In this document: in pieces, positions 1-64,000 of the stretch
Layout of the letters: the number at the start of each line of letters is the position of its first letter
Numbering within the stretch: position 1 is the first letter of the stretch
Origin: a virus
Virus record (IMG/VR): IMGVR_UViG_3300045988_183940
Strand: one strand, 5' to 3'
Length of the DNA: 64,000 bases
The notes under the pieces: generated by a model
The model's database searches: none
Told to the model about the DNA's origin: nothing
What the model saw: only the letters and a program-made list of their open reading frames with translations
Position numbers and translations under genes: made by a program

Positions 1-1
1 G

Positions 2-469
2 ACAAAACTTTCAGCTGCACTTGCCGAACAGTACAAGGCTGGACTTGACCGTGCCAACCAGAAGCTAGACCGTGCGATTGAGGGTAACGACATAATGACA
101 AACGTTAAGACAACAGGGGACAGGCTAAGTGCAATAATGGACAACCTTGGAAGAGTCGAAAGCCCTACACAGGCGGTACAGCTTGCCGTTGAGGCGGTGC
201 AGGGGATAAACCAGACAACAGCTGACCTTGAAACAGCTTACGCTTCAGCAAAAACTGACAAAATGCTTGAAAAGGCTCAGGCTATGGCTGAGGAGAAAAT
301 ATCAAAGGCTAAGCAGAAACAGCTTGCTGAAAAGGCTGAAAAGGACATGCGTGCAATAGACAAGATGGCACAAAGGAAAGCCCCTACAAACTATAAGAAA
401 GTCAGGGAAGAGTACTTCAGGAAGAATCCTGACAAAATACCGCCAAGCATGAGAGGGCGTATAAAGTAA
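2..469 (+). CDS. C-terminal part of a protein whose start lies upstream of the window (Ala/Lys/Glu-rich, coiled-coil-like)
   Basis: The frame of ORF 95..469 stays open back to position 2, so the Met at 95 is internal. The segment is about 50% GC versus about 30% for the window. An RBS for the next gene follows. Confidence 0.5.
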   Translation, partial: TKLSAALAEQYKAGLDRANQKLDRAIEGNDIMTNVKTTGDRLSAIMDNLGRVESPTQAVQLAVEAVQGINQTTADLETAYASAKTDKMLEKAQAMAEEKISKAKQKQLAEKAEKDMRAIDKMAQRKAPTNYKKVREEYFRKNPDKIPPSMRGRIK

Positions 470-485
470 GGAAAGGAGAAACAGC

Positions 486-3245
486 GTGAATGTAAAAAAG
501 AGCATTAATAATATAAGGCTTGCTGTCCTAGTTATGATTTTGTCAATGTTTGTGGGAACTGGCGTAATATATGCCGACCCCCCACAGCAGCCTCAAAAGC
601 AGGAGCAGAACACAAATGCTAAAGTTTTAAAACCTGAAGAGCAGAAGGCTAAGGCAAAAGAAATATATACGGCATTGGAAAATATTAAAAACAAAGGGGA
701 CAAGGCAACAGAAGCTGATATAAAGGCGGCTAAGGAAAAAGGTGCAACTGACTCCCAGATTGACAATGCAAAGAAAGGAAATCTTCCAAAACAGGAAGAC
801 ATTGAAAAGACGGTTGCGGCTGGAGAAAGCGGAAAGGAATCAGCAAACCTTTTTGTAAATACTGTAAACCAGATTGAAACGGAGCTTTCAAAGTCAATAA
901 AGAAAGCAGTGACATCAATACTTGGAACTGTGAGCGTACTTCTTGTTGGAATAGCCACGCTTCAGGTGACACTTACAGTGCTTCCGCTCGTGTCACAGAA
1001 AGGTATAAGCCAGATTCCGCAAGGAATTTTTGCAAATGCACTTAAGTTTGGATTTGTTGCATGGCTTCTACAGGGGGACAACTGGTGGAACTTGACTCAG
1101 GACATAAAGACTTTCTTTATGCACGCAGGTATGAAATTTGGGGACGGAAAGTTTGCAAATGCTGACAAAGTCTCCACAGGGGACATCGCAAATTACATAA
1201 TTCTCGCACCGTTCAAGGTTATGGGATTTGTTACAGATGAGCAGATAAATCTGGTATGGAAAATGATGTTCATTTTAACGGGGCTTCTGCTTCTAATAGT
1301 ATGTATAAAAGTATTATGTGATTTCCTAGTGGCAGTAATAGAATATGACCTTTTAGGCGGACTTAGCGGAATATACATTATATTCCTGTTATGGGACAAG
1401 ACACAGAGCTTTGGAATGAAGGCGTTTAACCACATACTTGCTGGCGGACTTAAAATAATGCTTATAGTTGCATTTATTGGAATTACAGTTCAGGTTACTG
1501 AAGAGCAGGCGGGACTTCTTTCGGACGGACAGAAGCCAGCCTCAATATTCATATACTGTGGAATTGTTGCAATAATGAGCTACATGTGTTCAATAGCACC
1601 AGCACAGGCTTCGTCATTAATGACTGGTGGCGGTGGAGCTGCAACAGGTTCAGGATTTATCACTTCAATGGCTAAGCAGGCTGTGAGCGTTGTAACAACA
1701 ACTGCCGCTCTTGCTGTAGGTGGAGCTGGAATAATAGGTGCATTGAAAACAGCTGCTGGTGCTGGCGGTGGAGTAGGCGGATTTGTCAAGTCTCTAGGTA
1801 AGCAGGCAGGTAAGAAAGTTTTAAACAAGGGTAAGGACGTAATTGCCCCGTTTGGCGGAGCAAAGGACGCTGCCAAGGCGATGTTCTCAAAAGAAGGTGG
1901 CGGAGTTGTTGACAGGCTTCGTAATGCAAGAAACGCATACCGTAACAATAAAGGTGTGCTTGGTGCAAGACAGCGTAAGGCTTTAAGCAATGCCAAGAAG
2001 GAAAAACGTAAGGCTATTATTCAGGGAATCGCCTCAGTTGCAGAAAATGCAATAATGGTTGGCGGTGGACAACGGAGCATGGCTGAAGCAAGGGAAGCAA
2101 TAAGCAGAAACCTTTATAACGCAAGGCAGGGAAGTGCACGTTCCAAGGAAGTTCTTAACAGCGTCAAGGAAAGAATGGAAGCTCAAGGAATTGACCCTAC
2201 AGCTGGAATGGACAAGAAAGAGGAAGAGGATTACGCTAAGGCAATGGGAATGGAAATTTCTAAAGATTCTGACGATGTTCATGCAAACGACTTGACACAA
2301 GATGGAGACAGAACTTTCCAAGGTGGCGGAGTTGATGATATGAACGGAGTTAAGACAAATGTCACAGACAAATTCTCTGAAGTAGGAGAAGATGGAAAAG
2401 TAAATGCAGGTAAAAACGGAAATTGGAAAAATACGCAGCAGTATGTTGGAAATCAAGGTGCTGTCGCTTTTGTAAATGAAAAGACTGGAGAAGTTGCAAG
2501 ACAGGTTCTTGCTGGAGAAGATACATCTGGAAAGAAAGTCTTTACAGTACGTAATAGCAAGGGGCAGGAAGTACAAATGGTTAAAATTCAGAACTCAGCT
2601 GATGATACAAAAGGTGCAAAAGTAACAGCTTCGGGAAGAGTTATGGTAAGCAAGCAGGCAATGTCACATTCAGTAACTGCAAAGGTTGATAATTCATTTA
2701 ACACTCTTCGTAATATAGACGCTGTAACATCAATGCCTGAAATGCAGAATGTAAGTGTTGAAAATATACAAACTGCAACATTTAATATTCAGCAGGCTCA
2801 GGAAGTTTTGTCACAAGATTCTCAAAATCAGGCTGCTATGACACAGCTTTACGAAGCTACTCAGACGCTTGTTAAGGAAAGAAAAAACTTTACTGGAGAC
2901 CAGCAGCAGTTCAGAAGCGTTGTTAAAAATATTTCAAATGTTCAGACAGTGCAGACAGCAAACTATTCAAACATTGCTTCAAATTCAAGCGTTCCGTTTA
3001 CAGCTGAAGACAACAAGTCAATTGAAAGGTATACTGAAATTACAAGGGAACTTAATACAAACTCTGAAAACCTTTCAGACACTAAGAAAGAGCAGTTAAG
3101 GGAAGAGCTTGGAAAAATTGAAACCAAGTTTGAAACTAAGCACAATGTAAACCTTAAGAGCACTAAAGTTCGGAAGCAAATTGTAAAGGCTGCCAAGAAG
3201 GCTGGAAACATTAAAAAGAACATGAAGGACATAAAGAAAGTGTAG
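486..3245 (+). CDS. TrbL/VirB6-family type IV secretion inner-membrane protein with a long hydrophilic C-terminal extension
   Basis: GTG start 8 nt after AAGGAGA. Signal peptide, then about 6 TM helices, then a Gly-rich tract (TGGGGAATGSG...GAGGGVGGF) typical of TrbL/VirB6, then about 450 aa of hydrophilic tail. Confidence 0.55.
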   Translation: MNVKKSINNIRLAVLVMILSMFVGTGVIYADPPQQPQKQEQNTNAKVLKPEEQKAKAKEIYTALENIKNKGDKATEADIKAAKEKGATDSQIDNAKKGNLPKQEDIEKTVAAGESGKESANLFVNTVNQIETELSKSIKKAVTSILGTVSVLLVGIATLQVTLTVLPLVSQKGISQIPQGIFANALKFGFVAWLLQGDNWWNLTQDIKTFFMHAGMKFGDGKFANADKVSTGDIANYIILAPFKVMGFVTDEQINLVWKMMFILTGLLLLIVCIKVLCDFLVAVIEYDLLGGLSGIYIIFLLWDKTQSFGMKAFNHILAGGLKIMLIVAFIGITVQVTEEQAGLLSDGQKPASIFIYCGIVAIMSYMCSIAPAQASSLMTGGGGAATGSGFITSMAKQAVSVVTTTAALAVGGAGIIGALKTAAGAGGGVGGFVKSLGKQAGKKVLNKGKDVIAPFGGAKDAAKAMFSKEGGGVVDRLRNARNAYRNNKGVLGARQRKALSNAKKEKRKAIIQGIASVAENAIMVGGGQRSMAEAREAISRNLYNARQGSARSKEVLNSVKERMEAQGIDPTAGMDKKEEEDYAKAMGMEISKDSDDVHANDLTQDGDRTFQGGGVDDMNGVKTNVTDKFSEVGEDGKVNAGKNGNWKNTQQYVGNQGAVAFVNEKTGEVARQVLAGEDTSGKKVFTVRNSKGQEVQMVKIQNSADDTKGAKVTASGRVMVSKQAMSHSVTAKVDNSFNTLRNIDAVTSMPEMQNVSVENIQTATFNIQQAQEVLSQDSQNQAAMTQLYEATQTLVKERKNFTGDQQQFRSVVKNISNVQTVQTANYSNIASNSSVPFTAEDNKSIERYTEITRELNTNSENLSDTKKEQLREELGKIETKFETKHNVNLKSTKVRKQIVKAAKKAGNIKKNMKDIKKV

Positions 3246-3253
3246 GTGGGAAA

Positions 3254-4216
3254 ATGAAAAGCAGAAGTACCATCAGAAAGAATTTTATATTAAAAGCGGT
3301 TGTAATATCGCTTTTCATCATGGCAATGACATCATTTTCAGCACAGAATTACATTGTTGAAAGCCCAGACGGAACAACACTTGATGTAACGGCACTTATA
3401 AGATTTCTTGTAGGTGCTGTGTCAAAAGGGATGTCAGACTTTATTGACTCCTGCATGCCTCTTCTTGCAAGCCTTGCTGTTCTTGACTATGCGATAGCCT
3501 ATGTGGGATTAGCACGGAGCAGACCAAGGGAAGTTGTAATGGTGAGCATACAGAAATTCTTAAAGTATGGGTGCATATACTTTCTTGTAACAAACTGGTT
3601 CGGCGGAATAAATTTATCTATGCAGATTACAGAAATGATTACTGGAACTCTGGCAAATGAGATAGCAGGCGTAGGAGCTGATGAAAACTCAATGATTTCA
3701 ACAATACTGGCTGTTATTACAAGAAACCTTACGTACCTGTGGGAAGCACCGTTTACAATGATAGGTAATGGAAATGTGGCTGAGTTTCTTGGATTTATGG
3801 CATTTGCAATACCATACACAATAGCTCTTATGATACTGTCAATCGCAGCGATAGTTATTGTAGGGGAACTTTTAACAGAAACTATGAACGTAATTATAAT
3901 GGTTGCATTTTCAGCAATGTTCTTTATAATTGGAATGGTAAACGCATTTGGCGGAAAACTTATGAATCCTCTTAAGACCATAGTTGCTGTATTTATAAAG
4001 TACATAACTGTATACTGGCTCTACAATCTTTTATGGAGTGTAATACATAAGGTTGTTGAGAGCATAAAGATACCAGAAGGCTACACGGACTTTGACCCAA
4101 TGCTAATGCTAAAAGCGATGTGGTGTGCGGCAGTTGTGCTTTTCTCGCTTGTCATATTCAAGCTCCTCACATTCTCGATGATGAAGACTCTTGACAGCCT
4201 TGCAAGGCTTGACTGA
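3254..4216 (+). CDS. polytopic membrane protein, VirB6/TrbL-like
   Basis: Signal peptide plus at least 6 hydrophobic helices. Immediately downstream of the TrbL-like gene and upstream of the VirB11-like ATPase. Confidence 0.45.
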   Translation: MKSRSTIRKNFILKAVVISLFIMAMTSFSAQNYIVESPDGTTLDVTALIRFLVGAVSKGMSDFIDSCMPLLASLAVLDYAIAYVGLARSRPREVVMVSIQKFLKYGCIYFLVTNWFGGINLSMQITEMITGTLANEIAGVGADENSMISTILAVITRNLTYLWEAPFTMIGNGNVAEFLGFMAFAIPYTIALMILSIAAIVIVGELLTETMNVIIMVAFSAMFFIIGMVNAFGGKLMNPLKTIVAVFIKYITVYWLYNLLWSVIHKVVESIKIPEGYTDFDPMLMLKAMWCAAVVLFSLVIFKLLTFSMMKTLDSLARLD

Positions 4217-4298
4217 TAAACATTATAAGAAAAAAGGGGGATATAGTCCCTCTTTTTATTAAGATTAGACCTAAATATTTTATACGAAAGGGGGCAAT

Positions 4299-5753
4299 AT
4301 GGGAACTAACAATATATTTGATAATATTGACATATCGGACATACTTGATGAAAGCATGTCAAGTAAAAAAGATGACTCAGAAAAAGAGACAGACAGCAGT
4401 TCTGGCTCAGATGATGACAGCCTTGATTCACTAAGCTTCAATGAAGAGGGTTCACAAGATGGCAATTACATTGATACCCAAGAGGAAAATCTTTTGAAGA
4501 AAATGGATGACGACAGCTTTAACAGCATTATGGAAGAAGTTGAGGGAATGCACACTGAACATAAAAAGCAGGCATTTGAAAAAGGCGATATAGACAGCCT
4601 GTCAATGGATGACATCGTAAACAGTTCCGTAGAGGACACAATAAAGATGGCAACATCGGAAGTAACCTTTGACAAGAGCGTTATTGCAAACCTTACTGAA
4701 GAGCAGCTTTTAAAGATTGACAAGAACGACAAGATTTTCAACTACCTTACCCCAGACCAGAAGGAGTTCATACTGGATGAAGAAGCAAAGGCTTTTACAA
4801 TGAAGTCATTTGGGCAGGACATCATTGCATATATGAACAAGAAGGGAGTAATTGAAATCTCTCTTGAGCAGGACGGATTTATATGGGTTGAGGAATTTGG
4901 ACAGCCTGAACGTATAAATACTGGAATAAAGCTCTCAAATACGGACTCGACAAAGATAATCAAACTTGTGTCAAGGTTCAATGGACATACAATAACAAGG
5001 GAAAATCCAAAAATAGATGGCGTTACACCTAATGGAATGCGTTTTTCAGCACTTATGTATGACTGCGTCCAGTACAGGAACACATTTTCAATACGTAAGC
5101 CAAGCGGAATTGTAATACCTCTGTCGCAATACATTGACAGGAACATAATGACTGCGAAGCAGGTTGACTTTATCGCAAAGCAGATAATGGACAAAAAGAA
5201 CATCCTTTTTTCAGGGGGGACATCATCAGGAAAGACTACGTCCATAAACTCATTCATGACAGTACTTAAAGATTCAGGAGACAAGATTATAAGTATTGAG
5301 GACACGCCTGAGCTAATGCTCTCAAGCAAGATTTGGACAAGGCTTATCTCAAACAGGTACATAAAGCCAATTGAGCTTTTGCAACAGTGTATGAGACTTT
5401 CCCCAGACAGGATGATGATAGGTGAAATTCGTACAGGGGAAGTGACGCTTGAGTACTTAAAAGCGATGAACTCAGGACATAGTGGTGGTATTACATCAAT
5501 CCACGCAAATACAGCATATTCTACAATACTTAAGCTTGAGCAGTACCTGTCAGAAGTTCTTAACGGGGACTATTGGCGACTTATCAGTACAGCAGTTGAC
5601 ATGATTATAAACGTTGGAATAAATCCTGTCACGCATGAACGTCCAATGGTTAAGGAGATAGCAGTTCTTAAAGGCTACGACAGAAAGAGCGGCGACTACA
5701 TCCTAGAGGACGCAATGACAGGAAAACGGATTGAAACATTTGCAATTCAGTAA
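4299..5753 (+). CDS. VirB11/TrbB/CpaF-family secretion ATPase with an acidic Asp/Ser/Glu-rich N-terminal extension
   Basis: Walker A FSGGTSSGKTTSIN, Asp box IEDTPEL, Walker B MMIGEIR, His box GHSGGITSIHAN. Confidence 0.85.
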   Translation: MGTNNIFDNIDISDILDESMSSKKDDSEKETDSSSGSDDDSLDSLSFNEEGSQDGNYIDTQEENLLKKMDDDSFNSIMEEVEGMHTEHKKQAFEKGDIDSLSMDDIVNSSVEDTIKMATSEVTFDKSVIANLTEEQLLKIDKNDKIFNYLTPDQKEFILDEEAKAFTMKSFGQDIIAYMNKKGVIEISLEQDGFIWVEEFGQPERINTGIKLSNTDSTKIIKLVSRFNGHTITRENPKIDGVTPNGMRFSALMYDCVQYRNTFSIRKPSGIVIPLSQYIDRNIMTAKQVDFIAKQIMDKKNILFSGGTSSGKTTSINSFMTVLKDSGDKIISIEDTPELMLSSKIWTRLISNRYIKPIELLQQCMRLSPDRMMIGEIRTGEVTLEYLKAMNSGHSGGITSIHANTAYSTILKLEQYLSEVLNGDYWRLISTAVDMIINVGINPVTHERPMVKEIAVLKGYDRKSGDYILEDAMTGKRIETFAIQ

Positions 5754-5767
5754 TAATTTATATTAAA

Positions 5768-5793
5768 ACGGCAAAAAAGTGCCGTTTTTTTTT
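5768..5793 (+). terminator. rho-independent terminator after the ATPase gene
   Basis: Stem ACGGCA/TGCCGT followed by a T9 run. Confidence 0.6.
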
Positions 5794-5861
5794 ATTGTCT
5801 GCAATTTTTCATAAAATTAATTGATTTATATTAAATAATATGGTATAATCTAATTATAAAA

Positions 5862-6362
5862 TTGAAAGAAAGGAACAAATGTATGACAAACTGGTTTGAG
5901 CTGTACGAAGTTGCACGCTATGGCAGCTTTTCAAAAAATGAAACAATTATAATTATTATTGTAAGCAGCATTTTTATAGCAGTATCATGGCTTATACTTA
6001 CAACTACAAAAAGTGTAATTCTTACACTAATATCCTGCGTCATGATGATTATGTCTGCAATTGGCTTATATACAGGGATAGAGCATAGCATGAACCCAAT
6101 GGCAGCTAAAGAAGAGTTTAACAGAAAGCTCAACAGCGTTTCACCAAGCATTTCAAAAAATGACTTGATTGACACGGCAGACAAGCTGTTTAATTTCTGC
6201 AAGGACTACTACTCTGTAACAAACGGAAGTTTCTGTAAAGACAATCTTTTAAATGAATATACCTACAATATTGTATTTGACAGGATTTACAACAACGGAA
6301 GGACAAGCGATGATATTGAAAATGCAGTTAAGTATATAGAAAGTAAAAAGCGGAATAAATAA
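5862..6362 (+). CDS. family A paralog: membrane-anchored protein with a conserved Cys-containing C-terminal domain
   Basis: TM segments, then the C-terminal motif LFNFCKDYY...FCKDN..NEYTYN..F..Y shared with 6664, 7591 and 38967. The start may be the Met at 5883. Confidence 0.55.
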   Translation: MKERNKCMTNWFELYEVARYGSFSKNETIIIIIVSSIFIAVSWLILTTTKSVILTLISCVMMIMSAIGLYTGIEHSMNPMAAKEEFNRKLNSVSPSISKNDLIDTADKLFNFCKDYYSVTNGSFCKDNLLNEYTYNIVFDRIYNNGRTSDDIENAVKYIESKKRNK

Positions 6363-6389
6363 TATAAATTAAGAAAGGAGCAGAAATTT

Positions 6390-6644
6390 ATGATAAGTGA
6401 ACAAATTTTATCTTTTTTAGGAAAAGTTCCTGAAAAAGCGTCAGAACATGCGTCAGATATTAGTTTAAACATTTTATTTATTGTAATTATTATATTTGCA
6501 CTATGGGGAATTGGGGAAATAATTGATGAGTATGGAAATTATGATTCTCCAGCAGTACCACTACTTTTTATTACAACTTTTTCCGCAGGATTTATATTTA
6601 TAGCAGTTCTAATTGTAGACATTATAGTAGCACTAGCAAAATAA
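6390..6644 (+). CDS. small membrane protein
   Basis: 84 aa with two hydrophobic helices. RBS AAGGAG upstream. Confidence 0.4.
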   Translation: MISEQILSFLGKVPEKASEHASDISLNILFIVIIIFALWGIGEIIDEYGNYDSPAVPLLFITTFSAGFIFIAVLIVDIIVALAK

Positions 6645-6663
6645 AAGAAAGGACGGAATTTCA

Positions 6664-7254
6664 ATGACAGATTATTATGCAGTATTTACTAAGCTCACAT
6701 CTGCCGTTACACAGGATATACATATTCTTGAAAAGATAGAGCCGTTAAAAAAAACATTTTTTATATCAGATAATATAGGTAAAATTTGTCTTATATCATT
6801 ATTTATGTTTATAGTTATAATAGGTTTAATAATGTCATCTCAATTGACAGATAAAAGTAAGACGATTTTTTCAGGGATTATTATTTCAATAGGAATTATA
6901 ATATTCTGCTGGGCAGGCTTTAAATTTAGTGAATATGACGAAAAACAAAGGGAATATTCTGAAAAACGGCAACAATTTAATGACAGAGTTGCTGAAATAG
7001 AAGAAACGAAGTCTCAGACAAGACTTGTCAAGAAAATACTGGGAGAAAATGTGAACGCAAAAGAATTTTACCTTAAAGGGCAAAAGCTGTTTGATTTCTG
7101 TGAGTTCTACTATTCACAGGATGACCCAGAGTTCTGTAAAAATAATGAAGTGAATAAATACACTTTCAATAAAGTATTCAGTTCCATGTATGGAAGCGAT
7201 ACAAAAGATAGTATAAAAGACGTGGATAAAGCGTTAAACTATATAAAAAATTAA
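6664..7254 (+). CDS. family A paralog
   Basis: N-terminal MTDYYAVF, a TM segment, then the C-terminal motif GQKLFDFCEFYYSQDDPEFCKNNEVNKYTFNKVF. Confidence 0.6.
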   Translation: MTDYYAVFTKLTSAVTQDIHILEKIEPLKKTFFISDNIGKICLISLFMFIVIIGLIMSSQLTDKSKTIFSGIIISIGIIIFCWAGFKFSEYDEKQREYSEKRQQFNDRVAEIEETKSQTRLVKKILGENVNAKEFYLKGQKLFDFCEFYYSQDDPEFCKNNEVNKYTFNKVFSSMYGSDTKDSIKDVDKALNYIKN

Positions 7255-7270
7255 GAAAGGGAAACAGATT

Positions 7271-7585
7271 ATGGATGTTAAAAAATTAAAGGAAACATTG
7301 ACAACATTTTTAAAGACTGTCAGAAAGAAAATGGCAGACCCATTATTTATGGGGGAACATAACTTTGAAATTGAGGAGTCAGGAAAATACTTAAAAATTA
7401 AGTTTCATAATATAAAATTAGAGCAAATGGACGCATTTATAATAAACGTTGACACAGAAAGTGGAAAAATCACACCAGATATACAACTTATAGCTGAACC
7501 GAAAACATCAATAAACTACATCATTTCATTTGACGAGCTTTGCCAGAAAATAATGGATGTGATAAATGATGTAAAAGGAGAATAA
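7271..7585 (+). CDS. hypothetical protein
   Basis: 104-aa ORF with an RBS, sitting between family A paralogs. Confidence 0.45.
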   Translation: MDVKKLKETLTTFLKTVRKKMADPLFMGEHNFEIEESGKYLKIKFHNIKLEQMDAFIINVDTESGKITPDIQLIAEPKTSINYIISFDELCQKIMDVINDVKGE

Positions 7586-7590
7586 ATAAG

Positions 7591-8154
7591 ATGGTTGATT
7601 ACTATACTATATTTAAGGAATTGAATGACAATATACTTCAAAAGCCAACAGTTTTAAGTTCTGCTATAAAAAAGCCTATGGATATAAGTAATGTTAGTGC
7701 ATGGATAATTGGATTAGGTGCAGTAATTATGTTATTTTTAATATTTATATATCTTGCAGATAACGACCAAGTATGGGCTCTTATATGCGGATTATTAATT
7801 CCAGCTGGGATGTGGATAACGATAGTCTTCTTTCAAGTTAAGAATCAGAATTACATCAAGGCTTACGAGGCATATAACAGGCAGGTTAAAATAAACAAGT
7901 CGATAGAAAAACAAAGAAAACTTATAAACGAATATGTTCCAAACGCAATGCCTGACAGCTTCTATAAAAATGGGCAGAAAATATATAAGTTCTGCAAGTT
8001 CTACTATTCAGAAAATGACCCGAACTTCTGCAAGGACAACACTGCAAATAGATACACTTTCAACAAGATATTCAATGCAATTTATGGAAAAGATAATAAG
8101 CAGACTAATGAAAATGACTTACAGAAAGCTGTAAGCTGGATTGAGAAAAATTAA
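7591..8154 (+). CDS. family A paralog
   Basis: N-terminal MVDYYTIF, a TM segment, then the C-terminal motif GQKIYKFCKFYYSENDPNFCKDNTANRYTFNKIF. Confidence 0.6.
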   Translation: MVDYYTIFKELNDNILQKPTVLSSAIKKPMDISNVSAWIIGLGAVIMLFLIFIYLADNDQVWALICGLLIPAGMWITIVFFQVKNQNYIKAYEAYNRQVKINKSIEKQRKLINEYVPNAMPDSFYKNGQKIYKFCKFYYSENDPNFCKDNTANRYTFNKIFNAIYGKDNKQTNENDLQKAVSWIEKN

Positions 8155-8304
8155 ATATACAAACTTCCCTCTAGTTCAGGGAAGATTTTTATTAATTTAT
8201 TAAAATATTATCGGACATTAAAATTAATGTTAATTCAGCATTGACTTACATTAACATATATGATATAATCAAACTATAAAATACAGAAAGGACAAAGATT
8301 TATT

Positions 8305-8640
8305 ATGCTTTATATAATGGGAATAATCGTAGCATTTATTATAATATCATCCATATTTGAACTTGGAAGCGGTTCTTCAATGACAGATGGGGCTATGTCC
8401 GCAATGCTTTTGGTACTGGCAATAGGTGTATGGTTTATACCGAGCGGAAACAGTTCAAGCTCAAAGGCTAGTGATGAAGCAAAAGCACAGCAGGAAAAAG
8501 TCTTAAATCTTTGCAGGCAGAACCCTGTAACAAAGATGTATGAGGACAAGGGGACTAAATACGTTGTAATAAACAACGGGGTATATGCCGTTACTGGAGA
8601 ATATTGGGGATATTATAATCTCAATGAGAAATGCAAGTAA
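8305..8640 (+). CDS. family B paralog: small N-terminally anchored protein with a two-Cys C-terminal domain ending NEKCK
   Basis: One TM, then C-x(8)-Y...G..YVV...VY.VT.E.....NEKCK, shared with 13122, 13491 and 13783. Confidence 0.6.
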   Translation: MLYIMGIIVAFIIISSIFELGSGSSMTDGAMSAMLLVLAIGVWFIPSGNSSSSKASDEAKAQQEKVLNLCRQNPVTKMYEDKGTKYVVINNGVYAVTGEYWGYYNLNEKCK

Positions 8641-8742
8641 AAAAAAAGAAAAGATAGAATTTAATCTATCTTTTTTTGTTGACTTATGTTAAATAATTTG
8701 TTATAATAGAATCACATAAAATGAAAGGATGGTAACAGGACA

Positions 8743-10296
8743 ATGGACATTGTTAATATTGTAAAACTTGTGCTTCTGGCGGCACTTGTAATTTTTATTA
8801 TCGGAATGTTTGGATATGTTAAAGTTCCAACAGACAAGGTTGGAATCATATCAGGATTTCGTAAAAGATTTATAAGGGGGAAAATTGGATTTTTCCTTAG
8901 ATGGTTTGAAAGGGTTGACTATATTGACCTTTCCGTATTTTCTGTTGACGTAAACACTGCCGACTTTGTGCCAACATTTGACTATATGGACGTAAATGCG
9001 GACGCAATCGCAAAGCTCCAGATTGACACAAAGAATATTGAAATTGCTTCGCAGAACTTTCTTAACAAGTCAGGAAAGCAGATTGCAGAAGATGTAAAGG
9101 AAATTCTTGAGGGAAACCTGCGTGAAATCATAGGGCAGATGAATATTCAGGACATGATTCAGAACAGGCAGAACTTTAACCAGAAGGTTCAGGAAAATGT
9201 TGCACCAGACTTGGAGCAGATGGGACTTAAGGTCATATCGTTCACAATTCAGACATTCAAGGACAAGAACAACATAATTGAAAGCCTTGCACAGGAAAAC
9301 ACATCAAAAATCAAGGAAAAGGCTTCAATTTCAAAGGCTGAGGCTGAAAAGAACATTGCAATCGCCACAGCAAATGCAAATAAGGAAGCAATGGACATAA
9401 GACTTAAGACTGAACAGGAAATTGCTGAAAAGGACACAGCTGTCCAAGTCAAGAAGGCTACACTTAAGGCTGAAGCTGACACGGAACGTGCAAAGGCTGA
9501 CGCAACATACCAGCTGGAAAGTGAAAAGAAGCGTCTTGAAATTGAAAAGGCTAAAGGGGAAGCCGACTATCAGAGGGAAGAAATTAATATAAGAACTAGA
9601 AAAGCAACCCTTGAAGCAGATATTAAGAACCAGCGTGAAATTGAAGCGGACGCTGACCTTTACAACAGGACTAAGGACGCAGAGGCAAAACTTGTAGAAA
9701 AGCAGAAGGAAATGGAAGCAATAAAATTACAGGCTGAAACTGAAGCAAATGCCGTAAAGATAAAGGCGGAAGCTGAAGCGGACGCAATCAAGCTAAAAGC
9801 TGAAGCTGAAGCACTTGCAACACAGAAGCGTGGGGAAGCGGAAGCTGAAGCTACACGTGCAAGACTTCTGGCAGAGGCTGAAGGTAAGGAAAAAATGCTT
9901 GCAGCAGAAGCCGAAGGGCTTAACAAGAAAGCTGAAGCAATGAAGAAATATGGAGAAGGTGCTATCATGGAAATGTATATAAAGGCACTTCCTGAAATAG
10001 CTAAAAATGTGGCTTCACCTCTTGGCAACGTAGACAGGATAACTATGTACGGGGCTGACGGGACAAGCAACCTTATTTCAAGTATTACGCAGGGAATAAA
10101 CAAGATTTCTGACGGAATTTCAGATTCGACAGGGGTTGACCTTAAGTCAGTTCTTGCTGGATTTCTTGCAAAAGGCGGGCTTGACAAGATTAACAGCTCA
10201 CTAAAGGAAAATGAGGCTAGCGGAACAACTATTATAGTTGATGAAAACGAAAAGCCCATAAAAAAGGATAATCAGAATAATAAAAAGGACAGATAG
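8743..10296 (+). CDS. flotillin / SPFH (band-7) domain protein
   Basis: N-terminal TM, an SPFH-like domain, and a long Ala/Glu-rich coiled coil (AEAEA repeats) typical of bacterial flotillins (YqiK/FloT-like). Confidence 0.8.
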   Translation: MDIVNIVKLVLLAALVIFIIGMFGYVKVPTDKVGIISGFRKRFIRGKIGFFLRWFERVDYIDLSVFSVDVNTADFVPTFDYMDVNADAIAKLQIDTKNIEIASQNFLNKSGKQIAEDVKEILEGNLREIIGQMNIQDMIQNRQNFNQKVQENVAPDLEQMGLKVISFTIQTFKDKNNIIESLAQENTSKIKEKASISKAEAEKNIAIATANANKEAMDIRLKTEQEIAEKDTAVQVKKATLKAEADTERAKADATYQLESEKKRLEIEKAKGEADYQREEINIRTRKATLEADIKNQREIEADADLYNRTKDAEAKLVEKQKEMEAIKLQAETEANAVKIKAEAEADAIKLKAEAEALATQKRGEAEAEATRARLLAEAEGKEKMLAAEAEGLNKKAEAMKKYGEGAIMEMYIKALPEIAKNVASPLGNVDRITMYGADGTSNLISSITQGINKISDGISDSTGVDLKSVLAGFLAKGGLDKINSSLKENEASGTTIIVDENEKPIKKDNQNNKKDR

Positions 10297-10307
10297 AATT
10301 AAGAATA

Positions 10308-10335
10308 AGACAGAATATTTTTTCTGTCTTTTTTC
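10308..10335 (+). terminator. rho-independent terminator
   Basis: Stem AGACAGAA/TTCTGTCT followed by a T-run. Confidence 0.6.
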
Positions 10336-10359
10336 TAAAATTGAAAGGAGAAAATTAAG

Positions 10360-10959
10360 ATGAGAAAAAATAAATTTAGAATAGATTTTCTTGACGGAAC
10401 TGTAACACATGGAAGCAAGAAAGTAGCCTTATTCAATAATAAAGGTGACAATGTGGCATTCTTAAAGTGTGCTGATTCAAAAGATATTTTTGATGTAAGC
10501 CTTAACAGAAAAGTCTTGGACGCAATTGATGAAAAAAGTCTTTACAACACAACTCTTAATATGGTAAAAAATTTTAAAGTTACTTCCGCAAATATAGATT
10601 TTTCTAAAATAAAAAAGAAACCAACAATATTTGTTGCACAAATACTGGAAGTTATTAAAAGACTGAACAGAAAAGAAAATATTGAAAACCTGAATTATGT
10701 TAAAATAAGATTTATAAACTATGACGGAAACTTTACAGATATACTATATAAATTAATAAATAATACTGAGGAAGACTCGATTGGAAACCTTAAAAAAGGC
10801 TATATGAAAGGCTATGTTAAGATTGGAAAAGTTTGCAAGGAATTTTCAGTACCAATTGGAGAAGAGTCCCAAAGGACATCTGATGAGCTTAACCAAGTAT
10901 TTACAAAGACTTATAAAAAAACTTTTTCAGAAAGCAGGGACGTGATTAAAAATGAATAA
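10360..10959 (+). CDS. hypothetical protein
   Basis: 199-aa ORF with the RBS GAAAGGAGA. No motif recognised. Confidence 0.5.
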   Translation: MRKNKFRIDFLDGTVTHGSKKVALFNNKGDNVAFLKCADSKDIFDVSLNRKVLDAIDEKSLYNTTLNMVKNFKVTSANIDFSKIKKKPTIFVAQILEVIKRLNRKENIENLNYVKIRFINYDGNFTDILYKLINNTEEDSIGNLKKGYMKGYVKIGKVCKEFSVPIGEESQRTSDELNQVFTKTYKKTFSESRDVIKNE

Positions 10960-11428
10960 GATATTGTCCATTATAACTGGAGTTTTAGGACTTATACTGC
11001 TAATTTTCACAGCAACTCTTTTTGCAGAATATAAAATTGACTGGGTGAGAGCAATCACTTCTGGAATTACAAGTGTAACACTGTTTGGACTGTGCATATT
11101 AAATTATCAGCAGGACTACAGGAACAGCGTTGAAAAGGAAAAAAAAGATTTTATTAGGGATTCAAACAAATATAAAGTAACATTCAAGGAAATAAAGGAT
11201 ATTGAAAAGACGGAAAATATCCCAGTACATGGAACAGGAATAGGAACTAATGGCAATGTAACAATAAATACATCATTTGCAACCGTTAAAAGCGGTATGC
11301 AGGCAAAATTTCTAATTGTGTTTGAGAACGACAATTCATACTATGTAGGACTTAATACCTATAATTCAGCAGTTGTTGGACAAATGCTGCCTAAAGAATT
11401 TAGGACATCACATGCACTGGACTTATAA
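10952..11428 (+). CDS. hypothetical membrane protein
   Basis: Overlapping start (ATGA). Two N-terminal TM helices. Confidence 0.5.
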   Translation: MNKILSIITGVLGLILLIFTATLFAEYKIDWVRAITSGITSVTLFGLCILNYQQDYRNSVEKEKKDFIRDSNKYKVTFKEIKDIEKTENIPVHGTGIGTNGNVTINTSFATVKSGMQAKFLIVFENDNSYYVGLNTYNSAVVGQMLPKEFRTSHALDL

Positions 11429-11826
11429 AAAAATATAAAAAATTAATTGACTTAATTATAAAATTATGATATAATTACACCATATAAGAGATGAAAGGAC
11501 TGATATATATTATGAAATCAAACGCAACAAAGTCTAACAAAGACAACCACGCAAACCAGAAAAATCCAAACAGTAAAGCAAACAAGGCTGGAAGGGACAA
11601 CAGGAGCAACCAGAAGAACCCTAACAACTAGAAGACTAAAGGATAATGATAATTATAGCAGCTTGATAAAAAATTAAATGTTGAACATAGATAGGATTTG
11701 TAAAAATCCTATTTTTTATTGAACGAATACTCCAAAAAATGATATAAAACAGTATTGACAAAATTGTAAATACATGATATAATAATATGTAATAAAACAA
11801 CGAATACAAGGAGAAGGAGAATTAAA

Positions 11827-12492
11827 ATGGGAACTTATTATGCCTATCAACTTATTAACAATAAAAACGAACTGGAACTTATGCCACACACTATAAACAG
11901 AGGACTTCATTTAAGAAATCATGATTTTGGAAGAGCAAAGTTTCAGGAAGGATTTTATCACAGAAGCGATATGACACAGATTCTTTACAAGATAATGGAG
12001 ATGATTGGAACACCTGTAACAGTAAATACAGCAAATGACTATGACAAGGATGACAATAACTTTAAACATAAAATAAATATAAATCTTAATCCTTTTGTCA
12101 AGACTTCTTTTGATAAAGAGGAACTGTCAGAATTTGTAAGAAAAGAGCTTAAAAAGAAAAAATATATTAAAAATGGATATATTGTCTGTGATAATCGAAA
12201 GCAGTATATAGACATCTCACAATTTGACAATAACAATCTAGTTATATCTCCAATAGCTCTTCTGACAAGAGCAAATTCAGAAGCACAGGGCGGCGGAGAC
12301 TTTGGAGCGTCATCTCTTCTTGAATGGACAGATGAAAGCTGTACATATTTTGAATACAGAAAAAATTCCGACTTTGAAAAGGAACTTATAACTTACTGGA
12401 AAGACTGTGAAATATATTTTACAGAAGACATATCTAAATTAAATGGCTATACAGATATATCTAAACAAATATATTTGGAGCTTAATTTTTAA
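11827..12492 (+). CDS. hypothetical protein
   Basis: 221-aa ORF with the RBS AAGGAGAAGGAGA. Preceded by a promoter with a degenerate copy of the palindromic operator (TTGACAAAATTGTAAA). Confidence 0.5.
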   Translation: MGTYYAYQLINNKNELELMPHTINRGLHLRNHDFGRAKFQEGFYHRSDMTQILYKIMEMIGTPVTVNTANDYDKDDNNFKHKININLNPFVKTSFDKEELSEFVRKELKKKKYIKNGYIVCDNRKQYIDISQFDNNNLVISPIALLTRANSEAQGGGDFGASSLLEWTDESCTYFEYRKNSDFEKELITYWKDCEIYFTEDISKLNGYTDISKQIYLELNF

Positions 12493-12591
12493 AACTTAGC
12501 AGGAAATTAATTTTCCTGTCTTTTAATTTGCAATTGATTTATTTTAAGATATATGATATAATAATCATAAAATGAAAGGATGTGAAAAAAT

Positions 12592-12792
12592 ATGAAAAAA
12601 TTTATAATTGAAAAAGTCCCATTAATATTTTTTATTTCACTTCTTGCAGGAACTATTTCGCAATGGGCAGTGCAAACTGCTGGATTTAATATAAAAGGCT
12701 TATGGTTATTAGTATGTTTAGCAGTTTTTACACTTTCAGGATTTATCTGTTTTGGACTGGATTGTAAAGATGAAAACGATAAAAAGAAATAA
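12592..12792 (+). CDS. small membrane protein
   Basis: 66 aa with two TM helices. RBS GAAAGGA. Confidence 0.4.
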   Translation: MKKFIIEKVPLIFFISLLAGTISQWAVQTAGFNIKGLWLLVCLAVFTLSGFICFGLDCKDENDKKK

Positions 12793-12837
12793 AGATATTA
12801 AACCCTATATAATTAAAAAAAAAGGAAAGGATAAAAA

Positions 12838-13089
12838 ATGAAAAACAAAATTAAAAAAATATTCAATGTTTTAAATATTATTTATTTATTAATTCAAGCA
12901 ATTTTAGTTGTATCAAAAATCAACAACTATTTAAAAATTACTTGGATTGAAGCCTTTTTACCAACAATTGTAATTTTTACAGTATATTTGACTGTTGCTG
13001 TAATGGTTTTTGTTTTTATAAAAATTATTCAAAAAGTTTACGGCACATCAGATAAAGAAATGGATAAAAAGTTTTGGAATAAACTGTAA
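12838..13089 (+). CDS. small membrane protein
   Basis: 83 aa with two TM helices. RBS AAAGGAAAGGA. Confidence 0.4.
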   Translation: MKNKIKKIFNVLNIIYLLIQAILVVSKINNYLKITWIEAFLPTIVIFTVYLTVAVMVFVFIKIIQKVYGTSDKEMDKKFWNKL

Positions 13090-13121
13090 AACAAAACATA
13101 TAATAAGAAAGGAACAAACTT

Positions 13122-13484
13122 ATGGCAAATACAGAAAAAAAAGATAACGATAACTTAATCGTTGCACTTGTTATAATCGGTATACTATCAGTAATAGCTG
13201 TCCTAATTAACCAGACTAGAAATGAGATGAAAGATAAAAATAAAACTGAAAATAATAACACAAAATCTGATAAAAATAATAATGATAAAGAACAGTTTAT
13301 TGATACGTCACAGGATTATTTAACGGAAGGCTATAAAAAGAAAATAATTGATATATGTAAAAGCACAGCACCTTCAAAAACATATCAGGCTAACGGGAAA
13401 AATTTTGTCGTGATAGACAGGAAAGTCTATCGGGTTACAGATGAAGATTACGGACTTTTCACGGTAAACGAAAAATGCAGGTAG
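13122..13484 (+). CDS. family B paralog
   Basis: TM, then C-terminal CKSTAPSKTYQANGKNFVVIDRKVYRVTDEDYGLFTVNEKCR. Confidence 0.6.
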   Translation: MANTEKKDNDNLIVALVIIGILSVIAVLINQTRNEMKDKNKTENNNTKSDKNNNDKEQFIDTSQDYLTEGYKKKIIDICKSTAPSKTYQANGKNFVVIDRKVYRVTDEDYGLFTVNEKCR

Positions 13485-13490
13485 TTAGAA

Positions 13491-13754
13491 ATGAAAAATT
13501 ATAATATTAGAAAAATACAAGAACGTATATTAATTATATCAATGTTTTGTCTAGCGGCAGCGGGTATAATAAGTATATTAAAAGACCACAAATTGCAGGA
13601 AACTACATACAAGGCATATCATAAATGTAAAACAATGCCTCCTACAGAAATTTATCGGAAAAATGGTACAAATTATGTAATATTTGGAAGTGAACAGTAC
13701 AAAGTGACAGATGAATCATATATACGTTTTAAAGTAAATGAAAAATGTAAATAA
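13491..13754 (+). CDS. family B paralog
   Basis: TM, then C-terminal CKTMPPTEIYRKNGTNYVIFGSEQYKVTDESYIRFKVNEKCK. Confidence 0.6.
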   Translation: MKNYNIRKIQERILIISMFCLAAAGIISILKDHKLQETTYKAYHKCKTMPPTEIYRKNGTNYVIFGSEQYKVTDESYIRFKVNEKCK

Positions 13755-13782
13755 TAAAAGCTAAAAAGAAAGGAGAAATAAA

Positions 13783-14037
13783 ATGGAAGACGGACACCAA
13801 TATATGATAATTGCATTAATGCTTGGAATAGCATTGGCTTTTAGCGTAGCCATGGATAGAAAAAATGATGAAAAATTACAAGAAACAACATCTATTGCAT
13901 ACGAAAAATGTAAAACCATACCGCCTACTAAGACTTATCAGGCAGACAGGACAAACTATGTAATGTTTGGAAATGAGCAGTACAAAGTAACAAATGAAAA
14001 GTATGGATTGTTTATAGAAAATAAATTATGTAAATAG
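13783..14037 (+). CDS. family B paralog
   Basis: TM, then C-terminal CKTIPPTKTYQADRTNYVMFGNEQYKVTNEKYGLFIENKLCK. Confidence 0.6.
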   Translation: MEDGHQYMIIALMLGIALAFSVAMDRKNDEKLQETTSIAYEKCKTIPPTKTYQADRTNYVMFGNEQYKVTNEKYGLFIENKLCK

Positions 14038-14127
14038 AAAATCAAAAGGAGTTAAGTGATTACATTGCTATTATCTATAAACTTAATCTATGTCATATTT
14101 ATACTTAGATTTTGATACTATACCGTG

Positions 14128-14177
14128 TTATAGATGAAGACTATGGGCTGTTCACAGTAAATGAAAAATGCCGATAA
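14128..14177 (+). pseudogene. 3' fragment of a family B gene (encodes ...IDEDYGLFTVNEKCR*)
   Basis: Near-identical at the nt and aa level to the last 16 codons of 13122..13484. There is no upstream ORF or start codon. Confidence 0.5.
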
Positions 14178-14214
14178 TAAAAATAAAATTTTAGATTTGA
14201 AGGGAGAATAAATT

Positions 14215-14931
14215 ATGTTTTACGCATATATTATAAAAGGTGAAGAAGGAATAACAGACAGCTGGGAAAAATGTCAGAAAAAAGTAGCTGGAATATCAAA
14301 TGCGAAGTTTAAGAAATTTAAGACAGAAAAGGAAGCAAAGGAGTTCATAAACTCAAACGGAGAAATACAGAAGACATACGTGCTTCTTGACAATAATGCC
14401 ATATATTGCGACAGCGGAACTGGCGGAAACGGAGTAACAAAAATAAGAGTTGTAAACTCGAACGGAACTTCTCTTTTGAAAGGGTATGATTTTAAATCGC
14501 TTGCAAAACAGCTTGAAATACAGAACTCAAAGCTGACTGATGAGGGAACTCTTACAATAATTCACAAGACAAACAACTTCGGAGAACTCCTTGCGTTCTA
14601 TATAGCATTGGAAATAGCAGGAAAGAAACATAAAAAAGGTAAGAAATATAATAAGGTATACTGCGACTCAGAGCTTGTGCTTAACCACTGGAGCAAAGGA
14701 AATATTAAAAAGACCGAAGACAAAGTGACAGCAAACCTTTCAAGAATGGTAACTGAACTCAGGGCAGAATTTGAGAAAAAGACTGGAAGGAAAGTGTGCC
14801 AGATAAAAGGCGAGTTAAATCCAGCGGACTTAGGATTTCATAAGTCAAAATCAAATGTAGTTGCTATAACAGGGCACGTGAAAAATTGCATTTCACTTAA
14901 AAAATATATGAACAAGCTAAAAAAAGGATAA
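14215..14931 (+). CDS. RNase H1-like protein with an N-terminal hybrid-binding domain (HBD / Cauli_VI-like)
   Basis: N-terminal FYAYIIKGEEGITDSWEKCQKKVAGISNAKFKKFKTEKEAKEFI matches the RNase H1 HBD consensus. RNase H-fold motifs IYCDSGTGGNG (D), NFGELLAFYIALE (E), VYCDSELV (D) and NPAD (D) are present. Confidence 0.75.
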   Translation: MFYAYIIKGEEGITDSWEKCQKKVAGISNAKFKKFKTEKEAKEFINSNGEIQKTYVLLDNNAIYCDSGTGGNGVTKIRVVNSNGTSLLKGYDFKSLAKQLEIQNSKLTDEGTLTIIHKTNNFGELLAFYIALEIAGKKHKKGKKYNKVYCDSELVLNHWSKGNIKKTEDKVTANLSRMVTELRAEFEKKTGRKVCQIKGELNPADLGFHKSKSNVVAITGHVKNCISLKKYMNKLKKG

Positions 14932-14934
14932 ACC

Positions 14935-15429
14935 ATGAAAACAAGTACTGAATACACTAAAAACCTTAAAAATAAAATTATAACATCAGATATGCTGTAT
15001 GACAGTATTTTTTCACTGAACAAGAGAGCAAAGAATAACAGGGATATGAAAAACCAGTATAGTTGGAGCAGATATTACTGGAGCTATGTAACCAAGATGA
15101 ATGAATATTATAGACAGAAGGATTTTCTTATAAAAAAGTTTTTAAAGCCTAAACTTATACATAAACAAAAAACTGAAGGCTGGTACGGCGAAACAAAATA
15201 TTTATATTTTATATACTATGAAATGCCACAGGGCAGCTTTCACACACCTGTCAAGCAGGAAGACATTAAAAAGGATTACTCGCATTTAAAAATAGAAAAT
15301 ATACCTGACGACTTTTATACTCACGGAAAGGAGATTCAGGAACTTATGTCTGTACAGTTTGTAAATAAGTTAATCAGACTTGTTGAATCCGATGACTTTG
15401 AATATATAGAAATGGAAGTGAAAGAATGA
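14935..15429 (+). CDS. hypothetical protein
   Basis: 164-aa ORF lying between the two RNase H-like genes and overlapping the next start (ATGA). Confidence 0.5.
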   Translation: MKTSTEYTKNLKNKIITSDMLYDSIFSLNKRAKNNRDMKNQYSWSRYYWSYVTKMNEYYRQKDFLIKKFLKPKLIHKQKTEGWYGETKYLYFIYYEMPQGSFHTPVKQEDIKKDYSHLKIENIPDDFYTHGKEIQELMSVQFVNKLIRLVESDDFEYIEMEVKE

Positions 15430-16316
15430 AAAAATACTACGCATACATAATAAAGGAGACGGGAGAAAAAGGAATTTTTAATACTTGGAATGAGTGTAGA
15501 CAAAAGGTGGAAAACTATAAGTTTGCACTTTATAGAAAATTTGAGACCGAAGACGAAGCCAAAACTTTTCTTCAGAATCCAAACTTTAAACAGGACACAA
15601 GATTTTACTACGCATACATACAAAATTACAACGGAACGATAATTAAAGGATTTGTACAATCTTGGAATGAATGTCAGGACAGGATTCGGGAATGTGCTAA
15701 CACAAAATACAGGAAATGCGAGACTCTTGAACAGACTAATGAGTATCTTGAAAAAGACGGAAAAATAAATACAATTAAGTACTATATACATCTCCCTGAA
15801 AATTCATTGTTTTGTGACGGAAACATCAGAAAAGGAAAAACTTTTGTCAAGGTTGTAAACGAAAATAAGAAAGATGTAGTTGACAGAAAATTCAATATGG
15901 AATATATGAAACTTGCTAAAATAAAGGAAGTCTTTATTTCAGATGATAATTTGCTGACTCTACCCTATGAAAAGACAATAAACTTTGCAAAGCTGCTGGC
16001 TTTATATACATCCCTAGCAACGGCTCTTGAAAATAATCCTGAAATAACACTTATATATTGCGATTCTTTGGTTGTAATAGACGCTTGGAGCTTAGGAAAA
16101 GTAAACGTTGCTGATGTTGATGTACACAATCTTGCAAGCGAGACCGTTTATCTGCGGAAAATGTTTGAAGATAGAGGTGGAGCTGTGAAATGGATTAAAA
16201 ACTGGATAAACCCAGCTATTCTTGGAAACAAGACAGGACATTTTGCACGCACCGTATCACATAAGACAAAAATGTCAATCCCACTTGACGATTTTCTTAA
16301 AATGAAAATAGAATAA
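15426..16316 (+). CDS. tandem hybrid-binding-domain protein with a degenerate, probably inactive, RNase H-like domain
   Basis: Two HBD copies (YYAYIIKETGEKGIFNTWNECRQKV...; FYYAYIQNYNGTIIKGFVQSWNECQDRI...). In the RNase H-like region the expected catalytic E and the last D are replaced (NFAKLLA; NPAILG). Confidence 0.65.
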   Translation: MKKYYAYIIKETGEKGIFNTWNECRQKVENYKFALYRKFETEDEAKTFLQNPNFKQDTRFYYAYIQNYNGTIIKGFVQSWNECQDRIRECANTKYRKCETLEQTNEYLEKDGKINTIKYYIHLPENSLFCDGNIRKGKTFVKVVNENKKDVVDRKFNMEYMKLAKIKEVFISDDNLLTLPYEKTINFAKLLALYTSLATALENNPEITLIYCDSLVVIDAWSLGKVNVADVDVHNLASETVYLRKMFEDRGGAVKWIKNWINPAILGNKTGHFARTVSHKTKMSIPLDDFLKMKIE

Positions 16317-16444
16317 AAAAAAGATAAATTTATATGAAAAACACAATTACAGCATTATTATTTTTCCTGCTTATAACATTCAGGAAGCGTGTAAAAAATT
16401 TAACATAACACGAAAAAATTAAACAATGAAAAGGAGAAATTAAA

Positions 16445-16921
16445 ATGAATCTTGTATTATTAATTACAACATCTATTGCGTGGATATTATATGCTGTGGC
16501 ATGTATTATATCACTGCTGGTTATCTTATACTGTAAAAAGACTGATGAACTGTATAAAAAGTTTGAAAAATTTTTAATTTTAAGAGATGATGAGGATAAA
16601 ATGTTTCTGCTTTTTGGAAACACCATAGTATACTTGGCTACATTTGCCTTGATAGGAACTTTCACATATTCATACTTAATATATCACGATATATTAAATA
16701 AAGCTGCTGTATTGATGGCACTTGAGATTTCAATATGGTATATTATGATAGCTCTTGCTACAGTAATTATAAAAGGCTATTTTTTAAAAAATGAACCTGC
16801 TGATAATTCAAAATTAATAATTCAAATAAAAAACTGTATAGCATATTTAGCAATAGAAGGCATAATCTTTATATCTATGCAGTTATTAATACAAAAAGGA
16901 CTATTAACATTTAACATTTAG
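16445..16921 (+). CDS. polytopic membrane protein
   Basis: 158 aa with 4 to 5 hydrophobic helices. Confidence 0.5.
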   Translation: MNLVLLITTSIAWILYAVACIISLLVILYCKKTDELYKKFEKFLILRDDEDKMFLLFGNTIVYLATFALIGTFTYSYLIYHDILNKAAVLMALEISIWYIMIALATVIIKGYFLKNEPADNSKLIIQIKNCIAYLAIEGIIFISMQLLIQKGLLTFNI

Positions 16922-16942
16922 TTTAAGATAAAATAAAAAAAA

Positions 16943-16967
16943 AGATGTTATAAAAAACATCTTTTTT
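16943..16967. terminator. bidirectional terminator between convergent genes
   Basis: Stem AGATGTT/AACATCT flanked by an A-run and a T-run. Confidence 0.6.
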
Positions 16968-16991
16968 ATTTTACAAAACATATTTTACAAA

Positions 16992-17708
16992 CTACATATC
17001 CATTGCACGTTCCATTTGCTTTTGAGCATTATCAGAACCATCATTCTTTCCGTTAAATGTATCAAGCACACTTTTCATCACAGGGTTACTTGACGGAATA
17101 TACCTGTCAAATGAGCCGTTTTCATAAGCAACCTTTACGTCTTCATCTTCACGTCCCATGTTCCGTCCCTGAATTATGCACTTTTCATACTTTGAATTGT
17201 CGCTGTTCGCATTGATTTCCAAGTCAAACTTCATAGGATTAAATGACTTGACGTTTGAAAGAAGAGCGTCAATATTGTTTTCAAGAGCCTTTTTTTGAAC
17301 TCCGTCCATTGATATGTTAAGGTTTGTAACACGCTCGTCCTTAAGGCTCTCGCTAAGCCTCTCACAAAGGCTGTTAAGTCCAGCCCCTTTTGAAAAGTCC
17401 ATATTTGAAACATCATTTAACACCTTGTCCCCAAGTTCCTTTGTAATTTTATCGTTAGGCTCAAATACATTCACCATAACGGAAAATGACTGGGGAGAAT
17501 CTGACTGGACTGTGTCAAGATATATTGCACGGCTTCCAACTGTAACGTTTACATCCTGCATTTTAGGATTAATCTTGCTGTTCCGTATTGAAAATCCCAT
17601 ATCAGACTCAACATACTCAGTCTTGTCATTCTGAATATAATCTCCTACGGGAGCTCCCCTGAAAGTAACCTTTTCCATAACTTTTTTTGAAATATCCATA
17701 TATACCAC
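16992..17708 (-). CDS. hypothetical protein
   Basis: 238-aa ORF on the minus strand, last gene of a 4-gene minus-strand unit. Confidence 0.5.
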   Translation of the reverse strand: MVYMDISKKVMEKVTFRGAPVGDYIQNDKTEYVESDMGFSIRNSKINPKMQDVNVTVGSRAIYLDTVQSDSPQSFSVMVNVFEPNDKITKELGDKVLNDVSNMDFSKGAGLNSLCERLSESLKDERVTNLNISMDGVQKKALENNIDALLSNVKSFNPMKFDLEINANSDNSKYEKCIIQGRNMGREDEDVKVAYENGSFDRYIPSSNPVMKSVLDTFNGKNDGSDNAQKQMERAMDM

Positions 17709-17785
17709 ATCCTTTATATTTAATTTTAGATAATATAATTATATCACGTAGTGTAAAAATTATGCTAATAAAAAAGTCCGTATTT

Positions 17786-18271
17786 CTACGGACACATTTT
17801 CATATCATTTCTAATTTTTGCGACATCTATGTTACAGCTTTTGTAATTCACGATTGAATAAAGTGCACTTGGGATAAGATTGTCCTCAGTATAGTTTCCT
17901 ATTCCGTAAACATACTCAAAAATTATGTCAATTAATGTATCGCCATATTTTTTCCAGTCCATGTTTCCATCCGCATTTACAAAATCTTTTTCATTAACTG
18001 TAAATCCAGTTATCTCTTCCTGATATTTAGCAAACTGCTCAACTGACAATTTGTAGCAAGTGTTCCGCCCAATAAGGCTCTGAAGCTCATCCCTGCTGGA
18101 AATCCCCTTGTCCTGATTCCATAAAAATTCAGGAAGAGAAACAGGCTTGATGTCAGGAAGGGACAAAAGCTCATCCTTAACCTTTTCCCAGATTTCCCTA
18201 AAAATTAGATAAAATGACATTTCCACAAGTTTTACTGATTTATCTTTTTCCATAATAGCCTGTCCTTTCAT
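17786..18271 (-). CDS. hypothetical protein
   Basis: 161-aa ORF. A terminator hairpin GTCCGTA/TACGGAC overlaps its stop. Confidence 0.5.
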   Translation of the reverse strand: MKGQAIMEKDKSVKLVEMSFYLIFREIWEKVKDELLSLPDIKPVSLPEFLWNQDKGISSRDELQSLIGRNTCYKLSVEQFAKYQEEITGFTVNEKDFVNADGNMDWKKYGDTLIDIIFEYVYGIGNYTEDNLIPSALYSIVNYKSCNIDVAKIRNDMKMCP

Positions 18272-18282
18272 ATAAATACTTA

Positions 18283-18771
18283 TTACTTAACATATTCAGG
18301 GCTGTCATCAGCCTGAGTTGATACAGATATTCCATTTGTCCCATACTTTACTAAAAGCCTTACAGGAAGCTCTGACTTAACCATGTCGTCGTGAGTATTT
18401 ACAAGTCTTATATGAATATCATAATTATTTTCATCAAGTGCTGTAAGCTCATCAATTTCAACTGATATTACACAGTCATCGCAGTCTTCAAAGCTCTCAG
18501 TAAAGTCTTTTCCATGCTCCCTTATAAACTTTCTGGCAGTTTCCACGTCAGACTTGGAATAATTTTCCGATAATTCACTAAGTCTTTTCTTAAAGCCTTT
18601 TACCGTTTCAGTCTCAGGCTTTGCGAGTTTATACAGTTCAACGCTTAAGTTCTCGGTGCGTTCCTTTGTGATTTCAGGGTCAGCATTTCTGCGTCCAAAT
18701 ACAAATACCGCAAAGAGTATCACGATTACTGCTATTATTCCAAATCCTGCCAGATTCCTGTTAATCTTCAT
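18283..18771 (-). CDS. hypothetical protein with an N-terminal membrane anchor
   Basis: 162-aa ORF with a single N-terminal TM (FGIIAVIVILFAVFVFG). Confidence 0.5.
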   Translation of the reverse strand: MKINRNLAGFGIIAVIVILFAVFVFGRRNADPEITKERTENLSVELYKLAKPETETVKGFKKRLSELSENYSKSDVETARKFIREHGKDFTESFEDCDDCVISVEIDELTALDENNYDIHIRLVNTHDDMVKSELPVRLLVKYGTNGISVSTQADDSPEYVK

Positions 18772-18904
18772 GCCGTCTCCCCTTTCCTAGTTTTAGAATA
18801 TTTATAAAATAAACGCCAGATAAAAAATTCACTGACGTTTATATAGACGAATAACAATGATAACTTATTATACCATAGTTATTATTTTTTGTAAAGTTAT
18901 TAAT

Positions 18905-19423
18905 TTATTTTTCAACAGCCTTTCTGTAAAACGGCATAAACATAATATGCACAAGTTTCCAGAAATCAAGAATATAAACATCCATATCTTCCTCGTACAT
19001 AGTATAGAACCATTTCTTAATCTGCTTCATCACTCTTGTGGCACGCATTTTACCTTTGCCATTAATCTTAAAATGTGAACCTGACATTTCAATTCCAAGC
19101 GGAACATTTACATATTTTGAAGTTCCGACAGCAAACGCAATTAAAAAATATTCAGGTGTAAACGAAGCATTATCATCCTCAATTACAATGTCTGTAACAA
19201 AACCTTTCCTAGCAACAGCAATAAAAGACTTATAAATATCAGAAACAGTAACAGCATCAAGATTATCTTTAATAAAATCTTCCGCTTGAGACTTCTTTTC
19301 AAATGTGATACATATATGTCCTGATTTTCCTTCGATTTTAGACATATATGCTGAACTGTCATTATCCACAAACTTATCCTTAACTAATACAATGCTTTCT
19401 CCTTTAGAATTGTCAAAAAACAT
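18905..19423 (-). CDS. hypothetical protein
   Basis: 172-aa ORF, first gene downstream of the operator-promoter at 19464..19492. Confidence 0.5.
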   Translation of the reverse strand: MFFDNSKGESIVLVKDKFVDNDSSAYMSKIEGKSGHICITFEKKSQAEDFIKDNLDAVTVSDIYKSFIAVARKGFVTDIVIEDDNASFTPEYFLIAFAVGTSKYVNVPLGIEMSGSHFKINGKGKMRATRVMKQIKKWFYTMYEEDMDVYILDFWKLVHIMFMPFYRKAVEK

Positions 19424-19463
19424 AATAAATCAGCTCCATTCATAATTATTTTCTATAATACCT

Positions 19464-19492
19464 ATTATACCATATATTGACAAATTTGTCAA
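19464..19492 (-). promoter_or_regulatory. palindromic operator-promoter cassette (TTGACAAATTTGTCAA-N4-TGGTATAAT)
   Basis: Read on the minus strand: a TTGACA -35 box, a 17-nt spacer, and an extended -10 TGGTATAAT. The -35 box is the left half of a perfect 16-bp palindrome. Confidence 0.5.
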
Positions 19493-19591
19493 CACTTTTT
19501 AACAATATCATATAATGAATTATTGACAGAAATTAAGATATATGATAAAATTATAACAAATATCTTAAAAGGACAAAGGACGTGAAATAAC

Positions 19592-20254
19592 ATGAAAAAA
19601 AAATTTATGATTGGAGTAGCATGTCTTATTGCAATATCATGCACACAGACAGCGACAAAATCATCACATCCAGCACCTGCTGTAAAAGAGGCTGGAACAG
19701 AAAGCATTATACACGGTATAGAAAAACCCCATAATGTCAACAGGAACACAGTATTTGACGAGGATTCAGTTGAGCGTTACGACGAAGGCTCATACCTTAC
19801 GCTTACATTCAGGGGAAAGAAGTTCAGAATGCTTATTTCAACTGAAACACTTGAGCAGAACAGGATTCTTAACAAGGACTTGCCAATAACAGATGAGGTC
19901 GGAGTGCTGTTTGCATACGACAAGTCAAAAATACCATGTGTAAACACAACTCTTCTGGCAGTCCCTGTGGAAGTTATATTTATGGACTCAAATGCAAGAA
20001 TAACAAAGATTGCACGTGAGTCAGGAAGCGTATGTGCCACAACTGGGACGCAGTTTGCAATGATTGTGCCAAAAAACTTTACAATCAGAAATGCGATACA
20101 GCTTAATGACAAAATCAAATTTGCTGACGCTTACAAGAACCAGCCAGCAAGAAACGACGTAGAAAAATCTTCTGAAACGGAAGAATCTAAAAATACTGGC
20201 TCAGAAACACAGAACAGCACTGAAGACAACAGCTCTTCAGAAAACTGGAACTAA
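19592..20254 (+). CDS. lipoprotein
   Basis: Signal peptide with the lipobox LIAISC. Ser/Glu/Asn-rich C-terminus. Confidence 0.6.
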   Translation: MKKKFMIGVACLIAISCTQTATKSSHPAPAVKEAGTESIIHGIEKPHNVNRNTVFDEDSVERYDEGSYLTLTFRGKKFRMLISTETLEQNRILNKDLPITDEVGVLFAYDKSKIPCVNTTLLAVPVEVIFMDSNARITKIARESGSVCATTGTQFAMIVPKNFTIRNAIQLNDKIKFADAYKNQPARNDVEKSSETEESKNTGSETQNSTEDNSSSENWN

Positions 20255-20286
20255 TATCCCCTAATGAAAGGAGATGAATCTAAAGA

Positions 20287-20841
20287 ATGTTCAGAACATT
20301 TATGATAATGATTGTTATGGCAATTGCCATAGCAGCCTACATATTAAGAAAGCTCCCTAATAAAAAAAGCACGGCTATAAAAAAGGAGCTTGAGGGAAAA
20401 CTTCAGGCAATGAAGGAAAATGCTATTAAATACAGAGTCCCTGTTGATGAAATGGAAAGGACAAAGCTTGAAAAAAGAATAAAGGAGCTTTCAGCCGCAA
20501 ACTTTAATTTTGACGCAACCGACTTTGGAATATTCCTTGCAGCATTTATGATAAGCCTATATCTTACAGGGCTTAGCAAGCCACGTGCAATGGTAATATT
20601 TGTGCTTAACACAATACTTTATGGAAGCGGACTTTTCTGGGGAGCTTGCATATTTTATAGAAGCAGGCTTAAAAAGGAAGTTACAATGGGAGCTATGAAC
20701 GCAAAGGACAGAAAGCTAATCTATGAGCAGATGATACTTAAAAATCCTGAATATAAAAAGCTTAACATGATGTGCGACATAATACTTCCGTCAATAGTAA
20801 TACTTGCAGGAATAATATCGCAATTCATGATGAAGCATTAA
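20287..20841 (+). CDS. membrane protein
   Basis: 184 aa with TM helices at the N-terminus and in the middle of the protein. Confidence 0.5.
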   Translation: MFRTFMIMIVMAIAIAAYILRKLPNKKSTAIKKELEGKLQAMKENAIKYRVPVDEMERTKLEKRIKELSAANFNFDATDFGIFLAAFMISLYLTGLSKPRAMVIFVLNTILYGSGLFWGACIFYRSRLKKEVTMGAMNAKDRKLIYEQMILKNPEYKKLNMMCDIILPSIVILAGIISQFMMKH

Positions 20842-20859
20842 AATAGACTTAAAAGGGAA

Positions 20860-21675
20860 GTGATATATGTGATAATGAAAAATGCAAAAAAATATGCAAT
20901 ATTCCCCCTAGTGTCATGCCTTGCCCTTGCAAACACGGGAAGCATGAGCTTTTACGGGGGGATGTCAAAGCCTACACAGAAGGAACGTCTTGCAGCAATA
21001 GCTGGAATAAACCAGACTTCAGAAAAAACAGAAAATGCGTCACCTGTAGCAGCCAATACAGCTGCAAACGCAATACAGAAGGGAATAAAAAATGTAAAAC
21101 AGGAAGCTAACATAACAGGCTCATACAATGGATATGACTTAGCGGAATTTGAAAACCGTGGTGCAGTGCAGATAAACAGAACTTCTGCACATCATACATC
21201 ACCAAGAAGCTCAGGAAGTTCGTTAAGCAGGGAAAAGGAATATAAGCTTGTAAACTATATACATACTCAGAACCCAAAGCTGACAAAAGAAGAAATCTAC
21301 GGAATACTTGAAAAGGTATGGCGGCATTCAAGGAACTACAAGATGAATCCATATCTTGTGCTTGCAGTAATGAACACTGAAAGCAACTTCAAGCACTCGA
21401 CTGTGTCAAGAGCTGGTGCTATGGGACTTATGCAGCTTATGGACTTTAACATACGGGAGTTTGGAGTTGACAACTCTGTAGAGGGTAACATAAAGGGCGG
21501 AGTAATGCACCTTGCTAGGGACTATTATTCCCATGACAGAAGCATAGTAAAGACACTTGTGTGCTACAACGCTGGATGTGGAAGGCTTCCAAATGACGCT
21601 TGGAAAAATATTAAGGAAACAAGGGAATACATCCCTAAAGTAAAAAAATACTTCGACAGGATTGTCTCACTTTAA
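20860..21675 (+). CDS. lytic transglycosylase (SLT domain), VirB1-like
   Basis: SLT motif ESNFKHSTVSRAGAMGLMQLM. Signal peptide. The start may be the ATG at 20875 (MKNAKKY...). Confidence 0.8.
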   Translation: MIYVIMKNAKKYAIFPLVSCLALANTGSMSFYGGMSKPTQKERLAAIAGINQTSEKTENASPVAANTAANAIQKGIKNVKQEANITGSYNGYDLAEFENRGAVQINRTSAHHTSPRSSGSSLSREKEYKLVNYIHTQNPKLTKEEIYGILEKVWRHSRNYKMNPYLVLAVMNTESNFKHSTVSRAGAMGLMQLMDFNIREFGVDNSVEGNIKGGVMHLARDYYSHDRSIVKTLVCYNAGCGRLPNDAWKNIKETREYIPKVKKYFDRIVSL

Positions 21676-21704
21676 AAAGGAACAGTCCGTGAAAGGAACA
21701 TAAA

Positions 21705-22292
21705 ATGTTTTATGAACTATATATGCGTGGAACAAGCCTAATGCCCACGCTCAAGATATTTAAGATTGTAATGCTGTGCTTCATGCTGATTGGAGTTATA
21801 GCGGTTATTGCAAAGATATTCTCAGAAAAAGCACCTTGGGACAAGTCTTGGAAGCCTGTCGCTCTTCTTGCGTTCCTTGTAGGAATACTTGGATGGTCTC
21901 TTGGTACTGACATTTATAACGAGTCAAAGTTCAACCGTGACTTTGAGACTTTCATAAAGTCCTACAAGGGAAGCCATTACTATGGACAGGTTAAGGACTA
22001 CGACTTGCGTAACAGGGTTATAATAACACGTAACCTGTATTCCAATGAGTACTACCCAAAAGTTCTTGCTGTAAAGGACAAAATAAGGGGGTATGTTGAC
22101 GACAACAGGATAAGGTATGGAAGTTCTGACATGGAAACTTTATCAATGCTTGCTGTTGACACAAATATAAAAAATGGTATACGTGAAGGAAAATATATAA
22201 TGAGCAAGCAGTCAAAGGCTGCAACTCAGATGATATGCCAGAATGTGCTAAGAGGAGAAAAGCAGTGCAAAAAATATCTTACATACAAATAA
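21705..22292 (+). CDS. membrane protein
   Basis: 195 aa with two N-terminal TM helices. Confidence 0.5.
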   Translation: MFYELYMRGTSLMPTLKIFKIVMLCFMLIGVIAVIAKIFSEKAPWDKSWKPVALLAFLVGILGWSLGTDIYNESKFNRDFETFIKSYKGSHYYGQVKDYDLRNRVIITRNLYSNEYYPKVLAVKDKIRGYVDDNRIRYGSSDMETLSMLAVDTNIKNGIREGKYIMSKQSKAATQMICQNVLRGEKQCKKYLTYK

Positions 22293-22305
22293 ACTATAGA
22301 AAGGG

Positions 22306-22797
22306 GTGCGGAATATGTATAACAAGCAATATGAAAACCCATATATGAAAGAGCATATAACGAACCTCAAGCCTATTGGGGAAAAGTTGAAAGACGAACG
22401 TTTTCTTAGGCGTATGTCCCTTGCACAGATGGGACAGCTTATGGGAGTCTCTGGAATACAGATAATGTACTACGAGGAAAAGGACAGGCATATAAGATAT
22501 GACATACTGAAAAAGTATGCCGAAAAGCTGGAAAAAAGCATTGATGAATTTCTTCCTTACTGCAAGATTGTTGAATATCCGAACAATGAAAAGACTGGAG
22601 AAATATTAAAATCTGCACGGGAAAAAAGCGGAAAGACAATGCAGAGTGTGTGCCTTGACCTTGGAATATCCTTTATGAGCCTTTACAGGTATGAAAATTC
22701 GGAAAACAGGTATATAAGAAGCGATATAATAGAAATGTTTGAGAAATATTACTCTCTTGAAAAAGGGGTGCTGCTTAATGCTTGTTTACCGAACTAA
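22306..22797 (+). CDS. tandem helix-turn-helix (XRE-type) transcriptional regulator
   Basis: Two HTH_XRE-like units (MSLAQMGQLMGVSGIQIMYYE and KTMQSVCLDLGISFMSLYRYE). Confidence 0.6.
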   Translation: MRNMYNKQYENPYMKEHITNLKPIGEKLKDERFLRRMSLAQMGQLMGVSGIQIMYYEEKDRHIRYDILKKYAEKLEKSIDEFLPYCKIVEYPNNEKTGEILKSAREKSGKTMQSVCLDLGISFMSLYRYENSENRYIRSDIIEMFEKYYSLEKGVLLNACLPN

Positions 22798-23467
22798 GAT
22801 TTACTATGATAAAATACCGAGCGTGAATAACGCTTGGCGTGCAACACAAAAACTTGGGCTAGTTCCGACAGAGGCTTTCAAGAAATTTAAGGCTGTTGTC
22901 AGCGAAAAGATATATAAGGAATATGCAGACAGGGACGTTATTGGAAGCAGGCTTCTTGTAATAATAAAGCTTGGGTTCACAAACTATGTAAAACGGGATG
23001 TGGACAACTATAACAAGGTTATCCTTGACACGTTCAAGGAGATAGTCTTTGCGGATGACTCTCAAGTTGACGTGCTTCTTAACACAAAGACTATGAATGT
23101 GGAAAAGGAGTACTTTGAAATTATAATTGATGATGACATATCCTCAATATTTAATTTACGGAATTATCTAAACAACGATGAGATTGAGGAGATAAAGGAA
23201 TCAAACAAGTACCAGAACAAGGCTGACAAGAAAAAGGACATTGTTACACCAACGTCAGCAAAAGATACTCTAGGTAAAAAAATAAAAATTTTAAGGGACT
23301 CAAAGAACTGGACTTTAAAACATCTGGCTAAAAAGCTGGAGATAGAAGAAAATGTATTAATCCATTTTGAGACGGATATAAGAAAGCCGACCAAGAAAAT
23401 GGTAAAGAAAATAGAAACGCTTTTTGGACTTAGCGAAGGCTTTCTTGAAGACATGATAAAAAGATAG
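22778..23467 (+). CDS. RusA-like Holliday-junction resolvase domain fused to a C-terminal XRE-type HTH
   Basis: N-terminal ...PSVNNAWR...DVDNYNKVILDTFKEIVFADDSQV matches the RusA DxDN/DD signature. C-terminal LKHLAKKLEIEENVLIHFE is an HTH. Start taken at the ATG (MLVYRTK) with an upstream RBS. Confidence 0.55.
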   Translation: MLVYRTKIYYDKIPSVNNAWRATQKLGLVPTEAFKKFKAVVSEKIYKEYADRDVIGSRLLVIIKLGFTNYVKRDVDNYNKVILDTFKEIVFADDSQVDVLLNTKTMNVEKEYFEIIIDDDISSIFNLRNYLNNDEIEEIKESNKYQNKADKKKDIVTPTSAKDTLGKKIKILRDSKNWTLKHLAKKLEIEENVLIHFETDIRKPTKKMVKKIETLFGLSEGFLEDMIKR

Positions 23468-23484
23468 GAAAGGAAGAATTTAAA

Positions 23485-24120
23485 ATGAACCTTATTGAAT
23501 ACGAAATAACAAAGAACAGGGAACTTGATGACTTTTCAAAGGAAACATGGATGTATGCAAGAAGCCTGCATAAAGCAATAAGCCTTGTACTTACTGGAGT
23601 TGCCGTAATACTTATGATTATGACACCCACATTAAAAGGCACTGTGCAGACTCTATCCATAATCCTTGCATTTCTTATGATAGTTGACTTTAGCCTTACA
23701 ATATTTATACCACGCTATCTTGATACAAAGGCATATATGCTTGTTGCAAGGAAAATGAAGCTAAAGACAATGGAAATGATTAGCGAGGCAAGATTAAAGG
23801 AAATTGAGCTTGTGCTTCCTGTTCCAGATAAAAAACTTTCAAACTACAACCAGAGCATATATTCTGAAATAATGTCCATATCCCAGTATATAAAAAACAA
23901 CAACATTAGGGCAGAACTAAAGGATATAGCATTAATTTCAGCAATATCAGTAACACAGAAAACATCAGCAAAACTGGTTAAGCCTTATGCAATTACAGAA
24001 AGACAGAAAGAAATAATTAAAAAACTTGAAAAATATTACAGAATTGACATTGAAAAATACTGTGATGTCAAGGATTCCGTATCAGGAGAATATGAGCTAA
24101 GGCTTGACTTTAAAAAATAA
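23485..24120 (+). CDS. membrane protein
   Basis: 211 aa with two TM helices near the N-terminus. Confidence 0.5.
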   Translation: MNLIEYEITKNRELDDFSKETWMYARSLHKAISLVLTGVAVILMIMTPTLKGTVQTLSIILAFLMIVDFSLTIFIPRYLDTKAYMLVARKMKLKTMEMISEARLKEIELVLPVPDKKLSNYNQSIYSEIMSISQYIKNNNIRAELKDIALISAISVTQKTSAKLVKPYAITERQKEIIKKLEKYYRIDIEKYCDVKDSVSGEYELRLDFKK

Positions 24121-24127
24121 ATTAGAC

Positions 24128-24151
24128 AGAGGCGTTAGTGCCTCTTTTTTA
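24128..24151 (+). terminator. rho-independent terminator
   Basis: Stem AGAGGC/GCCTCT followed by T6. Confidence 0.6.
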
Positions 24152-24169
24152 GAAAGAAGATGATATGAA

Positions 24170-25264
24170 ATGACAGAAATAGAAAACTATGACGCAAAAA
24201 AATCGCTTAATGAAAACCAGTCAATTCTTTTACGTGTTCAGGGTTTTGACAACTTTAAAATAAAGGAAGAACATTCTGAAACACAAAGCACTGTATCAGC
24301 GTCATTTACAAAGGCTTTACCAATGGCAATATTCACACCCTTTATCTTAAATGAGCAGCGAAAGGCTAAGGAGCTTGAATATGAGAAGCAGAAAACTGTA
24401 ATTGACTTTAAGGACAGATATGAGCTTGACGACTACATGCTAAGGCTCTTCACTGGCTGGAGCATAAACGAGCTTCTAAAGGACAAGGAGCGTCTTGAAA
24501 GGACAATGAATAACATTGCACGGTTCAGGAACGAAAAGTTTGTCATGACAGACACAGACTTTGATGATATAAAGTCAAACCTTATTTATGATACAATGTA
24601 TAAGTATATGTCAAATGAATATAAGAAAAAAGTTCCTGCAAAAATCTTGACATCTGAAAAGAAAAGTTTTAAGGACTGCTATAGACTTGACAGCGATGGA
24701 AATTATCAGATTAAGGATGAATTTTACGACTATACAGAGAGCCGCATAACTGAAATAAAGGACGTGCTTGAGGAAAACCTGCATACAATATATATTAATG
24801 CAGATGTTATAAAAAATGTCTATTCAGTAGCGAATGGAAATATGTGTGCAAGATTCACAATATCAAGGAACGATATAAAGGCATATACAGTCAAGACTGA
24901 CAAGTTTAAGAACTTCTGCCAGACACTAATATCTGACGAGAATTTCCTTAAGAAAAGAATATCATACTTGATACAGGAAAATGATAATATTTCTGATATT
25001 ACAGAAAAAAAATACCAGCCATACAGGGAAATATCAAGAAATTTCATAAGGCATACCCCATACCTCATGTGTGGAGAACAAGTTGCGGAATACAACGAAA
25101 TATACAACGTAATGCTTACAGAATACAGAAAGATGAAAGAGCCTAAAGAAATTTTATTTAATCTAAGGCTTATGAGAAAATTCCCTTTAGATATGGCTGA
25201 CGAAAAGAACATAAATACTATAAAAAGACTTTACAGTGAAATAGTAAAGGCGGAAGAGAAGTAA
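24170..25264 (+). CDS. hypothetical protein
   Basis: 364-aa ORF. No motif recognised. Confidence 0.5.
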   Translation: MTEIENYDAKKSLNENQSILLRVQGFDNFKIKEEHSETQSTVSASFTKALPMAIFTPFILNEQRKAKELEYEKQKTVIDFKDRYELDDYMLRLFTGWSINELLKDKERLERTMNNIARFRNEKFVMTDTDFDDIKSNLIYDTMYKYMSNEYKKKVPAKILTSEKKSFKDCYRLDSDGNYQIKDEFYDYTESRITEIKDVLEENLHTIYINADVIKNVYSVANGNMCARFTISRNDIKAYTVKTDKFKNFCQTLISDENFLKKRISYLIQENDNISDITEKKYQPYREISRNFIRHTPYLMCGEQVAEYNEIYNVMLTEYRKMKEPKEILFNLRLMRKFPLDMADEKNINTIKRLYSEIVKAEEK

Positions 25265-25287
25265 GGCTAAAAAGCCTTATTTTTTAT

Positions 25288-25316
25288 TTGACTAATATTA
25301 AGAGATATGATATAAT
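25288..25316 (+). promoter_or_regulatory. sigma70 promoter (TTGACT-N17-TGATATAAT) for the helicase gene
   Basis: Consensus spacing and an extended -10. The 30-mer is nearly identical to the promoter at 29193..29221. Confidence 0.5.
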
Positions 25317-25351
25317 TATTTTATAAAAACTGAAAAAAGGAGAAATTAAAA

Positions 25352-27931
25352 ATGAACATACGTGAAATAATAGAAGACATTTTCGGAATTAACGGAAAAT
25401 CATCTTTTCTTGAGAAAACTAATCCTAAATTCAAGATACGTCCACAGCAGAACGATGTGATAAAAGAAGTGCTTAACGCAATGGAAGATGATGATATTAA
25501 GAATATTCTGATGGAAGCTCCGACAGGAACTGGTAAGACATTCATTTACTCATACATTGCAATACTTGACTACCTGTTAAGGCTGTATGGGACAAAGTTT
25601 CAGGAAGAATTTGAAAAAATGACTCAAAAACCATATATCTGCATAGTTACAAACAACAAGGCACTACAGAAGCAGCTTGCAACTGACCTTGACAAAGTAA
25701 TAATACCTACCCTTATAAAATATTTTAACCATAAGTCAAAAGAGGAAAAGGCTTATGAAAAGCTGTCAAGTCTAGCACAGACCTATTTAAAGCTTGGCGT
25801 ATACAAGTCAAAATCAAATTATCTGTGCTCAACGTTATTTAACCGTTATGCTTCAAGGGACGACAACGTAGGAAGCAGAACTGTAGCACATATAAGAAAA
25901 GCTCAAATTAGTCAGGGAACTTTAAGCATTGACTACGACATGCTTGACAGGACAGATGAAAAGGGAAACTTCGTAGCTGATGACAAGGTGCTTGCTGAGC
26001 TTTCATGCAGAAACTCAGACCCTAAGACGTGTGATGATAAGAACTGCAAGTGCCACAGGAAGCTGGAGCATGCGAATATAATGATAACAAACTATGATTA
26101 TATTTTTCTTCTATCAAGGGTTATCAAACTTGACTTCATTAAGACTTTCGTATTTGACGAATGCCATAATATGCCACAGAAACTTATAAACAACAGCGAG
26201 GAGTCGTTCAATGTAATTGATTTTCACAAAAACATAGAGGCTACAAAAAGTGAAATATCAAAAAGCAAGGAAGTTGAAGACTTTTCAATAATGCTTGAGA
26301 TGGTAACAATTCCAATGATTAAAAAAATTTTTGAAAAAAATTCTTCCAAAGGTACAGTAAATATAACTTTTGGGATAGACAAGAACACCCTTAAGGAATA
26401 TAATGTTACAGATTCAACACTTCCTTTTGAAACAGGGAAGCCAAACTCACAAAGAATGGCAGAACTTCTTTCAGACGAGATGAAAAAAGCCAAAGAAATA
26501 ATAACACAGCTTGACGAAAAGGAATCTGTAAATGAAATTATAAAAATATACAGACGTGAAACTGCTGAGATGGTTCTCTCGCTTCTACGTGCAATAGCAA
26601 CCGTAAGAAACGAAGGCAATATACAGCCTATAAGAAATGAGATAAGCGTGTATAAAAGCAGCATTAAGATAAAAGGGCTATGTGAAAACTGCAAGGATGT
26701 TGTTGAGGAAAATCTTCTTGAAAGATATGGCTTTGAGTCAATGAGTGATGTGCAGGAGCTTGACGATAAGGAAATGGCTTTACTTGAAAACCTTTTTGCA
26801 GGTTCAGAGATTATAAAGGAAGCCTACAGACGGGCACACAGAATTGAGAAGACATTATCTCAGGCAATTCAGCACTCACGTACAATAAAGTACCTTAAAA
26901 AGTATATGGGATATATAAGACAGCTTATTGAGATACTTGAAGGCAAAAGGGATGAAGTTGACGAAGAATATGCAAATCCAGATGTCATAATACTGGAGTT
27001 CTTTAATGAAGACATACTGAACATAACAAAGATAAATGATGTAACGCCTGAACTTTATTCAAAGTTTCTAGGGCAGTCTGACGCACAGAAGATAATATAC
27101 AGCTCAGCTACAATGACAACTAACGGGAACTACAAATTCTTTATGGAACAGCTTGGACTTGAAGATGACAATACTTGGTGCTGTGATATTCCTGAGTCTC
27201 CTTTTGACAAGAGAAACAGGCAATGGATTTTCTTAAGCCATGAACTTGCCTCAAAAAATTCATACGGCAGCAAAGAGCAGAACTACAAGGAAATATTACG
27301 AACTGAACTTTCAGATATAGCTAGTGCCAATCCAAATGGAACTCTTGTACTCTGCACAAGCAGGGACGACGTAAAGAACGCCTATGAGTGCATAAAAGGA
27401 ATGAAGTCAAGAAGCGTACACTCGCAGTACGTCTCAGCACTGCCTACGATAATGCACGAAGCACACAACGGAAAAAATCCTGCTGTTGTAATTGGCAACA
27501 CAGGATTCTGGGAAGGGCTTGACATGCAAGGGGAAATAATGACAATGGTTGTAATTTCAAAACTGCCATTTCCTCAAGTATCAAACCCACAAATAATAAG
27601 TTATTATTCAAGAGCTATGTTTTTTAAAATAGAAAAGCATAAGAGAGGAAATGTTTCATCAAAACATTGGAATTACTACACAAATCTAATGAAAATAACT
27701 TTTTATCAAGGAATTGGAAGGCTTTTACGAGGAGTATCTGATTACGGAGTTATTCTTTGCTTGTTTTCAAAAAGGAATGGGCTTTTAAAAAATAATTGGT
27801 TCAAAGAAAGTGACATCCATTTAGGCTTTACAGCTACAAATACAGTTGAAGCGGCAAACATGGAGCAAGTTTGCAAAATAATTGAGTTTTCAATGAAAGC
27901 AACTAAAAAGAATGCTGAAAAGTATAAATAA
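25352..27931 (+). CDS. Rad3/XPD/DinG-family 5'-3' DNA helicase with an FeS-cluster domain
   Basis: Walker A APTGTGKTF. Four-Cys cluster CRNSDPKTCDDKNCKC. Then ITNYDYIFL and the DEAH box VFDECHN. Confidence 0.85.
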   Translation: MNIREIIEDIFGINGKSSFLEKTNPKFKIRPQQNDVIKEVLNAMEDDDIKNILMEAPTGTGKTFIYSYIAILDYLLRLYGTKFQEEFEKMTQKPYICIVTNNKALQKQLATDLDKVIIPTLIKYFNHKSKEEKAYEKLSSLAQTYLKLGVYKSKSNYLCSTLFNRYASRDDNVGSRTVAHIRKAQISQGTLSIDYDMLDRTDEKGNFVADDKVLAELSCRNSDPKTCDDKNCKCHRKLEHANIMITNYDYIFLLSRVIKLDFIKTFVFDECHNMPQKLINNSEESFNVIDFHKNIEATKSEISKSKEVEDFSIMLEMVTIPMIKKIFEKNSSKGTVNITFGIDKNTLKEYNVTDSTLPFETGKPNSQRMAELLSDEMKKAKEIITQLDEKESVNEIIKIYRRETAEMVLSLLRAIATVRNEGNIQPIRNEISVYKSSIKIKGLCENCKDVVEENLLERYGFESMSDVQELDDKEMALLENLFAGSEIIKEAYRRAHRIEKTLSQAIQHSRTIKYLKKYMGYIRQLIEILEGKRDEVDEEYANPDVIILEFFNEDILNITKINDVTPELYSKFLGQSDAQKIIYSSATMTTNGNYKFFMEQLGLEDDNTWCCDIPESPFDKRNRQWIFLSHELASKNSYGSKEQNYKEILRTELSDIASANPNGTLVLCTSRDDVKNAYECIKGMKSRSVHSQYVSALPTIMHEAHNGKNPAVVIGNTGFWEGLDMQGEIMTMVVISKLPFPQVSNPQIISYYSRAMFFKIEKHKRGNVSSKHWNYYTNLMKITFYQGIGRLLRGVSDYGVILCLFSKRNGLLKNNWFKESDIHLGFTATNTVEAANMEQVCKIIEFSMKATKKNAEKYK

Positions 27932-28021
27932 AAAACATATTGACACAAATTATAATATATGATATAATATGTTGTATAATAAATTATAGAAAGGAGAACC
28001 CCTTTATTCTTTATTTTTGAG

Positions 28022-28048
28022 AGACGCTTTAAAAAGAGCGTCTTTTTT
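28022..28048 (+). terminator. rho-independent terminator
   Basis: Stem AGACGC/GCGTCT followed by T6. It lies between two promoters in the 27940..28130 leader region. Confidence 0.55.
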
Positions 28049-28133
28049 AATTAAATTTTAAGTTGACATATATTAAGTGATGTGATATAATGCACTCATA
28101 AAATGAAAGACAAATTAAATTATAATATAAAAG

Positions 28134-36275: not shown

Positions 36276-36494
36276 AGTAAGACGGAAAGGATAAAACAAT
36301 ATAGAAATAGACAATAAAAAATTAATCAAAGTTGGAATATTAACAGTCATTATAATTATAGCAGACTTTTTTGCATACACAAAGGCTATTCCGTTCATAC
36401 TGGAAATCTCAAAAGTTTCTTACGGAAATATAAATCTCATCAAAACAATACTGCCTCTAACAGAAGAAAAAGAAAATAAATAGAAAAAACAAAA

Positions 36495-36521
36495 AGAGGA
36501 TTTTTAAAGTCCTCTTTTTTA
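36495..36521. terminator. bidirectional terminator
   Basis: Stem AGAGGA/TCCTCT flanked by an A-run and a T-run. It lies between the plus-strand genes and the 3' end of the minus-strand gene 36524..37915. Confidence 0.55.
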
Positions 36522-36523
36522 TT

Positions 36524-37915
36524 TTACTTTAATTTATTAATGTATACGAAGTTAAATTTCTCAAGTACATCTTCATATTTTTGTATTAGCCGCTTTTCTG
36601 CTGTAAAATTATTAAATTCATAAATTCCATATTTATTATGTTTAAAAGAATAATTGTTATAATTAATGTTTAATTCGCCATTATAATTATCAAGAGTTAT
36701 AAACAAATTATACTGATTTTTGATAGATGTTTTTTCCTCATCGTTTGTGTCGGAACTAATCTCTGACACAGTATTAATTTTTTTAAACCAGTATAGTATA
36801 TTGAAAAGTTCCTTTTTATTCATAGATTCAAGATGTATTCTTAAAATATTAAATTCTTTGGAGCAACGTCCACCTTTAAAAAATATTTCATAAACAAATT
36901 TATTTTCAAAAGACTCCGTATTACTTAAGAGCTGTTTTAAAGATTGTATGCAAGTATTATTCGGACATTTATCAATAACATATCCATTGCTTATTTCAAA
37001 TCCATTTCCAATGGATATTGTATCATGATACGCAGGTATATAATGAGATAATTCATATACTGTATTAATATTGTTTAATCCTAACCATTTGCACATTTCG
37101 TAGTTTGACAAATATTTTGACAATTTTTTTCTAAGAACTATATACAATACTCCAGAAATCTTACTTGAAATAAACTCTGTTCTATAAACACTAACTCTAA
37201 GATTATTTTCAATAATCGAAATAACTTCAGGACAGTCACAATATTCCAAAAGAAATGTGGCTACAAATATTCTTAATTTTTGAAAATATCCACTATTACA
37301 AAATTCACTAATATTTTCATTATAAATAGAAAACCTGTAATCATTATCCCTTATAGTAAGATTAAATTTAGATATGTTAAAATTTCTGTTTTCAAATTCC
37401 CTATGCACACGGATATTTCTTGTAATATAATCAAATCTTCTGAATATGAGCCTTTTTAACTGATACATATAAGCACCTTGCTTATTAATGTCGCAATTCT
37501 GCATATTTTCAACATGCAGTACATTAAATCTTCCAAAACTTCTACCTCTTTCAAATTCGTCATCATAGGAAGGCTCTAATATGATATTCATTCCAAACCC
37601 GATAAATGTAATCCTTTTAACATTTGAATTTTCGTTGAAGTCAAAATAAGACATCATTTCAGCAAGCTCAAACAGCCAAGCCCTAGGATGAAACATTATA
37701 TCCTTGTCATCAGCTCCGTTAGAATCAAGATTAAACTTAAATTCACCATCCTTATGAATACAAGTTCCTGTCAGACCCCTTACTTTAAAAGATACTGAAA
37801 AGTTCCTGTCAAAAGTGTAATGGGACGTAAATGTTACAAGTTTTCCAAAATCACCGCCAAAATCAATTTCATCTGGTACAAATAACGGCTTTTTATTTGC
37901 AATAAAATCTATCAT
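36524..37915 (-). CDS. hypothetical protein (lone minus-strand gene within a plus-strand region)
   Basis: 463-aa ORF. RBS GGAGA upstream of the start. No recognisable motif. Confidence 0.55.
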   Translation of the reverse strand: MIDFIANKKPLFVPDEIDFGGDFGKLVTFTSHYTFDRNFSVSFKVRGLTGTCIHKDGEFKFNLDSNGADDKDIMFHPRAWLFELAEMMSYFDFNENSNVKRITFIGFGMNIILEPSYDDEFERGRSFGRFNVLHVENMQNCDINKQGAYMYQLKRLIFRRFDYITRNIRVHREFENRNFNISKFNLTIRDNDYRFSIYNENISEFCNSGYFQKLRIFVATFLLEYCDCPEVISIIENNLRVSVYRTEFISSKISGVLYIVLRKKLSKYLSNYEMCKWLGLNNINTVYELSHYIPAYHDTISIGNGFEISNGYVIDKCPNNTCIQSLKQLLSNTESFENKFVYEIFFKGGRCSKEFNILRIHLESMNKKELFNILYWFKKINTVSEISSDTNDEEKTSIKNQYNLFITLDNYNGELNINYNNYSFKHNKYGIYEFNNFTAEKRLIQKYEDVLEKFNFVYINKLK

Positions 37916-38125
37916 TTTTCTATCTCCAGTCTATTTAATTTTTTCTTAATATCAACATTATAATTGAATTATATTATAAATATTATACTTTGTCAATACA
38001 AAACATAAAATTAATTTATATTTAATGTGAATTATTAAAACAGCACAATAATTAAAAATTGAACTTGATTTATATTAAGTAGTATGGTATAATAACATAA
38101 ATAACAATGAAAGGAGATAATAATA

Positions 38126-38260
38126 TGAATGTTCAGCAAAATAAATATGGCAAGAACGTTGTAAAAACAAGACATCCATTAGACATAAAAGCTGTAATAT
38201 TTGAAACAGTTTGTGCTGCAACAATAATAGCTGGAATATTGCATGCAATACTATAATTAA
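38126..38260 (+). CDS. small hydrophobic protein (44 aa)
   Basis: Strong RBS GAAAGGAGATAATAAT-ATG. C-terminal TM. Confidence 0.35.
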
Positions 38261-38285
38261 AAATAATATAAGGAGACGAATAGCA

Positions 38286-38960
38286 ATGGAACGAACATGG
38301 AATATGTTTTTTACTGATAGTCAAGGAAAACTGAGAGAAAAAATTATTTATGTAGACAAACAATTTATATTTCACAGTGATAGTAAATATGATAACCCTA
38401 AAAAGAGTAAGATTGAAATTGAGTACCAAAATATGGAAATACTTGGGAAAAATTTCTATGATGAGGAAATTGGAGTTGCGGTTGCAAGTAAAGACTTCAA
38501 TATGACCTATCAGAAAGTTGATGTAAAAAAGGACAAAGAAGGAAACAATGTCTTTGTTAAAAATAAAAACGGCAAAAAAATCCTGTTTATTATGGGACAC
38601 GACTATACAGAATATGAATGGGCAGAAGATGAACCAAGTTTATGGGTGAAAACAAAAGAAGTTGAAAAAATACTAGAAAAAATTGACAGAATCAATGAAA
38701 AGTACGGAATACTTTGCCGTGCTGAAAAGGGAAATCCATATTATTATATCAATGAATTTGGAGAAATAAAAGAAAAAATAGAAAATATGGACAATGAAGA
38801 CGACAAAAGATACGAGTTCGGAAATTATTTTACACTCCGAAACAGAGCTGAGATATTTAAAAACAGGCTTAACGAAGTTCTGGAAATTGAAACAGCTAGA
38901 GATTACAATAATATGTTCCACAACGAACACTATTATATAAATACTCTCGAAAGGAAGTGA
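38286..38960 (+). CDS. hypothetical protein
   Basis: Start at MERTWNMFF after the RBS AAGGAGA. The annotated 38211 start would overlap the upstream small ORF. Confidence 0.5.
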   Translation: MERTWNMFFTDSQGKLREKIIYVDKQFIFHSDSKYDNPKKSKIEIEYQNMEILGKNFYDEEIGVAVASKDFNMTYQKVDVKKDKEGNNVFVKNKNGKKILFIMGHDYTEYEWAEDEPSLWVKTKEVEKILEKIDRINEKYGILCRAEKGNPYYYINEFGEIKEKIENMDNEDDKRYEFGNYFTLRNRAEIFKNRLNEVLEIETARDYNNMFHNEHYYINTLERK

Positions 38961-38966
38961 TGAAAA

Positions 38967-39545
38967 ATGATTGACTACTGGAGACTATATAAACTGTTGA
39001 CGGAATCAGACTACGTATCTTTAAAAGATATACCATTAAAAAACGTCCAGCTTCCTGTAAATCCGTTTGGGGATAAAATTATAGCAACAACGGCAATAAT
39101 TTGTATAATAATTGTTGCAATAGCTATAATTGGAACAGTTTGCACTCTTGAGTATGACATTGCAGGTATATGCGTGCTTCTAATAATAGGTATAGTTGCT
39201 GGCGGATATTTCATAAACGAACATTTTTCAGCACCGTATGAAGAAAAACTGGCGAAATATGAAAATGTACAGAAAACTAATATGCGTATTGAAAAGGCAA
39301 TTTCTGCTAAAAAGGAATTTGAGCAGACAATGCCCGAAAAGACAGACATAGCGTTATTTCTTAAAAATGCAGAAAAATTAAAAGACTTCTGTAGAAATCA
39401 CTACATTGCAGATGACCCAGATTTCTGCAAAGATAACAGCTTAAATCAGCATACATTGAACAAGACTTTTGAAATCCTGTATGGAAAAGCAGGAGATAAT
39501 GGAAAAGGACTGGATGAAGCTGTAAAATATATAAAGGAGAATTAA
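38967..39545 (+). CDS. family A paralog
   Basis: N-terminal MIDYWRLYKLL, TM helices, then the C-terminal motif AEKLKDFCRNHYIADDPDFCKDNSLNQHTLNKTF. Confidence 0.6.
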   Translation: MIDYWRLYKLLTESDYVSLKDIPLKNVQLPVNPFGDKIIATTAIICIIIVAIAIIGTVCTLEYDIAGICVLLIIGIVAGGYFINEHFSAPYEEKLAKYENVQKTNMRIEKAISAKKEFEQTMPEKTDIALFLKNAEKLKDFCRNHYIADDPDFCKDNSLNQHTLNKTFEILYGKAGDNGKGLDEAVKYIKEN

Positions 39546-39549
39546 AAAA

Positions 39550-39945
39550 ATGATTAGTACAGGAATTATAAATGCAATTGGACTTGTTATATTAATATAC
39601 TCAGTACCAACAAAATATATACCCGAAGCAGTTATTATAATTGCCCTTTTAGGACTGGGAGCTGGAATATGGGAAATAGCAGTATCATATAGAGACAAGG
39701 AAAAAAAGATACGAGATACAACTGTTGTAACAGCAATAGCCCTCATGCAGGCAATAATGGCAAAAACTGTTATTGAACAATATATAAAAGAGACAAGCCT
39801 TAATACAAACAACACAATAATGAAGGAACTTGTAACGTCAATGCTGCATGCCCCAGCTGGAACAGAGTTCATATATCAGATACTGATGTTCATAGGTATT
39901 GCCGTAATTGTAGCCTCAGCAGCTGGAGCTATTATGAGAAGATAA
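39550..39945 (+). CDS. membrane protein
   Basis: 131 aa with 4 TM helices. Confidence 0.5.
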   Translation: MISTGIINAIGLVILIYSVPTKYIPEAVIIIALLGLGAGIWEIAVSYRDKEKKIRDTTVVTAIALMQAIMAKTVIEQYIKETSLNTNNTIMKELVTSMLHAPAGTEFIYQILMFIGIAVIVASAAGAIMRR

Positions 39946-39969
39946 ATAGAAAGTGAAGTGATATAAAAA

Positions 39970-40503
39970 ATGCTACTTAATATATTAATTATAATACTGG
40001 TTATTGAACTGCTGTCAAAACTTGTAATAAGATATATTGCAGACAGGTACGAAAACAGGAAGGAAGTGCTTGAAATATATAGAAACATTACAGCACTTGA
40101 TATTGGAGATTCATACAGGATAGGTAACACTGATTACATTGTCGCTGATGTTGTAAGAAGTGCAAAGAAAATTCTTTTCCTTAAAATGTATGAGGAATAT
40201 AGAATTATTCTTGAAAGTGAAAACAGTAAATGCGAAATAGTTGTCAGAAACCACATGGGAGAAAAGAATCCTTTTCCGTATCTTTCAATGGGATTCACGG
40301 AAACTATAAAAAATATTGAAAATACACAGACAATAGGAATATACTGGAGCAGAAAGAAATTCAGTGCAAACCCGTTTTTAGAAAGTGTTGAAAAAAGAAG
40401 CGAGCTATACAGCATATTAAAAGAAATTATTGACAACGGAGTAATTCTTACACACTCACGGCTTGAACAGGAATGTGTTACCAAAAATAAAAACAATGAT
40501 TAA
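39970..40503 (+). CDS. hypothetical protein with an N-terminal TM
   Basis: 177-aa ORF. Confidence 0.5.
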   Translation: MLLNILIIILVIELLSKLVIRYIADRYENRKEVLEIYRNITALDIGDSYRIGNTDYIVADVVRSAKKILFLKMYEEYRIILESENSKCEIVVRNHMGEKNPFPYLSMGFTETIKNIENTQTIGIYWSRKKFSANPFLESVEKRSELYSILKEIIDNGVILTHSRLEQECVTKNKNND

Positions 40504-40514
40504 AAAATCACATC

Positions 40515-40543
40515 ATTGACAAAATTGTCAATAAATGTTATAA
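40515..40543 (+). promoter_or_regulatory. palindromic operator-promoter cassette
   Basis: TTGACAAAATTGTCAA-TAAA-TGTTATAAT. The 29-mer is identical to the one at 62017..62054 when that is read on the minus strand. Confidence 0.55.
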
Positions 40544-40581
40544 TAATTTCATAAATAAAAATGAAAGGACGTGCATAAAAA

Positions 40582-40869
40582 ATGAAAAGAAAAATAACAG
40601 TATCTCTGACATCAGCAGTCATCACGTTAGCTGTGCTGTGTGGAGTGAGAAGCGTTGAGGATAAGATTTTTGGACAGTTTGCAATAATTTTTATTGGAGT
40701 TATCTTTTCCATGGAAATTGTGCCAGACATTATAGATTCACTGTTTAAGGTAAAAGACTCTGACAGAAAGGAAAAACAGCCGTTATTTACAAAATTCAGC
40801 TTTAAAAAAGATACAAAAGCTAAAGATGATGTAAAAAAGCAGGATGTGCAAGAAAAGAGTGATGTCTAA
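40582..40869 (+). CDS. small secreted/membrane protein
   Basis: 95 aa with an N-terminal signal/TM and a Lys-rich C-terminus. Confidence 0.45.
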   Translation: MKRKITVSLTSAVITLAVLCGVRSVEDKIFGQFAIIFIGVIFSMEIVPDIIDSLFKVKDSDRKEKQPLFTKFSFKKDTKAKDDVKKQDVQEKSDV

Positions 40870-41864
40870 TGTATAACACAATTATGCTTATAATTGCACT
40901 ATTAACAACTGGTATATTTATTGGAACTACAATAGCTGTTTCAATGGAATCTGTTTTGCTGTTAAATGTGATAATTAACAAGATATTTAAAAAAATGGAT
41001 GAAATTATAAAATTTTTTATATTTCTGCCATTTTTTCCATTAATATTTATTTTTACGTCCTATCTAAACTTTATGGCTGGAGCGGGATTTGTACCTGAAA
41101 AGACTGGATATAGCATTATACTCAGGCTAATTGCTGTAATAATGCTGGATATATTTATATTAATTCCATTGTTTAGAAAAATTAAAAAAATAAATAAATA
41201 TAATGAAAAAGGAAGGGAATTGAAAATGGACACACAGTTATATGTAAAAAAATCGGGAAACATCGTTGAAGGTGCTGCGATTCTATATAATGTTTACTGG
41301 AAAGATACAAAAAATGACCCCGTCTTTAAGCGAAAACTCTCAGTAATTCTTAGAATTGGGGGATATTTAACAAACTGGATTGAGGATGAAAATGTATTGC
41401 CAAATGATGAAATTTTCAAATTTCAAGGCAAGCCAGTAAAATTTAGTGCAGAACTTATAGACTTTAAGGAAGGACGAGTAACCGTGGAAAACGGAAAAAG
41501 CAACACATACAAAGTAAAAAACCTTATATTAGAGCCGATAATCGAAAAAACGGAAGAAAATAATAAAAAGAAAGGATTTGATAATATGGAAAATGTAAAA
41601 CAGGAATTAAGAGAAAAAGCAGACAAACTAGAGGAACTTACAGGACTGGCATTTAAGGCAAGCATAAAAAACAATGGAGAAAGGGATGTCAAAAAAGTTA
41701 TTTTTTCACCAGACTTGGCATATCCTTATGAAAAAGTAATACTTGATGTAGATACTGGGGATATAACATTTGCATTTTCAAATGAAATAACGCTTATGAT
41801 GGGAGACCCCAAAAAATACATTAAAAAAGCTGATGAAATATTTAAAATGTATCAAAAACTGTAA
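40869..41864 (+). CDS. membrane protein with a C-terminal soluble domain
   Basis: 331 aa with 4 N-terminal TM helices. Confidence 0.5.
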   Translation: MYNTIMLIIALLTTGIFIGTTIAVSMESVLLLNVIINKIFKKMDEIIKFFIFLPFFPLIFIFTSYLNFMAGAGFVPEKTGYSIILRLIAVIMLDIFILIPLFRKIKKINKYNEKGRELKMDTQLYVKKSGNIVEGAAILYNVYWKDTKNDPVFKRKLSVILRIGGYLTNWIEDENVLPNDEIFKFQGKPVKFSAELIDFKEGRVTVENGKSNTYKVKNLILEPIIEKTEENNKKKGFDNMENVKQELREKADKLEELTGLAFKASIKNNGERDVKKVIFSPDLAYPYEKVILDVDTGDITFAFSNEITLMMGDPKKYIKKADEIFKMYQKL

Positions 41865-42054
41865 ATATAAAATAAAAGGAGCAGAAATGCTCTTTTTTAT
41901 TAAAAATAGACAATATTTAAAAAATTTTTAAATTAAATTTTACTTATGAAAAGCAATATTCTGCAAGTTTTATCAACATAGTGTCCGATAATGTTGACTT
42001 ATATAAAAGGAAATGGTATAATAAGGCTACTAAACACAGAAAGGACGGGACAAT

Positions 42055-42732
42055 ATGAAGATATTAGCAAAAGCAGTACCAGCACTTCTTGCAGTCTCAA
42101 GCCTTACAAACTATGCAGACTCAATGAGCTTCTACGGGGGGATGTCAAGACCAACTCAGAAGGAGACTATTGCAAGGATTGCTGGAATACAGGTTCAGCC
42201 ACGTACAATAATAGCTAAAAATGAAAATGATGTGAAGGAGCGTGGCGACAGCGACATAAAGTCAAGCGGAAATACTGACACAATAACAAATGTGATTTCA
42301 TATATGGAAAAAAAACCAGTTAATCAGATTTCTGGAATCACAAGAAAGGAAGCAGAGCTTCGTATAAGGCTCTACAGGGAAGTACAGAAGCACCTAGGAA
42401 AGCCGTATGTATGGGGAGCGAGCGGAAGACGCAGCTTTGACTGCTCAAGCCTAATGCAGGCTGTATATAAGGACTCACTTGGAGTTGACATACCAAGAGT
42501 CTCAAGAGACCAAGGCGACAGGCTTGGTAAAAAAGTTCCTATGGGTAAAATGCGTATGGGAGACTTAATATTTATGGACACTCTTAACAAAGGGCATATA
42601 ACACACGTAGGAATGTATGTAGGAAACGGTGAGATGATTCATGCAAGCTCCACATACGGAAAGGTAGTCCGTGTAAAGTTTGACGGATTCTACATGAAGA
42701 CATACAGGTTCTCAAGAAGCCTGTTTGCATAA
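42055..42732 (+). CDS. NlpC/P60-family peptidoglycan endopeptidase
   Basis: Catalytic Cys in GKPYVWGASGRRSFDCSSLMQ and His in HVGMYVGNGEMIHAS. Signal peptide. The N-terminal SMSFYGGMSRPTQKE module is shared with the SLT protein. Confidence 0.8.
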   Translation: MKILAKAVPALLAVSSLTNYADSMSFYGGMSRPTQKETIARIAGIQVQPRTIIAKNENDVKERGDSDIKSSGNTDTITNVISYMEKKPVNQISGITRKEAELRIRLYREVQKHLGKPYVWGASGRRSFDCSSLMQAVYKDSLGVDIPRVSRDQGDRLGKKVPMGKMRMGDLIFMDTLNKGHITHVGMYVGNGEMIHASSTYGKVVRVKFDGFYMKTYRFSRSLFA

Positions 42733-42753
42733 TTATAATAAAAAAGGAAATGG

Positions 42754-42972
42754 TTGACTATGAATGAAAAGATTAGGGAACGTACGAGGAATCTTACGTA
42801 CAGGACAAGAAGGTACGGGCTTACGATAAAGAACGCAGTAAAGGAGATTATCGGAACTTCGCCCCAGAACTTCTACAGGAAACTAAAGACTGGAGACACA
42901 TCGGAGCTTGAACTTGTTGAAAAGCACGTCGAAAGCCTGATTGAAAGGAAGGAACAAAGTTTATGCAGATAA
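42754..42972 (+). CDS. small hypothetical protein
   Basis: 72-aa basic ORF. Confidence 0.4.
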   Translation: MTMNEKIRERTRNLTYRTRRYGLTIKNAVKEIIGTSPQNFYRKLKTGDTSELELVEKHVESLIERKEQSLCR

Positions 42973-43778
42973 TAAGGGATAACAGAGGAAAAGTTATGAC
43001 AGAGTCCGATTTAGTGGCTCTGGAACTTAATATAAATAAGGACATGGAGATTATTATGCAAAATAAATTTGACATTGAAAAATATAAGGACGTTACAATA
43101 ATACCGCCATTCGTCTTAAACGAAATGGACAAGGTTGATGAAGTTAAAAGGGAATACTGGACGGCACTTAAAAACTTGGCATTATCGTCAATGAAGGAAA
43201 GCAGGCTTCCAATAGACCAGATTGAGCTTGAAGCCGTAAAGAAAATAAGGTTCATAATAGAGGACAAGTTTACAATAGAAGGGCTTCTGCCACTTACAAT
43301 ACTACCAATCTATGAAATGCAGAACGGACAGGTAGTAAAGGAAGACTACACTATTGAAGAGTTCAATGTAGAGCTTGCTCTTGAGCTTCAAAGCCCAATA
43401 AAGGAAGACAATGGGGAAGTTGAAGTTACATACACATACTCAAACCTTATCGACAGGCTTAAAAAAGTGTTTGCAAAAAGGGTGTTCATGTACTACCCTG
43501 ACGTAAAAAATAAAAATAATATACTTTACGACTTTGAAAAGTACATTGACTCGACATTCCTTATGAGCAACATAATGGAATATGCACTGCTTGGCTATGA
43601 CACTATAGAATACAGGAAAATGGGGGCAATAATTCAGATTATACTAAAAAATGAGGAAAATTTTGAGCTTCATTCTGAGATAAATAAGCACGAAATAAGC
43701 ACAATAAGAAAAAAATACTACAGCGAGGAACAGTTTGAAGCAGACAGGTTCTTTGACATGGAATACAGCACAAAATAA
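42963..43778 (+). CDS. hypothetical protein
   Basis: 271-aa ORF overlapping the upstream stop. Confidence 0.5.
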   Translation: MQIIRDNRGKVMTESDLVALELNINKDMEIIMQNKFDIEKYKDVTIIPPFVLNEMDKVDEVKREYWTALKNLALSSMKESRLPIDQIELEAVKKIRFIIEDKFTIEGLLPLTILPIYEMQNGQVVKEDYTIEEFNVELALELQSPIKEDNGEVEVTYTYSNLIDRLKKVFAKRVFMYYPDVKNKNNILYDFEKYIDSTFLMSNIMEYALLGYDTIEYRKMGAIIQIILKNEENFELHSEINKHEISTIRKKYYSEEQFEADRFFDMEYSTK

Positions 43779-43796
43779 AAGGAAGTGATTAAAAAA

Positions 43797-43937
43797 TGAG
43801 TGTAGTATACTGCCCAAACTGCGGAACAAGAGTGGACGGAAGAAAGGGAGATTATGAGTACTGCAAGCAGTGCGGCGAAAAAGTCTATATATGGAAAAAG
43901 GTTATGGAAAAACCTAAAAAAGACAAAATAAAATAAA
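43797..43937 (+). CDS. small zinc-ribbon protein
   Basis: MSVVYCPNCGTRVDGRKGDYEYCKQCGEK: two CxxC pairs. RBS AAGGAAG. Confidence 0.4.
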
Positions 43938-44006
43938 CATAAAAGAAGGTTGTTTTTAGCCTTCTTTCTTTATACTGAACATATACCATAAATTTTAATA
44001 TTAATA

Positions 44007-44035
44007 AACAATGTTATTGACAATTTTGTCAATAA
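44007..44035 (+). promoter_or_regulatory. palindromic operator-promoter cassette
   Basis: TTGACAATTTTGTCAA-TAAA-TGATATAAT. Confidence 0.55.
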
Positions 44036-44084
44036 ATGATATAATAAATCATAAATATTATATAAAAGAAAGGAAATTAAGATA

Positions 44085-44438
44085 ATGGACAATAAAGATA
44101 AAGATATGGTAAGTGCTATCTTACCAATAATAATTATTCCTGTTGTCACAGTAATACTTATAAATATCGCTTCTAATAAATTTTCAGAAACCAATGCAAA
44201 ATTTAACCAGTCAATGGCAAAAGCTGAAAAAGAAATTGACGAAAAGAACAGAAAAACTTGTGAACAGACAACCATAACAAAAGTATGGAGCGAAAATACT
44301 GGAATACTTCTTTTTACATCAGAAGACTATTACATTACACTGTCAAATGGAAAAACATACAAAATATCAAGAAATGGATTTGGAAAAGCAGCAGTTGGAG
44401 AAAAATGCGACCCTGATACATTATATAGTGAACAGTAG
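44085..44438 (+). CDS. divergent family B-like small membrane-anchored protein
   Basis: TM, then C-terminal CEQTTITKVWSENTGILLFTSEDYYITLSNGKTYKISRNGFGKAAVGEKC, with Cys...Y..Y...EKC spacing like family B. Confidence 0.5.
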   Translation: MDNKDKDMVSAILPIIIIPVVTVILINIASNKFSETNAKFNQSMAKAEKEIDEKNRKTCEQTTITKVWSENTGILLFTSEDYYITLSNGKTYKISRNGFGKAAVGEKCDPDTLYSEQ

Positions 44439-44453
44439 AGAGGATATAACAAA

Positions 44454-44595
44454 ATGAAAAAAATAATATTAATCTTAACATCACTTATTCTGATGTCCTG
44501 CTCGTCAATAGCGATAAACTATACACCTGACGCACGGCACGGAAATGTATCTGTCTCAGGAAATACTGGCGGATATATAAATATCGGATTTTAGG
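44454..44595 (+). CDS. small lipoprotein (46 aa)
   Basis: MKKIILILTSLILMSCSS, a lipobox. Confidence 0.35.
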
Positions 44596-44609
44596 AAAGG
44601 ATAACGGCA

Positions 44610-45104
44610 ATGGAAAAAAGAATATTTGAAAACTTCGCTGAAATAAAGATTCAGGAAGATGAACAGGAAATTATGATTGTATATATTACAAAAGATACAT
44701 TTACTAAACAGCAAGGCATAGTATTTGAGAATTTGGGGAAAGAGGATGATATATCAGGAATCTTAAAAAAGATGGACATATTTCCACAAAGAATTACGGT
44801 TCAAGGAAAAGACATATCAAAAATACTGAACTTAAACTTTATAAAGGAATATCTCACTGACTGTAAAAACCCCTTCATGGAAGTGGAATTTGTGAGGGCA
44901 AACGCCCCAAAAATTGGAATAATTATTAAAAAATCCAATATTCAGGTTATCGCAAAGTCAATGATATTTGACGTTGATAAAGGCACAGTGCTGCCAATGA
45001 CTTCAATTAAGGCGATGTATGAAGACCTTGAGGAAATTACGCAAATACTGAAGGAACTTAAAAATACAGGAATATGGAAACTAATCACAGGAAAGGATGA
45101 ATAA
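44610..45104 (+). CDS. hypothetical protein
   Basis: 164-aa ORF. Confidence 0.5.
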   Translation: MEKRIFENFAEIKIQEDEQEIMIVYITKDTFTKQQGIVFENLGKEDDISGILKKMDIFPQRITVQGKDISKILNLNFIKEYLTDCKNPFMEVEFVRANAPKIGIIIKKSNIQVIAKSMIFDVDKGTVLPMTSIKAMYEDLEEITQILKELKNTGIWKLITGKDE

Positions 45105-45303
45105 ATCTATCATCATCAGAAAAATGGCTGTGGAAAACAGTAATTGACAACTTTTCAGAGAATTGCAGAAATTATAAATAAAAAAAGGCACATATTAAAT
45201 ATGTGCTTTATTTATATATCATATATCTTAACTTTTACTATTGACAAGATTGTAAATAAATGGTATAATTATATTAAATAAAAATGAAAGGAGATTTTCA
45301 TAA

Positions 45304-45744
45304 ATGGACGTTCAAAAATTTATAAATGAAATAACTGAAAAAAATATACATTGTGCAAAAAACTGGATTAAAAGTTTTAACCCTCACACTCAGGGGTTTT
45401 TAGACTGGGTAGACTGGACATACCGAATTGGAAAAGAAATTGTAAGAGCCAATCCTGAGACAGAAGCTGAAATAACTGAAAAATTATCAAAGACTTCAGA
45501 TTTTTTAGAGTTTGTACAAAAGGCATTTGAATATAACAGCTTGGCAGTTCATTACATTGTGCTTAAGCAGGATAATAAGCAAAGAGCTGCTGGGATATTG
45601 GCTTTATCAATCTATATATGGCTTTACGAACATACAGATGTATTTAATGACTTTAAATGGAAAAAAAGAAAGCCAAACTTTATTGTAGAGGATATGATAA
45701 ACGAAGCAAAAACCCAATTAATAAAAATAGGAAAGGAGAAATAA
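45304..45744 (+). CDS. hypothetical protein
   Basis: 146-aa ORF. Upstream promoter carries a degenerate operator TTGACAAGATTGTAAA. Confidence 0.5.
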   Translation: MDVQKFINEITEKNIHCAKNWIKSFNPHTQGFLDWVDWTYRIGKEIVRANPETEAEITEKLSKTSDFLEFVQKAFEYNSLAVHYIVLKQDNKQRAAGILALSIYIWLYEHTDVFNDFKWKKRKPNFIVEDMINEAKTQLIKIGKEK

Positions 45745-45748
45745 AAAA

Positions 45749-46060
45749 ATGAACATCTTAAATATATTAACATCACACACTACACCGTTACAGACATTTG
45801 GGCTGTCTTTGTATATAGGGGGAATAATGGCAATGATTTTTATAGAAAGGGAATTATATATCAGCTTATCTAAAATATATGGAGCTATGTTCGTATTTAT
45901 GATAGGAATAACAATATTTTCTTTTGATATGGACAAGGCAGACATAAATATGAAAACTGCAATTATAATGACAGTAATAGGAATAGTGGCAATGATAACA
46001 CCTCTTGCAGTAGAAGTACTTATTAAAAAAATTAAAGACAGAAAGAAAGGAAGTGAATAG
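45749..46060 (+). CDS. membrane protein
   Basis: 103 aa with 3 TM helices. Confidence 0.45.
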   Translation: MNILNILTSHTTPLQTFGLSLYIGGIMAMIFIERELYISLSKIYGAMFVFMIGITIFSFDMDKADINMKTAIIMTVIGIVAMITPLAVEVLIKKIKDRKKGSE

Positions 46061-46063
46061 CTG

Positions 46064-46450
46064 ATGTTTACAGTCAATTCATATAAAGATATTGAAAACT
46101 TTGTGGAATCTGTACTTACAGACACCAAAGCAAATGAAATATTAGTTGGAAATATCAGTTTTACAGTACGCATAGAGGGAACGACGGTACTACTGTTAAA
46201 TAAAAATAATATTAAAGGCAGAACATCAATAAACACATACAATAAGCAAATTAAGAAAATTAACATTGAAACTAAGTCGAGAAGCATTGAATACATAATA
46301 AATACAGCAAAGAATGACACAAGCGGAAACAGAAGCGTAACAATGTATAATATTGTACTAAAGGACGGCAGAATACGAATTGACCTTAACGCTGTAAAAC
46401 TTAACACAGATAAAGACTACAAAAGACTGGTTAAAGATATGCTTCTGTAG
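46064..46450 (+). CDS. hypothetical protein
   Basis: 128-aa ORF. Confidence 0.45.
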   Translation: MFTVNSYKDIENFVESVLTDTKANEILVGNISFTVRIEGTTVLLLNKNNIKGRTSINTYNKQIKKINIETKSRSIEYIINTAKNDTSGNRSVTMYNIVLKDGRIRIDLNAVKLNTDKDYKRLVKDMLL

Positions 46451-46466
46451 GAAAGGGGAACATATA

Positions 46467-46706
46467 ATGAAATTTGACAATTTTACCACTGACAAGCTCT
46501 ATGACCTTATGAGCTTCAATGAGCAGATAAACTTCCGTGAAAATATAACAGACATAGCAGTAATGCTGAATGTAAACATGGAATCTCTGCAACGGCATTT
46601 TCAGACACTTCTTGATACAAAGGGAGTCAGCGAAAGGATAAAGAGCTTCATAAGAAAGAACTATAAATTTAACATAAATGAAAATGAAAGGATTGATGGA
46701 AATTGA
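46467..46706 (+). CDS. hypothetical protein
   Basis: 79-aa ORF. Confidence 0.4.
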   Translation: MKFDNFTTDKLYDLMSFNEQINFRENITDIAVMLNVNMESLQRHFQTLLDTKGVSERIKSFIRKNYKFNINENERIDGN

Positions 46707-47068
46707 AAATTGAGAACTTGAAGCACCTAGAGGAAGTTGTAACTGCAATTACGTATGGAAAACATGAAGGGGACATATTTATCGGAAACAGCAGATATAT
46801 CCCTGAAGCTCCCATGAAAATGGACAAAGGGGAAACTGTAATACGTCTTGTGAACGAAAGAAACAAAACAAAGGAAGTTATCGCAAGACATTCAAAAAAG
46901 CTAAAGGGAATAAAGACATTAAATATAAACAATGATATATTTTCAACATCCCTTGTGAAAAACCCAAAGATTCTAGTACAATGGAAAAGACGTGTAAACG
47001 GAGCTACTGAAACAGACAGCTTGGAACTTGCAAACAAGTTTGATATTATAACAGAATTATTAGGATAA
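46703..47068 (+). CDS. hypothetical protein
   Basis: 121-aa ORF overlapping the previous stop. Confidence 0.45.
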   Translation: MKIENLKHLEEVVTAITYGKHEGDIFIGNSRYIPEAPMKMDKGETVIRLVNERNKTKEVIARHSKKLKGIKTLNINNDIFSTSLVKNPKILVQWKRRVNGATETDSLELANKFDIITELLG

Positions 47069-47076
47069 AACAAAAA

Positions 47077-47101
47077 AGAGCCAGCAAAAAGGCTCTTTTT
47101 A
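47077..47101 (+). terminator. rho-independent terminator
   Basis: Stem AGAGCC/GGCTCT followed by T5. Confidence 0.6.
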
Positions 47102-47234
47102 TATTTGACAACTAAAACCATGGAAAGTATATCACAATTGTTATAAAAAAGCAATAAAAAAGAGCAAGGTTATATATTTTATATTATAAAAAATAGGATT
47201 TATTTCTTAAAATCCTATTTCGTATTGTACTCTT

Positions 47235-47840
47235 TTAACAACGATAACCTATTTCAGCATTTTGTTTATTATAAGCTCTTTTAATAAACTCTTTTTCACT
47301 TAAATTTCCTCCCATTTCAAACAATGATAATTGTCCTTTATTTGGAAAAAATTTTTTTATTAATCTATCTTCTATATCTTTTTGTGTTATAGTGACATTA
47401 TTAGGTAATAAATGAATTACTCTGTATCCTTTTTCAGAAAATATTTTTGAAATCATTATGGCTCTATGACATATTATAGGGTCTTTTTCAGCACACATCA
47501 AAACAATCACATAATTTTTTTCCATAGAATTTTCTAATTTTTTAATTCCTTTTAAAAAATTTTCTGACTTAGAAAATAATTCAAAATCCAAATAACCTTC
47601 TTTTGAATAATATTTTTTATCACTTTGCCTTGCTCCAAATTCTAAAAAATAATTTCTATAATATATTCTATTTTGTTTTAACTTTTTCTTTAAATTTTCT
47701 TTATTATATTCCAAATGGTATTGTGAATAAGGATTACTACGAACATCTATAACAACAGATATTTCATATTTTTTTAATATTTTTATAAAATCATCAATTA
47801 CGAATCCCGAATAACCTATAGTGTATATTTTATTAATCAT
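47235..47840 (-). CDS. DUF488-family protein
   Basis: IYTIGYSGF...VIDVRSNPYS...VIVLMCAEKDPIICHRAIMIS matches the DUF488 signature (DVR..P.S ... C.E..P..CHR). Confidence 0.55.
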   Translation of the reverse strand: MINKIYTIGYSGFVIDDFIKILKKYEISVVIDVRSNPYSQYHLEYNKENLKKKLKQNRIYYRNYFLEFGARQSDKKYYSKEGYLDFELFSKSENFLKGIKKLENSMEKNYVIVLMCAEKDPIICHRAIMISKIFSEKGYRVIHLLPNNVTITQKDIEDRLIKKFFPNKGQLSLFEMGGNLSEKEFIKRAYNKQNAEIGYRC

Positions 47841-47925
47841 TATTATATATAATCATATTTAAAAATTTCAATTTTAAATATTCGATACCATCCCTTCTTT
47901 TTATTTATTATTTAGATTTATTTTT

Positions 47926-48150
47926 CTAAACAGAAAAATAATATATATTTGTTCTTCCAATTAAACCATATTCACACATAGAATTAAGTTTATTTACAAT
48001 ATATTCTTTTAAATTTTCTATCGAAGTTTTATTTTTTTCTATTCTTTTTCTTACTTCATTTAATATATCTTCGATAGTAAATTTTCCTTGCTGTTCTAAA
48101 ATAACATCTGCCACTACAAAACTCAATTCTTCATTTTTTAAACTTGTCAT
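47926..48150 (-). CDS. small hypothetical protein
   Basis: 74-aa ORF. Confidence 0.4.
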   Translation of the reverse strand: MTSLKNEELSFVVADVILEQQGKFTIEDILNEVRKRIEKNKTSIENLKEYIVNKLNSMCEYGLIGRTNIYYFSV

Positions 48151-48344
48151 TTTTTATTCATCCTTTTCTTTTAATTTGTTTTTTATAATTTCAGTTTATT
48201 TTTGCCATTAAAATCAGTAAAAGTTTCAACTTTCAGATTTCCGATTGAAACTTCAACACTATCCCTGTTTAAATGAAATATATAAGAGCAAGGAAAAACC
48301 TTGCCACTTTTAAATATATATAAAATTTTAGCTAGAAGTAATTA

Positions 48345-48418
48345 GTTTGGAGTGCCGTGTCGGACTTGCACCGACATTTCTGGGGTTGCAATCCAGAAGA
48401 TACCTTTTCTCTCAACGG
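48345..48418 (-). tRNA. tRNA-Cys (anticodon GCA) with an unusual T-loop
   Basis: Reverse complement folds as acceptor GTGCCGT/ACGGCAC, anticodon loop TTGCAAC, T-arm GTCGG-TGCAAGT-CCGAC, discriminator U, encoded CCA. The anticodon stem has one A.C mismatch. Confidence 0.55.
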
Positions 48419-48462
48419 CACATAAAAAATTCCTTTTTAAATACGCTATTTATAATTATTTT

Positions 48463-48554
48463 GGCGGACAGGGCGGGACTCGAACCCGCAACCGCTTTTA
48501 CACGGGTCGCTGTTTTCAAGACAGCTCGGCTACCAGTTACCTTTTACCCGTCCA
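48463..48554 (-). tRNA. class II tRNA-Ser (anticodon TGA) with a non-canonical D-arm region
   Basis: Reverse complement: acceptor GGACGGG/CCTGTCC, anticodon arm GCTGT-CTTGAAA-ACAGC, long variable arm, T-arm GCGGG-TTCGAGT-CCCGC, discriminator G, CCA. The D-stem is only found shifted 3 nt (GGT/GCC). Confidence 0.5.
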
Positions 48555-48921
48555 GCTTTATATCTTATTATATCATATCTTTTAATAAATGTCAAGGACA
48601 ATTTTGAAAAATTTTGAAAATTTTTCAATAATTTATGAGTGAACGTTTTGCGATGAGGTACTTTATATTTGACAAAACATTTTAAATTTGATATAATAAG
48701 TTATCCAATTAATTAAAAATGAGATGTGAAATAAAAGTTTAGCCGACTTTCCAAAATCCCATCATCCCATTTCAATTATAATAAGTATATCATACTTTTA
48801 ATAATTTGTCAAACATTAATTTAATTGAAATAATGGAAATGGGATTTTAAAACAAAGTGACAAACTTTTAAGAAAATCCCATTTTATATTGGAAATAATT
48901 ATTGAAAGGATATAATAAATT

Positions 48922-49770
48922 ATGAACACAGAAATTGCAAATGTTGTTACAACAGAAAAACTGAATGAACAATTTGAATTTTTTGAAAGCGAAGATTTTG
49001 GAAGACTTGAAATTCTAGTAATCAACGGAAAGATTTATTTTCCAGCAATACAGGCTGCCCGTACGTTAGGATATAAAAATCCAAGAGACGCTATCAAAAA
49101 ACATTGTTTAGAGGACGGGGTCGTGTTTTACGACGGGGTGGTAAAAAGCGGTAAAACAAAGGATGGACAATATTTTGAACAGGTTGAAAAAATAAAATAT
49201 ATAAACGAAGGAAACCTGTACCGACTCATAGTAAAATCAAAGCTGCCATCAGCACATAAATTTGAAAAATGGGTATTTGACGAAGTGATTCCGTCAATAA
49301 GGCACACAGGCTATTATGTAAATCCTCTTCATAAGGATATTAATAACATGCAAAGCTCATTTAACAGAATTTCTGAAATGAACGCAAGAAGCAGACAGGG
49401 AGAGCTTCTATACTCAATAGCAAAAGACATTCAGAACGAGCTTATGAAAAATACTCTCTTAATAAAGGCAGCAAACATCACAACAGGCGAAGAGCTCTTA
49501 CAGCTTCCTGAAGTAAAGGAAAAATCATATACGGCAGAAGAAATTGCAAATGAGCTATATATAAGATACAGTATTGACATTACAAAAATAATGATTGGAA
49601 AAATAGCAAATGCACATAACTTAAAGACAGAAGAAAACGGATATTTTGCATTTGACATGGCAGCTAAAGCTGTAAAGCAGGTTGAATCATTCAGGTACTA
49701 CATAAAAGCAGTTGATATAATATATAACATTATAAGAAATGATGAAAAACTTAGCAAAAAATACTTATAA
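48922..49770 (+). CDS. phage antirepressor-like protein (Bro-N domain)
   Basis: N-terminal FESEDFGRLEILVINGKIYFPAIQAARTLGYKNPRDAIKKH is Bro-N / Ant-like. Upstream region carries AAAATCCCAT repeats. Confidence 0.6.
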   Translation: MNTEIANVVTTEKLNEQFEFFESEDFGRLEILVINGKIYFPAIQAARTLGYKNPRDAIKKHCLEDGVVFYDGVVKSGKTKDGQYFEQVEKIKYINEGNLYRLIVKSKLPSAHKFEKWVFDEVIPSIRHTGYYVNPLHKDINNMQSSFNRISEMNARSRQGELLYSIAKDIQNELMKNTLLIKAANITTGEELLQLPEVKEKSYTAEEIANELYIRYSIDITKIMIGKIANAHNLKTEENGYFAFDMAAKAVKQVESFRYYIKAVDIIYNIIRNDEKLSKKYL

Positions 49771-49777
49771 TAAAAAA

Positions 49778-49800
49778 AGAGCGATTAAATGCTCTTTTTC
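49778..49800. terminator. bidirectional terminator between convergent genes
   Basis: Stem AGAGC/GCTCT flanked by an A-run and a T-run. Confidence 0.55.
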
Positions 49801-49807
49801 TTATTTA

Positions 49808-50065
49808 TTATACATTTCTATAAATTTCAAGAAGTCCACACTTTTTGAGTTTTGCAAACTTGTGCCTACAGCTGTCAGGAGTCCGCTCAAGCATGAGTCC
49901 AATATCCTCATATTTCATTTGCGGTCTTGCGTTCACAAGCTCACGTATTTCACCAACAGTCCATTCAGCTTTGTGCCTTGGAAAAAGCTCCTTGTTATAT
50001 GCAAGCCTTTTTCCTTTATGATAACGCATATAACCGTTATTATCTATATATTTATCGTCATCCAT
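49808..50065 (-). CDS. small Myb/SANT-like DNA-binding protein
   Basis: WTVGEIRELV...YEDIGLMLERTPDSCRHKFAKL resembles a Myb/SANT repeat. Confidence 0.4.
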   Translation of the reverse strand: MDDDKYIDNNGYMRYHKGKRLAYNKELFPRHKAEWTVGEIRELVNARPQMKYEDIGLMLERTPDSCRHKFAKLKKCGLLEIYRNV

Positions 50066-50096
50066 TTTAATGATTTCCTTTCAATACCAATATTAA

Positions 50097-50675
50097 CTAT
50101 TCCACTATAATCTTCTGAAAATTTAAAGTATGGCTATCTTTTATGCAATTAACAGCTATGCAGTTATCAAATATCATATTTACTTTATTCTGCAACTCAG
50201 CCTCGTTTTCAGGATTTCCTTCAAAGCCGTTTAAAAGATATTGATATACTTTTGTTTTAAAGAGGTTCTTTAAATCGGATTCTTTTGATAATATATCAGA
50301 AAAACAGTTTGAAAAGATTATTTGACAACGGTTATCCAAACTGTCCAACACATCTAAAAATTCGCTCTGCCCTCTGTACTCATCAATAAACAGAAAATCA
50401 AATTTATCATTACTTCTTACATATTCTGAAAACTCTAAAAAATTATCGGACACAAAATCATCTGACTGTTTCAATTTTCCTGCAAGCTCCATTTCAGGAT
50501 TAAATGAAAAAAATCCTGCTTTTTTACCGTCTTTTAACTTGTCCCACAAACACATCATAAAACTTGACTTACCTGTTCCAGCACCGCCCATAAATGCAAT
50601 ATTTTTCCCATTATTTATAGCAGATTCAACAGCAGTTTTTACATCCGCTGGAATAATATTTTCATATTCCGTCAT
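50097..50675 (-). CDS. small P-loop NTPase
   Basis: Walker A FMGGAGTGKSS and Walker B FLFIDEY. Confidence 0.6.
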   Translation of the reverse strand: MTEYENIIPADVKTAVESAINNGKNIAFMGGAGTGKSSFMMCLWDKLKDGKKAGFFSFNPEMELAGKLKQSDDFVSDNFLEFSEYVRSNDKFDFLFIDEYRGQSEFLDVLDSLDNRCQIIFSNCFSDILSKESDLKNLFKTKVYQYLLNGFEGNPENEAELQNKVNMIFDNCIAVNCIKDSHTLNFQKIIVE

Positions 50676-50703
50676 TTTACATCACATCCTGTCATAAATT
50701 AAT

Positions 50704-51171
50704 TTATTTCAAATATCTTGTATTTTGCTTAACTTCAACATCCATTTTCCACTCTGATGGACGGTTTCTTGAAAAAGAGATTTTATACATCACATCTGGC
50801 AAAATGTTACCATATATAGCTTTATATTGTTCCTCTGAGAAATTCACATATCTTTTTGGGAACATTTCAATTAATATCCTCTCATCTGTTCTGTCAATGT
50901 TCTTAATTTCACATTCATTAATCTCGAAAAAACGAGAGACATAATTATCAAAAAGACCAATTTCAAATAGAGCCTTTTTATAAAACCTTATCTGCTCTTC
51001 TACACAAGAACCTTCATATTTTGTATAAAACTTAACAAAACTTCCTTTATCAATTTTATTTTTACAGCACACACGTATTATGTTCTTTATATTTTTAATG
51101 TTATATGGCAAAATTTCATAGCTGACATATACGTTTTTATCTTTATTAATTTTAATAATCATATAAAACAA
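50704..51171 (-). CDS. hypothetical protein
   Basis: 155-aa ORF. Confidence 0.5.
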   Translation of the reverse strand: MFYMIIKINKDKNVYVSYEILPYNIKNIKNIIRVCCKNKIDKGSFVKFYTKYEGSCVEEQIRFYKKALFEIGLFDNYVSRFFEINECEIKNIDRTDERILIEMFPKRYVNFSEEQYKAIYGNILPDVMYKISFSRNRPSEWKMDVEVKQNTRYLK

Positions 51172-51193
51172 ATCCTTTCATTGTAAAAAATTT

Positions 51194-51706
51194 TTAAAAT
51201 TGGGACATCTCAACTTTAATTCGCCACAATGTGCTTGAATTTTTTCTTGGAAATATAAATTTTTTCTTTGGGAATATGAGCTTATATTTAACATCAGGAA
51301 AAATATCTCCGCATAAAAGCTCACCTATATTAGCTTTTCCGTCATTAAAATAAACAGTTGGTGTCATATTAATTTCTACATCACCATTTTCAAGCTCATT
51401 AATTTTTTCAATTCTGCATTCACTTGATATTTCTGAAACTTTGCAAAGTTCATCTAACATATCATGGGAATAAAAAGAATCTTGTTCAATACGTTTTTTC
51501 ATTTTTTCTATGGTATCTTTTAAATAAGTATTATCAAACTTTGTATGAAACTCACATCTTGTAACATAGTTAGAAAGTTCATTTTTCCTATACTTTTTTA
51601 TAATCCTTAAAACTTCCTTTTCAGTACGGCTGTCAATTTCATACCTTATAATTGCTTTTTCTTCATTTTCAATACGAATCAGCATAAAACTTTCCCTCAC
51701 TCTCAA
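51194..51706 (-). CDS. hypothetical protein
   Basis: 170-aa ORF. Confidence 0.5.
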   Translation of the reverse strand: MRVRESFMLIRIENEEKAIIRYEIDSRTEKEVLRIIKKYRKNELSNYVTRCEFHTKFDNTYLKDTIEKMKKRIEQDSFYSHDMLDELCKVSEISSECRIEKINELENGDVEINMTPTVYFNDGKANIGELLCGDIFPDVKYKLIFPKKKFIFPRKNSSTLWRIKVEMSQF

Positions 51707-51953
51707 ATACAGATTTACAAAGCTGAGCCTTCATATAGTCGTATGCCTGAGACGCTTCGTCATACGTGTCATAGCAAAGCTCTATCTTTTCATTTTCATA
51801 TCTTGTTACAGACATGTCCTTATCATCAGCTGGAAACAGCTTAATGCAATAAAATCCGTTTTCATCCTTTTTATTTTTAGGACATATTACTTTCTTATAA
51901 TTTTTCATATTAAGAATATATTTTCCGTATATGTCCTTAACGCAAATCCACAT
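51669..51953 (-). CDS. hypothetical protein
   Basis: 94-aa ORF overlapping the downstream gene start. Confidence 0.45.
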   Translation of the reverse strand: MWICVKDIYGKYILNMKNYKKVICPKNKKDENGFYCIKLFPADDKDMSVTRYENEKIELCYDTYDEASQAYDYMKAQLCKSVFESEGKFYADSY

Positions 51954-51973
51954 ATTTAATCACATCCTTTTAA

Positions 51974-53251
51974 TTATTTTACAATATCTTTCAAATAAAT
52001 ATCACTTGTCATAAGTTCAACGCTGTCAAGCTCTTTTCTGAAACTTTCCTTAATATAATCAAAATAATATTCATTATTTACAACAATTCTAAAGCCTGAA
52101 TAAATTACGACAAAACTATCTGGAACAGTACAACCATCTCCAATTATTCCGCATTTTAATGATAATGTCATATCATTTTTTCTCGAAATACAAAGAAGTG
52201 TGCCAAATGTGTCAATGTCAATATGATTTTTATTAATGGTGATGTGTTTTCCATCCTTAGATGAAATTTCCCAGCTGTAGCTTTTTACGCTGTATTCAAC
52301 TTCACATTTCCCGTATTTTCTTACATACTCCGTTAAAAGTTCAATGGATAAATAAAAAACATCCAAATTTTTAATATAGTGTACAACTTTGTTTTTCGTA
52401 ACACTATAACTGTCACTTATCTTAAACCAGCTTCCATTTGGCACAAATTTTGAAAGCTCGGCAAGATAATATCCAAAATAAGGATGAGTTTCCTCAAACT
52501 TCAGACTCATAAACTTCTGAACAAGAACAGGATAAAGAATAAAGGCATTGAAATACTTTTCAAAAAGAACTCCAAATGCTCCGTCTTCCATAAGCCTTAT
52601 TGTGCTTGAAACAAGCCTTGACACTTCCTCATATCTTACATAATAAAGAAATTTAACTATTTCAGGTGTAATCTTGCCTGAAAAGGCTGGAAGATTGTTA
52701 CCGCATACCTGAAACTCAGTAAATCCGTCAAGCACACGGAAAGTAAATCCAACATCAGTAAAATTTTCATTGCGGTTGTCAGTACATCGTCTTAAGAAAA
52801 CGCAGGGATGACTGTATTCTGTAACATTAAAATTCTTAAATTCAAACTTTCCTATAGACTTTATTGACTTAAGAACATCCTCATACGAAAGCTCACGTCT
52901 GCTATCAGTTATATGAAGTTTTGAAAGTCCGCCTTCCTGAAACTTCGGACTCTTAAGATTAAACTTGAAGTCATCAATCACAAGATTTATTTCAGAAACA
53001 TTGCTCCATTTTCCATTATTTTTAATCCTGTTAATAAATGAGGACATAATCTTGATTCCATCATATAAAAGAACATTCCTGTTGGTAACTTCAACAAGCC
53101 CCAAAAATCCAATTTTTACTACACCATCATTGATTTCAATACTGCTATTTAAGATAGCACCGCTATATATTAGAAGATAAAAACCATTTTGGGACACATC
53201 AAAATCAATATCCGCAATGTCTGTGATATAATTAATTTTTACACTTTTCAT
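51974..53251 (-). CDS. hypothetical protein
   Basis: 425-aa ORF. No motif recognised. Confidence 0.55.
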   Translation of the reverse strand: MKSVKINYITDIADIDFDVSQNGFYLLIYSGAILNSSIEINDGVVKIGFLGLVEVTNRNVLLYDGIKIMSSFINRIKNNGKWSNVSEINLVIDDFKFNLKSPKFQEGGLSKLHITDSRRELSYEDVLKSIKSIGKFEFKNFNVTEYSHPCVFLRRCTDNRNENFTDVGFTFRVLDGFTEFQVCGNNLPAFSGKITPEIVKFLYYVRYEEVSRLVSSTIRLMEDGAFGVLFEKYFNAFILYPVLVQKFMSLKFEETHPYFGYYLAELSKFVPNGSWFKISDSYSVTKNKVVHYIKNLDVFYLSIELLTEYVRKYGKCEVEYSVKSYSWEISSKDGKHITINKNHIDIDTFGTLLCISRKNDMTLSLKCGIIGDGCTVPDSFVVIYSGFRIVVNNEYYFDYIKESFRKELDSVELMTSDIYLKDIVK

Positions 53252-53363
53252 AACATCAATCCTTTCTAAACTGTTACTTTTATTATACCATAAAACTTAA
53301 CATTAATCAATAAAAAATACCAAATAAAAAAAGAGATATTTTAAAAATATCCCTTTATTTCTA

Positions 53364-54959
53364 TTATCCCTTATATTCAGCCATAAACCTGCAATGATAT
53401 TTTCGTGCAAGCTCATCGCCTTTTTCAGAAACATTATCTATATACTCAGCTGAATGACTGTTATACGTCAAGTAATGAAAACCATTTACATTTCTCGCAA
53501 GAAGTGAATTTCTGTCAGGGGTTATTACGACAAATGATATATCAGGATGTCCATAATTATCTGGAATCATAAGAGTATTTAATGTGGAAGCTGCATTTCC
53601 AAGTTCAGTTTTAGAAATACTGTCCATTTTTAAATCTTTATTTACATCTTTAGCAAGAATTTCACTCATAGTTTTCTCGCAATTTGGCTTTTCAGAATTT
53701 TCTGAAACGTTATGCTGCCTGCGTAATTCAAGCATTTCAGAAAGAACGTCATACATTTCATCAAAGCTGTAAGGACATGTCTGTGACAAGATATGAACGT
53801 TATCAATAATCTTAAATACTGTATCACGACGCAAAAAGTGCCTGCTGTCAATCCGTATTTCATAATCAGAATGGACATAGTGTGAAAGCTGCTCCATATT
53901 TCTAATATCAAGTCTGCATTTTCCATAAGAATTTAAACATAAAATGCTTAAAATTTCCAAGGCACTCAATTCTCTTCCCTTGAAATCATGTGAATTAAGC
54001 TCTAAAAAATTCTGGAACAAAGTAGAGCCGACTGTGCTTATAAAATGTGAAACTGCTGTAATAAACTCCACATCTCCATAACACTCAGATATGTTATTCT
54101 GTCTATCGAAATTAACCACGTTAAGCCCTTTCTGTATATAAAATCTCTGCACTCTTCCAAAAGCCCACTCAAAATTTACATATTTACCATTATATGCAAA
54201 TGACTTATACGAAGCCCAGAACAGTTGTGGAATTTTTTCAAGCTCATCATTCAGACAAGTACTGCCAATATTCCCTTTTTCGTTTACATGCACTGTCCTT
54301 GATTTATACTCACAGCTTCCAGAAAAAGTAAGTTCTGTATTATTTGAAAAATTAACTGTTACAGGAAGGGAACTGTCTCCAATATTGATATGCTTAGCAA
54401 TCTGTCCAGCAAGAGTAATATCTGACTTTTTATAATTAAGTGCGTCTGAATCACATAAAGCGAACAGTATATCCCGATTATTTTTTATAAGCATGCCTAC
54501 AGGAACACCGCTACTAATGTTATATGAAAACTTTTCCCTGTCAAAAGGTACAAACTGCATTGCAAAATTAAACTTGTCCAAATTAAGCATTGGGTTAGCT
54601 TTTATTACACCTTTTGCAAAATATCGTGACAAAATTTCAGTAACGCTCATAAGAGATGACATCACGCCATCTGGAAAATTGTTTATAAGCCTTGAATCGC
54701 CAATGCTCTTGACATATACATCGGAAAACTTGCTTTTTAAAGTAAGAACCAAGTCATAGCCAGAATTTTCAATGCTGCCTATAAAATCTTCAGTCGAAAA
54801 TCCAATCTTTTCAAGCCTTGAGCTAAGATATATTGCGACATTCCTGCTAAATTCCATAAGCTGTATATCATCAATGGCATATTTTATTCTAAGCTCCTTG
54901 ACAAACTCATCCGAATAGCTGAAAATCATTCCATAATACTCATAGTTTTTTAAATCCAT
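53364..54959 (-). CDS. hypothetical protein
   Basis: 531-aa ORF with its own upstream promoter and a downstream hairpin terminator. Confidence 0.55.
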   Translation of the reverse strand: MDLKNYEYYGMIFSYSDEFVKELRIKYAIDDIQLMEFSRNVAIYLSSRLEKIGFSTEDFIGSIENSGYDLVLTLKSKFSDVYVKSIGDSRLINNFPDGVMSSLMSVTEILSRYFAKGVIKANPMLNLDKFNFAMQFVPFDREKFSYNISSGVPVGMLIKNNRDILFALCDSDALNYKKSDITLAGQIAKHINIGDSSLPVTVNFSNNTELTFSGSCEYKSRTVHVNEKGNIGSTCLNDELEKIPQLFWASYKSFAYNGKYVNFEWAFGRVQRFYIQKGLNVVNFDRQNNISECYGDVEFITAVSHFISTVGSTLFQNFLELNSHDFKGRELSALEILSILCLNSYGKCRLDIRNMEQLSHYVHSDYEIRIDSRHFLRRDTVFKIIDNVHILSQTCPYSFDEMYDVLSEMLELRRQHNVSENSEKPNCEKTMSEILAKDVNKDLKMDSISKTELGNAASTLNTLMIPDNYGHPDISFVVITPDRNSLLARNVNGFHYLTYNSHSAEYIDNVSEKGDELARKYHCRFMAEYKG

Positions 54960-54997
54960 TTCTATTGTCCTCTTTTCTTAAAAATCGTTGGCATTCC

Positions 54998-55026
54998 GCC
55001 GTATAATTATTATATCAAAATACTTA
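54998..55026 (-). promoter_or_regulatory. internal sigma70 promoter (TTGACA-N17-TGATATAAT) for the 531-aa gene
   Basis: Read on the minus strand: TTGACAATTATTAAGTATTTTGATATAAT. A hairpin AAGAGAC/GTCTCTT at about 55045..55070 lies upstream of it. Confidence 0.5.
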
Positions 55027-55113
55027 ATAATTGTCAATATAAAAAGAGACTTAATAAAAAATCTCTTTAAATTAAATAAATTATTTTATTTTTTAATTTT
55101 TAACATTTCCTTT

Positions 55114-56154
55114 TTATTTCAACATAAAGGAGTTATAAAGTTTATAAGAAAGTGAATTTTTATGGTATTCAAGTTCATCTTTTTCTAATTTTTCATATTT
55201 CAATACAAAATCAATAAGAAGATTTTCCAGCACATATTCTTTTAGTAATAACTTATTTTTTGTATGTGTGCAAACCTTATCATGAGACTTGTATTTGAAA
55301 ATACTTTTTTCATCAAAACTTTTAATTAGGAAGCCAAATACAAAGCCAGTTCTAAAATCAAAACTTAAAATATTTGACACATAATTTATACAAACATCCT
55401 TTTTAAAAAACAGCTTCTTAAGTACAATGCCAAATTCAAGAAAATCTCTATCTGAATTATTAAAAATATCAAGAAATTTAAAACCTTGGTTAAAAAACGG
55501 AGCATAATGTATTTCAACTTTGCCCCATATAACTTTAAAATTATATTCAATAGAAGAATTATGAAATAAACTAATAATATTAAATACAGTATTTATATCT
55601 ATACTTTCAGATAATCCAATTTCTACAACAATATTGGAATCCGAAGAAAATTTTACATATCCAGTATTATCTTTAAATAAATAATTACATTTTCCTGATG
55701 TAATTGCTAACGAAATTCCAGTTATAAATTTTTCCAAGTTTCCAACTGGAGAAATATTAAGATGTCTTTCATCAATATAATATTCGTCAAGCACATCAAA
55801 TATAGATAAAAACTGTTTCATAGCAAAGTCCCTGTAAACCTTAACAGTCTTAAGGCTAACAAGCCTGTCAAAAATCATTGCTGTGTTCCATTTCACATAA
55901 AGCCTCATATCGTCAACATTAACATAAGTTATTTCAACAACCCTCAAGTCATACCCATCAATTCCATATTTAACTAATTTCTTGTCAATTTTTTGACAAA
56001 GCTCTTTCGTAAATGAGACCATATAATCATTATCCATAAGAGTTCCAAATATTTCTTGATTATTTGGATGTATTGGCTGATTGAACATATCTTTTTCTAA
56101 ACTAACATGAATATACTTTTGAGGAGCATTTACTTTTAAATATTCATTCCCCAT
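55114..56154 (-). CDS. hypothetical protein
   Basis: 346-aa ORF. Confidence 0.55.
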   Translation of the reverse strand: MGNEYLKVNAPQKYIHVSLEKDMFNQPIHPNNQEIFGTLMDNDYMVSFTKELCQKIDKKLVKYGIDGYDLRVVEITYVNVDDMRLYVKWNTAMIFDRLVSLKTVKVYRDFAMKQFLSIFDVLDEYYIDERHLNISPVGNLEKFITGISLAITSGKCNYLFKDNTGYVKFSSDSNIVVEIGLSESIDINTVFNIISLFHNSSIEYNFKVIWGKVEIHYAPFFNQGFKFLDIFNNSDRDFLEFGIVLKKLFFKKDVCINYVSNILSFDFRTGFVFGFLIKSFDEKSIFKYKSHDKVCTHTKNKLLLKEYVLENLLIDFVLKYEKLEKDELEYHKNSLSYKLYNSFMLK

Positions 56155-56155
56155 T

Positions 56156-57286
56156 TTAATCCACCACCTTTTTAAAACCTATAAATTTTCCAATTCCAAA
56201 TCTATCAAATTCTATTTTACATACTGGATATAAGTATTTATCATAAAACTCAATTTCAACAGGATATAATCCTATAAAAGCGGGAGACCCACTGTCAGCT
56301 TCACTAAGAATTTCCCTATCAGACATAATTTTTAAAGAATCTTCTGAAAAACTATCATCAATAATTTGAAAATCATATATTCCCTTCTTAAGTGTTACCT
56401 TAATATAATTAAATTCCTGCGGGACTCTATAAATATTTTCAAATTCTGAAAAAGGAGTATTATTTAAAATTTCAAAAATACCGTTTTCCACATATTTATT
56501 TTGAGAAACAGAAGTAAAAAAGCCAAAATCATAGTCTGTCTGTTTTTTTAAAAGATTAAAAACTTTCCCCTTGCCAAGCTGATAATCAAAATGAAAAAGA
56601 ATGTCCTTTGATGAAATGCTAGTAATACCTTTTTTAAAAATTTTCACATCTCCATAATGAAAATTCTGATTCTTAAATACAATATAACCATCAACTAAAT
56701 CATAAGCCCTATATTTAAAATTATCATATTCCGAAAGTTCAAGATAGCCGCTATATAAACCATTCCCATTGTCTGTCCAATACATATCTGCAACAGACTT
56801 ATCATCACTGTACGGAATATTTCCGAAAGATTTTAGAAGTTTGAACCTGTCAGGATAATTCCAGTACTGTGGTATATTATTTACACATTCAACCTCGATT
56901 CCAGAATATCTTATTGACAGTATTTCTATTAAAGTTTTTCCAAAAAGACTGGCAGACACAACCTTGTATTTTATAAAAAGCGTATCATCAAACTTGTCAA
57001 AATTAAAGCACGACACATACTGTCTTAGATGTTTATTTCCAAATATTTTATAATTAAATGGATTCACATAAACCATATTTTTACCTGAAACATCAGAAGT
57101 ATTATTGCCACAAATTCTCCAGTCGCAATTAAATTTATCAAAATGAATTTCACATTTATGGTATTTAAAAAATTCAAATATCCTGTCAAAATTAACTGAA
57201 ATTTCATAAATATTTTTATCAATTTTTTCAGTATAACTTTTCAAAGGATTTTTTAATAAATAAAGCATAGTTTCACTTCCTTTCAT
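56156..57286 (-). CDS. hypothetical protein
   Basis: 376-aa ORF abutting its neighbours. Confidence 0.55.
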   Translation of the reverse strand: MKGSETMLYLLKNPLKSYTEKIDKNIYEISVNFDRIFEFFKYHKCEIHFDKFNCDWRICGNNTSDVSGKNMVYVNPFNYKIFGNKHLRQYVSCFNFDKFDDTLFIKYKVVSASLFGKTLIEILSIRYSGIEVECVNNIPQYWNYPDRFKLLKSFGNIPYSDDKSVADMYWTDNGNGLYSGYLELSEYDNFKYRAYDLVDGYIVFKNQNFHYGDVKIFKKGITSISSKDILFHFDYQLGKGKVFNLLKKQTDYDFGFFTSVSQNKYVENGIFEILNNTPFSEFENIYRVPQEFNYIKVTLKKGIYDFQIIDDSFSEDSLKIMSDREILSEADSGSPAFIGLYPVEIEFYDKYLYPVCKIEFDRFGIGKFIGFKKVVD

Positions 57287-57585
57287 TAATTAAATTTATA
57301 TGGAATAAAAATAAAAGTAACAATAAGAATACCAGCTGAAAGAACAGACATTGTTATAATTTCAGCTTTGAACACCGAAAATCCAATAAAAATAGAAAAT
57401 AGCAACATTATTAATGCAGACAATATAAAAGATAATGCAATATAGTTCAAATATCTTGAACATTCAGACCTGTAATCACGTGGCTCTAGCAATATGCTTA
57501 CATTCTTAATCGAAGTTATACAAACTGCAACCACAATAAAATTAATTATAAAAATAATAATTTTTATTAAATTCCCAAAATCCAT
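57286..57585 (-). CDS. small membrane protein
   Basis: 99 aa with 3 TM helices. Confidence 0.5.
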   Translation of the reverse strand: MDFGNLIKIIIFIINFIVVAVCITSIKNVSILLEPRDYRSECSRYLNYIALSFILSALIMLLFSIFIGFSVFKAEIITMSVLSAGILIVTFIFIPYKFN

Positions 57586-57607
57586 ACAAAAAACCTCTTT
57601 TCTAAAA

Positions 57608-58999
57608 TTATCCCTTTCGTATATACCACATTCTAGCTGAATCCTGAATTACAATTCCAAGAGATGTATTAAGAGTTTCAATATCAGAGAATATATTGTC
57701 AATTTCACTTTCAACGCCTCTGTAATACTGTATAACCAATGTATTTTCCTTAAATGTCGCATATCCGTCTTTTCCATAGAAAATAACTCTTATATTACAA
57801 TTTTCAGGAATTTTTGATATACGTTCAATCTGGCTTGCCCATTTACCAAGTATGGATATAATATCATTATCCGAATCATCACAGGAAATTTCAAAAGACC
57901 TTACAAGAAATTTTCCAATAAGATGTTTTGAGTCCGTCAATCTGGCAAGCCTTGTCAAATGCTCAAAAGAAACTCCATCGTCCTTACCTGCATTACGTAA
58001 GACTGATATATCGCTAAAGAAAATAGCGTCCTTGACATCAATTCTTTTATCTTTAGAACTCCAGTCATATTTAATATATTCACACACAGCATTGTAAGGG
58101 CTGTATACAGATTCATTTTTTAAAATTGCATTAAGAATATCCCTTGTAAGAATAAAGTCCTTTAAGACTCCGTATTCTACACAGACCTGCCTAAAAGCGT
58201 CAAACATTTCAAACTTTGTAAAATTCTGATTTTCATAAGCAACATTGAGGCTTCGAGATGTAAACTTAAAGTCAACGTCCCTGAAAAAATCATCATGGCA
58301 TATTTCATCCCATAATCTTCCGCAATCAAGACCCCGCATATCATTAATTTTAAAAACACTTCCATCAAAACTTATAATGCTGTCCCCAAAAATAGCTTCA
58401 ACAGATTCAATTGAATCCCTGCTGAAATTCAGGCTCTTAATAAAACGTGCAAGGCTTCCAATTCTATTGTCCTTTGTATACATTTCAGGGGACACAAGGC
58501 TCACTTTTCCGTTTCCTTTTGTTATAAGAACACCTTTACTTCCAATCTTAACAAACTGTGAATACTCGGACACCTTTCTGCAATGAACTGGGGAAAAATC
58601 CCACACATTCTTAAATCTTCCAAATAAGCTGTCAATAATCACAGTTCCGTCTTCCATGTATGAAGACAGAAGGCTCTTGAAATATGAAACGTAAAAGTCT
58701 TTATAGTCCTTCCCTTTGTTTATAATAGACGAAAGCTTATTGCTGGTGCTGTACACCTCAGCTCCTGTATCAACGCTTACGTCAAGAAAAACACTTTCCA
58801 CGTAGACATCGCATTCACATTTAAGAGTCCAGTCGGAACAGTCAATTCCAGCAGTCCTGATAAAAAGCAGATGTATGCTTTTCCCAATAGCGAATATGAC
58901 CTTCCGTTCTATATCCTCAAGGCTCATATTCTTAAAAAGATAAGGCTTGGAAAGAATTATATCCCTAGCCTTATCTGATATATTTATAACTTTTTCCAT
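57608..58999 (-). CDS. hypothetical protein
   Basis: 463-aa ORF. Confidence 0.55.
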   Translation of the reverse strand: MEKVINISDKARDIILSKPYLFKNMSLEDIERKVIFAIGKSIHLLFIRTAGIDCSDWTLKCECDVYVESVFLDVSVDTGAEVYSTSNKLSSIINKGKDYKDFYVSYFKSLLSSYMEDGTVIIDSLFGRFKNVWDFSPVHCRKVSEYSQFVKIGSKGVLITKGNGKVSLVSPEMYTKDNRIGSLARFIKSLNFSRDSIESVEAIFGDSIISFDGSVFKINDMRGLDCGRLWDEICHDDFFRDVDFKFTSRSLNVAYENQNFTKFEMFDAFRQVCVEYGVLKDFILTRDILNAILKNESVYSPYNAVCEYIKYDWSSKDKRIDVKDAIFFSDISVLRNAGKDDGVSFEHLTRLARLTDSKHLIGKFLVRSFEISCDDSDNDIISILGKWASQIERISKIPENCNIRVIFYGKDGYATFKENTLVIQYYRGVESEIDNIFSDIETLNTSLGIVIQDSARMWYIRKG

Positions 59000-59291
59000 T
59001 TATTATTTCCCTTGCTTTCCCGCCAATATAGTCAATCTTGTTGATGGCGTATTTCTTTATATTTTTACGTATCTTATGCTGTCTCTTGTCAAAAAGTGTT
59101 AAATCCGTATTGGACAGCACTTCAGGAACTAGAAGCCAGCAGTCAGATTTTTTAAGAGTTCCATTGTCGCATTTTTCGTATAGAATCTTCCAGTAATTAA
59201 AGGCATTTTCAAACCTTTTCAGCTTATTAATATTCTTAAAACTTGAAAAAAAATTTGAATATTCTAAAATTTCATTATTCACACCAAACAT
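58971..59291 (-). CDS. hypothetical protein
   Basis: 106-aa ORF. Confidence 0.45.
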   Translation of the reverse strand: MFGVNNEILEYSNFFSSFKNINKLKRFENAFNYWKILYEKCDNGTLKKSDCWLLVPEVLSNTDLTLFDKRQHKIRKNIKKYAINKIDYIGGKAREIINGKSYKYIR

Positions 59292-59296
59292 CCTTT

Positions 59297-59599
59297 CTAT
59301 ATATCAGACAGTATTTCAACACTCTCATCAATACTTTTTACAATAGAAGGCACGTCAACAATTCTTGATATGCCATCTATGCTCCCGTAACGCTTCATAT
59401 AAACTTTTATTCCATGAGCATAGTCATAATACCTGTCGGAAATATACGCTTGCTCATAGTCTTCAAAAGACTCTCCACGAGCTTTCAGCTTTTCATAAAT
59501 TGCATTGTTTACTCCAGTTATAAATTCCCCCAAAGATATTTCAGGAAAATATCCAGCCATATATGACTGAAAGCTGTTACTTAATCTTACATCAAGCAC
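59297..59599 (-). CDS. hypothetical protein
   Basis: 100-aa ORF. Confidence 0.45.
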   Translation of the reverse strand: MLDVRLSNSFQSYMAGYFPEISLGEFITGVNNAIYEKLKARGESFEDYEQAYISDRYYDYAHGIKVYMKRYGSIDGISRIVDVPSIVKSIDESVEILSDI

Positions 59600-59622
59600 A
59601 ACATCACTCCCTTTTCATTATT

Positions 59623-60876
59623 TTAATATATCATTTTATTACGAATTTTTATCTTGCCATCCTTAACATCGTAATATTTTTTATCCGTTTCAACAATAAT
59701 ATACCATCCTGTAACAGCAGAAATAAATCTGAACTCTTCCAAGTTAATCTCGTTTATTTCAGGTATAACGACTGTTATTGATGAGCCTTTTTTTAAAATA
59801 CCATAATTGTAACTGCATATAAGCCTAACTTCATAAGTTAGTCCAAGCTCTGTACGCCCCATTCTTTCCATATTGGACAATGTTTTCATAATATGCTCCA
59901 CGTCAATTCTTGAAGACTTTATTATCTTTTTGTCATAGTCCCCAAGAAACCAGTTGTCCTTGTTTCTGTCGGATTCATAAATGTGTTTTTTCTGAAACTC
60001 ATCATCCCCATAGTAAAACTCAGTTGTATCAAGTCCCACAAAAACAGAACCATTTTCAGGAATATATTTAAGATTGTCATATTTTACAGTATTGTTATAA
60101 TACCATAACGAGTTTGGCAGGCATGCCATCTGTTCAGAAAGCACAAACGAAGATTCGTTAAACTTGCTGTAGTCAACCTTTTCCCCACCTAGTATTACAT
60201 ACCAGCTCATAAGGTCAAGATAAAGCCTTTTATTGTCATTTATCCACTCAGGGCTAAGCACAAGTTCAAAATACTTTTCAATTACACTTGTCATTGATAT
60301 AAGCTCTTTCATTTCACAAAGGAACGACAGAACCTTGTCCTGCATATCAAAGAACATTGAAAACTCCTTTAAAACCCCATCCCTTATTACGAGTTTCTGA
60401 GTCCCCTTATAGACTTCAAAATTAAAGGACTCTTTTGACGAAGCTCCAAATTTGCAGTTTGTTGAATTAAAGCTAAAACTCCTAAAAAATGTATCACTGT
60501 CTTCTTTATAGAACGACATTACAAATCTTGCAATAAATTCAATATTGTCATCAAAACGCTCTTCCCTGCTTAAAATTGAAATATCCCCATTATCATATTT
60601 AGCAGTAATATTGTTATCTGATAAGGAAATAAAACTTGAAACATCTTTCATTTCTTCAAACAGCAAAGCTATAAATCTATAAGGCGTTGAATTTTCAATA
60701 TCATCTATATACATTGACGGCTTAAATTCAACATTATATCGCTTAAAGCTCTTTGAAACTTCACACATCGTACCAAAGGAAAAATCAAATTGTTTTTCTG
60801 AAAAATCATCCATTGACATAAGCTCTTCCTTAAAAGCCTTGATGTCATTAAACGGATTTATTTTAATTACATCCAT
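59623..60876 (-). CDS. hypothetical protein
   Basis: 417-aa ORF. Confidence 0.55.
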   Translation of the reverse strand: MDVIKINPFNDIKAFKEELMSMDDFSEKQFDFSFGTMCEVSKSFKRYNVEFKPSMYIDDIENSTPYRFIALLFEEMKDVSSFISLSDNNITAKYDNGDISILSREERFDDNIEFIARFVMSFYKEDSDTFFRSFSFNSTNCKFGASSKESFNFEVYKGTQKLVIRDGVLKEFSMFFDMQDKVLSFLCEMKELISMTSVIEKYFELVLSPEWINDNKRLYLDLMSWYVILGGEKVDYSKFNESSFVLSEQMACLPNSLWYYNNTVKYDNLKYIPENGSVFVGLDTTEFYYGDDEFQKKHIYESDRNKDNWFLGDYDKKIIKSSRIDVEHIMKTLSNMERMGRTELGLTYEVRLICSYNYGILKKGSSITVVIPEINEINLEEFRFISAVTGWYIIVETDKKYYDVKDGKIKIRNKMIY

Positions 60877-60877
60877 T

Positions 60878-61258
60878 TTATTCCACCTCTTTTAATACAT
60901 CACGAATCTTCTTAATAGCCTTTGGTTCAAGATTATAGATTTTTTCAGAAAACAATACTGTAAGTTCTTTCTGCTCTGCATTTAAAGATTTCATGTCAAT
61001 TACAATCTCGGAAGTACTTTTACTTATCGCCTTTATAAGTGCTATGCTCTGAGCTTGGTTCAGCTTATATATTTCTGCAATTTTTTGGACAAACCCTTTA
61101 GGGATAGTTCTTTCCCCACGTTCAATTAAAGAAAGATAGGACGCTGAATATCCAATCTTTTCAGACATTTTTATCAATGACTGCCCGTGGTCTATCCTTA
61201 ATTTTGACAAGAATTTTCTAAGCTCTGTATTACTAATATCGGTGAACATAAATATCAC
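60878..61258 (-). CDS. XRE-type HTH transcriptional regulator
   Basis: HTH SLIKMSEKIGYSASYLSLIERGER. Preceded, on the minus strand, by a promoter with an imperfect copy of the palindromic operator. Confidence 0.65.
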   Translation of the reverse strand: MIFMFTDISNTELRKFLSKLRIDHGQSLIKMSEKIGYSASYLSLIERGERTIPKGFVQKIAEIYKLNQAQSIALIKAISKSTSEIVIDMKSLNAEQKELTVLFSEKIYNLEPKAIKKIRDVLKEVE

Positions 61259-61364
61259 ATCCTTTTTCTGTTTATTATTCTTTATCTTTATTATACATCA
61301 TATTTACAAATTTGTCAATAGAAAAATATAAAATGTAAATAAAAAAAAGAGAAAAATCTCTTTT

Positions 61365-61994
61365 CTATAAACTATTTTTTATTTTACATACATCCTTTAT
61401 GCCAGTAATATTGTTTACTCCATACATCACTTCATCTGCAAAATGTTTAATACTAAAAACGTTATTTTTGTCTGCAACATTAATGATTAATTCATAATAT
61501 TTTTTGTCATATTCCAAGGACTCCATAACAGCATAAAGCAAGTCTAAAATATAAACCGTGCTTTCAAATGAGCCTTTGATAACTTTAAGACAATAAAAAT
61601 TATCATTTTTTACAGAATATCCCTTGTATTCAAGTCTTTTAACATTATCCTTTATTCTTTTAATAACATCATCAGAAAGCATTGAGAATACGAACTTTGT
61701 AAGATAGCTTACGAATATAAAATCGTTATTATTAAGATTTTCAGTGTTCCCAATAACGGAAACTTTTCCACTAAAGTCAGATACAATACAGCAATCAGAA
61801 CTGTAAGAATAAATTATACGTTTACCAACAAACATGACGCTTGAATCAAGAAATGTAACATCCTTAATTTTAGAAGCACATTCTCTTGCTTTCTCAATGC
61901 TCCCAGTTTCATATAAGTTTACAATATCCTGACGTTTTAATAAATTCTCAATCTCCAATTTTATTACATCAAGTCTTTTTAAATCATTATCCAT
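61365..61994 (-). CDS. hypothetical protein
   Basis: Start moved to the Met at 61994 (MDNDLKRL...) with RBS GGAGAG. The annotated 62066 start would lie upstream of the promoter at 62017..62054. Confidence 0.5.
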   Translation of the reverse strand: MDNDLKRLDVIKLEIENLLKRQDIVNLYETGSIEKARECASKIKDVTFLDSSVMFVGKRIIYSYSSDCCIVSDFSGKVSVIGNTENLNNNDFIFVSYLTKFVFSMLSDDVIKRIKDNVKRLEYKGYSVKNDNFYCLKVIKGSFESTVYILDLLYAVMESLEYDKKYYELIINVADKNNVFSIKHFADEVMYGVNNITGIKDVCKIKNSL

Positions 61995-62016
61995 TGTAAC
62001 TCTCCTTGCGTTTAAT

Positions 62017-62054
62017 TTATACATTATTATAACATTTATTGACAATTTTGTCAA
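62017..62054 (-). promoter_or_regulatory. palindromic operator-promoter cassette (minus strand)
   Basis: Minus-strand reading TTGACAAAATTGTCAA-TAAA-TGTTATAAT, identical to the cassette at 40515..40543. Confidence 0.55.
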
Positions 62055-62096
62055 TAAAATAATCAATAAAAAAGAGGTATAAAAACCTCTTTTATA

Positions 62097-63233
62097 TTAT
62101 ATTTTATTAACTCTTTTCCCATTAAAATACATTTCAACGGTGTTACCGCAAACAAGTGTAACAGGAAGATTATTATTTTTAGAAAGTGCTACAACAAGCT
62201 CCCTGTTGTGTTCTGTAAGCTCAAAAGCGTCCTCAAATTCCACAACAGTTCCGCTCCATTCTGTCGTAACGTCAATTCTGCCATCATTATCACGTACTGA
62301 ATATTTACCTTGACAAGTGTTATAAAGTTTAACGGAACGCTGCATAAGCGTATACAGGTCAGCGTTTTCGACATACTCTATAATTGCGTCACCTGTTATA
62401 TGAAAATTTGTCTGAGCTACAGGATATATCAAGAAGTCAGGTATAAATTTTCTGATTTCATTAAAGAACTTAAGATTTTCCTTGTCCTTTAGCTTAATTT
62501 CAGAATCATCACACAGCATAAAATACAATACTGCGACAAGATGTGCATTGCTACCAGTTTCAATGTCAGTATCAAGTGTCTTTCCTTTTAGCTTTCCAAT
62601 AGACTTAAGATAACGCTCAATTGCAGGCTTTAAGTTTACGCCGTAGTATGTGTTAAGGGTATCAACAGCCTTAACTAAATTATCATCAAGTATACATTTT
62701 TCTACATTTCCATCATCAACTGTGAAAATTCCAAGATTGCTTACCATTTTAAGATTTATTGAAGATTCCACAAACTGATTATTCTCAACATCAACTGAAA
62801 AGTCAAAAACTCGTGAAGAATAGTCAACATATTTATAAAATCTCAAGTGAAACATATTCAATATTGAAATATGATAAAGAACGCTGTCAATACTCTTATC
62901 CTTAAAGTCAATATCAAGCCCTTTATTATGCTCGTTATAACGCACAGTAAAGTCTTTCAGCTTAAAAGTCAGCCTGTCAACATCAGTATTAAAATGAAAT
63001 ATTGAAATAAAATTATAAATAAATTTAACAATATTTTCATTAGTTGTCAAATCAGGAACAGTAAACTTAAGCCCTTTCGTACTTTTTGAAAAGCACATTT
63101 TCCCGTTTACGTCCCCAGCTCTTAAATCTGATTCAAACTCTTCATCAAATCCAATAATCTCAAGCCCCTTAACATATTCTATTACAGTCTCATTGTTTCC
63201 AAATTCAAGTTCCATATAATTAATATCTTTCAT
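62097..63233 (-). CDS. hypothetical protein
   Basis: 378-aa ORF. A terminator AGAGGT/ACCTCT lies just downstream at 62070..62092. Confidence 0.55.
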   Translation of the reverse strand: MKDINYMELEFGNNETVIEYVKGLEIIGFDEEFESDLRAGDVNGKMCFSKSTKGLKFTVPDLTTNENIVKFIYNFISIFHFNTDVDRLTFKLKDFTVRYNEHNKGLDIDFKDKSIDSVLYHISILNMFHLRFYKYVDYSSRVFDFSVDVENNQFVESSINLKMVSNLGIFTVDDGNVEKCILDDNLVKAVDTLNTYYGVNLKPAIERYLKSIGKLKGKTLDTDIETGSNAHLVAVLYFMLCDDSEIKLKDKENLKFFNEIRKFIPDFLIYPVAQTNFHITGDAIIEYVENADLYTLMQRSVKLYNTCQGKYSVRDNDGRIDVTTEWSGTVVEFEDAFELTEHNRELVVALSKNNNLPVTLVCGNTVEMYFNGKRVNKI

Positions 63234-63256
63234 AATTTCTCATTTCCTTTCTTATC

Positions 63257-63868
63257 CTAAAAATCTAAAATTTTGTTATAAAAATATTTTATCCAGTATT
63301 CATTAGCTTTTGCTTCTACGGGGTTGCCAGCTTCAGAAGACGGCTTAAAAGCATATCCGTTCTGTTTAACCGATTCAATAAAGTCCATTGGATATATTAT
63401 AAACACGTTACCATTACTTCCTTTTGCTATAATTTGCCAATAACTTTCATTTTCAACCTCAAAGTCACAATCTTTCATAAAGTCAACATATCCAGCAATA
63501 TCCTTAAGTTCTGTTATATACATTGTGGCAGTTTCTGTAACATTTTTACAGAACTTAATCTCATTCACTAAATCTTCAATTTCCCAATCTGAAAATTCAG
63601 ATAACTTTTTATATTTGACAGTCCCAGAAAAATCCTTGTCCACATTTATATAATAATTTTCAAACTCAAAGCGTGTACAGTCATCAAGCACAAAAATATT
63701 TCTGATTCTGTCACAAATATCTGCAATTTCACTTGGATTGTCAAAACTGTACATATTTACTCCAACCATCCCTTGTGAAAAACCACGGACTTCATTCTCA
63801 AGAAGTCCCTGCAAAAAATTAATTCTGTTTTCAGCAAAATTATCACTTACTAATTTTTCGTTATTCAT
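63257..63868 (-). CDS. hypothetical protein
   Basis: 203-aa ORF with the RBS GGGAGAAATTGAA-ATG. Confidence 0.55.
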   Translation of the reverse strand: MNNEKLVSDNFAENRINFLQGLLENEVRGFSQGMVGVNMYSFDNPSEIADICDRIRNIFVLDDCTRFEFENYYINVDKDFSGTVKYKKLSEFSDWEIEDLVNEIKFCKNVTETATMYITELKDIAGYVDFMKDCDFEVENESYWQIIAKGSNGNVFIIYPMDFIESVKQNGYAFKPSSEAGNPVEAKANEYWIKYFYNKILDF

Positions 63869-63883
63869 TTCAATTTCTCCCTA

Positions 63884-64000
63884 TTATAATAAATTTAATT
63901 CAAATATGGCGTTATGTATAAATTCAAACAAAGTTCTTGAATCTATTTCAGGAAAGTCAACAAACTCCAATAAGTCCATATTCTTAGCAATCTTTAACAA
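63884..64000 (-). CDS. 3' end of a minus-strand gene that starts beyond the window
   Basis: The minus-strand frame is open from the window edge to the TAA at 63886..63884 (...NAIFELNLL*). Confidence 0.35.
   Translation of the reverse strand: MLKIAKNMDLLEFVDFPEIDSRTLFEFIHNAIFELNLL

What the first reader, a model, noticed from the sequence alone, without database searches (positions are those of the whole stretch)
8305..14177. Family B: about six small paralogs ending in a two-Cys ...NEKCK domain, plus a dead 3' gene fragment
8305..8640, 13122..13484, 13491..13754, 13783..14037, divergent 44085..44438 and probably 30737..30958 are each 75 to 120 aa. Each has one N-terminal TM and a C-terminal unit of about 45 aa, C-x(8-9)-Y...G.N(Y/F)V.......Y(K/R)VT.E.Y..F..NEKC(K/R). 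The two Cys are spaced for a disulfide in an extracytoplasmic domain. The sequence at 14128..14177 repeats the last 16 codons of gene 13122..13484 with no gene in front of it. That is a remnant of recombination within the family. It shows ongoing duplication and loss, as in toxin or immunity-like cassettes and in surface-exclusion proteins.
Basis: seen in the sequence. Interest (0 to 1): 0.55.

Follow-up and report, generated by a model that had tools for sequence, protein, structure and literature searches.

The report
Two-cysteine small membrane protein family
A giant plasmid-like element from human mouth bacteria carries several fast-changing copies, plus one dead fragment, of a previously undescribed small membrane protein that ends in a tiny two-cysteine domain; the family is real, but its function is only guessed.

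Summary
The core observation holds. ORFs 8305..8640 (A), 13122..13484 (B), 13491..13754 (C) and 13783..14037 (D) share a 47-50 aa C-terminal domain, C-x8-Y...N(Y/F)V...Y.V...(Y/F)G.(F/Y)...C(K/R)-stop. 14124..14177 is a stop-bounded remnant of the last 17 codons of a B-type copy. 44085..44438 is a probable distant member (hhalign 84%). 30737..30958 is not a member.

The family matches no Pfam, PHROG, NCBIfam, PADLOC, PDB or fold entry. It has only about 10 clusters among 1.84 billion representative proteins. Every member with retrievable context lies in one lineage of large metagenomic contigs, one labelled human oral. There it sits downstream of a P-type-like conjugation module (VirB4, TrbL/VirB6, TrbB/VirB11). 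The window is probably an Inocle-like giant plasmid.

Related contigs show a tandem A duplication, two independent C/D gene fusions, presence or absence of the fragment, and longer B-type pseudogenes at the same slot. B-D evolve faster than their neighbours. So ongoing duplication and loss is supported.

AlphaFold gives a confident TM helix, three-strand sheet and short helix. Membrane topology and the disulfide remain unproven.

My best guess, at low confidence, is an envelope-exposed recognition or entry-exclusion-like accessory of the conjugation system.

The parts
8305..8640 (+). Member A (111 aa). Two N-terminal hydrophobic segments plus the C-terminal two-Cys domain (domain about 8497..8637). 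It lies immediately upstream of the flotillin gene.
   Evidence: 42.3 bits against an HMM of B, C and D; maximum shuffle 6.9. Promoter-like TTGACT-17-TATAAT with an upstream TG (extended -10) at 8241..8269, preceded by a terminator-like hairpin at 8164..8184. Ortholog P0017. Tandemly duplicated in L014.
13122..13484 (+). Member B (120 aa). One TM, a charged low-complexity linker, and the two-Cys domain (13338..13481).
   Evidence: Orthologs P0016 and L001 9346..9699. 85.5% aa identity to the L001 ortholog, against 97-100% for most flanking genes beyond the cluster.
13491..13754 (+). Member C (87 aa). One TM plus the two-Cys domain (13602..13751). It starts 6 nt after B's stop.
   Evidence: AlphaFold2: full length pLDDT 83, domain alone pLDDT 94.7.
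13783..14037 (+). Member D (84 aa). One TM plus the two-Cys domain (13885..14034). 62% identical to C over the last 56 aa.
   Evidence: Fused with C into a single gene in L014, L015 and P0007.
14124..14177 (+). Dead 3' fragment of a B-type copy: the last 17 codons plus the stop, RVIDEDYGLFTVNEKCR*. There is no TM and no plausible start, and a TAG stop lies at 14106 in frame.
   Evidence: E 2.6e-9; 43/54 nt and 16/17 aa against B. Conserved in L001, L011 and L016. The 145-bp segment 14052..14196 that carries it is absent in L013. Sister lineages carry longer B-type pseudogenes at this slot.
44085..44438 (+). Probable distant member E (117 aa). One TM, a helical stalk, a two-Cys domain with a 9-residue insertion (7+2) and a 9-residue C-terminal extension. 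Single copy and slowly evolving.
   Evidence: hhalign probability 83-84%, E 8e-6 to 9e-6. 19.1 bits against the broad profile, with 0 of 2000 shuffles reaching this. All six orthologs found are at least 90% identical.
12534..13089 (+). Likely 5' part of the transcription unit that contains B-C-D: a promoter-like site at 12534..12562 and two small two-TM protein genes, 12592..12792 and 12838..13089.
   Evidence: Terminator-like hairpin at 12499..12519, then TTGATT-17-TATAAT (10/12, with an upstream TG) (consensus match only). The two genes are 69.7% and 81.9% identical to their L001 orthologs, so they are hypervariable like B-D.
486..5753 (+). Context: a conjugation (type IV secretion) module. 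It comprises a TrbL/VirB6-like protein (486..3245), an unknown 320-aa protein (3254..4216) and a TrbB/VirB11-like ATPase (4299..5753).
   Evidence: Pfam TrbL 2.3e-11 and T2SSE 9.7e-29. NCBIfam TrbB_P 221 bits and TrbL_P 57 bits, both below the curated cut-offs. The same order, preceded by VirB4, is seen in L005.
8743..10296 (+). Context: flotillin/SPFH gene directly downstream of A.
   Evidence: Pfam Band_7 3.8e-25 and Flot 6.8e-12. The same adjacency holds for the P0019-type member in L006 and L007.
14215..14931 (+). Context: a gene encoding an RNase H1 N-terminal-domain protein. It is the left end of a highly conserved block whose left boundary (about 14197) is a recurrent junction with the variable family region.
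   Evidence: Pfam Cauli_VI 1.1e-10. Binned identity to L002 and L006 is 66% at 14127-14199 and 93-100% from 14200 to 15452.

Best explanation
Shown. A, B, C and D, and probably E, belong to a lineage-restricted and previously undescribed family of 84-142 aa membrane-anchored proteins. Each has one or two N-terminal hydrophobic helices. The last helix continues as a stalk ending at the first invariant Cys. A three-stranded beta-meander and a short helix follow. The chain ends two residues after the second invariant Cys (C-K/R-stop).

The genes are accessory cargo of one lineage of large plasmid-like elements from the human mouth, probably Inocle-like. There they sit downstream of the VirB4 - TrbL/VirB6 - TrbB/VirB11 conjugation module, in two variable slots. 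One slot is just upstream of the flotillin gene. The other is just upstream of the RNase H-like gene.

Copies are gained and lost by tandem duplication and unequal homologous recombination between paralogs, and by deletion. The 14124..14177 fragment is the stump of a B-type copy left at the second slot.

Inferred. The two Cys form a disulfide that staples the small domain to the stalk on the outer face of the cytoplasmic membrane. The domain is a specific binding knob. The several diverged copies serve envelope-level recognition tied to conjugation. The most likely role is entry or surface exclusion of related elements, analogous to TrbK/Eex or YddJ. Different paralogs would cover different incoming variants.
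For: Family and statistics.

Restriction. There are only 15 proteins in 5.8 billion clusters and about 10 clusters in 1.84 billion representatives. None is found in GTDB species genomes or IMG/VR.

Conserved neighbourhood next to the type IV secretion genes: seen in all seven contig regions fetched by protein look-up and in the longer JGI loci.

Structure. The AlphaFold2 model of the domain has pLDDT 94.7: helix 2-13, strands 18-22, 25-30 and 33-37, helix 39-42. In the full-length model the first Cys lies at the end of helix 2-46.

Selection and turnover.
- Both Cys are invariant in 12 diverse members, in a proteome with 1.2% Cys.
- pN/pS for B-D is 0.26-0.46, so the genes are functional.
- pN is 0.038-0.071, against at most 0.026 in the flanking genes beyond the hypervariable small-gene cluster 12592..14037 and 0.000-0.016 in the conjugation genes.
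- Copy-number and fusion variants among close relatives.

Precedent. Small membrane-anchored exclusion proteins are encoded in or beside type IV secretion operons. TrbK of RP4 is a 69-aa protein next to trbL whose C-terminal region is essential (PMC8923210). YddJ of ICEBs1 targets the VirB6 homolog ConG (bioRxiv 10.1101/2021.01.25.428195).

N-in, C-out topology is favoured by strongly positive N-tails in C, P0019 and P0022.
Against: No sequence or fold similarity to any exclusion protein or to anything else.

No lipobox.

Known exclusion genes are single copy. Here there are 2-5 copies per element.

Between the window and L001 the TrbL/VirB6 homolog is 99.9% identical, while B, C and D differ by 8-15%. 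The family therefore does not track the usual exclusion target.

Topology is unresolved. Several members (D, P0023, B) have neutral or negative N-tails and positive residues after the TM. For the two-TM members (A, P0020 and the 142-aa type), a naive N-in reading puts the domain in the cytoplasm.

No thioredoxin-like oxidoreductase was seen in the window.

Expression is not shown. The promoter-like sites are consensus matches no more frequent than in shuffled sequence.

The host (Gram-positive Streptococcus or another) is not established for this window.
Confidence: 0.35

Rival explanations
1. NfeD-like partners of the element's flotillin. A membrane anchor plus a small beta-domain encoded directly upstream of an SPFH/flotillin gene would bind or regulate the flotillin scaffold, as NfeD proteins (for example YuaF with FloT) are thought to do.
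Confidence: 0.12
2. Envelope-protecting accessory proteins unrelated to conjugation. For example, membrane-anchored superinfection-exclusion-like proteins that block phage DNA entry or another surface process. Their diversification would then be driven by phages rather than by sister elements.
For: The size, membrane anchor, small exposed domain, several diverged copies and fast evolution fit phage-type Sie proteins as well as they fit plasmid exclusion. A gives a sub-threshold PHROG hit to a 'Sie-like' family (E 0.038, TM region only).
Against: The PHROG hit is not significant and covers only hydrophobic sequence. No PADLOC hit. The family is absent from IMG/VR viral contigs. Its conserved placement beside the type IV secretion module favours a conjugation-linked role.
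Confidence: 0.15
3. Cytoplasm-facing small membrane proteins (N-out, C-in, or a two-TM hairpin). The two Cys would not form a disulfide. They might bind a metal across a dimer or simply be structural. The domain would then dock a cytoplasmic partner such as the TrbB-like ATPase.
For: The charge distribution in D, P0023 and B, and the two-TM architecture of A, P0020 and the 142-aa type, are compatible with a cytoplasmic C-terminus. Exported proteins of low-GC Gram-positive bacteria tend to avoid cysteine (my own knowledge). No oxidoreductase gene was seen nearby.
Against: C, P0019 and P0022 have strongly positive N-tails that predict C-out. Exactly two invariant Cys, placed at the stalk end and the chain end of a 45-aa domain, is the classic pattern of a stabilising disulfide in a domain too small for a large hydrophobic core.
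Confidence: 0.15
4. Toxin/immunity-type or bacteriocin-like cassettes, with the fragment as an 'orphan' module.
For: Tandem diverged copies and a displaced 3' fragment superficially resemble orphan modules of polymorphic toxin loci.
Against: There is no toxin or immunity domain, no alternating two-gene pattern, no leader peptide motif, and no PADLOC, Pfam or NCBIfam hit. The fragment is followed by a conserved RNase H-like gene, not by an immunity-like gene. All copies share one architecture, so there are no distinct 'toxin' and 'antidote' partners.
Confidence: 0.05

Closest known systems
TrbK / Eex entry-exclusion lipoproteins of P-type and IncN conjugative plasmids (RP4 TrbK is 69 aa; PMC8923210)
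   Same: Both are small proteins anchored in the cytoplasmic membrane, with a short exposed C-terminal part that carries the function. Both are encoded with a P-type-like TrbB/TrbL transfer system. Both are dispensable for transfer itself.
   Different: No detectable sequence similarity. The anchor is a TM helix, not a lipobox-acylated Cys. The genes lie downstream of the trbB-like ATPase rather than between trbJ and trbL. There are 2-5 diverged copies per element rather than one. The family has a conserved Cys pair and an ordered mini-domain. Exclusion activity is untested.
YddJ of ICEBs1, the exclusion protein that targets the VirB6 homolog ConG (bioRxiv 10.1101/2021.01.25.428195)
   Same: Both are small element-encoded proteins in the conjugation region of an element from a low-GC host. 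The specificity model, in which a few variable patches recognise an extracellular loop of the VirB6 homolog, would fit a small variable knob.
   Different: No homology has been shown. The family diverges by 8-15% between two elements whose TrbL/VirB6 proteins are 99.9% identical, which is not the co-variation seen for YddJ and ConG. The family is multi-copy.
NfeD family (Pfam PF01957), membrane partners of SPFH/flotillin proteins
   Same: Both have N-terminal TM segment(s) plus a small beta-rich C-terminal domain. One copy (A, or the P0019 type) sits directly upstream of a flotillin gene.
   Different: No Pfam match. The fold has three strands plus a helix and a Cys staple, not an OB barrel. 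Most copies are not next to the flotillin gene, and some elements carry the family without it.
Type IV pilin-like proteins
   Same: Both have a long N-terminal hydrophobic helix that continues into a stalk packed against a small beta-sheet, with a C-terminal Cys pair.
   Different: There is no class III signal peptide or prepilin-peptidase motif. The N-termini are not conserved among paralogs. The sheet has three strands. The Cys pair links the stalk end to the chain end rather than delimiting a D-region.

Membership tests
TrbK/Eex entry-exclusion lipoproteins | Sequence similarity to TrbK/Eex family models | tested here: not met
   Neither Pfam at E up to 1 nor NCBIfam at E up to 0.01 gave a TrbK/Eex hit for A-E. 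Caveat: I did not verify which TrbK models those libraries contain.
TrbK/Eex entry-exclusion lipoproteins | Lipoprotein signal peptide with a lipobox Cys | tested here: not met
   By inspection of the sequences. A, B and D have no Cys in or after the hydrophobic segment. C has ...SMFC... in mid-helix, without a G, A or S at position -1.
TrbK/Eex entry-exclusion lipoproteins | Gene placed between the trbJ/virB5-like and trbL/virB6-like genes | tested here: not met
   Family genes lie 2.5-8 kb downstream of the trbB-like ATPase. Only a 124-aa ORF (95..469) precedes trbL.
TrbK/Eex entry-exclusion lipoproteins | Reduces entry of the cognate element when expressed in recipients | not testable with these tools
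   This needs mating assays.
YddJ-type exclusion (ICEBs1) | Specificity co-varies with an extracellular loop of the VirB6 homolog | tested here: inconclusive
   Between the window and L001, TrbL is 99.9% identical at the aa level while B, C and D are 85.5%, 92.0% and 90.5% identical. This gives no sign of co-variation, but only one close pair was compared.
YddJ-type exclusion (ICEBs1) | Sequence homology to YddJ | not tested
The general library scans gave nothing.
NfeD (PF01957) | Match to the NfeD profile, or an OB-fold C-terminal domain | tested here: not met
NfeD (PF01957) | Operon partner of an SPFH/flotillin gene | tested here: inconclusive
   This holds for A and for the P0019-type copies. 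It does not hold for B-E. L001 and L005 have members without a flotillin gene in the fetched 20 kb.
Type IV pilins | Class III signal peptide (Gly at -1, Glu at +5) that is conserved among members | tested here: not met
   The N-termini are unrelated among paralogs and lack the motif.
Inocle giant extrachromosomal elements (identity of the surrounding replicon) | Human oral source, about 32% GC, VirB4-type transfer genes, absence from isolate genomes, mostly unannotatable genes | tested here: inconclusive
   All listed traits fit (PMC12340149). However, no Inocle sequence was available for direct comparison, and the conserved Inocle markers (sortase A, bifunctional PBP) were not seen in this 64-kb window.

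The most novel reading that the evidence does not exclude
The family is the specificity determinant of a new multi-allelic exclusion or mate-recognition system of Inocle-like giant oral plasmids. In this reading each disulfide-stapled knob blocks, or recognises, the transfer apparatus of one variant of the element. The recombining array then sets which elements can coexist in a cell, which would be a first handle on the population biology of these uncultured replicons.
Probability: 0.15. Interest if true: 0.6.

Novelty: new variant of a known kind. Interest (0 to 1): 0.36.

Why it matters
Giant plasmid-like elements of oral bacteria were recognised only recently, and most of their genes are unannotated. 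This family is a compact marker of one such lineage, and a 48-position profile identifies it. It sits beside the transfer machinery, it is under purifying selection yet evolves several times faster than its neighbours, and its copy number changes between near-identical elements. Such behaviour is typical of genes at an interface with competitors, whether sister elements, phages or the host envelope. If the exclusion-like role were confirmed, it would give a way to type these elements and to explain their coexistence. If not, this remains a well-documented example of a lineage-specific mini-protein family with a new small fold.

Tried and rejected
- Phage origin. Megablast of 8000-15000 against phage genomes found nothing. 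PHROG scans of ten large ORFs found nothing. The family is absent from IMG/VR.
- Known families. Pfam, PHROGs, NCBIfam, PADLOC and a PDB sequence search gave nothing significant for the domain.
- Host identification through isolate genomes. The family was not found. The ATPase has only relatives at 32% identity or less, in unrelated MAGs. The plasmid database gives at best 37% identity, to Campylobacter TrbB.
- 30737..30958 as a member: rejected.
- My interim idea that the fragment marks the left edge of a recently exchanged 94%-identical tract: rejected after binning. The fragment stretch is only 66% identical to L002 and L006, and the conserved tract starts at about 14197.
- A thioredoxin-like CxxC enzyme in the window: none evident.
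- Supplementary tables of the Inocle paper: not held.

Full report
**1. What is in the sequence**

They are A 8305..8640 (111 aa), B 13122..13484 (120 aa), C 13491..13754 (87 aa) and D 13783..14037 (84 aa). B, C and D are head to tail, with 6-nt and 28-nt spacers, and each has a Shine-Dalgarno-like GGAG motif.

Their last 47-50 residues align without internal gaps. Nine columns are invariant, including both Cys.

I ran a profile of these four domains against every stop-to-stop segment of all six frames of the window.
- It recovers the four genes at E 1e-27 to 3e-29.
- It recovers one further segment, 14109..14174, at E 2.6e-9.
- The next hit is at E 0.12.

Leave-one-out tests with 2000 shuffles are unambiguous. 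A scores 42.3 bits versus at most 6.9, and B scores 59.7 bits versus at most 9.5.

The extra segment translates as *ILILYRVIDEDYGLFTVNEKCR*. An in-frame TAG lies at 14106. The DNA upstream of about 14124 is unrelated to any family gene. The segment matches B's end at 16 of 17 residues but only 43 of 54 nucleotides. It is therefore a stump of a separately diverged coding copy, not a recent duplicate of B.

The two outlying candidates fare differently.
- 44085..44438 (E) scores only E 0.38 against the four-sequence profile. A broader profile that includes metagenomic members gives 19.1 bits, with 0 of 2000 shuffles reaching that, and hhalign probability 83-84%. I treat E as a probable distant member with a 9-residue insertion (7+2) and a 9-residue C-terminal tail.
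- 30737..30958 is indistinguishable from shuffled sequence (hhalign 0.7%) and is rejected.

A has two hydrophobic segments rather than one.

**2. Where the family occurs**

No Pfam, PHROG, NCBIfam, PADLOC or PDB sequence entry matches the domain.

In 5.8 billion protein clusters the profile finds 15 proteins, all from metagenomes. An exhaustive HMMER pass over 1.84 billion representatives finds 12 hits at E 0.001 or better.
- Ten are real small proteins with the same layout of TM plus C...C(K/R)-stop. They include five new diverged types (P0018, P0019, P0020, P0022, P0023).
- Two are spurious repeat proteins.

Every member whose contig could be read lies in the same kind of element, in this order: VirB4, two unknown genes, TrbL/VirB6 (about 910-919 aa), a 316-320 aa unknown, the TrbB/VirB11-like ATPase, then variable small genes including PcfJ and flotillin. 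Family member(s) sit within that variable stretch, ahead of an RNase H1-N-terminal-domain gene and, further downstream, SLT and RusA.

Contigs reach 137-150 kb, and one carries the label 'human oral metagenome'. The family is absent from 185,579 GTDB species genomes and from IMG/VR. The ATPase has no close relative in isolate genomes or in PLSDB plasmids.

The window has about 32% GC, and most of its genes are unannotatable. These traits match the recently described Inocles. [quoted passage not shown] This identification is an inference. I had no Inocle sequence to compare against.

**3. Turnover**

I mapped the broad profile onto thirteen related loci (L001-L007 and L011-L016). Each element carries two to five intact family genes, in some cases plus a B-type pseudogene or fragment, and the repertoire changes even among close relatives.
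- L001, L011 and L016 have B, C, D and the same fragment as the window.
- L013 has B, C and D but lacks exactly 14052..14196, the 145 bp that carry the fragment.
- L014 and L015 have B followed by a single C/D fusion gene, C up to ...CKTMPPT and then D.
- P0007 is another C/D fusion, with an earlier breakpoint after ...KLQETT. This means two independent unequal crossovers.
- L014 has two tandem A-type copies.
- In the more distant lineages L002-L004, L006 and L007, the position directly left of the RNase H-like gene holds a longer B-type pseudogene. It has no TM segment. In L002-L004 the reading frame ends ...VNKK at a TGA where the family has its final Cys codon (TGC). In L006 and L007 there is no start codon.

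The window's fragment is thus the shortest surviving stump of a copy that decays at that slot in every lineage examined.

Identity to L002 and L006 is 66% across the fragment and jumps to 93-100% from about 14200 to 15452. So about 14197 is a recurrent junction between a hypervariable region and a strongly conserved block.

Between the window and L001, the genes outside the hypervariable small-gene cluster 12592..14037 are 95.0-100% identical in protein (most of them 97-100%), and the TrbL homolog is 99.9% identical. In contrast:
- B, C and D are 85.5%, 92.0% and 90.5% identical, with pN 0.038-0.071 and pN/pS 0.26-0.46.
- Those flanking genes beyond the cluster have pN at most 0.026, and the conjugation genes have pN/pS 0.02-0.07.

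The family genes are therefore constrained, and so functional, but evolve several-fold faster than their surroundings. The counts are small (8-20 non-synonymous differences per gene).

**4. Structure and topology**

AlphaFold2 on C with 16 family sequences gives pLDDT 83. It predicts one helix (2-46) that spans the TM segment and a stalk ending at the first Cys, then strands 53-57, 60-65 and 68-72 and a helix 74-81. The second Cys lies two residues from the end. The domain alone gives pLDDT 94.7.

I could not read model coordinates, so the Cys-Cys distance is unverified.

A simple hydropathy and charge analysis is not decisive on orientation.
- C, P0019 and P0022 have strongly positive N-tails, which favours N-in with the domain outside.
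- D, B and P0023 are neutral or reversed.
- The two-TM members would, read naively, place the domain in the cytoplasm.

An extracytoplasmic disulfide is the most economical reading of two invariant Cys bracketing a 45-residue domain, but it remains an inference.

**5. Function**

Nothing identifies the function directly. The following is established:
- a membrane anchor plus a small ordered domain;
- constant linkage to a P-type-like transfer module (TrbB_P 221 bits and TrbL_P 57 bits, both below the curated cut-offs);
- multiple diverged copies, rapid change, and gain and loss by recombination.

Consensus promoter and terminator matches suggest that A is its own transcription unit. They also suggest that B-C-D are co-transcribed with two hypervariable two-TM mini-proteins from a promoter-like site at 12534..12562. 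These matches are no more frequent than in shuffled sequence.

The closest functional analogues are the small membrane-anchored entry-exclusion proteins encoded with type IV secretion genes. These are TrbK/Eex (PMC8923210) and YddJ, which targets the VirB6 homolog ConG (bioRxiv 10.1101/2021.01.25.428195). I adopt an exclusion-like or recognition role as the best guess, at low confidence.

Against this reading:
- there is no homology and no lipobox;
- the gene position is atypical;
- the family is multi-copy;
- there is no co-variation with TrbL in the one close pair available.

Rivals:
- An NfeD-like partner of the adjacent flotillin. This fits only A-type and P0019-type copies, and the profile and fold tests failed.
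- A phage-directed Sie-like role.
- A cytoplasm-facing orientation without a disulfide.
- Toxin/immunity cassettes, for which no supporting feature was found.

**6. Verdict**

The claim of ongoing duplication and loss is now documented by comparative data.

The functional analogies remain untested. This is a new, very narrowly distributed mini-protein family with an unmatched small fold, on a probably Inocle-like element. It has moderate interest as a marker and as a candidate interface or exclusion determinant.

Noticed in passing
window 31485..34907: Two adjacent tRNA-like elements lie just upstream of a TROVE/Ro60-like gene (31786..33168, DUF7788/DUF2828) and RtcB (33759..34907). The elements are 31485..31604 (120 nt) and 31613..31688; ARAGORN cannot assign an anticodon to the second. 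The arrangement resembles a Ro60 - Y-RNA (tRNA-like YrlA) - RtcB RNA-repair module.
   Followed up: partly
window 1..64000: The whole window looks like part of a giant plasmid-like element from the human mouth, probably Inocle-like. It has about 32% GC, a P-type-like TrbL/TrbB module, an SLT, a RusA-HTH fusion and a DinG-like helicase, and most ORFs have no family. It has no relatives in GTDB species genomes, PLSDB, phage genomes or IMG/VR (PMC12340149).
   Followed up: partly
window 6251..12398; L001 6995..8620: This 6.1-kb stretch, which includes member A and the flotillin gene, is missing from the otherwise 97%-identical contig L001. L001 carries an IS605-family TnpB (OrfB_IS605) gene at that place instead.
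   Followed up: no
window 14197..16320: The block holding the RNase H1-N-terminal-domain gene (14215..14931) and the next gene is 93-100% identical to lineages whose flanks are only 68-80% identical. This points to recent exchange or unusual constraint. The window also has an 808-bp insertion (15453..16260) that supplies most of a second gene with the same N-terminal domain (15426..16316).
   Followed up: partly
window 14151..14178: The last codons of the dead fragment form a promoter-like TTCACA-16-GATAAT, 37 nt upstream of the RNase H-like start codon. This could explain why just this stump is retained. It is a consensus match only.
   Followed up: no
window 12592..13089: Two small two-TM protein genes (66 and 83 aa) lie upstream of B in the same apparent operon. 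They are even more variable between the window and L001 (69.7% and 81.9% aa identity; pN/pS 0.69 and 0.41) than the two-Cys family itself.
   Followed up: no
window 30737..30958: The rejected candidate F is still a small TM protein that ends ...C-x20-CK. It may be an unrelated mini-protein or one diverged beyond detection. The upstream in-frame extension (from 30626) overlaps the preceding ORF.
   Followed up: partly

Follow-up and report, generated by a model that had tools for sequence, protein, structure and literature searches.

Why a mobile element should carry, within one tight string of genes, a ribonuclease H1 (RNase H1) with an intact catalytic set and beside it a relative in which two of the four catalytic residues have been replaced is the question raised by positions 14215–16316 of the DNA analysed here (IMG/VR record IMGVR_UViG_3300045988_183940; the full stretch of 64,000 nt is hereafter called the window). 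Open reading frame calls in the window place three closely spaced genes there, all on the plus strand, as are all features described below: g1 (14215–14931, 238 aa), g2 (14935–15429, 164 aa), and g3 (15426–16316, 296 aa). Just 3 nt separate g1 from g2, and the g3 start codon overlaps the g2 stop by 4 nt (ATGA). A preliminary description of the locus, made from its sequence alone, treated the genes as an operon; spacing and overlap make this label a reasonable one, with the caveat that g2 is found in other elements independently of RNase H genes. A candidate sigma-70-like promoter (TTCACA-16-GATAAT, 14151–14178), which is a consensus match only, lies in the 177-nt gap upstream of g1, and a GGGAG Shine-Dalgarno motif stands upstream of g1 at approximately 14202–14206. 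We found no intrinsic terminators inside or downstream of the three-gene string.

The three genes are cargo of an uncultured conjugative element. A phage origin was considered and rejected because the window encodes VirB6/TrbL, TrbB/VirB11, and SLT conjugation genes. The element carries many small orphan genes, and an RNA-repair module (TROVE and RtcB) is present in the same window. Low G+C content (the DNA is 67% A+T), a TrbB-type ATPase, and matches to Fusobacterium phage and chromosome sequences hint at a diderm, Fusobacterium-like host. Megablast of positions 12000–18000 against phage and plasmid collections returned no match, PADLOC-DB profiles found nothing at E ≤ 0.01 in g1, g2, g3, or seven neighbouring ORFs, and no RNase H family copies besides g1 and g3 occur within the window. 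The middle gene, g2, encodes an orphan protein found on mobile elements; its model, a helical hairpin and a beta sheet, is confident but brought up no informative match in fold comparison. The g2 protein is identical to one encoded on a 206-kb contig. Its homologues are carried by further large mobile elements in which no RNase H gene lies alongside, and there they adjoin genes for a Dam-like methyltransferase, an SNF2 helicase, and an RnlB antitoxin.

We infer that g1 is an active, hybrid-cutting RNase H1. In it, a single hybrid-binding domain (HBD; aa 1–47, 14215–14355) precedes a Bacillus halodurans-type RNase H domain (aa 55–210, 14377–14844). Pfam finds one copy of PF01693 (RNase H1 N-terminal domain/HBD; E = 1.1e-10), and alignment to the human HBD equates W17 and K33-K34 of g1 with human W43 and K59-K60; phmmer searches with g1 and g3 also matched the solved structures of the RNase H1 HBD from yeast (1qhk) and human (3bsu). 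As the preliminary description had proposed, all four acidic residues of the DEDD set are present, in family-invariant columns: D66 (14410–14412), E124 (14584–14586), D151 (14665–14667), and D205 (14827–14829). E124 and D151 align to the GTNNMGE and SDS motifs of B. halodurans in the HMMER alignment. That description had also suggested aligning the catalytic cores to the Pfam RNase_H family, and here Pfam recovered the g1 HBD but not the RNase H domains: g1 scores 17.9 bits against PF00075, under the curated cut-off of 25.8, and g3 has no PF00075 match. NCBIfam RNase H equivalogs likewise matched only the HBD or scored far under their cut-offs. What identifies the g1 RNase H domain is its own family, together with the fold of its paralogue g3; its 31% identity to g3 and a family-profile match to 1zbl/2g8h point to an RNase H fold. 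The protein continues for approximately 28 aa past the usual family end (...NPADLGFHK). The nearest g1 homologue adjoins a Macro-domain gene.

The third gene combines two HBDs with the same RNase H fold as g1, and its catalytic set reads DKDI. Two PF01693 copies (E = 5.9e-15) bear out the tandem HBDs described earlier: HBD1 (aa 3–50, 15432–15575) contains W21 and Y36-R37-K38, and the more diverged HBD2 (aa 60–109, 15603–15752) contains W80 and Y95-R96-K97 and departs from the family at two conserved positions (F to C98 and A to T104). The Trp and basic pair on which HBD binding depends are thus found in all three domains of the locus (W17/K33-K34 in g1; W21/R37-K38 and W80/R96-K97 in g3). In the human HBD, the substitutions W43A and KK59/60AA abolish binding (PMC10639055).

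Within the RNase H-like domain of g3 (aa 119–270, 15780–16235), the first Asp (D131, 15816–15818) and a further Asp (D213, 16062–16064) are retained, the catalytic Glu is replaced by K189 (15990–15992, codon AAG), and the last Asp is replaced by I265 (16218–16220, codon ATT). Both replacements had been read from the sequence before, and the family alignments uphold them: no gaps surround either site (TNNFGELLA in g1 versus TINFAKLLA in g3; NPADLGFHK versus NPAILGNKT), and a full DEDD set was not found. Since it does not have this set, g3 was filed as an RNase H-like pseudo-enzyme and not as an RNase H. Other altered sites are the GTG loop after D131, N185, G259, F268, and H269, and Trp260 stands where g1 has the auxiliary acidic residue E200. 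In the canonical enzyme, the GTG loop beside the first Asp lines the RNA strand, and the g3 catalytic domain may therefore have lost the normal mode of holding a hybrid. The invariant residues of the fold core are kept (T184, N186, F187, L190, S214, W221, S222, N262-P263-A264, L266, and G267), and in the family alignment the changes are concentrated at the active site. Judged from these residues, g3 most likely binds RNA:DNA hybrids without cutting them. A C-terminal extension (aa 271–296, 16236–16313), modelled as a small beta hairpin and helix with a pLDDT of about 68–82, is common to g1, g3, and one further relative (P0150) and is absent from the bulk of the family.

A structure prediction of the 296-aa protein, which the preliminary description had suggested, returned an RNase H fold, a five-stranded mixed sheet with helices on its flanks, with a pLDDT of 87. 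Its top PDB match is B. halodurans RNase H1 (6dmn/9yjl; Foldseek E = 3e-4, TM 0.61–0.66 on target), and the top Foldseek PDB matches are all type-1 RNases H (probability 1.0), from B. halodurans, S. tokodaii, Halobacterium, and human. Between helices B and D the model lacks a basic protrusion, as does the B. halodurans type: helix 185–202, strand 209–212, short helix 215–219, helix 231–249, and strand 253–256 follow one another with no additional helix.

How unusual g3 is can be judged from its family. The g1 and g3 proteins are 31% identical over 243 aa (BLASTP, E = 2e-27) and are paralogues. DEDD is present in 236 of 247 family domains and nine others are truncated local alignments; DKDI occurs in only two, g3 and its 97% twin (P0001). 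An exhaustive HMMER search with the g3 catalytic domain against 1.84 billion representative proteins gave 42 matches, none of them degenerate, and a word-indexed homologue search with g3 returned the 97% twin alone; g3 is otherwise only 31–39% identical to any relative. By comparison, g1 has more than 300 homologues in which the D/E/D/D motifs are invariant, and the family profile matches B. halodurans RNase H structures over the TNNxGE...DS core (E = 3e-3). Scanning GTDB genomes with g3 produced no match, and scanning them with the family alignment (A1) produced 411 chromosomal relatives, none close. In our best explanation, g3 is an old paralogue turned pseudo-nuclease. We rejected the double HBD as an unusual trait, since catalytically complete chromosomal members (P0010, P0014, and P0015) carry tandem HBDs as well. 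The trio of g1, g2, and g3 is restricted to a single narrow lineage, represented by metagenomic contigs that are nearly identical; searches for its synteny in more distant elements found none, a conserved partner is absent, and the confinement of the pair to this lineage means that comparative support for functional coupling is absent. On one short contig (L102), g1 is seemingly truncated while g2 and g3 are intact, which, if real, speaks against an obligate g1–g3 partnership.

Among characterized proteins, B. halodurans RNase H1 (1ZBI, 6DMN, and 9YJL), a bacterial HBD/dsRHbd-RNase HI, is among the closest and has the same architecture: it opens with an HBD, its catalytic domain lacks a basic protrusion, and a few residues follow its last catalytic Asp. 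It is both the top structural match of the g3 model and the top PDB sequence match of the family profile. Equivalents of its D71, E109, D132, and D192 are all present in g1, whereas g3 lacks those of E109 and D192 and has a second HBD. In the B. halodurans enzyme, E109 ligates metal B and D192 metal A, and substituting DEDD residues inactivates it (PMC12992507). Sequence identity to this enzyme is only about 15–18%, and both g1 and g3 have an additional C-terminal extension of 26–28 aa. Another close group consists of bacterial proteins of ~200 aa named "viroplasmin family" or "ribonuclease H family protein" by NCBI (for example P0021, P0028, and P0116), to which g1 is 40–49% identical over 88% of its length and with which it shares all the invariant motifs, YFDaGTGxG, TNNFGEL, GDSxLVIxYWSKG, and NPADLGFHK. 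Some members have two HBDs, like g3. These proteins are mostly single-copy and chromosomal (in Patescibacteria, Acidobacteriota, Fusobacteria, and others), in contrast to the g1/g3 pair on a conjugative element, and apart from its twin g3 is the sole member with a broken DEDD among the 247 domains.

Tandem HBDs before a type-1 RNase H domain are also known from eukaryotes (S. cerevisiae Rnh1, and Drosophila RNase H1 with its second HBD, PMC7657459), but those enzymes are catalytically active and g3 is expected to be inactive. The same design as that of g3, two HBDs and an inactivated catalytic domain, recurs in the engineered R-loop probes dRNH1 (dead RNase H1, PMC8266564) and RHINO (tandem-HBD sensor, PMC10639055); inactivating the RNase H1 domain, using several HBDs, or both confers stable, specific hybrid binding with no cleavage (PMC8266564, PMC10639055). 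These probes were made in the laboratory and carry one point mutation, whereas g3 is natural and strongly diverged, and its binding is predicted. B. subtilis YpdQ offers a bacterial precedent as a type-1 RNase H homologue for which no RNase H activity is detectable (discussed by Kochiwa et al. 2007, PMC1950709), but it belongs to a group without an HBD (PMC1950709), is chromosomal, and is not paired with an active HBD-RNase H.

We tentatively favor a reading, which we give nearly an even chance of being correct, in which g3 is a pseudo-nuclease that binds RNA:DNA hybrids uncut and modulates RNase H access to them on the conjugative element. Translated from the same tight gene string as g1, g3 still has the RNase H fold, and each of its two HBDs carries the Trp and basic pair on which hybrid binding depends. 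With Lys in place of the metal-B Glu, Ile in place of the metal-A Asp, and remodelled loops around the active site, it would be incapable of two-metal hydrolysis. Such a protein could stably bind RNA:DNA hybrids (or dsRNA) with no cleavage and thereby limit or direct the action of RNase H, from g1 or the host, on hybrids important to the element, candidates being replication or complementary-strand primers and R-loops. Counting against this reading are the relaxed selection on g3, its altered GTG loop, the two departures of HBD2 from the family, and the restriction of the pair to one lineage. A more specific version, which we consider possible but doubtful, casts g3 as a "dead RNase H1" of natural origin that, as a clamp with two HBDs, keeps particular hybrids of the element intact against RNase H (for instance priming hybrids at the origin or on the incoming single strand) or that masks or mimics hybrids read by host immunity; g1 and g3 would then form an antagonistic, writer/eraser-like pair setting hybrid lifetime. 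As a whole, the preliminary interpretation is partly supported: its structural half holds, and its regulatory, protective, or anti-defence half is conjectural.

Other explanations differ in whether g3 functions at all and in what it would act on. If g3 were a decaying, functionless duplicate tolerated within an expressed gene string, its presence in one narrow lineage and the absence of many family-conserved residues would be expected, as would its evolutionary rate: dN/dS of g3 exceeds that of g1 and g2, and for the same sequence pair it is 0.45 in g3 versus 0.18 in g1, over only 20 substitutions. Selection on g3 is therefore relaxed relative to g1. Signs of purifying selection are nonetheless present, with dN/dS at 0.19–0.45, under 1 for each of the three pairs compared, and DKDI identical across three sequence variants. 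Despite identity of just 31–39% to any relative, the 296-codon ORF is intact, which in 67% A+T DNA has a chance probability of ~1e-11, and the fold is confident with conserved core residues. A relic is not what g3 looks like, and we regard decay as improbable. Still more improbable is that g3 remains a nuclease through a non-canonical site, for example with one metal held by D131 and D213 while Lys189 engages the phosphate, perhaps on another substrate. Two of four carboxylates and the adjacent Ser214 are kept, but each metal site has lost one ligand, DEDD substitutions inactivate type-1 RNases H (PMC12992507), and the auxiliary acidic position is occupied by Trp260.

Alternatively, g3 could assist g1 without being catalytic itself, as a subunit or targeting factor perhaps bridged to it by g2, an arrangement comparable to the pairing of an active subunit with an inactive, structural one. 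Its two extra HBDs might make the active enzyme bind more tightly, act more processively, or go to particular hybrids, with no competition between the two proteins. The co-directional, translationally coupled genes, the preserved g3 fold core, and the shared C-terminal extension, which could be an interaction module, are consistent with this idea, but in other elements g2 has no RNase H gene next to it, and the L102 variant apparently keeps g2 and g3 with a truncated g1; we consider it rather unlikely. We think it unlikely, too, and distinctly so, that g3 serves in anti-defence or establishment, by itself or together with g1 and g2, whether as a decoy or shield on RNA:DNA hybrids or dsRNA made or sensed by host immunity or by sequestering a host factor. 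In favour of this idea are the setting in a mobile element rich in small orphan genes, the methyltransferase, helicase, and antitoxin neighbours of g2 homologues, the Macro-domain gene next to the nearest g1 homologue, and the TROVE and RtcB module; all of this is guilt by association, however, the PADLOC search gave zero matches, and a literature search on ribonuclease H in the plasmid leading region and anti-defence returned no paper that names ribonuclease H.

An earlier survey found one copy of the HBD-RNase H class per genome (PMC1950709), and against that single-copy pattern g1 and g3 would make this replicon one of the rare prokaryotic ones with two such genes. The significance of g3 is limited by its occurrence in one narrow, uncultured lineage and by an activity that is predicted. 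If the pseudo-nuclease reading is true, g3 would be a compact bacterial hybrid-binding protein and the natural counterpart of dead RNase H1 and tandem HBD arrays, the standard engineered R-loop traps. Its position beside an active RNase H1 would then indicate that protection of hybrids, and not only their removal, can be selected for.

Three genes, g1 (14215-14931, plus strand, 238 aa), g2 (14935-15429, plus strand, 164 aa) and g3 (15426-16316, plus strand, 296 aa), form a tight string, with 3 nt between g1 and g2 and the g2 stop codon overlapped by the g3 ATG. The 177-nt gap 5' of g1 holds a promoter-like site (14151-14178) together with a GGGAG ribosome-binding motif, and no terminator-like hairpin was found within or after the string; to judge from spacing, this layout fits co-transcription with translational coupling. 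The region 5' of g1 (13122-14176, plus strand) holds a tandem array of three small paralogous ORFs (120, 87 and 84 aa) with a hydrophobic N-terminal segment and a common C-terminal motif (...Y.V.DE.Y..F.VNEKC[KR]). A truncated fourth copy of this C-terminus (RVIDEDYGLFTVNEKCR*) sits immediately upstream of g1 (~14125-14176), and the closely related contigs L001-L004 carry a single 126-aa gene here.

The preliminary description held that g1 keeps the four catalytic carboxylates of type-1 RNase H (DEDD) and that g3 has Lys for the Glu and Ile for the last Asp. Alignment of the RNase H cores bears this out: the g1 residues are D66/E124/D151/D205 in family alignment A1, and the equivalent g3 positions read D131/K189/D213/I265 (DKDI), and no gap interrupts the well-anchored stretches around K189 (TINFAKLLA) and I265 (NPAILGNKT). 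Since the Ile codon (ATT) is two nucleotide changes away from an Asp codon, I265 is no sequencing slip. Bacillus halodurans RNase H1, whose DEDD set is D71/E109/D132/D192, coordinates metal B through D71, E109 and D132 and metal A through D71, E188 and D192, and DEDD substitution yields inactive enzyme (PMC12992507); set against these ligand roles, K189 and I265 therefore leave each metal site of g3 short of one ligand. Where g1 has an auxiliary acidic residue (E200; many members have Asp), g3 has Trp260. Further changes at family-conserved sites cluster round the active site (N133-I134-R135 in place of the GTG loop that follows the first Asp; N185I, G188A, G259N, F268N and H269K), while invariants of the fold core are retained (T184, N186, F187, L190, S214, W221, S222, N262-P263-A264, L266 and G267).

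An AlphaFold2 model of g3 built from the family alignment was confident (pLDDT 87.2). In it, two beta-beta-alpha-beta-alpha hybrid-binding domains (HBDs) are accompanied by a flexible linker, the RNase H domain and, at the C-terminus, a small hairpin and helix. Foldseek against the PDB ranked B. halodurans RNase H1 first (6dmn, 9yjl; E 3-4e-4; target-normalised TM 0.61-0.66), followed by archaeal, human and retroviral type-1 RNases H. Like the B. halodurans enzyme, the model lacks the basic protrusion, judging by the order of secondary-structure elements. The g2 model, though confident (pLDDT 89), had no informative structural neighbour.

The single HBD of g1 and the tandem pair of g3, also proposed earlier, aligned by phmmer with the RNase H1 HBD structures solved for yeast (1qhk) and human (3bsu). 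Hybrid binding by the human HBD is lost in the W43A and KK59/60AA mutants (PMC10639055); the Trp and basic pair are retained in g1 (W17/K33-K34) and in both g3 HBDs (W21/R37-K38 and W80/R96-K97). The two proteins are paralogues, 31% identical (E 2e-27) across 243 aa that cover the second HBD and entire C-terminal domain of g3. We rejected the double HBD as an odd feature in itself, because three catalytically complete family members (P0010, P0014 and P0015) also carry two; the P0014 gene is surrounded by ordinary chromosomal genes.

More than 300 homologues of g1 (~200 aa, 40-49% identical across 88% of its length) are named 'ribonuclease H family protein' or 'viroplasmin family protein' in their sources, and alignment A1 shows invariant YFDaGTGxG, TNNFGEL, GDSxLVIxYWSKG and C-terminal NPADLGFHK motifs. 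The catalytic-part profile matches B. halodurans RNase H1 structures over TNNxGE...DS (E 3e-3), so that g1 E124 and D151 fall on the motifs holding E109 and D132. The Pfam RNase_H model scores g1 at 17.9 bits, under its 25.8 threshold, and does not match g3; the NCBIfam RNase H equivalogs likewise gave no qualifying assignment. We add g1 to the bacterial HBD-RNase HI class (type: B. halodurans RNase H1), for which active examples are documented and a single copy per prokaryotic genome is reported (PMC1950709). The 411 family loci in GTDB species genomes are mostly chromosomal (Patescibacteria, Acidobacteriota, Fusobacteria, Myxococcota and some DPANN archaea). Catalogued plasmids are all but devoid of the family (a single match, on a 2.1-Mb Fusobacterium replicon), and its phage copies consist of the catalytic domain alone and are limited to four Fusobacterium phage records. 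In the 1123-aa protein P0176, the family catalytic domain (residues ~1019-1117, NPAD retained) is fused behind a ~1000-aa N-terminal region.

Within the family as sampled, the DKDI set is unique to g3 and one near-identical protein. An HMM census of all family domains gathered returned 236 DEDD, 9 gapped (the gaps arising from truncated local alignments) and 2 DKDI domains, the last being g3 and its 97% twin P0001, beyond which a word-indexed homologue search with g3 found nothing. An exhaustive HMMER search of its catalytic domain against 1.84 billion representatives gave just 42 matches at E <= 1e-3, none degenerate: every aligned one retains Glu and Asp. Identity to family members is 24-36% for g3 versus 41-52% for g1, and this greater distance from the family consensus indicates accelerated divergence of g3.

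Relatives recur on uncatalogued mobile elements. The nearest HMMER matches were P0149 (39%), which adjoins VirB11-like ATPase and T4 coupling-protein genes (contig L017:6059-10116), and P0150 (31%), in a ParA/HTH-rich element. No DEDD-complete relative is closer to the g3 catalytic domain than P0149, and L017 is a second, unrelated conjugative element with this family beside transfer genes. A 170-kb contig carries the closest g1 homologues (203 aa, ~46-49% identical; L098:6001-7065), directly upstream of a Macro-domain (ADP-ribose-binding/hydrolase) gene and with a STIV_B116-like gene nearby. These elements have nothing else in common with the window. Homologues of g2, an orphan family, are widespread (58-76% identity; L006-L013) on 90-290-kb metagenomic contigs with MobA/MobL relaxase, DnaB and DnaX, adjacent to a Dam-like methyltransferase, SNF2 helicase or RnlB antitoxin; one group lies 3' of the methyltransferase and helicase, facing the RnlB-antitoxin gene. 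On the contigs examined, no HBD or RNase H gene ever stood beside them. Since g2 and RNase H relatives sit apart on unrelated elements, the three are cargo genes that move independently and have been assembled into a trio specifically in this lineage.

The window itself belongs to an uncultured conjugative element, with VirB6/TrbL (486-3245) and a TrbB/VirB11-type ATPase (4299-5753) for which PLSDB offers nothing above 38% identity, and with no close DNA match in phage or plasmid collections; near-identical trio copies occur on several human-associated metagenome contigs. It also encodes an SLT transglycosylase, flotillin, DinG-like helicase, Bro-N and a RusA-HTH fusion, the last a single ORF (22739-23467, plus strand) joining a RusA Holliday-junction resolvase domain (E 7e-10) to a C-terminal HTH_3 (E 2e-7). 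Farther along the plus strand, two adjoining tRNA-like genes, one an oversized 120 nt (31485-31604) and the other an ARAGORN 'tRNA-???' with an odd anticodon loop (31613-31688), lie immediately 5' of a TROVE/Ro-like gene (31786-33168; DUF2828+DUF7788; phrog_850 'RNA-binding protein', E 4e-47), after which come a 185-aa ORF (33134-33691) and an RtcB RNA ligase gene (33759-34907; E 3e-68). The stretch 31485-34907 looks like an Rsr/Y-RNA-like and RtcB RNA-repair module on a conjugative element.

Established RNase H1 enzymology suggests that g1 is active and g3 inactive, and conservation of the HBD residues suggests that g3 still binds RNA:DNA hybrids (or dsRNA). Our preferred reading, held tentatively at somewhat under an even chance, is that g3 would bind hybrids without cleavage alongside a co-expressed active RNase H1 (g1), and so may shield or select hybrids on the element. 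The 2.3-kb Logan contig L102 calls for caution: in a comparison of L102:1-270 with window 14150-14520, similarity begins only at window position 14447, and g1 is cut down to a 151-aa ORF that lacks the HBD and the first catalytic Asp, next to intact copies of g2 and g3. L102 reflects either true rearrangement, in which case g3 is uncoupled from g1, or chimeric contig assembly. That g3 instead serves as a non-catalytic targeting subunit of g1 is unlikely. An anti-defence decoy is a distinctly improbable role. The surroundings of g2 homologues suggest an establishment or anti-defence neighbourhood; PADLOC models matched none of g1, g2, g3 or seven neighbours.

A decaying duplicate is very improbable. 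Pairwise dN/dS among the three g3 variants (window, L001 and L102, all DKDI) is 0.45, 0.19 and 0.40, compared with 0.18 for g1 and 0.09-0.22 for g2, on small counts of 18-24 substitutions per pair; purifying selection on g3 thus appears weak, below g1's constraint, yet present. A random 296-codon frame would stay open with a chance of ~1e-11 in this 67% A+T region, and an intact, well-folding ORF whose highest identity to any relative is 39% argues for long maintenance. A non-canonical nuclease, cleaving with the altered site, is scarcely credible.

Because g3 was found without the DEDD set by which RNase H membership is judged, we class it as a pseudo-enzyme derived from RNase H1; on paper it resembles two engineered tools, dead RNase H1 (PMC8266564) and the tandem-HBD probe (PMC10639055). 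Our searches of the open-access literature turned up no plasmid reported to pair a natural, HBD-bearing but dead RNase H with an active one. The preliminary observation is confirmed and its interpretation supported in part: g3 is a neat natural pseudo-enzyme, confined to one lineage, with a predicted function.

Follow-up and report, generated by a model that had tools for sequence, protein, structure and literature searches.

It is only recently that giant extrachromosomal elements were recognised in the human oral microbiome, and the greater part of their genes is blank. Among them, Inocles are giant elements that resemble plasmids, 245-395 kb in size, assigned to Streptococcus, with a GC content of about 32% (delta taxon: 24%) (PMC12340149). 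Compared by description only, and thus as a lead, the element treated here is alike: it comes from human oral metagenomes, is giant, plasmid-like and low in GC (about 32%), and carries tRNAs, VirB4, a DinG-type helicase and Pol III components. In both, the majority of genes are without a database match. It differs from Inocles in its size of ~205 kb, in host hints pointing to Fusobacteriota, and in diderm-style type IV secretion parts, namely TrbB/VirB11, OmpA-domain proteins and, in a sister lineage, VirB9.

The window, a stretch of 64,000 nucleotides from this element (IMG/VR record IMGVR_UViG_3300045988_183940), contains a block of 18 genes in 49808-63868, all on the minus strand and found at the listed ORF coordinates (Table 1). 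The reading favoured here, with about an even chance of being right, is an accessory, repressor-controlled multi-operon region, carried by a giant conjugative-type element and holding a split variant of a traffic ATPase.

Genetic context

Contigs of 200.6-207.5 kb recur for the element, and gene content was read for 84 kb of its length. TrbL/VirB6 and T2SSE/TrbB are encoded in the window, while VirB4, OmpA-domain proteins and SLT are encoded just outside it or elsewhere on the element. The location of the block inside a mobile element, which the initial annotation had stated, is supported. The term "conjugative" is derived from the VirB4, VirB6 and VirB11 genes alone, because no relaxase, coupling protein (VirD4) or oriT was seen in the 84 kb read. 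The element also carries RtcB, RusA, a Bro-N antirepressor and DnaN, and the nearest matches of VirB4 and of Bro-N are in Fusobacteriota. Only ~20% of the element genes have a Pfam match anywhere; the darkness of the block is typical of the whole element. The anti-defence genes ssb, psiB and ardA and other known families of this kind were found neither in the block nor within 10 kb on either side.

The ~205-kb size, the tRNAs and the RtcB, RusA, Bro-N and DnaN genes would also suit a jumbo phage or phage-plasmid, with the block as its highly diverged module of virion or early genes. Dense consensus promoters of an "early" type agree with this, and many jumbo-phage structural proteins evade sequence profiles. 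Such an origin is nevertheless highly improbable, though the 120 kb beyond the part read may yet be of phage or phage-plasmid nature. No structural or packaging PHROG matches the block or the same-strand genes upstream, g12 and g13 are without relatives in IMG/VR viral contigs, and GenBank phages gave no megablast match to the block. VirB4, VirB6 and VirB11 are present, and a BFVD fold search with g17 returned generic matches only. No sequence test (Pfam, PHROGs) points to ordinary phage structural proteins, the outcome that would have spoken against a novel region. The reported lack of terminase, portal, capsid, integrase, nuclease and methylase signatures was upheld by Pfam, PHROGs, PADLOC and NCBIfam.

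Genes of the block

All 18 genes are genuine and under purifying selection, with pairwise dN/dS values of 0.02-0.5, mostly 0.1-0.3, against four close relatives. Seven proteins span 346-531 aa (378, 417, 463, 376, 346, 531 and 425 aa), one fewer than first counted, and the other 11 are smaller. The gene set of the proposed 14-kb unit was confirmed, but its right-hand boundary is arbitrary, because a further gene directly precedes g01 with just an RBS between them and runs off the window. Upstream of the block, dnaN lies two small genes away in divergent orientation, and uncharacterised same-strand genes resume beyond it.

Table 1. Genes and regulatory features of the block, in order of transcription (window positions)
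Feature	Position	Strand	Description
g01	63257..63868	-	203 aa, acidic, soluble; paralogue of g03; shares a transcript with genes lying upstream of the window
g02	62097..63233	-	378 aa, soluble; matches no known family
Terminator	62070..62093	-	hairpin and T-run, between g02 and g03
Promoter of g03	62026..62054	-	sigma-70, 12/12 TTGACA-17-TATAAT, extended -10; palindrome TTGACAAAATTGTCAA over -35
g03	61365..61994	-	~209 aa from ATG at 61994 (mechanical listing 61365-62066); paralogue of g01
Terminator	about 61340-61367	-	AT-rich hairpin just upstream of the g04-g11 promoter
Promoter of g04-g11	61290..61318	-	sigma-70, 12/12 TTGACA-17-TATAAT; one-mismatch operator TTGACAAATTTGTAAA
g04	60878..61258	-	XRE-family HTH regulator; lineage 2 homologue 42% identical
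g05	59623..60876	-	417 aa; start overlaps g04 stop; 28% identity in lineage 2
g06	59297..59599	-	100 aa; lineage 2 copy 39% identical, adjoins HTH gene
g07	58971..59291	-	106 aa, basic; missing from the called genes of variant L016
g08	57608..58999	-	463 aa; broken into a pair of ORFs in variant L009
g09	57286..57585	-	99 aa; three hydrophobic segments
g10	56156..57286	-	376 aa; missing in variants L011 and L012
g11	55114..56154	-	346 aa; missing in variants L009, L011 and L012
Terminator	about 55040-55068	-	hairpin after g11, precedes the g12 promoter
Promoter of g12	55009..55037	-	sigma-70, 12/12 TTGACA-17-TATAAT
g12	53364..54959	-	531 aa; putative partner of g17
Promoter of g13-g18	53282..53310	-	10/12 match, extended -10; a terminator hairpin lies between it and g12
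g13	51974..53251	-	425 aa; lineage-specific; largely deleted in variant L005
g14	51669..51953	-	94 aa
g15	51194..51706	-	170 aa; tandem paralogue of g16
g16	50704..51171	-	155 aa; tandem paralogue of g15
g17	50097..50675	-	192 aa; predicted stand-alone VirB11/TrbB/PilT-like ATPase domain
g18	49808..50065	-	85 aa, basic; phrog_11013; last gene of the block
Bidirectional hairpin	49774-49799		after g18, followed by the convergent Bro-N gene

The description of the block as uniformly dark holds: 14 of the 18 proteins have no match in Pfam, PHROGs, PADLOC, NCBIfam or PDB sequences, the PADLOC scan covering the ten largest proteins and g17. For 13 of the 18 neither family nor fold was obtained; among the large proteins only g12 was modelled (pLDDT 41). 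The XRE regulator g04 was verified by HTH_3 (31.0 bits, curated cutoff 23) and HTH_31 (30.7 bits, cutoff 27). A "Myb-like" assignment of g18 was not sustained, the Pfam match being sub-threshold (E 0.0047), and its solid match is to a PHROG family of unknown function. Roles given here to block proteins are in every case predictions. A 28-nt segment of g14 recurs in inverted orientation within g12.

A hydrophobic-segment check indicated cytoplasmic or soluble products throughout, except for g09, the sole membrane protein, whose three predicted membrane segments were recovered. A membrane apparatus is unlikely, because g09 alone has hydrophobic segments of membrane-spanning length. This weakens the proposal of a novel structural or secretion apparatus, which retains the VirB11-like g17 and a VirB9-like neighbour in the sister lineage in its favour.

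Transcription units and operator

The block comprises at least five transcription units. Every unit has an AT-rich hairpin terminator of its own, and behind it a consensus sigma-70 promoter. The palindrome TTGACAANNTTGTCAA, exact or with one mismatch, covers the -35 element of the promoters at 62054-62026 and 61318-61290. Operator-bearing promoters had been placed near 61270..61307 and 62017..62054, and internal promoters near 53290..53330 and 54998..55026. All four were recovered: the first two match the consensus at 12/12 positions and carry the palindrome over the -35, and the internal ones lie at 53310-53282 (10/12) and 55037-55009 (12/12). Translation of g03 probably begins at the ATG at 61994, since its promoter falls inside the mechanically called TTG ORF.

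Perfect promoters number 16 in the window against 0.06 expected, and operator copies eight against 0.1 expected. Just two of these eight copies lie inside the block, and further copies occur upstream in L015. Both the promoter class and the operator are thus element-wide and not specific to the block. The very strong operator-bearing promoters may be held shut by HTH repressors encoded on the element, g04 being one candidate. They would then fire when the repressor is lacking, for example on entering a new cell.

Gene turnover among related elements

The block is syntenic in about a dozen close variants, from which individual genes have been lost or broken (g10 and g11, g07, g08, g12/g13). On one contig of full element size (205,962 bp), g12 is truncated and joined to the tail of g13. 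Lineage 2 has only g04, g05, g06, g12 and g17, reordered and mixed with other genes. Lineage 3 retains a single block gene, g12, fused to a g17-like domain (P0008). Of the seven large proteins, the next lineage thus shares only g05 and g12. Gene content turns over by duplication (g01/g03 and the tandem pair g15/g16), insertion, deletion and frameshift. Two small modules alone persist across lineages. One consists of the XRE repressor-like g04, translationally coupled to g05, and g06; the other is g12 with g17.

The initial annotation regarded the 18 genes as a strong candidate for one undescribed system, acting as a unit in defence, in anti-defence or as a novel apparatus. Co-orientation, tight packing, uniform darkness, synteny across the close variants and the inclusion of a regulator and an ATPase agree with it. 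A single system is decidedly unlikely, however, given the division into at least five transcription units and the deletion or breakage of single genes on full-size contigs (the g12/g13 fusion-deletion, g10 and g11 in L011/L012, g08 in L009). The next lineage shares just 5/18 genes and the third just one, and similar genes carry on outside the block. A defence function found no backing in PADLOC, which gave no system-model match for the ten largest proteins and g17 and was empty but for generic P-loop noise. What stands of the original claim is a real and dark set of genes in a mobile element, behind operator-bearing promoters; the single coherent 18-gene system does not.

Large and small genes alternate in the block, and g05-g06 are conserved together. 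This pattern could be read as arrays of type-IV-secreted effectors with immunity or chaperone partners (g05/g06, g08/g09, g13/g14), for which g12-g17 would be the dedicated recruiting ATPase. The type IV secretion context fits, and effector repertoires typically show such turnover and duplication. This explanation is very unlikely, since Pfam found no effector domain, whether toxin, XVIPCD or other, the dN/dS values indicate ordinary purifying and not diversifying selection, and the pairing is a pattern of size only. Under the favoured reading as an accessory multi-operon region, the lineage-specific soluble proteins would be dispensable cargo that serves establishment or interaction with the host, and not parts of one machine. 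A large co-oriented block of uncharacterised genes need not be a single "system".

A putative split traffic ATPase

The one decipherable piece of the block is g17. The Walker A/B NTPase previously noted at this locus was borne out by profile searches and by a fold model, from which g17 appears to be a free-standing, highly diverged member of the VirB11/TrbB/PilT traffic-ATPase superfamily that comprises the catalytic domain alone. Its Walker A reads GGAGTGKS, in agreement with GxxGxGK[ST] (GKTGSGKS in the lineage 2 homologue, GKTGSGKE in P0008), and its Walker B IDEYRG (YDEFR in lineage 2). In an hhalign alignment with the TrbB of the element itself, Walker A, Asp box and the GE-x-R Walker B all line up; FLFIDEYRG of g17 pairs with MMIGEIRTG, and FSFNPEMEL with SIEDTPELML. 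Relative to the atypical Walker B pattern hhhhGE(I/V)R(D/G) of the family and its Asp box between Walker A and B, the G-to-D and ED-to-N substitutions make g17 a divergent version. The His box is replaced (GH by RC and T-x-H by S-N-C in the alignment to TrbB, with SNCF at the second site).

The AF2 model of g17 (pLDDT 81) has DotB as its top Foldseek match. No Pfam T2SSE match was obtained, and TIGR02788 scored 15 bits against a cutoff of 250. PADLOC returned just weak P-loop matches (Nhi, GajB, mad8). The protein consists of the catalytic domain only, without an N-terminal domain.

Relatives of g12 are scarce, with only three representative clusters among 1.84 billion proteins. In lineage 2 (L001/L003) g12 is 39% identical and adjoins g17. 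The pair lies there directly upstream of a VirB9/CagX-like gene (Pfam E 2.7e-25) whose product has an N-terminal membrane anchor; no VirB9-like gene occurs near g17 in the lineage of the window. In P0008 of lineage 3, the N-terminal part corresponds to g12 (99.4% probability) and the C-terminal part to g17 (93.7%). This fused form may be inactive, because its ATPase part seems to be without Walker B. No resemblance links g12 to the N-terminal region of the TrbB of the element, or to any known N-terminal domain. Together, g12 and g17 may work as a two-piece motor ATPase tied to the secretion or transfer machinery of the element.

Alternatively, the pair might serve replication or maintenance, with g12 as an initiator or DNA-handling protein and g17 as a DnaC/IstB-like AAA+ loader. 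Genes of DNA metabolism are close by in each of the three lineages (dnaN upstream of the block, HU upstream in L001, NAD-ligase and dUTPase next to P0008), and g17 has PHROG matches to clamp-loader and DnaC-like families. A replication module is unlikely all the same. In the fold comparison, traffic ATPases beat IstB/DnaC by ~4 Z units, with 169 against 138 residues aligned. The match of g17 to TrbB runs motif by motif, including the GE-x-R-type Walker B, and the neighbour in lineage 2 is VirB9-like. The truncation of g12 and its fusion to the g13 tail on a full-size contig argue against an essential role in replication.

A wider interpretation of the two-piece ATPase is possible, if unlikely. 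The two proteins would represent a new, sometimes fused class of traffic ATPase, confined to a family of giant oral elements and combining a VirB11-like catalytic domain with a novel ~500-aa module for binding substrate or machine. The surrounding soluble orphans would be its clients, as secreted effectors or establishment factors, and the region would add a new cargo-delivery module to a type IV secretion system.

Comparison with known systems

The blank genes of this element are real and under selection. They form many small operons whose promoters are unusually perfect and in some cases have a common operator, and they turn over fast between lineages. Among them, the g12/g17 pair offers a concrete handle, as a relative of secretion ATPases that appears split, linked by a gene fusion and a VirB9-like neighbour. 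The VirB11/TrbB/DotB/PilT/GspE ATPases are matched by g17 in Walker A, in the Asp-box region and in the acidic-E-x-R Walker B. VirB11-type ATPases carry the N-terminal domain on the same polypeptide, whereas g12 is a separate gene here, four genes from g17.

For the regulation, the nearest parallels are the IncP KorA/KorB-type regulons and leading-region genes. The Kor proteins and operators have no sequence relation to this element, for which repression and zygotic induction are proposed by inference. The likeness is one of organisation. Many scattered operons are driven by very strong promoters, as in the IncP plasmids, and one palindromic operator overlaps promoters, here common to a subset of them. 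As with leading-region establishment genes, the genes form co-oriented blocks whose soluble products are small to medium in size and of unknown function.

Gene content and annotation of the block

The window holds 18 minus-strand ORFs at 49808-63868, numbered from g01 at the right end of the block to g18 at the left, as located in the initial annotation. Seven of the products, not eight, fall within 346-531 aa, and eleven are smaller, where about ten had been counted. Compared with four close relatives (L005, L009, L011 and L012), every block ORF has a dN/dS of 0.02-0.5, mostly 0.1-0.3. All 18 are therefore genuine protein-coding genes under purifying selection. Inside a single element pair, dS differs from gene to gene, which points to a recombination mosaic.

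The block proved as empty of annotation as had been described. Pfam and PHROGs yielded matches for only three genes: an HTH_3 match over threshold (Pfam) in the XRE regulator gene g04, weak P-loop matches (Pfam/PHROGs) in g17, a 192-aa ATPase domain, and phrog_11013, a family without known function, in g18. The last gene had been called Myb-like, but its 'Myb' match lies under threshold. PADLOC, proposed as a check for defence systems, and NCBIfam returned nothing beyond P-loop noise on g17. PDB sequence searches with g02, g05, g08, g10, g11, g12, g13 and g17 gave noise only; a 'Scone' match of g08 and a designed-protein match of g12 were low-complexity artefacts. Hydrophobic segments of membrane-spanning length occur in g09 only, and the remaining block proteins are soluble, most of them acidic or neutral. 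Comparison of all proteins with each other by hhalign and HMM searches, with shuffled decoys, supports paralogy only for g15/g16 (hhalign 96.5%) and g01/g03 (hhalign 93% via a bridging sequence). A single paralogous family of all large block proteins is not supported. An initial BLAST match between g02 and g13 failed to hold up.

Conservation and gene turnover

Among close relatives, gene order is kept and single genes come and go. Nucleotide identity of the block is 91-94%, against 88-96% in the flanks, which rules out a hyper-divergent block within its lineage. Both g10 and g11 are missing from L011 and L012. L009 lacks g11 and carries g08 as two ORFs, and in L016 no g07 has been called. A natural deletion in L005 (10001-11291 of a 205,962-bp contig) creates an in-frame fusion of g12 residues 1-358 and g13 residues 359-425. 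One full-length variant has a disrupted gene for the 531-aa protein g12, which is therefore not essential for maintenance.

A 28-nt inverted repeat, 96% complementary, flanks g13, with copies in g14 (51795-51822) and g12 (53770-53797). The g12 copy is an in-frame insertion of nine codons, reading VHILSQTCPYS in place of the DN of other variants. The insertion occurs in the window, L009, L010 and L011 and is absent, for instance, from L012, P0002-P0004 and P0007. The repeat resembles a duplication made by inverted template switching and could mediate inversion of g13.

Two further lineages have been recognized. In the second (L001-L004, a 122-kb contig), the homologous region lies at the same place and ends at a convergent Bro-N gene (57% identical), followed by a 121-aa gene (67% identical). 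Only five of the 18 block genes are found there: g12 (39% identity), g17 (32%), g04 (42%), g06 (39%) and g05 (28%). They are arranged as g12-g17-[VirB9/CagX-like]-[PcfJ-like]-[50 aa]-g04-g06-[225 aa]-g05. Of the block genes, only a g12-like one occurs in the third lineage (L013/L014, HMP samples), and a convergent ORF6N/Bro-type gene follows it. Across the three lineages, a Bro-N antirepressor-like gene is conserved at this block boundary (57% and 48% identity). VirB9/CagX-like and PcfJ-like genes in or near the sister regions (L001 12124-14234; L013 20009-22046) are absent from the window's block. L013 has two PcfJ-like genes, with Fic, NAD-dependent DNA ligase and dUTPase genes nearby, none of which is in the window's block.

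The block had been proposed as a single undescribed system. A uniformly dark block does exist; its genes do not co-occur as one unit, being reduced to five and reordered in the second lineage, lost singly among close relatives and distributed over at least five predicted transcription units. The proposal is thus only partly supported, and one integrated novel system is quite unlikely; 13 of the block proteins have no fold assignment. A plastic accessory region that retains a small conserved kernel would explain this pattern; an 18-part machine would not.

Promoters and putative operators

Judged from promoter and hairpin sequences, the block comprises at least five transcription units (Table). 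An AT-rich hairpin with a T-run stands ahead of the promoter in units 2 to 5, and the start of g05 overlaps the stop of g04. Perfect TTGACA-17-TATAAT promoters number sixteen in the window, against 0.06 expected by chance; almost every one has an extended -10, and they are equally dense in all three lineages (L001, L013 and the window's own). The palindrome TTGACAANNTTGTCAA, exact or with one mismatch, covers the -35 element of 8 of the 16 (0.1 expected) and was seen in the window's lineage only. The operator-bearing promoters noted earlier are therefore present, but not specific to the block: two precede g03 and g04, and the other six precede RtcB and unrelated genes. This distribution suggests an element-wide repressor regulon acting through TTGACAANNTTGTCAA as putative operator. 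Since g04 lies behind one such promoter, it is a plausible candidate for the repressor.

Coordinates of block and element features (window positions unless a locus is named)
Feature	Position	Strand	Detail
g01	63257-63868	minus	
g18	49808-50065	minus	
Predicted unit 1	hairpin 62070-62093		upstream genes-g01-g02; stops at hairpin
Predicted unit 2	promoter 62054-62026		g03; perfect TTGACA-17-TATAAT
Predicted unit 3	promoter 61318-61290		g04 to g11; perfect
Predicted unit 4	promoter 55037-55009		g12; perfect
Predicted unit 5	promoter 53310-53282		g13 to g18; 10/12 match, extended -10
Perfect promoters	11755, 19464(-), 27940, 28063, 29043, 31314, 33703, 37968(-), 40516, 44017, 45241, 48567(-), 48669, 55009(-), 61290(-), 62026(-)		
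TTGACAANNTTGTCAA copies	11755, 19477, 33703, 40516, 44017, 45241, 61303, 62039		
TTGACAANNTTGTCAA copies, further upstream	L015 70, 4808, 7337		
TrbL/VirB6	486-3245		919 aa
TrbB/VirB11-type ATPase	4299-5753		484 aa, long N-terminal extension
VirB4	L007 5410-8151		913 aa; just outside window
Ro/TROVE-like	31786-33168		
RtcB	33759-34907		
tRNA genes	31485-31604, 31613-31689, 48351-48421, 48462-48553		
Bro-N antirepressor-like	48922-49770	plus	convergent with block

The g12/g17 pair

The predicted model of g17 is confident (pLDDT 81, pTM 0.83). Profile alignment of g17 to the ATPase domain of TrbB from the same element covers 109 columns (E 2.8e-5) and puts Walker A, the Asp-box region (NPEMEL versus EDTPEL) and the family-typical Walker B (IDEYRG versus IGEIRTG) in register. 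This fold and alignment place g17 in the VirB11/TrbB/PilT superfamily, as a diverged catalytic domain that stands alone. Foldseek results for the model are concordant, if less sharp. The histidines downstream of Walker B in TrbB are replaced in g17, which is not a member by the curated thresholds for VirB11-type families. A viral fold library returned generic P-loop matches only. A replication module with g17 as a DnaC-like loader is unlikely, given the register with TrbB.

In the third cluster of the g12 family, P0008 (681 aa), the match to g12 extends over residues 7-508 (99.4% probability) and a match to g17 covers the final ~170 residues (93.7% probability, E 1.9e-7), where Walker A is intact and Walker B seemingly absent. 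The two genes are thus fused in the third lineage and adjacent in the second; in the window they stand four genes apart, separated by g13-g16, with the g15/g16 duplication among these, and by a new promoter. In the second lineage, a gene for a 194-aa protein begins 14 nt after the pair; this protein has an N-terminal membrane anchor and a clear VirB9/CagX domain (E 2.7e-25). Rosetta-stone and neighbourhood evidence suggests a joint role for g12 and g17 and links both to type IV secretion. No likeness of g12 to any known N-terminal domain was found, and its AF2 model, from a 7-sequence alignment, reached a pLDDT of 41, too low for use in a fold search. An exhaustive HMM search of 1.84 billion proteins for the g12 family retrieved just 3 representative clusters.

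The host element

The exact window proteins are also encoded on a 206,506-bp human oral metagenome contig (ERZ964589 k127_61922), of which the window corresponds to about 19.1-83.1 kb, reversed. Near-identical elements of 200.6-207.5 kb have been assembled many times, indicating an element size of about 205 kb. In the 84 kb examined, only about 20% of called genes have Pfam matches. The block itself extends past g01, which is abutted by a further gene with an RBS alone between them. Beyond a divergent dnaN follow eight more same-strand genes (108-473 aa), none with a Pfam match on record and one with a PHROG match, to a family without known function. Within the element, the block does not stand out.

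VirB4, TrbL/VirB6 and TrbB/VirB11 form a type IV secretion cluster, and two OmpA-domain proteins are encoded upstream of it, just outside the window. The 84 kb examined showed neither a relaxase nor VirD4. Arrays of type IV secretion effectors and immunity proteins are a very unlikely content of the block. Other annotated window genes encode an SLT transglycosylase, RusA, a DinG/Rad3-type helicase, RtcB, a Ro-like protein, a flotillin and tRNAs. The SPFH/flotillin (517 aa, 8743-10296), directly downstream of the secretion genes, is unusual mobile-element cargo. Several tRNA genes adjoin RtcB and the Ro/TROVE-like protein, suggesting an RNA-repair module. One Rfam tRNA match is 120 nt long although its model has only 71 positions, which suggests an insertion or intron; another tRNA has an odd anticodon (ARAGORN).

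The best plasmid matches of VirB4 are from Ilyobacter and Fusobacterium (about 30% identity), and a VirB4 scan of GTDB genomes gave no match. The Bro-N gene has its best local match in Fusobacterium phage phiKSUM (55% identity), a possible host clue; both matches are weak hints. Block DNA found no megablast match among GenBank phages or PLSDB plasmids. Related-locus scans with g13 in IMG/VR viral contigs, and with the g12 alignment in GTDB species genomes and IMG/VR, retrieved no relative. The block is very unlikely to be a diverged phage module.

Interpretation and comparison with known elements

Observed are a multi-operon accessory region, consensus promoters, a subset of which shares a putative operator, soluble products, rapid gene turnover and a split relative of traffic ATPases. 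A repressor-controlled accessory region with a g12/g17 motor and dispensable cargo has about an even chance of being the correct composite reading. Element-encoded HTH repressors would keep the strong promoters off, and these would fire where repressor is lacking, for example upon entry into a new host. The g12 and g17 products would then serve as a motor for the element's transfer or secretion apparatus, and the lineage-specific proteins as dispensable cargo for establishment or host interaction. The region counts as genuine dark matter that offers one testable handle, the g12/g17 pair, and so far no evidence of a new mechanism. Novelty lies less in the block than in the element family, which is giant, oral, composed mostly of orphan genes and dense in perfect promoters, and also in the putative split VirB11-like ATPase.

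The closest published parallel, by description only, is the Inocle family of giant human-oral elements (PMC12340149). Inocles are reported at 245-395 kb, compared with about 205 kb here, and their Streptococcus host differs. Habitat, GC content, tRNAs, VirB4, DinG and a majority of unknown genes are, by the same description, common to both.
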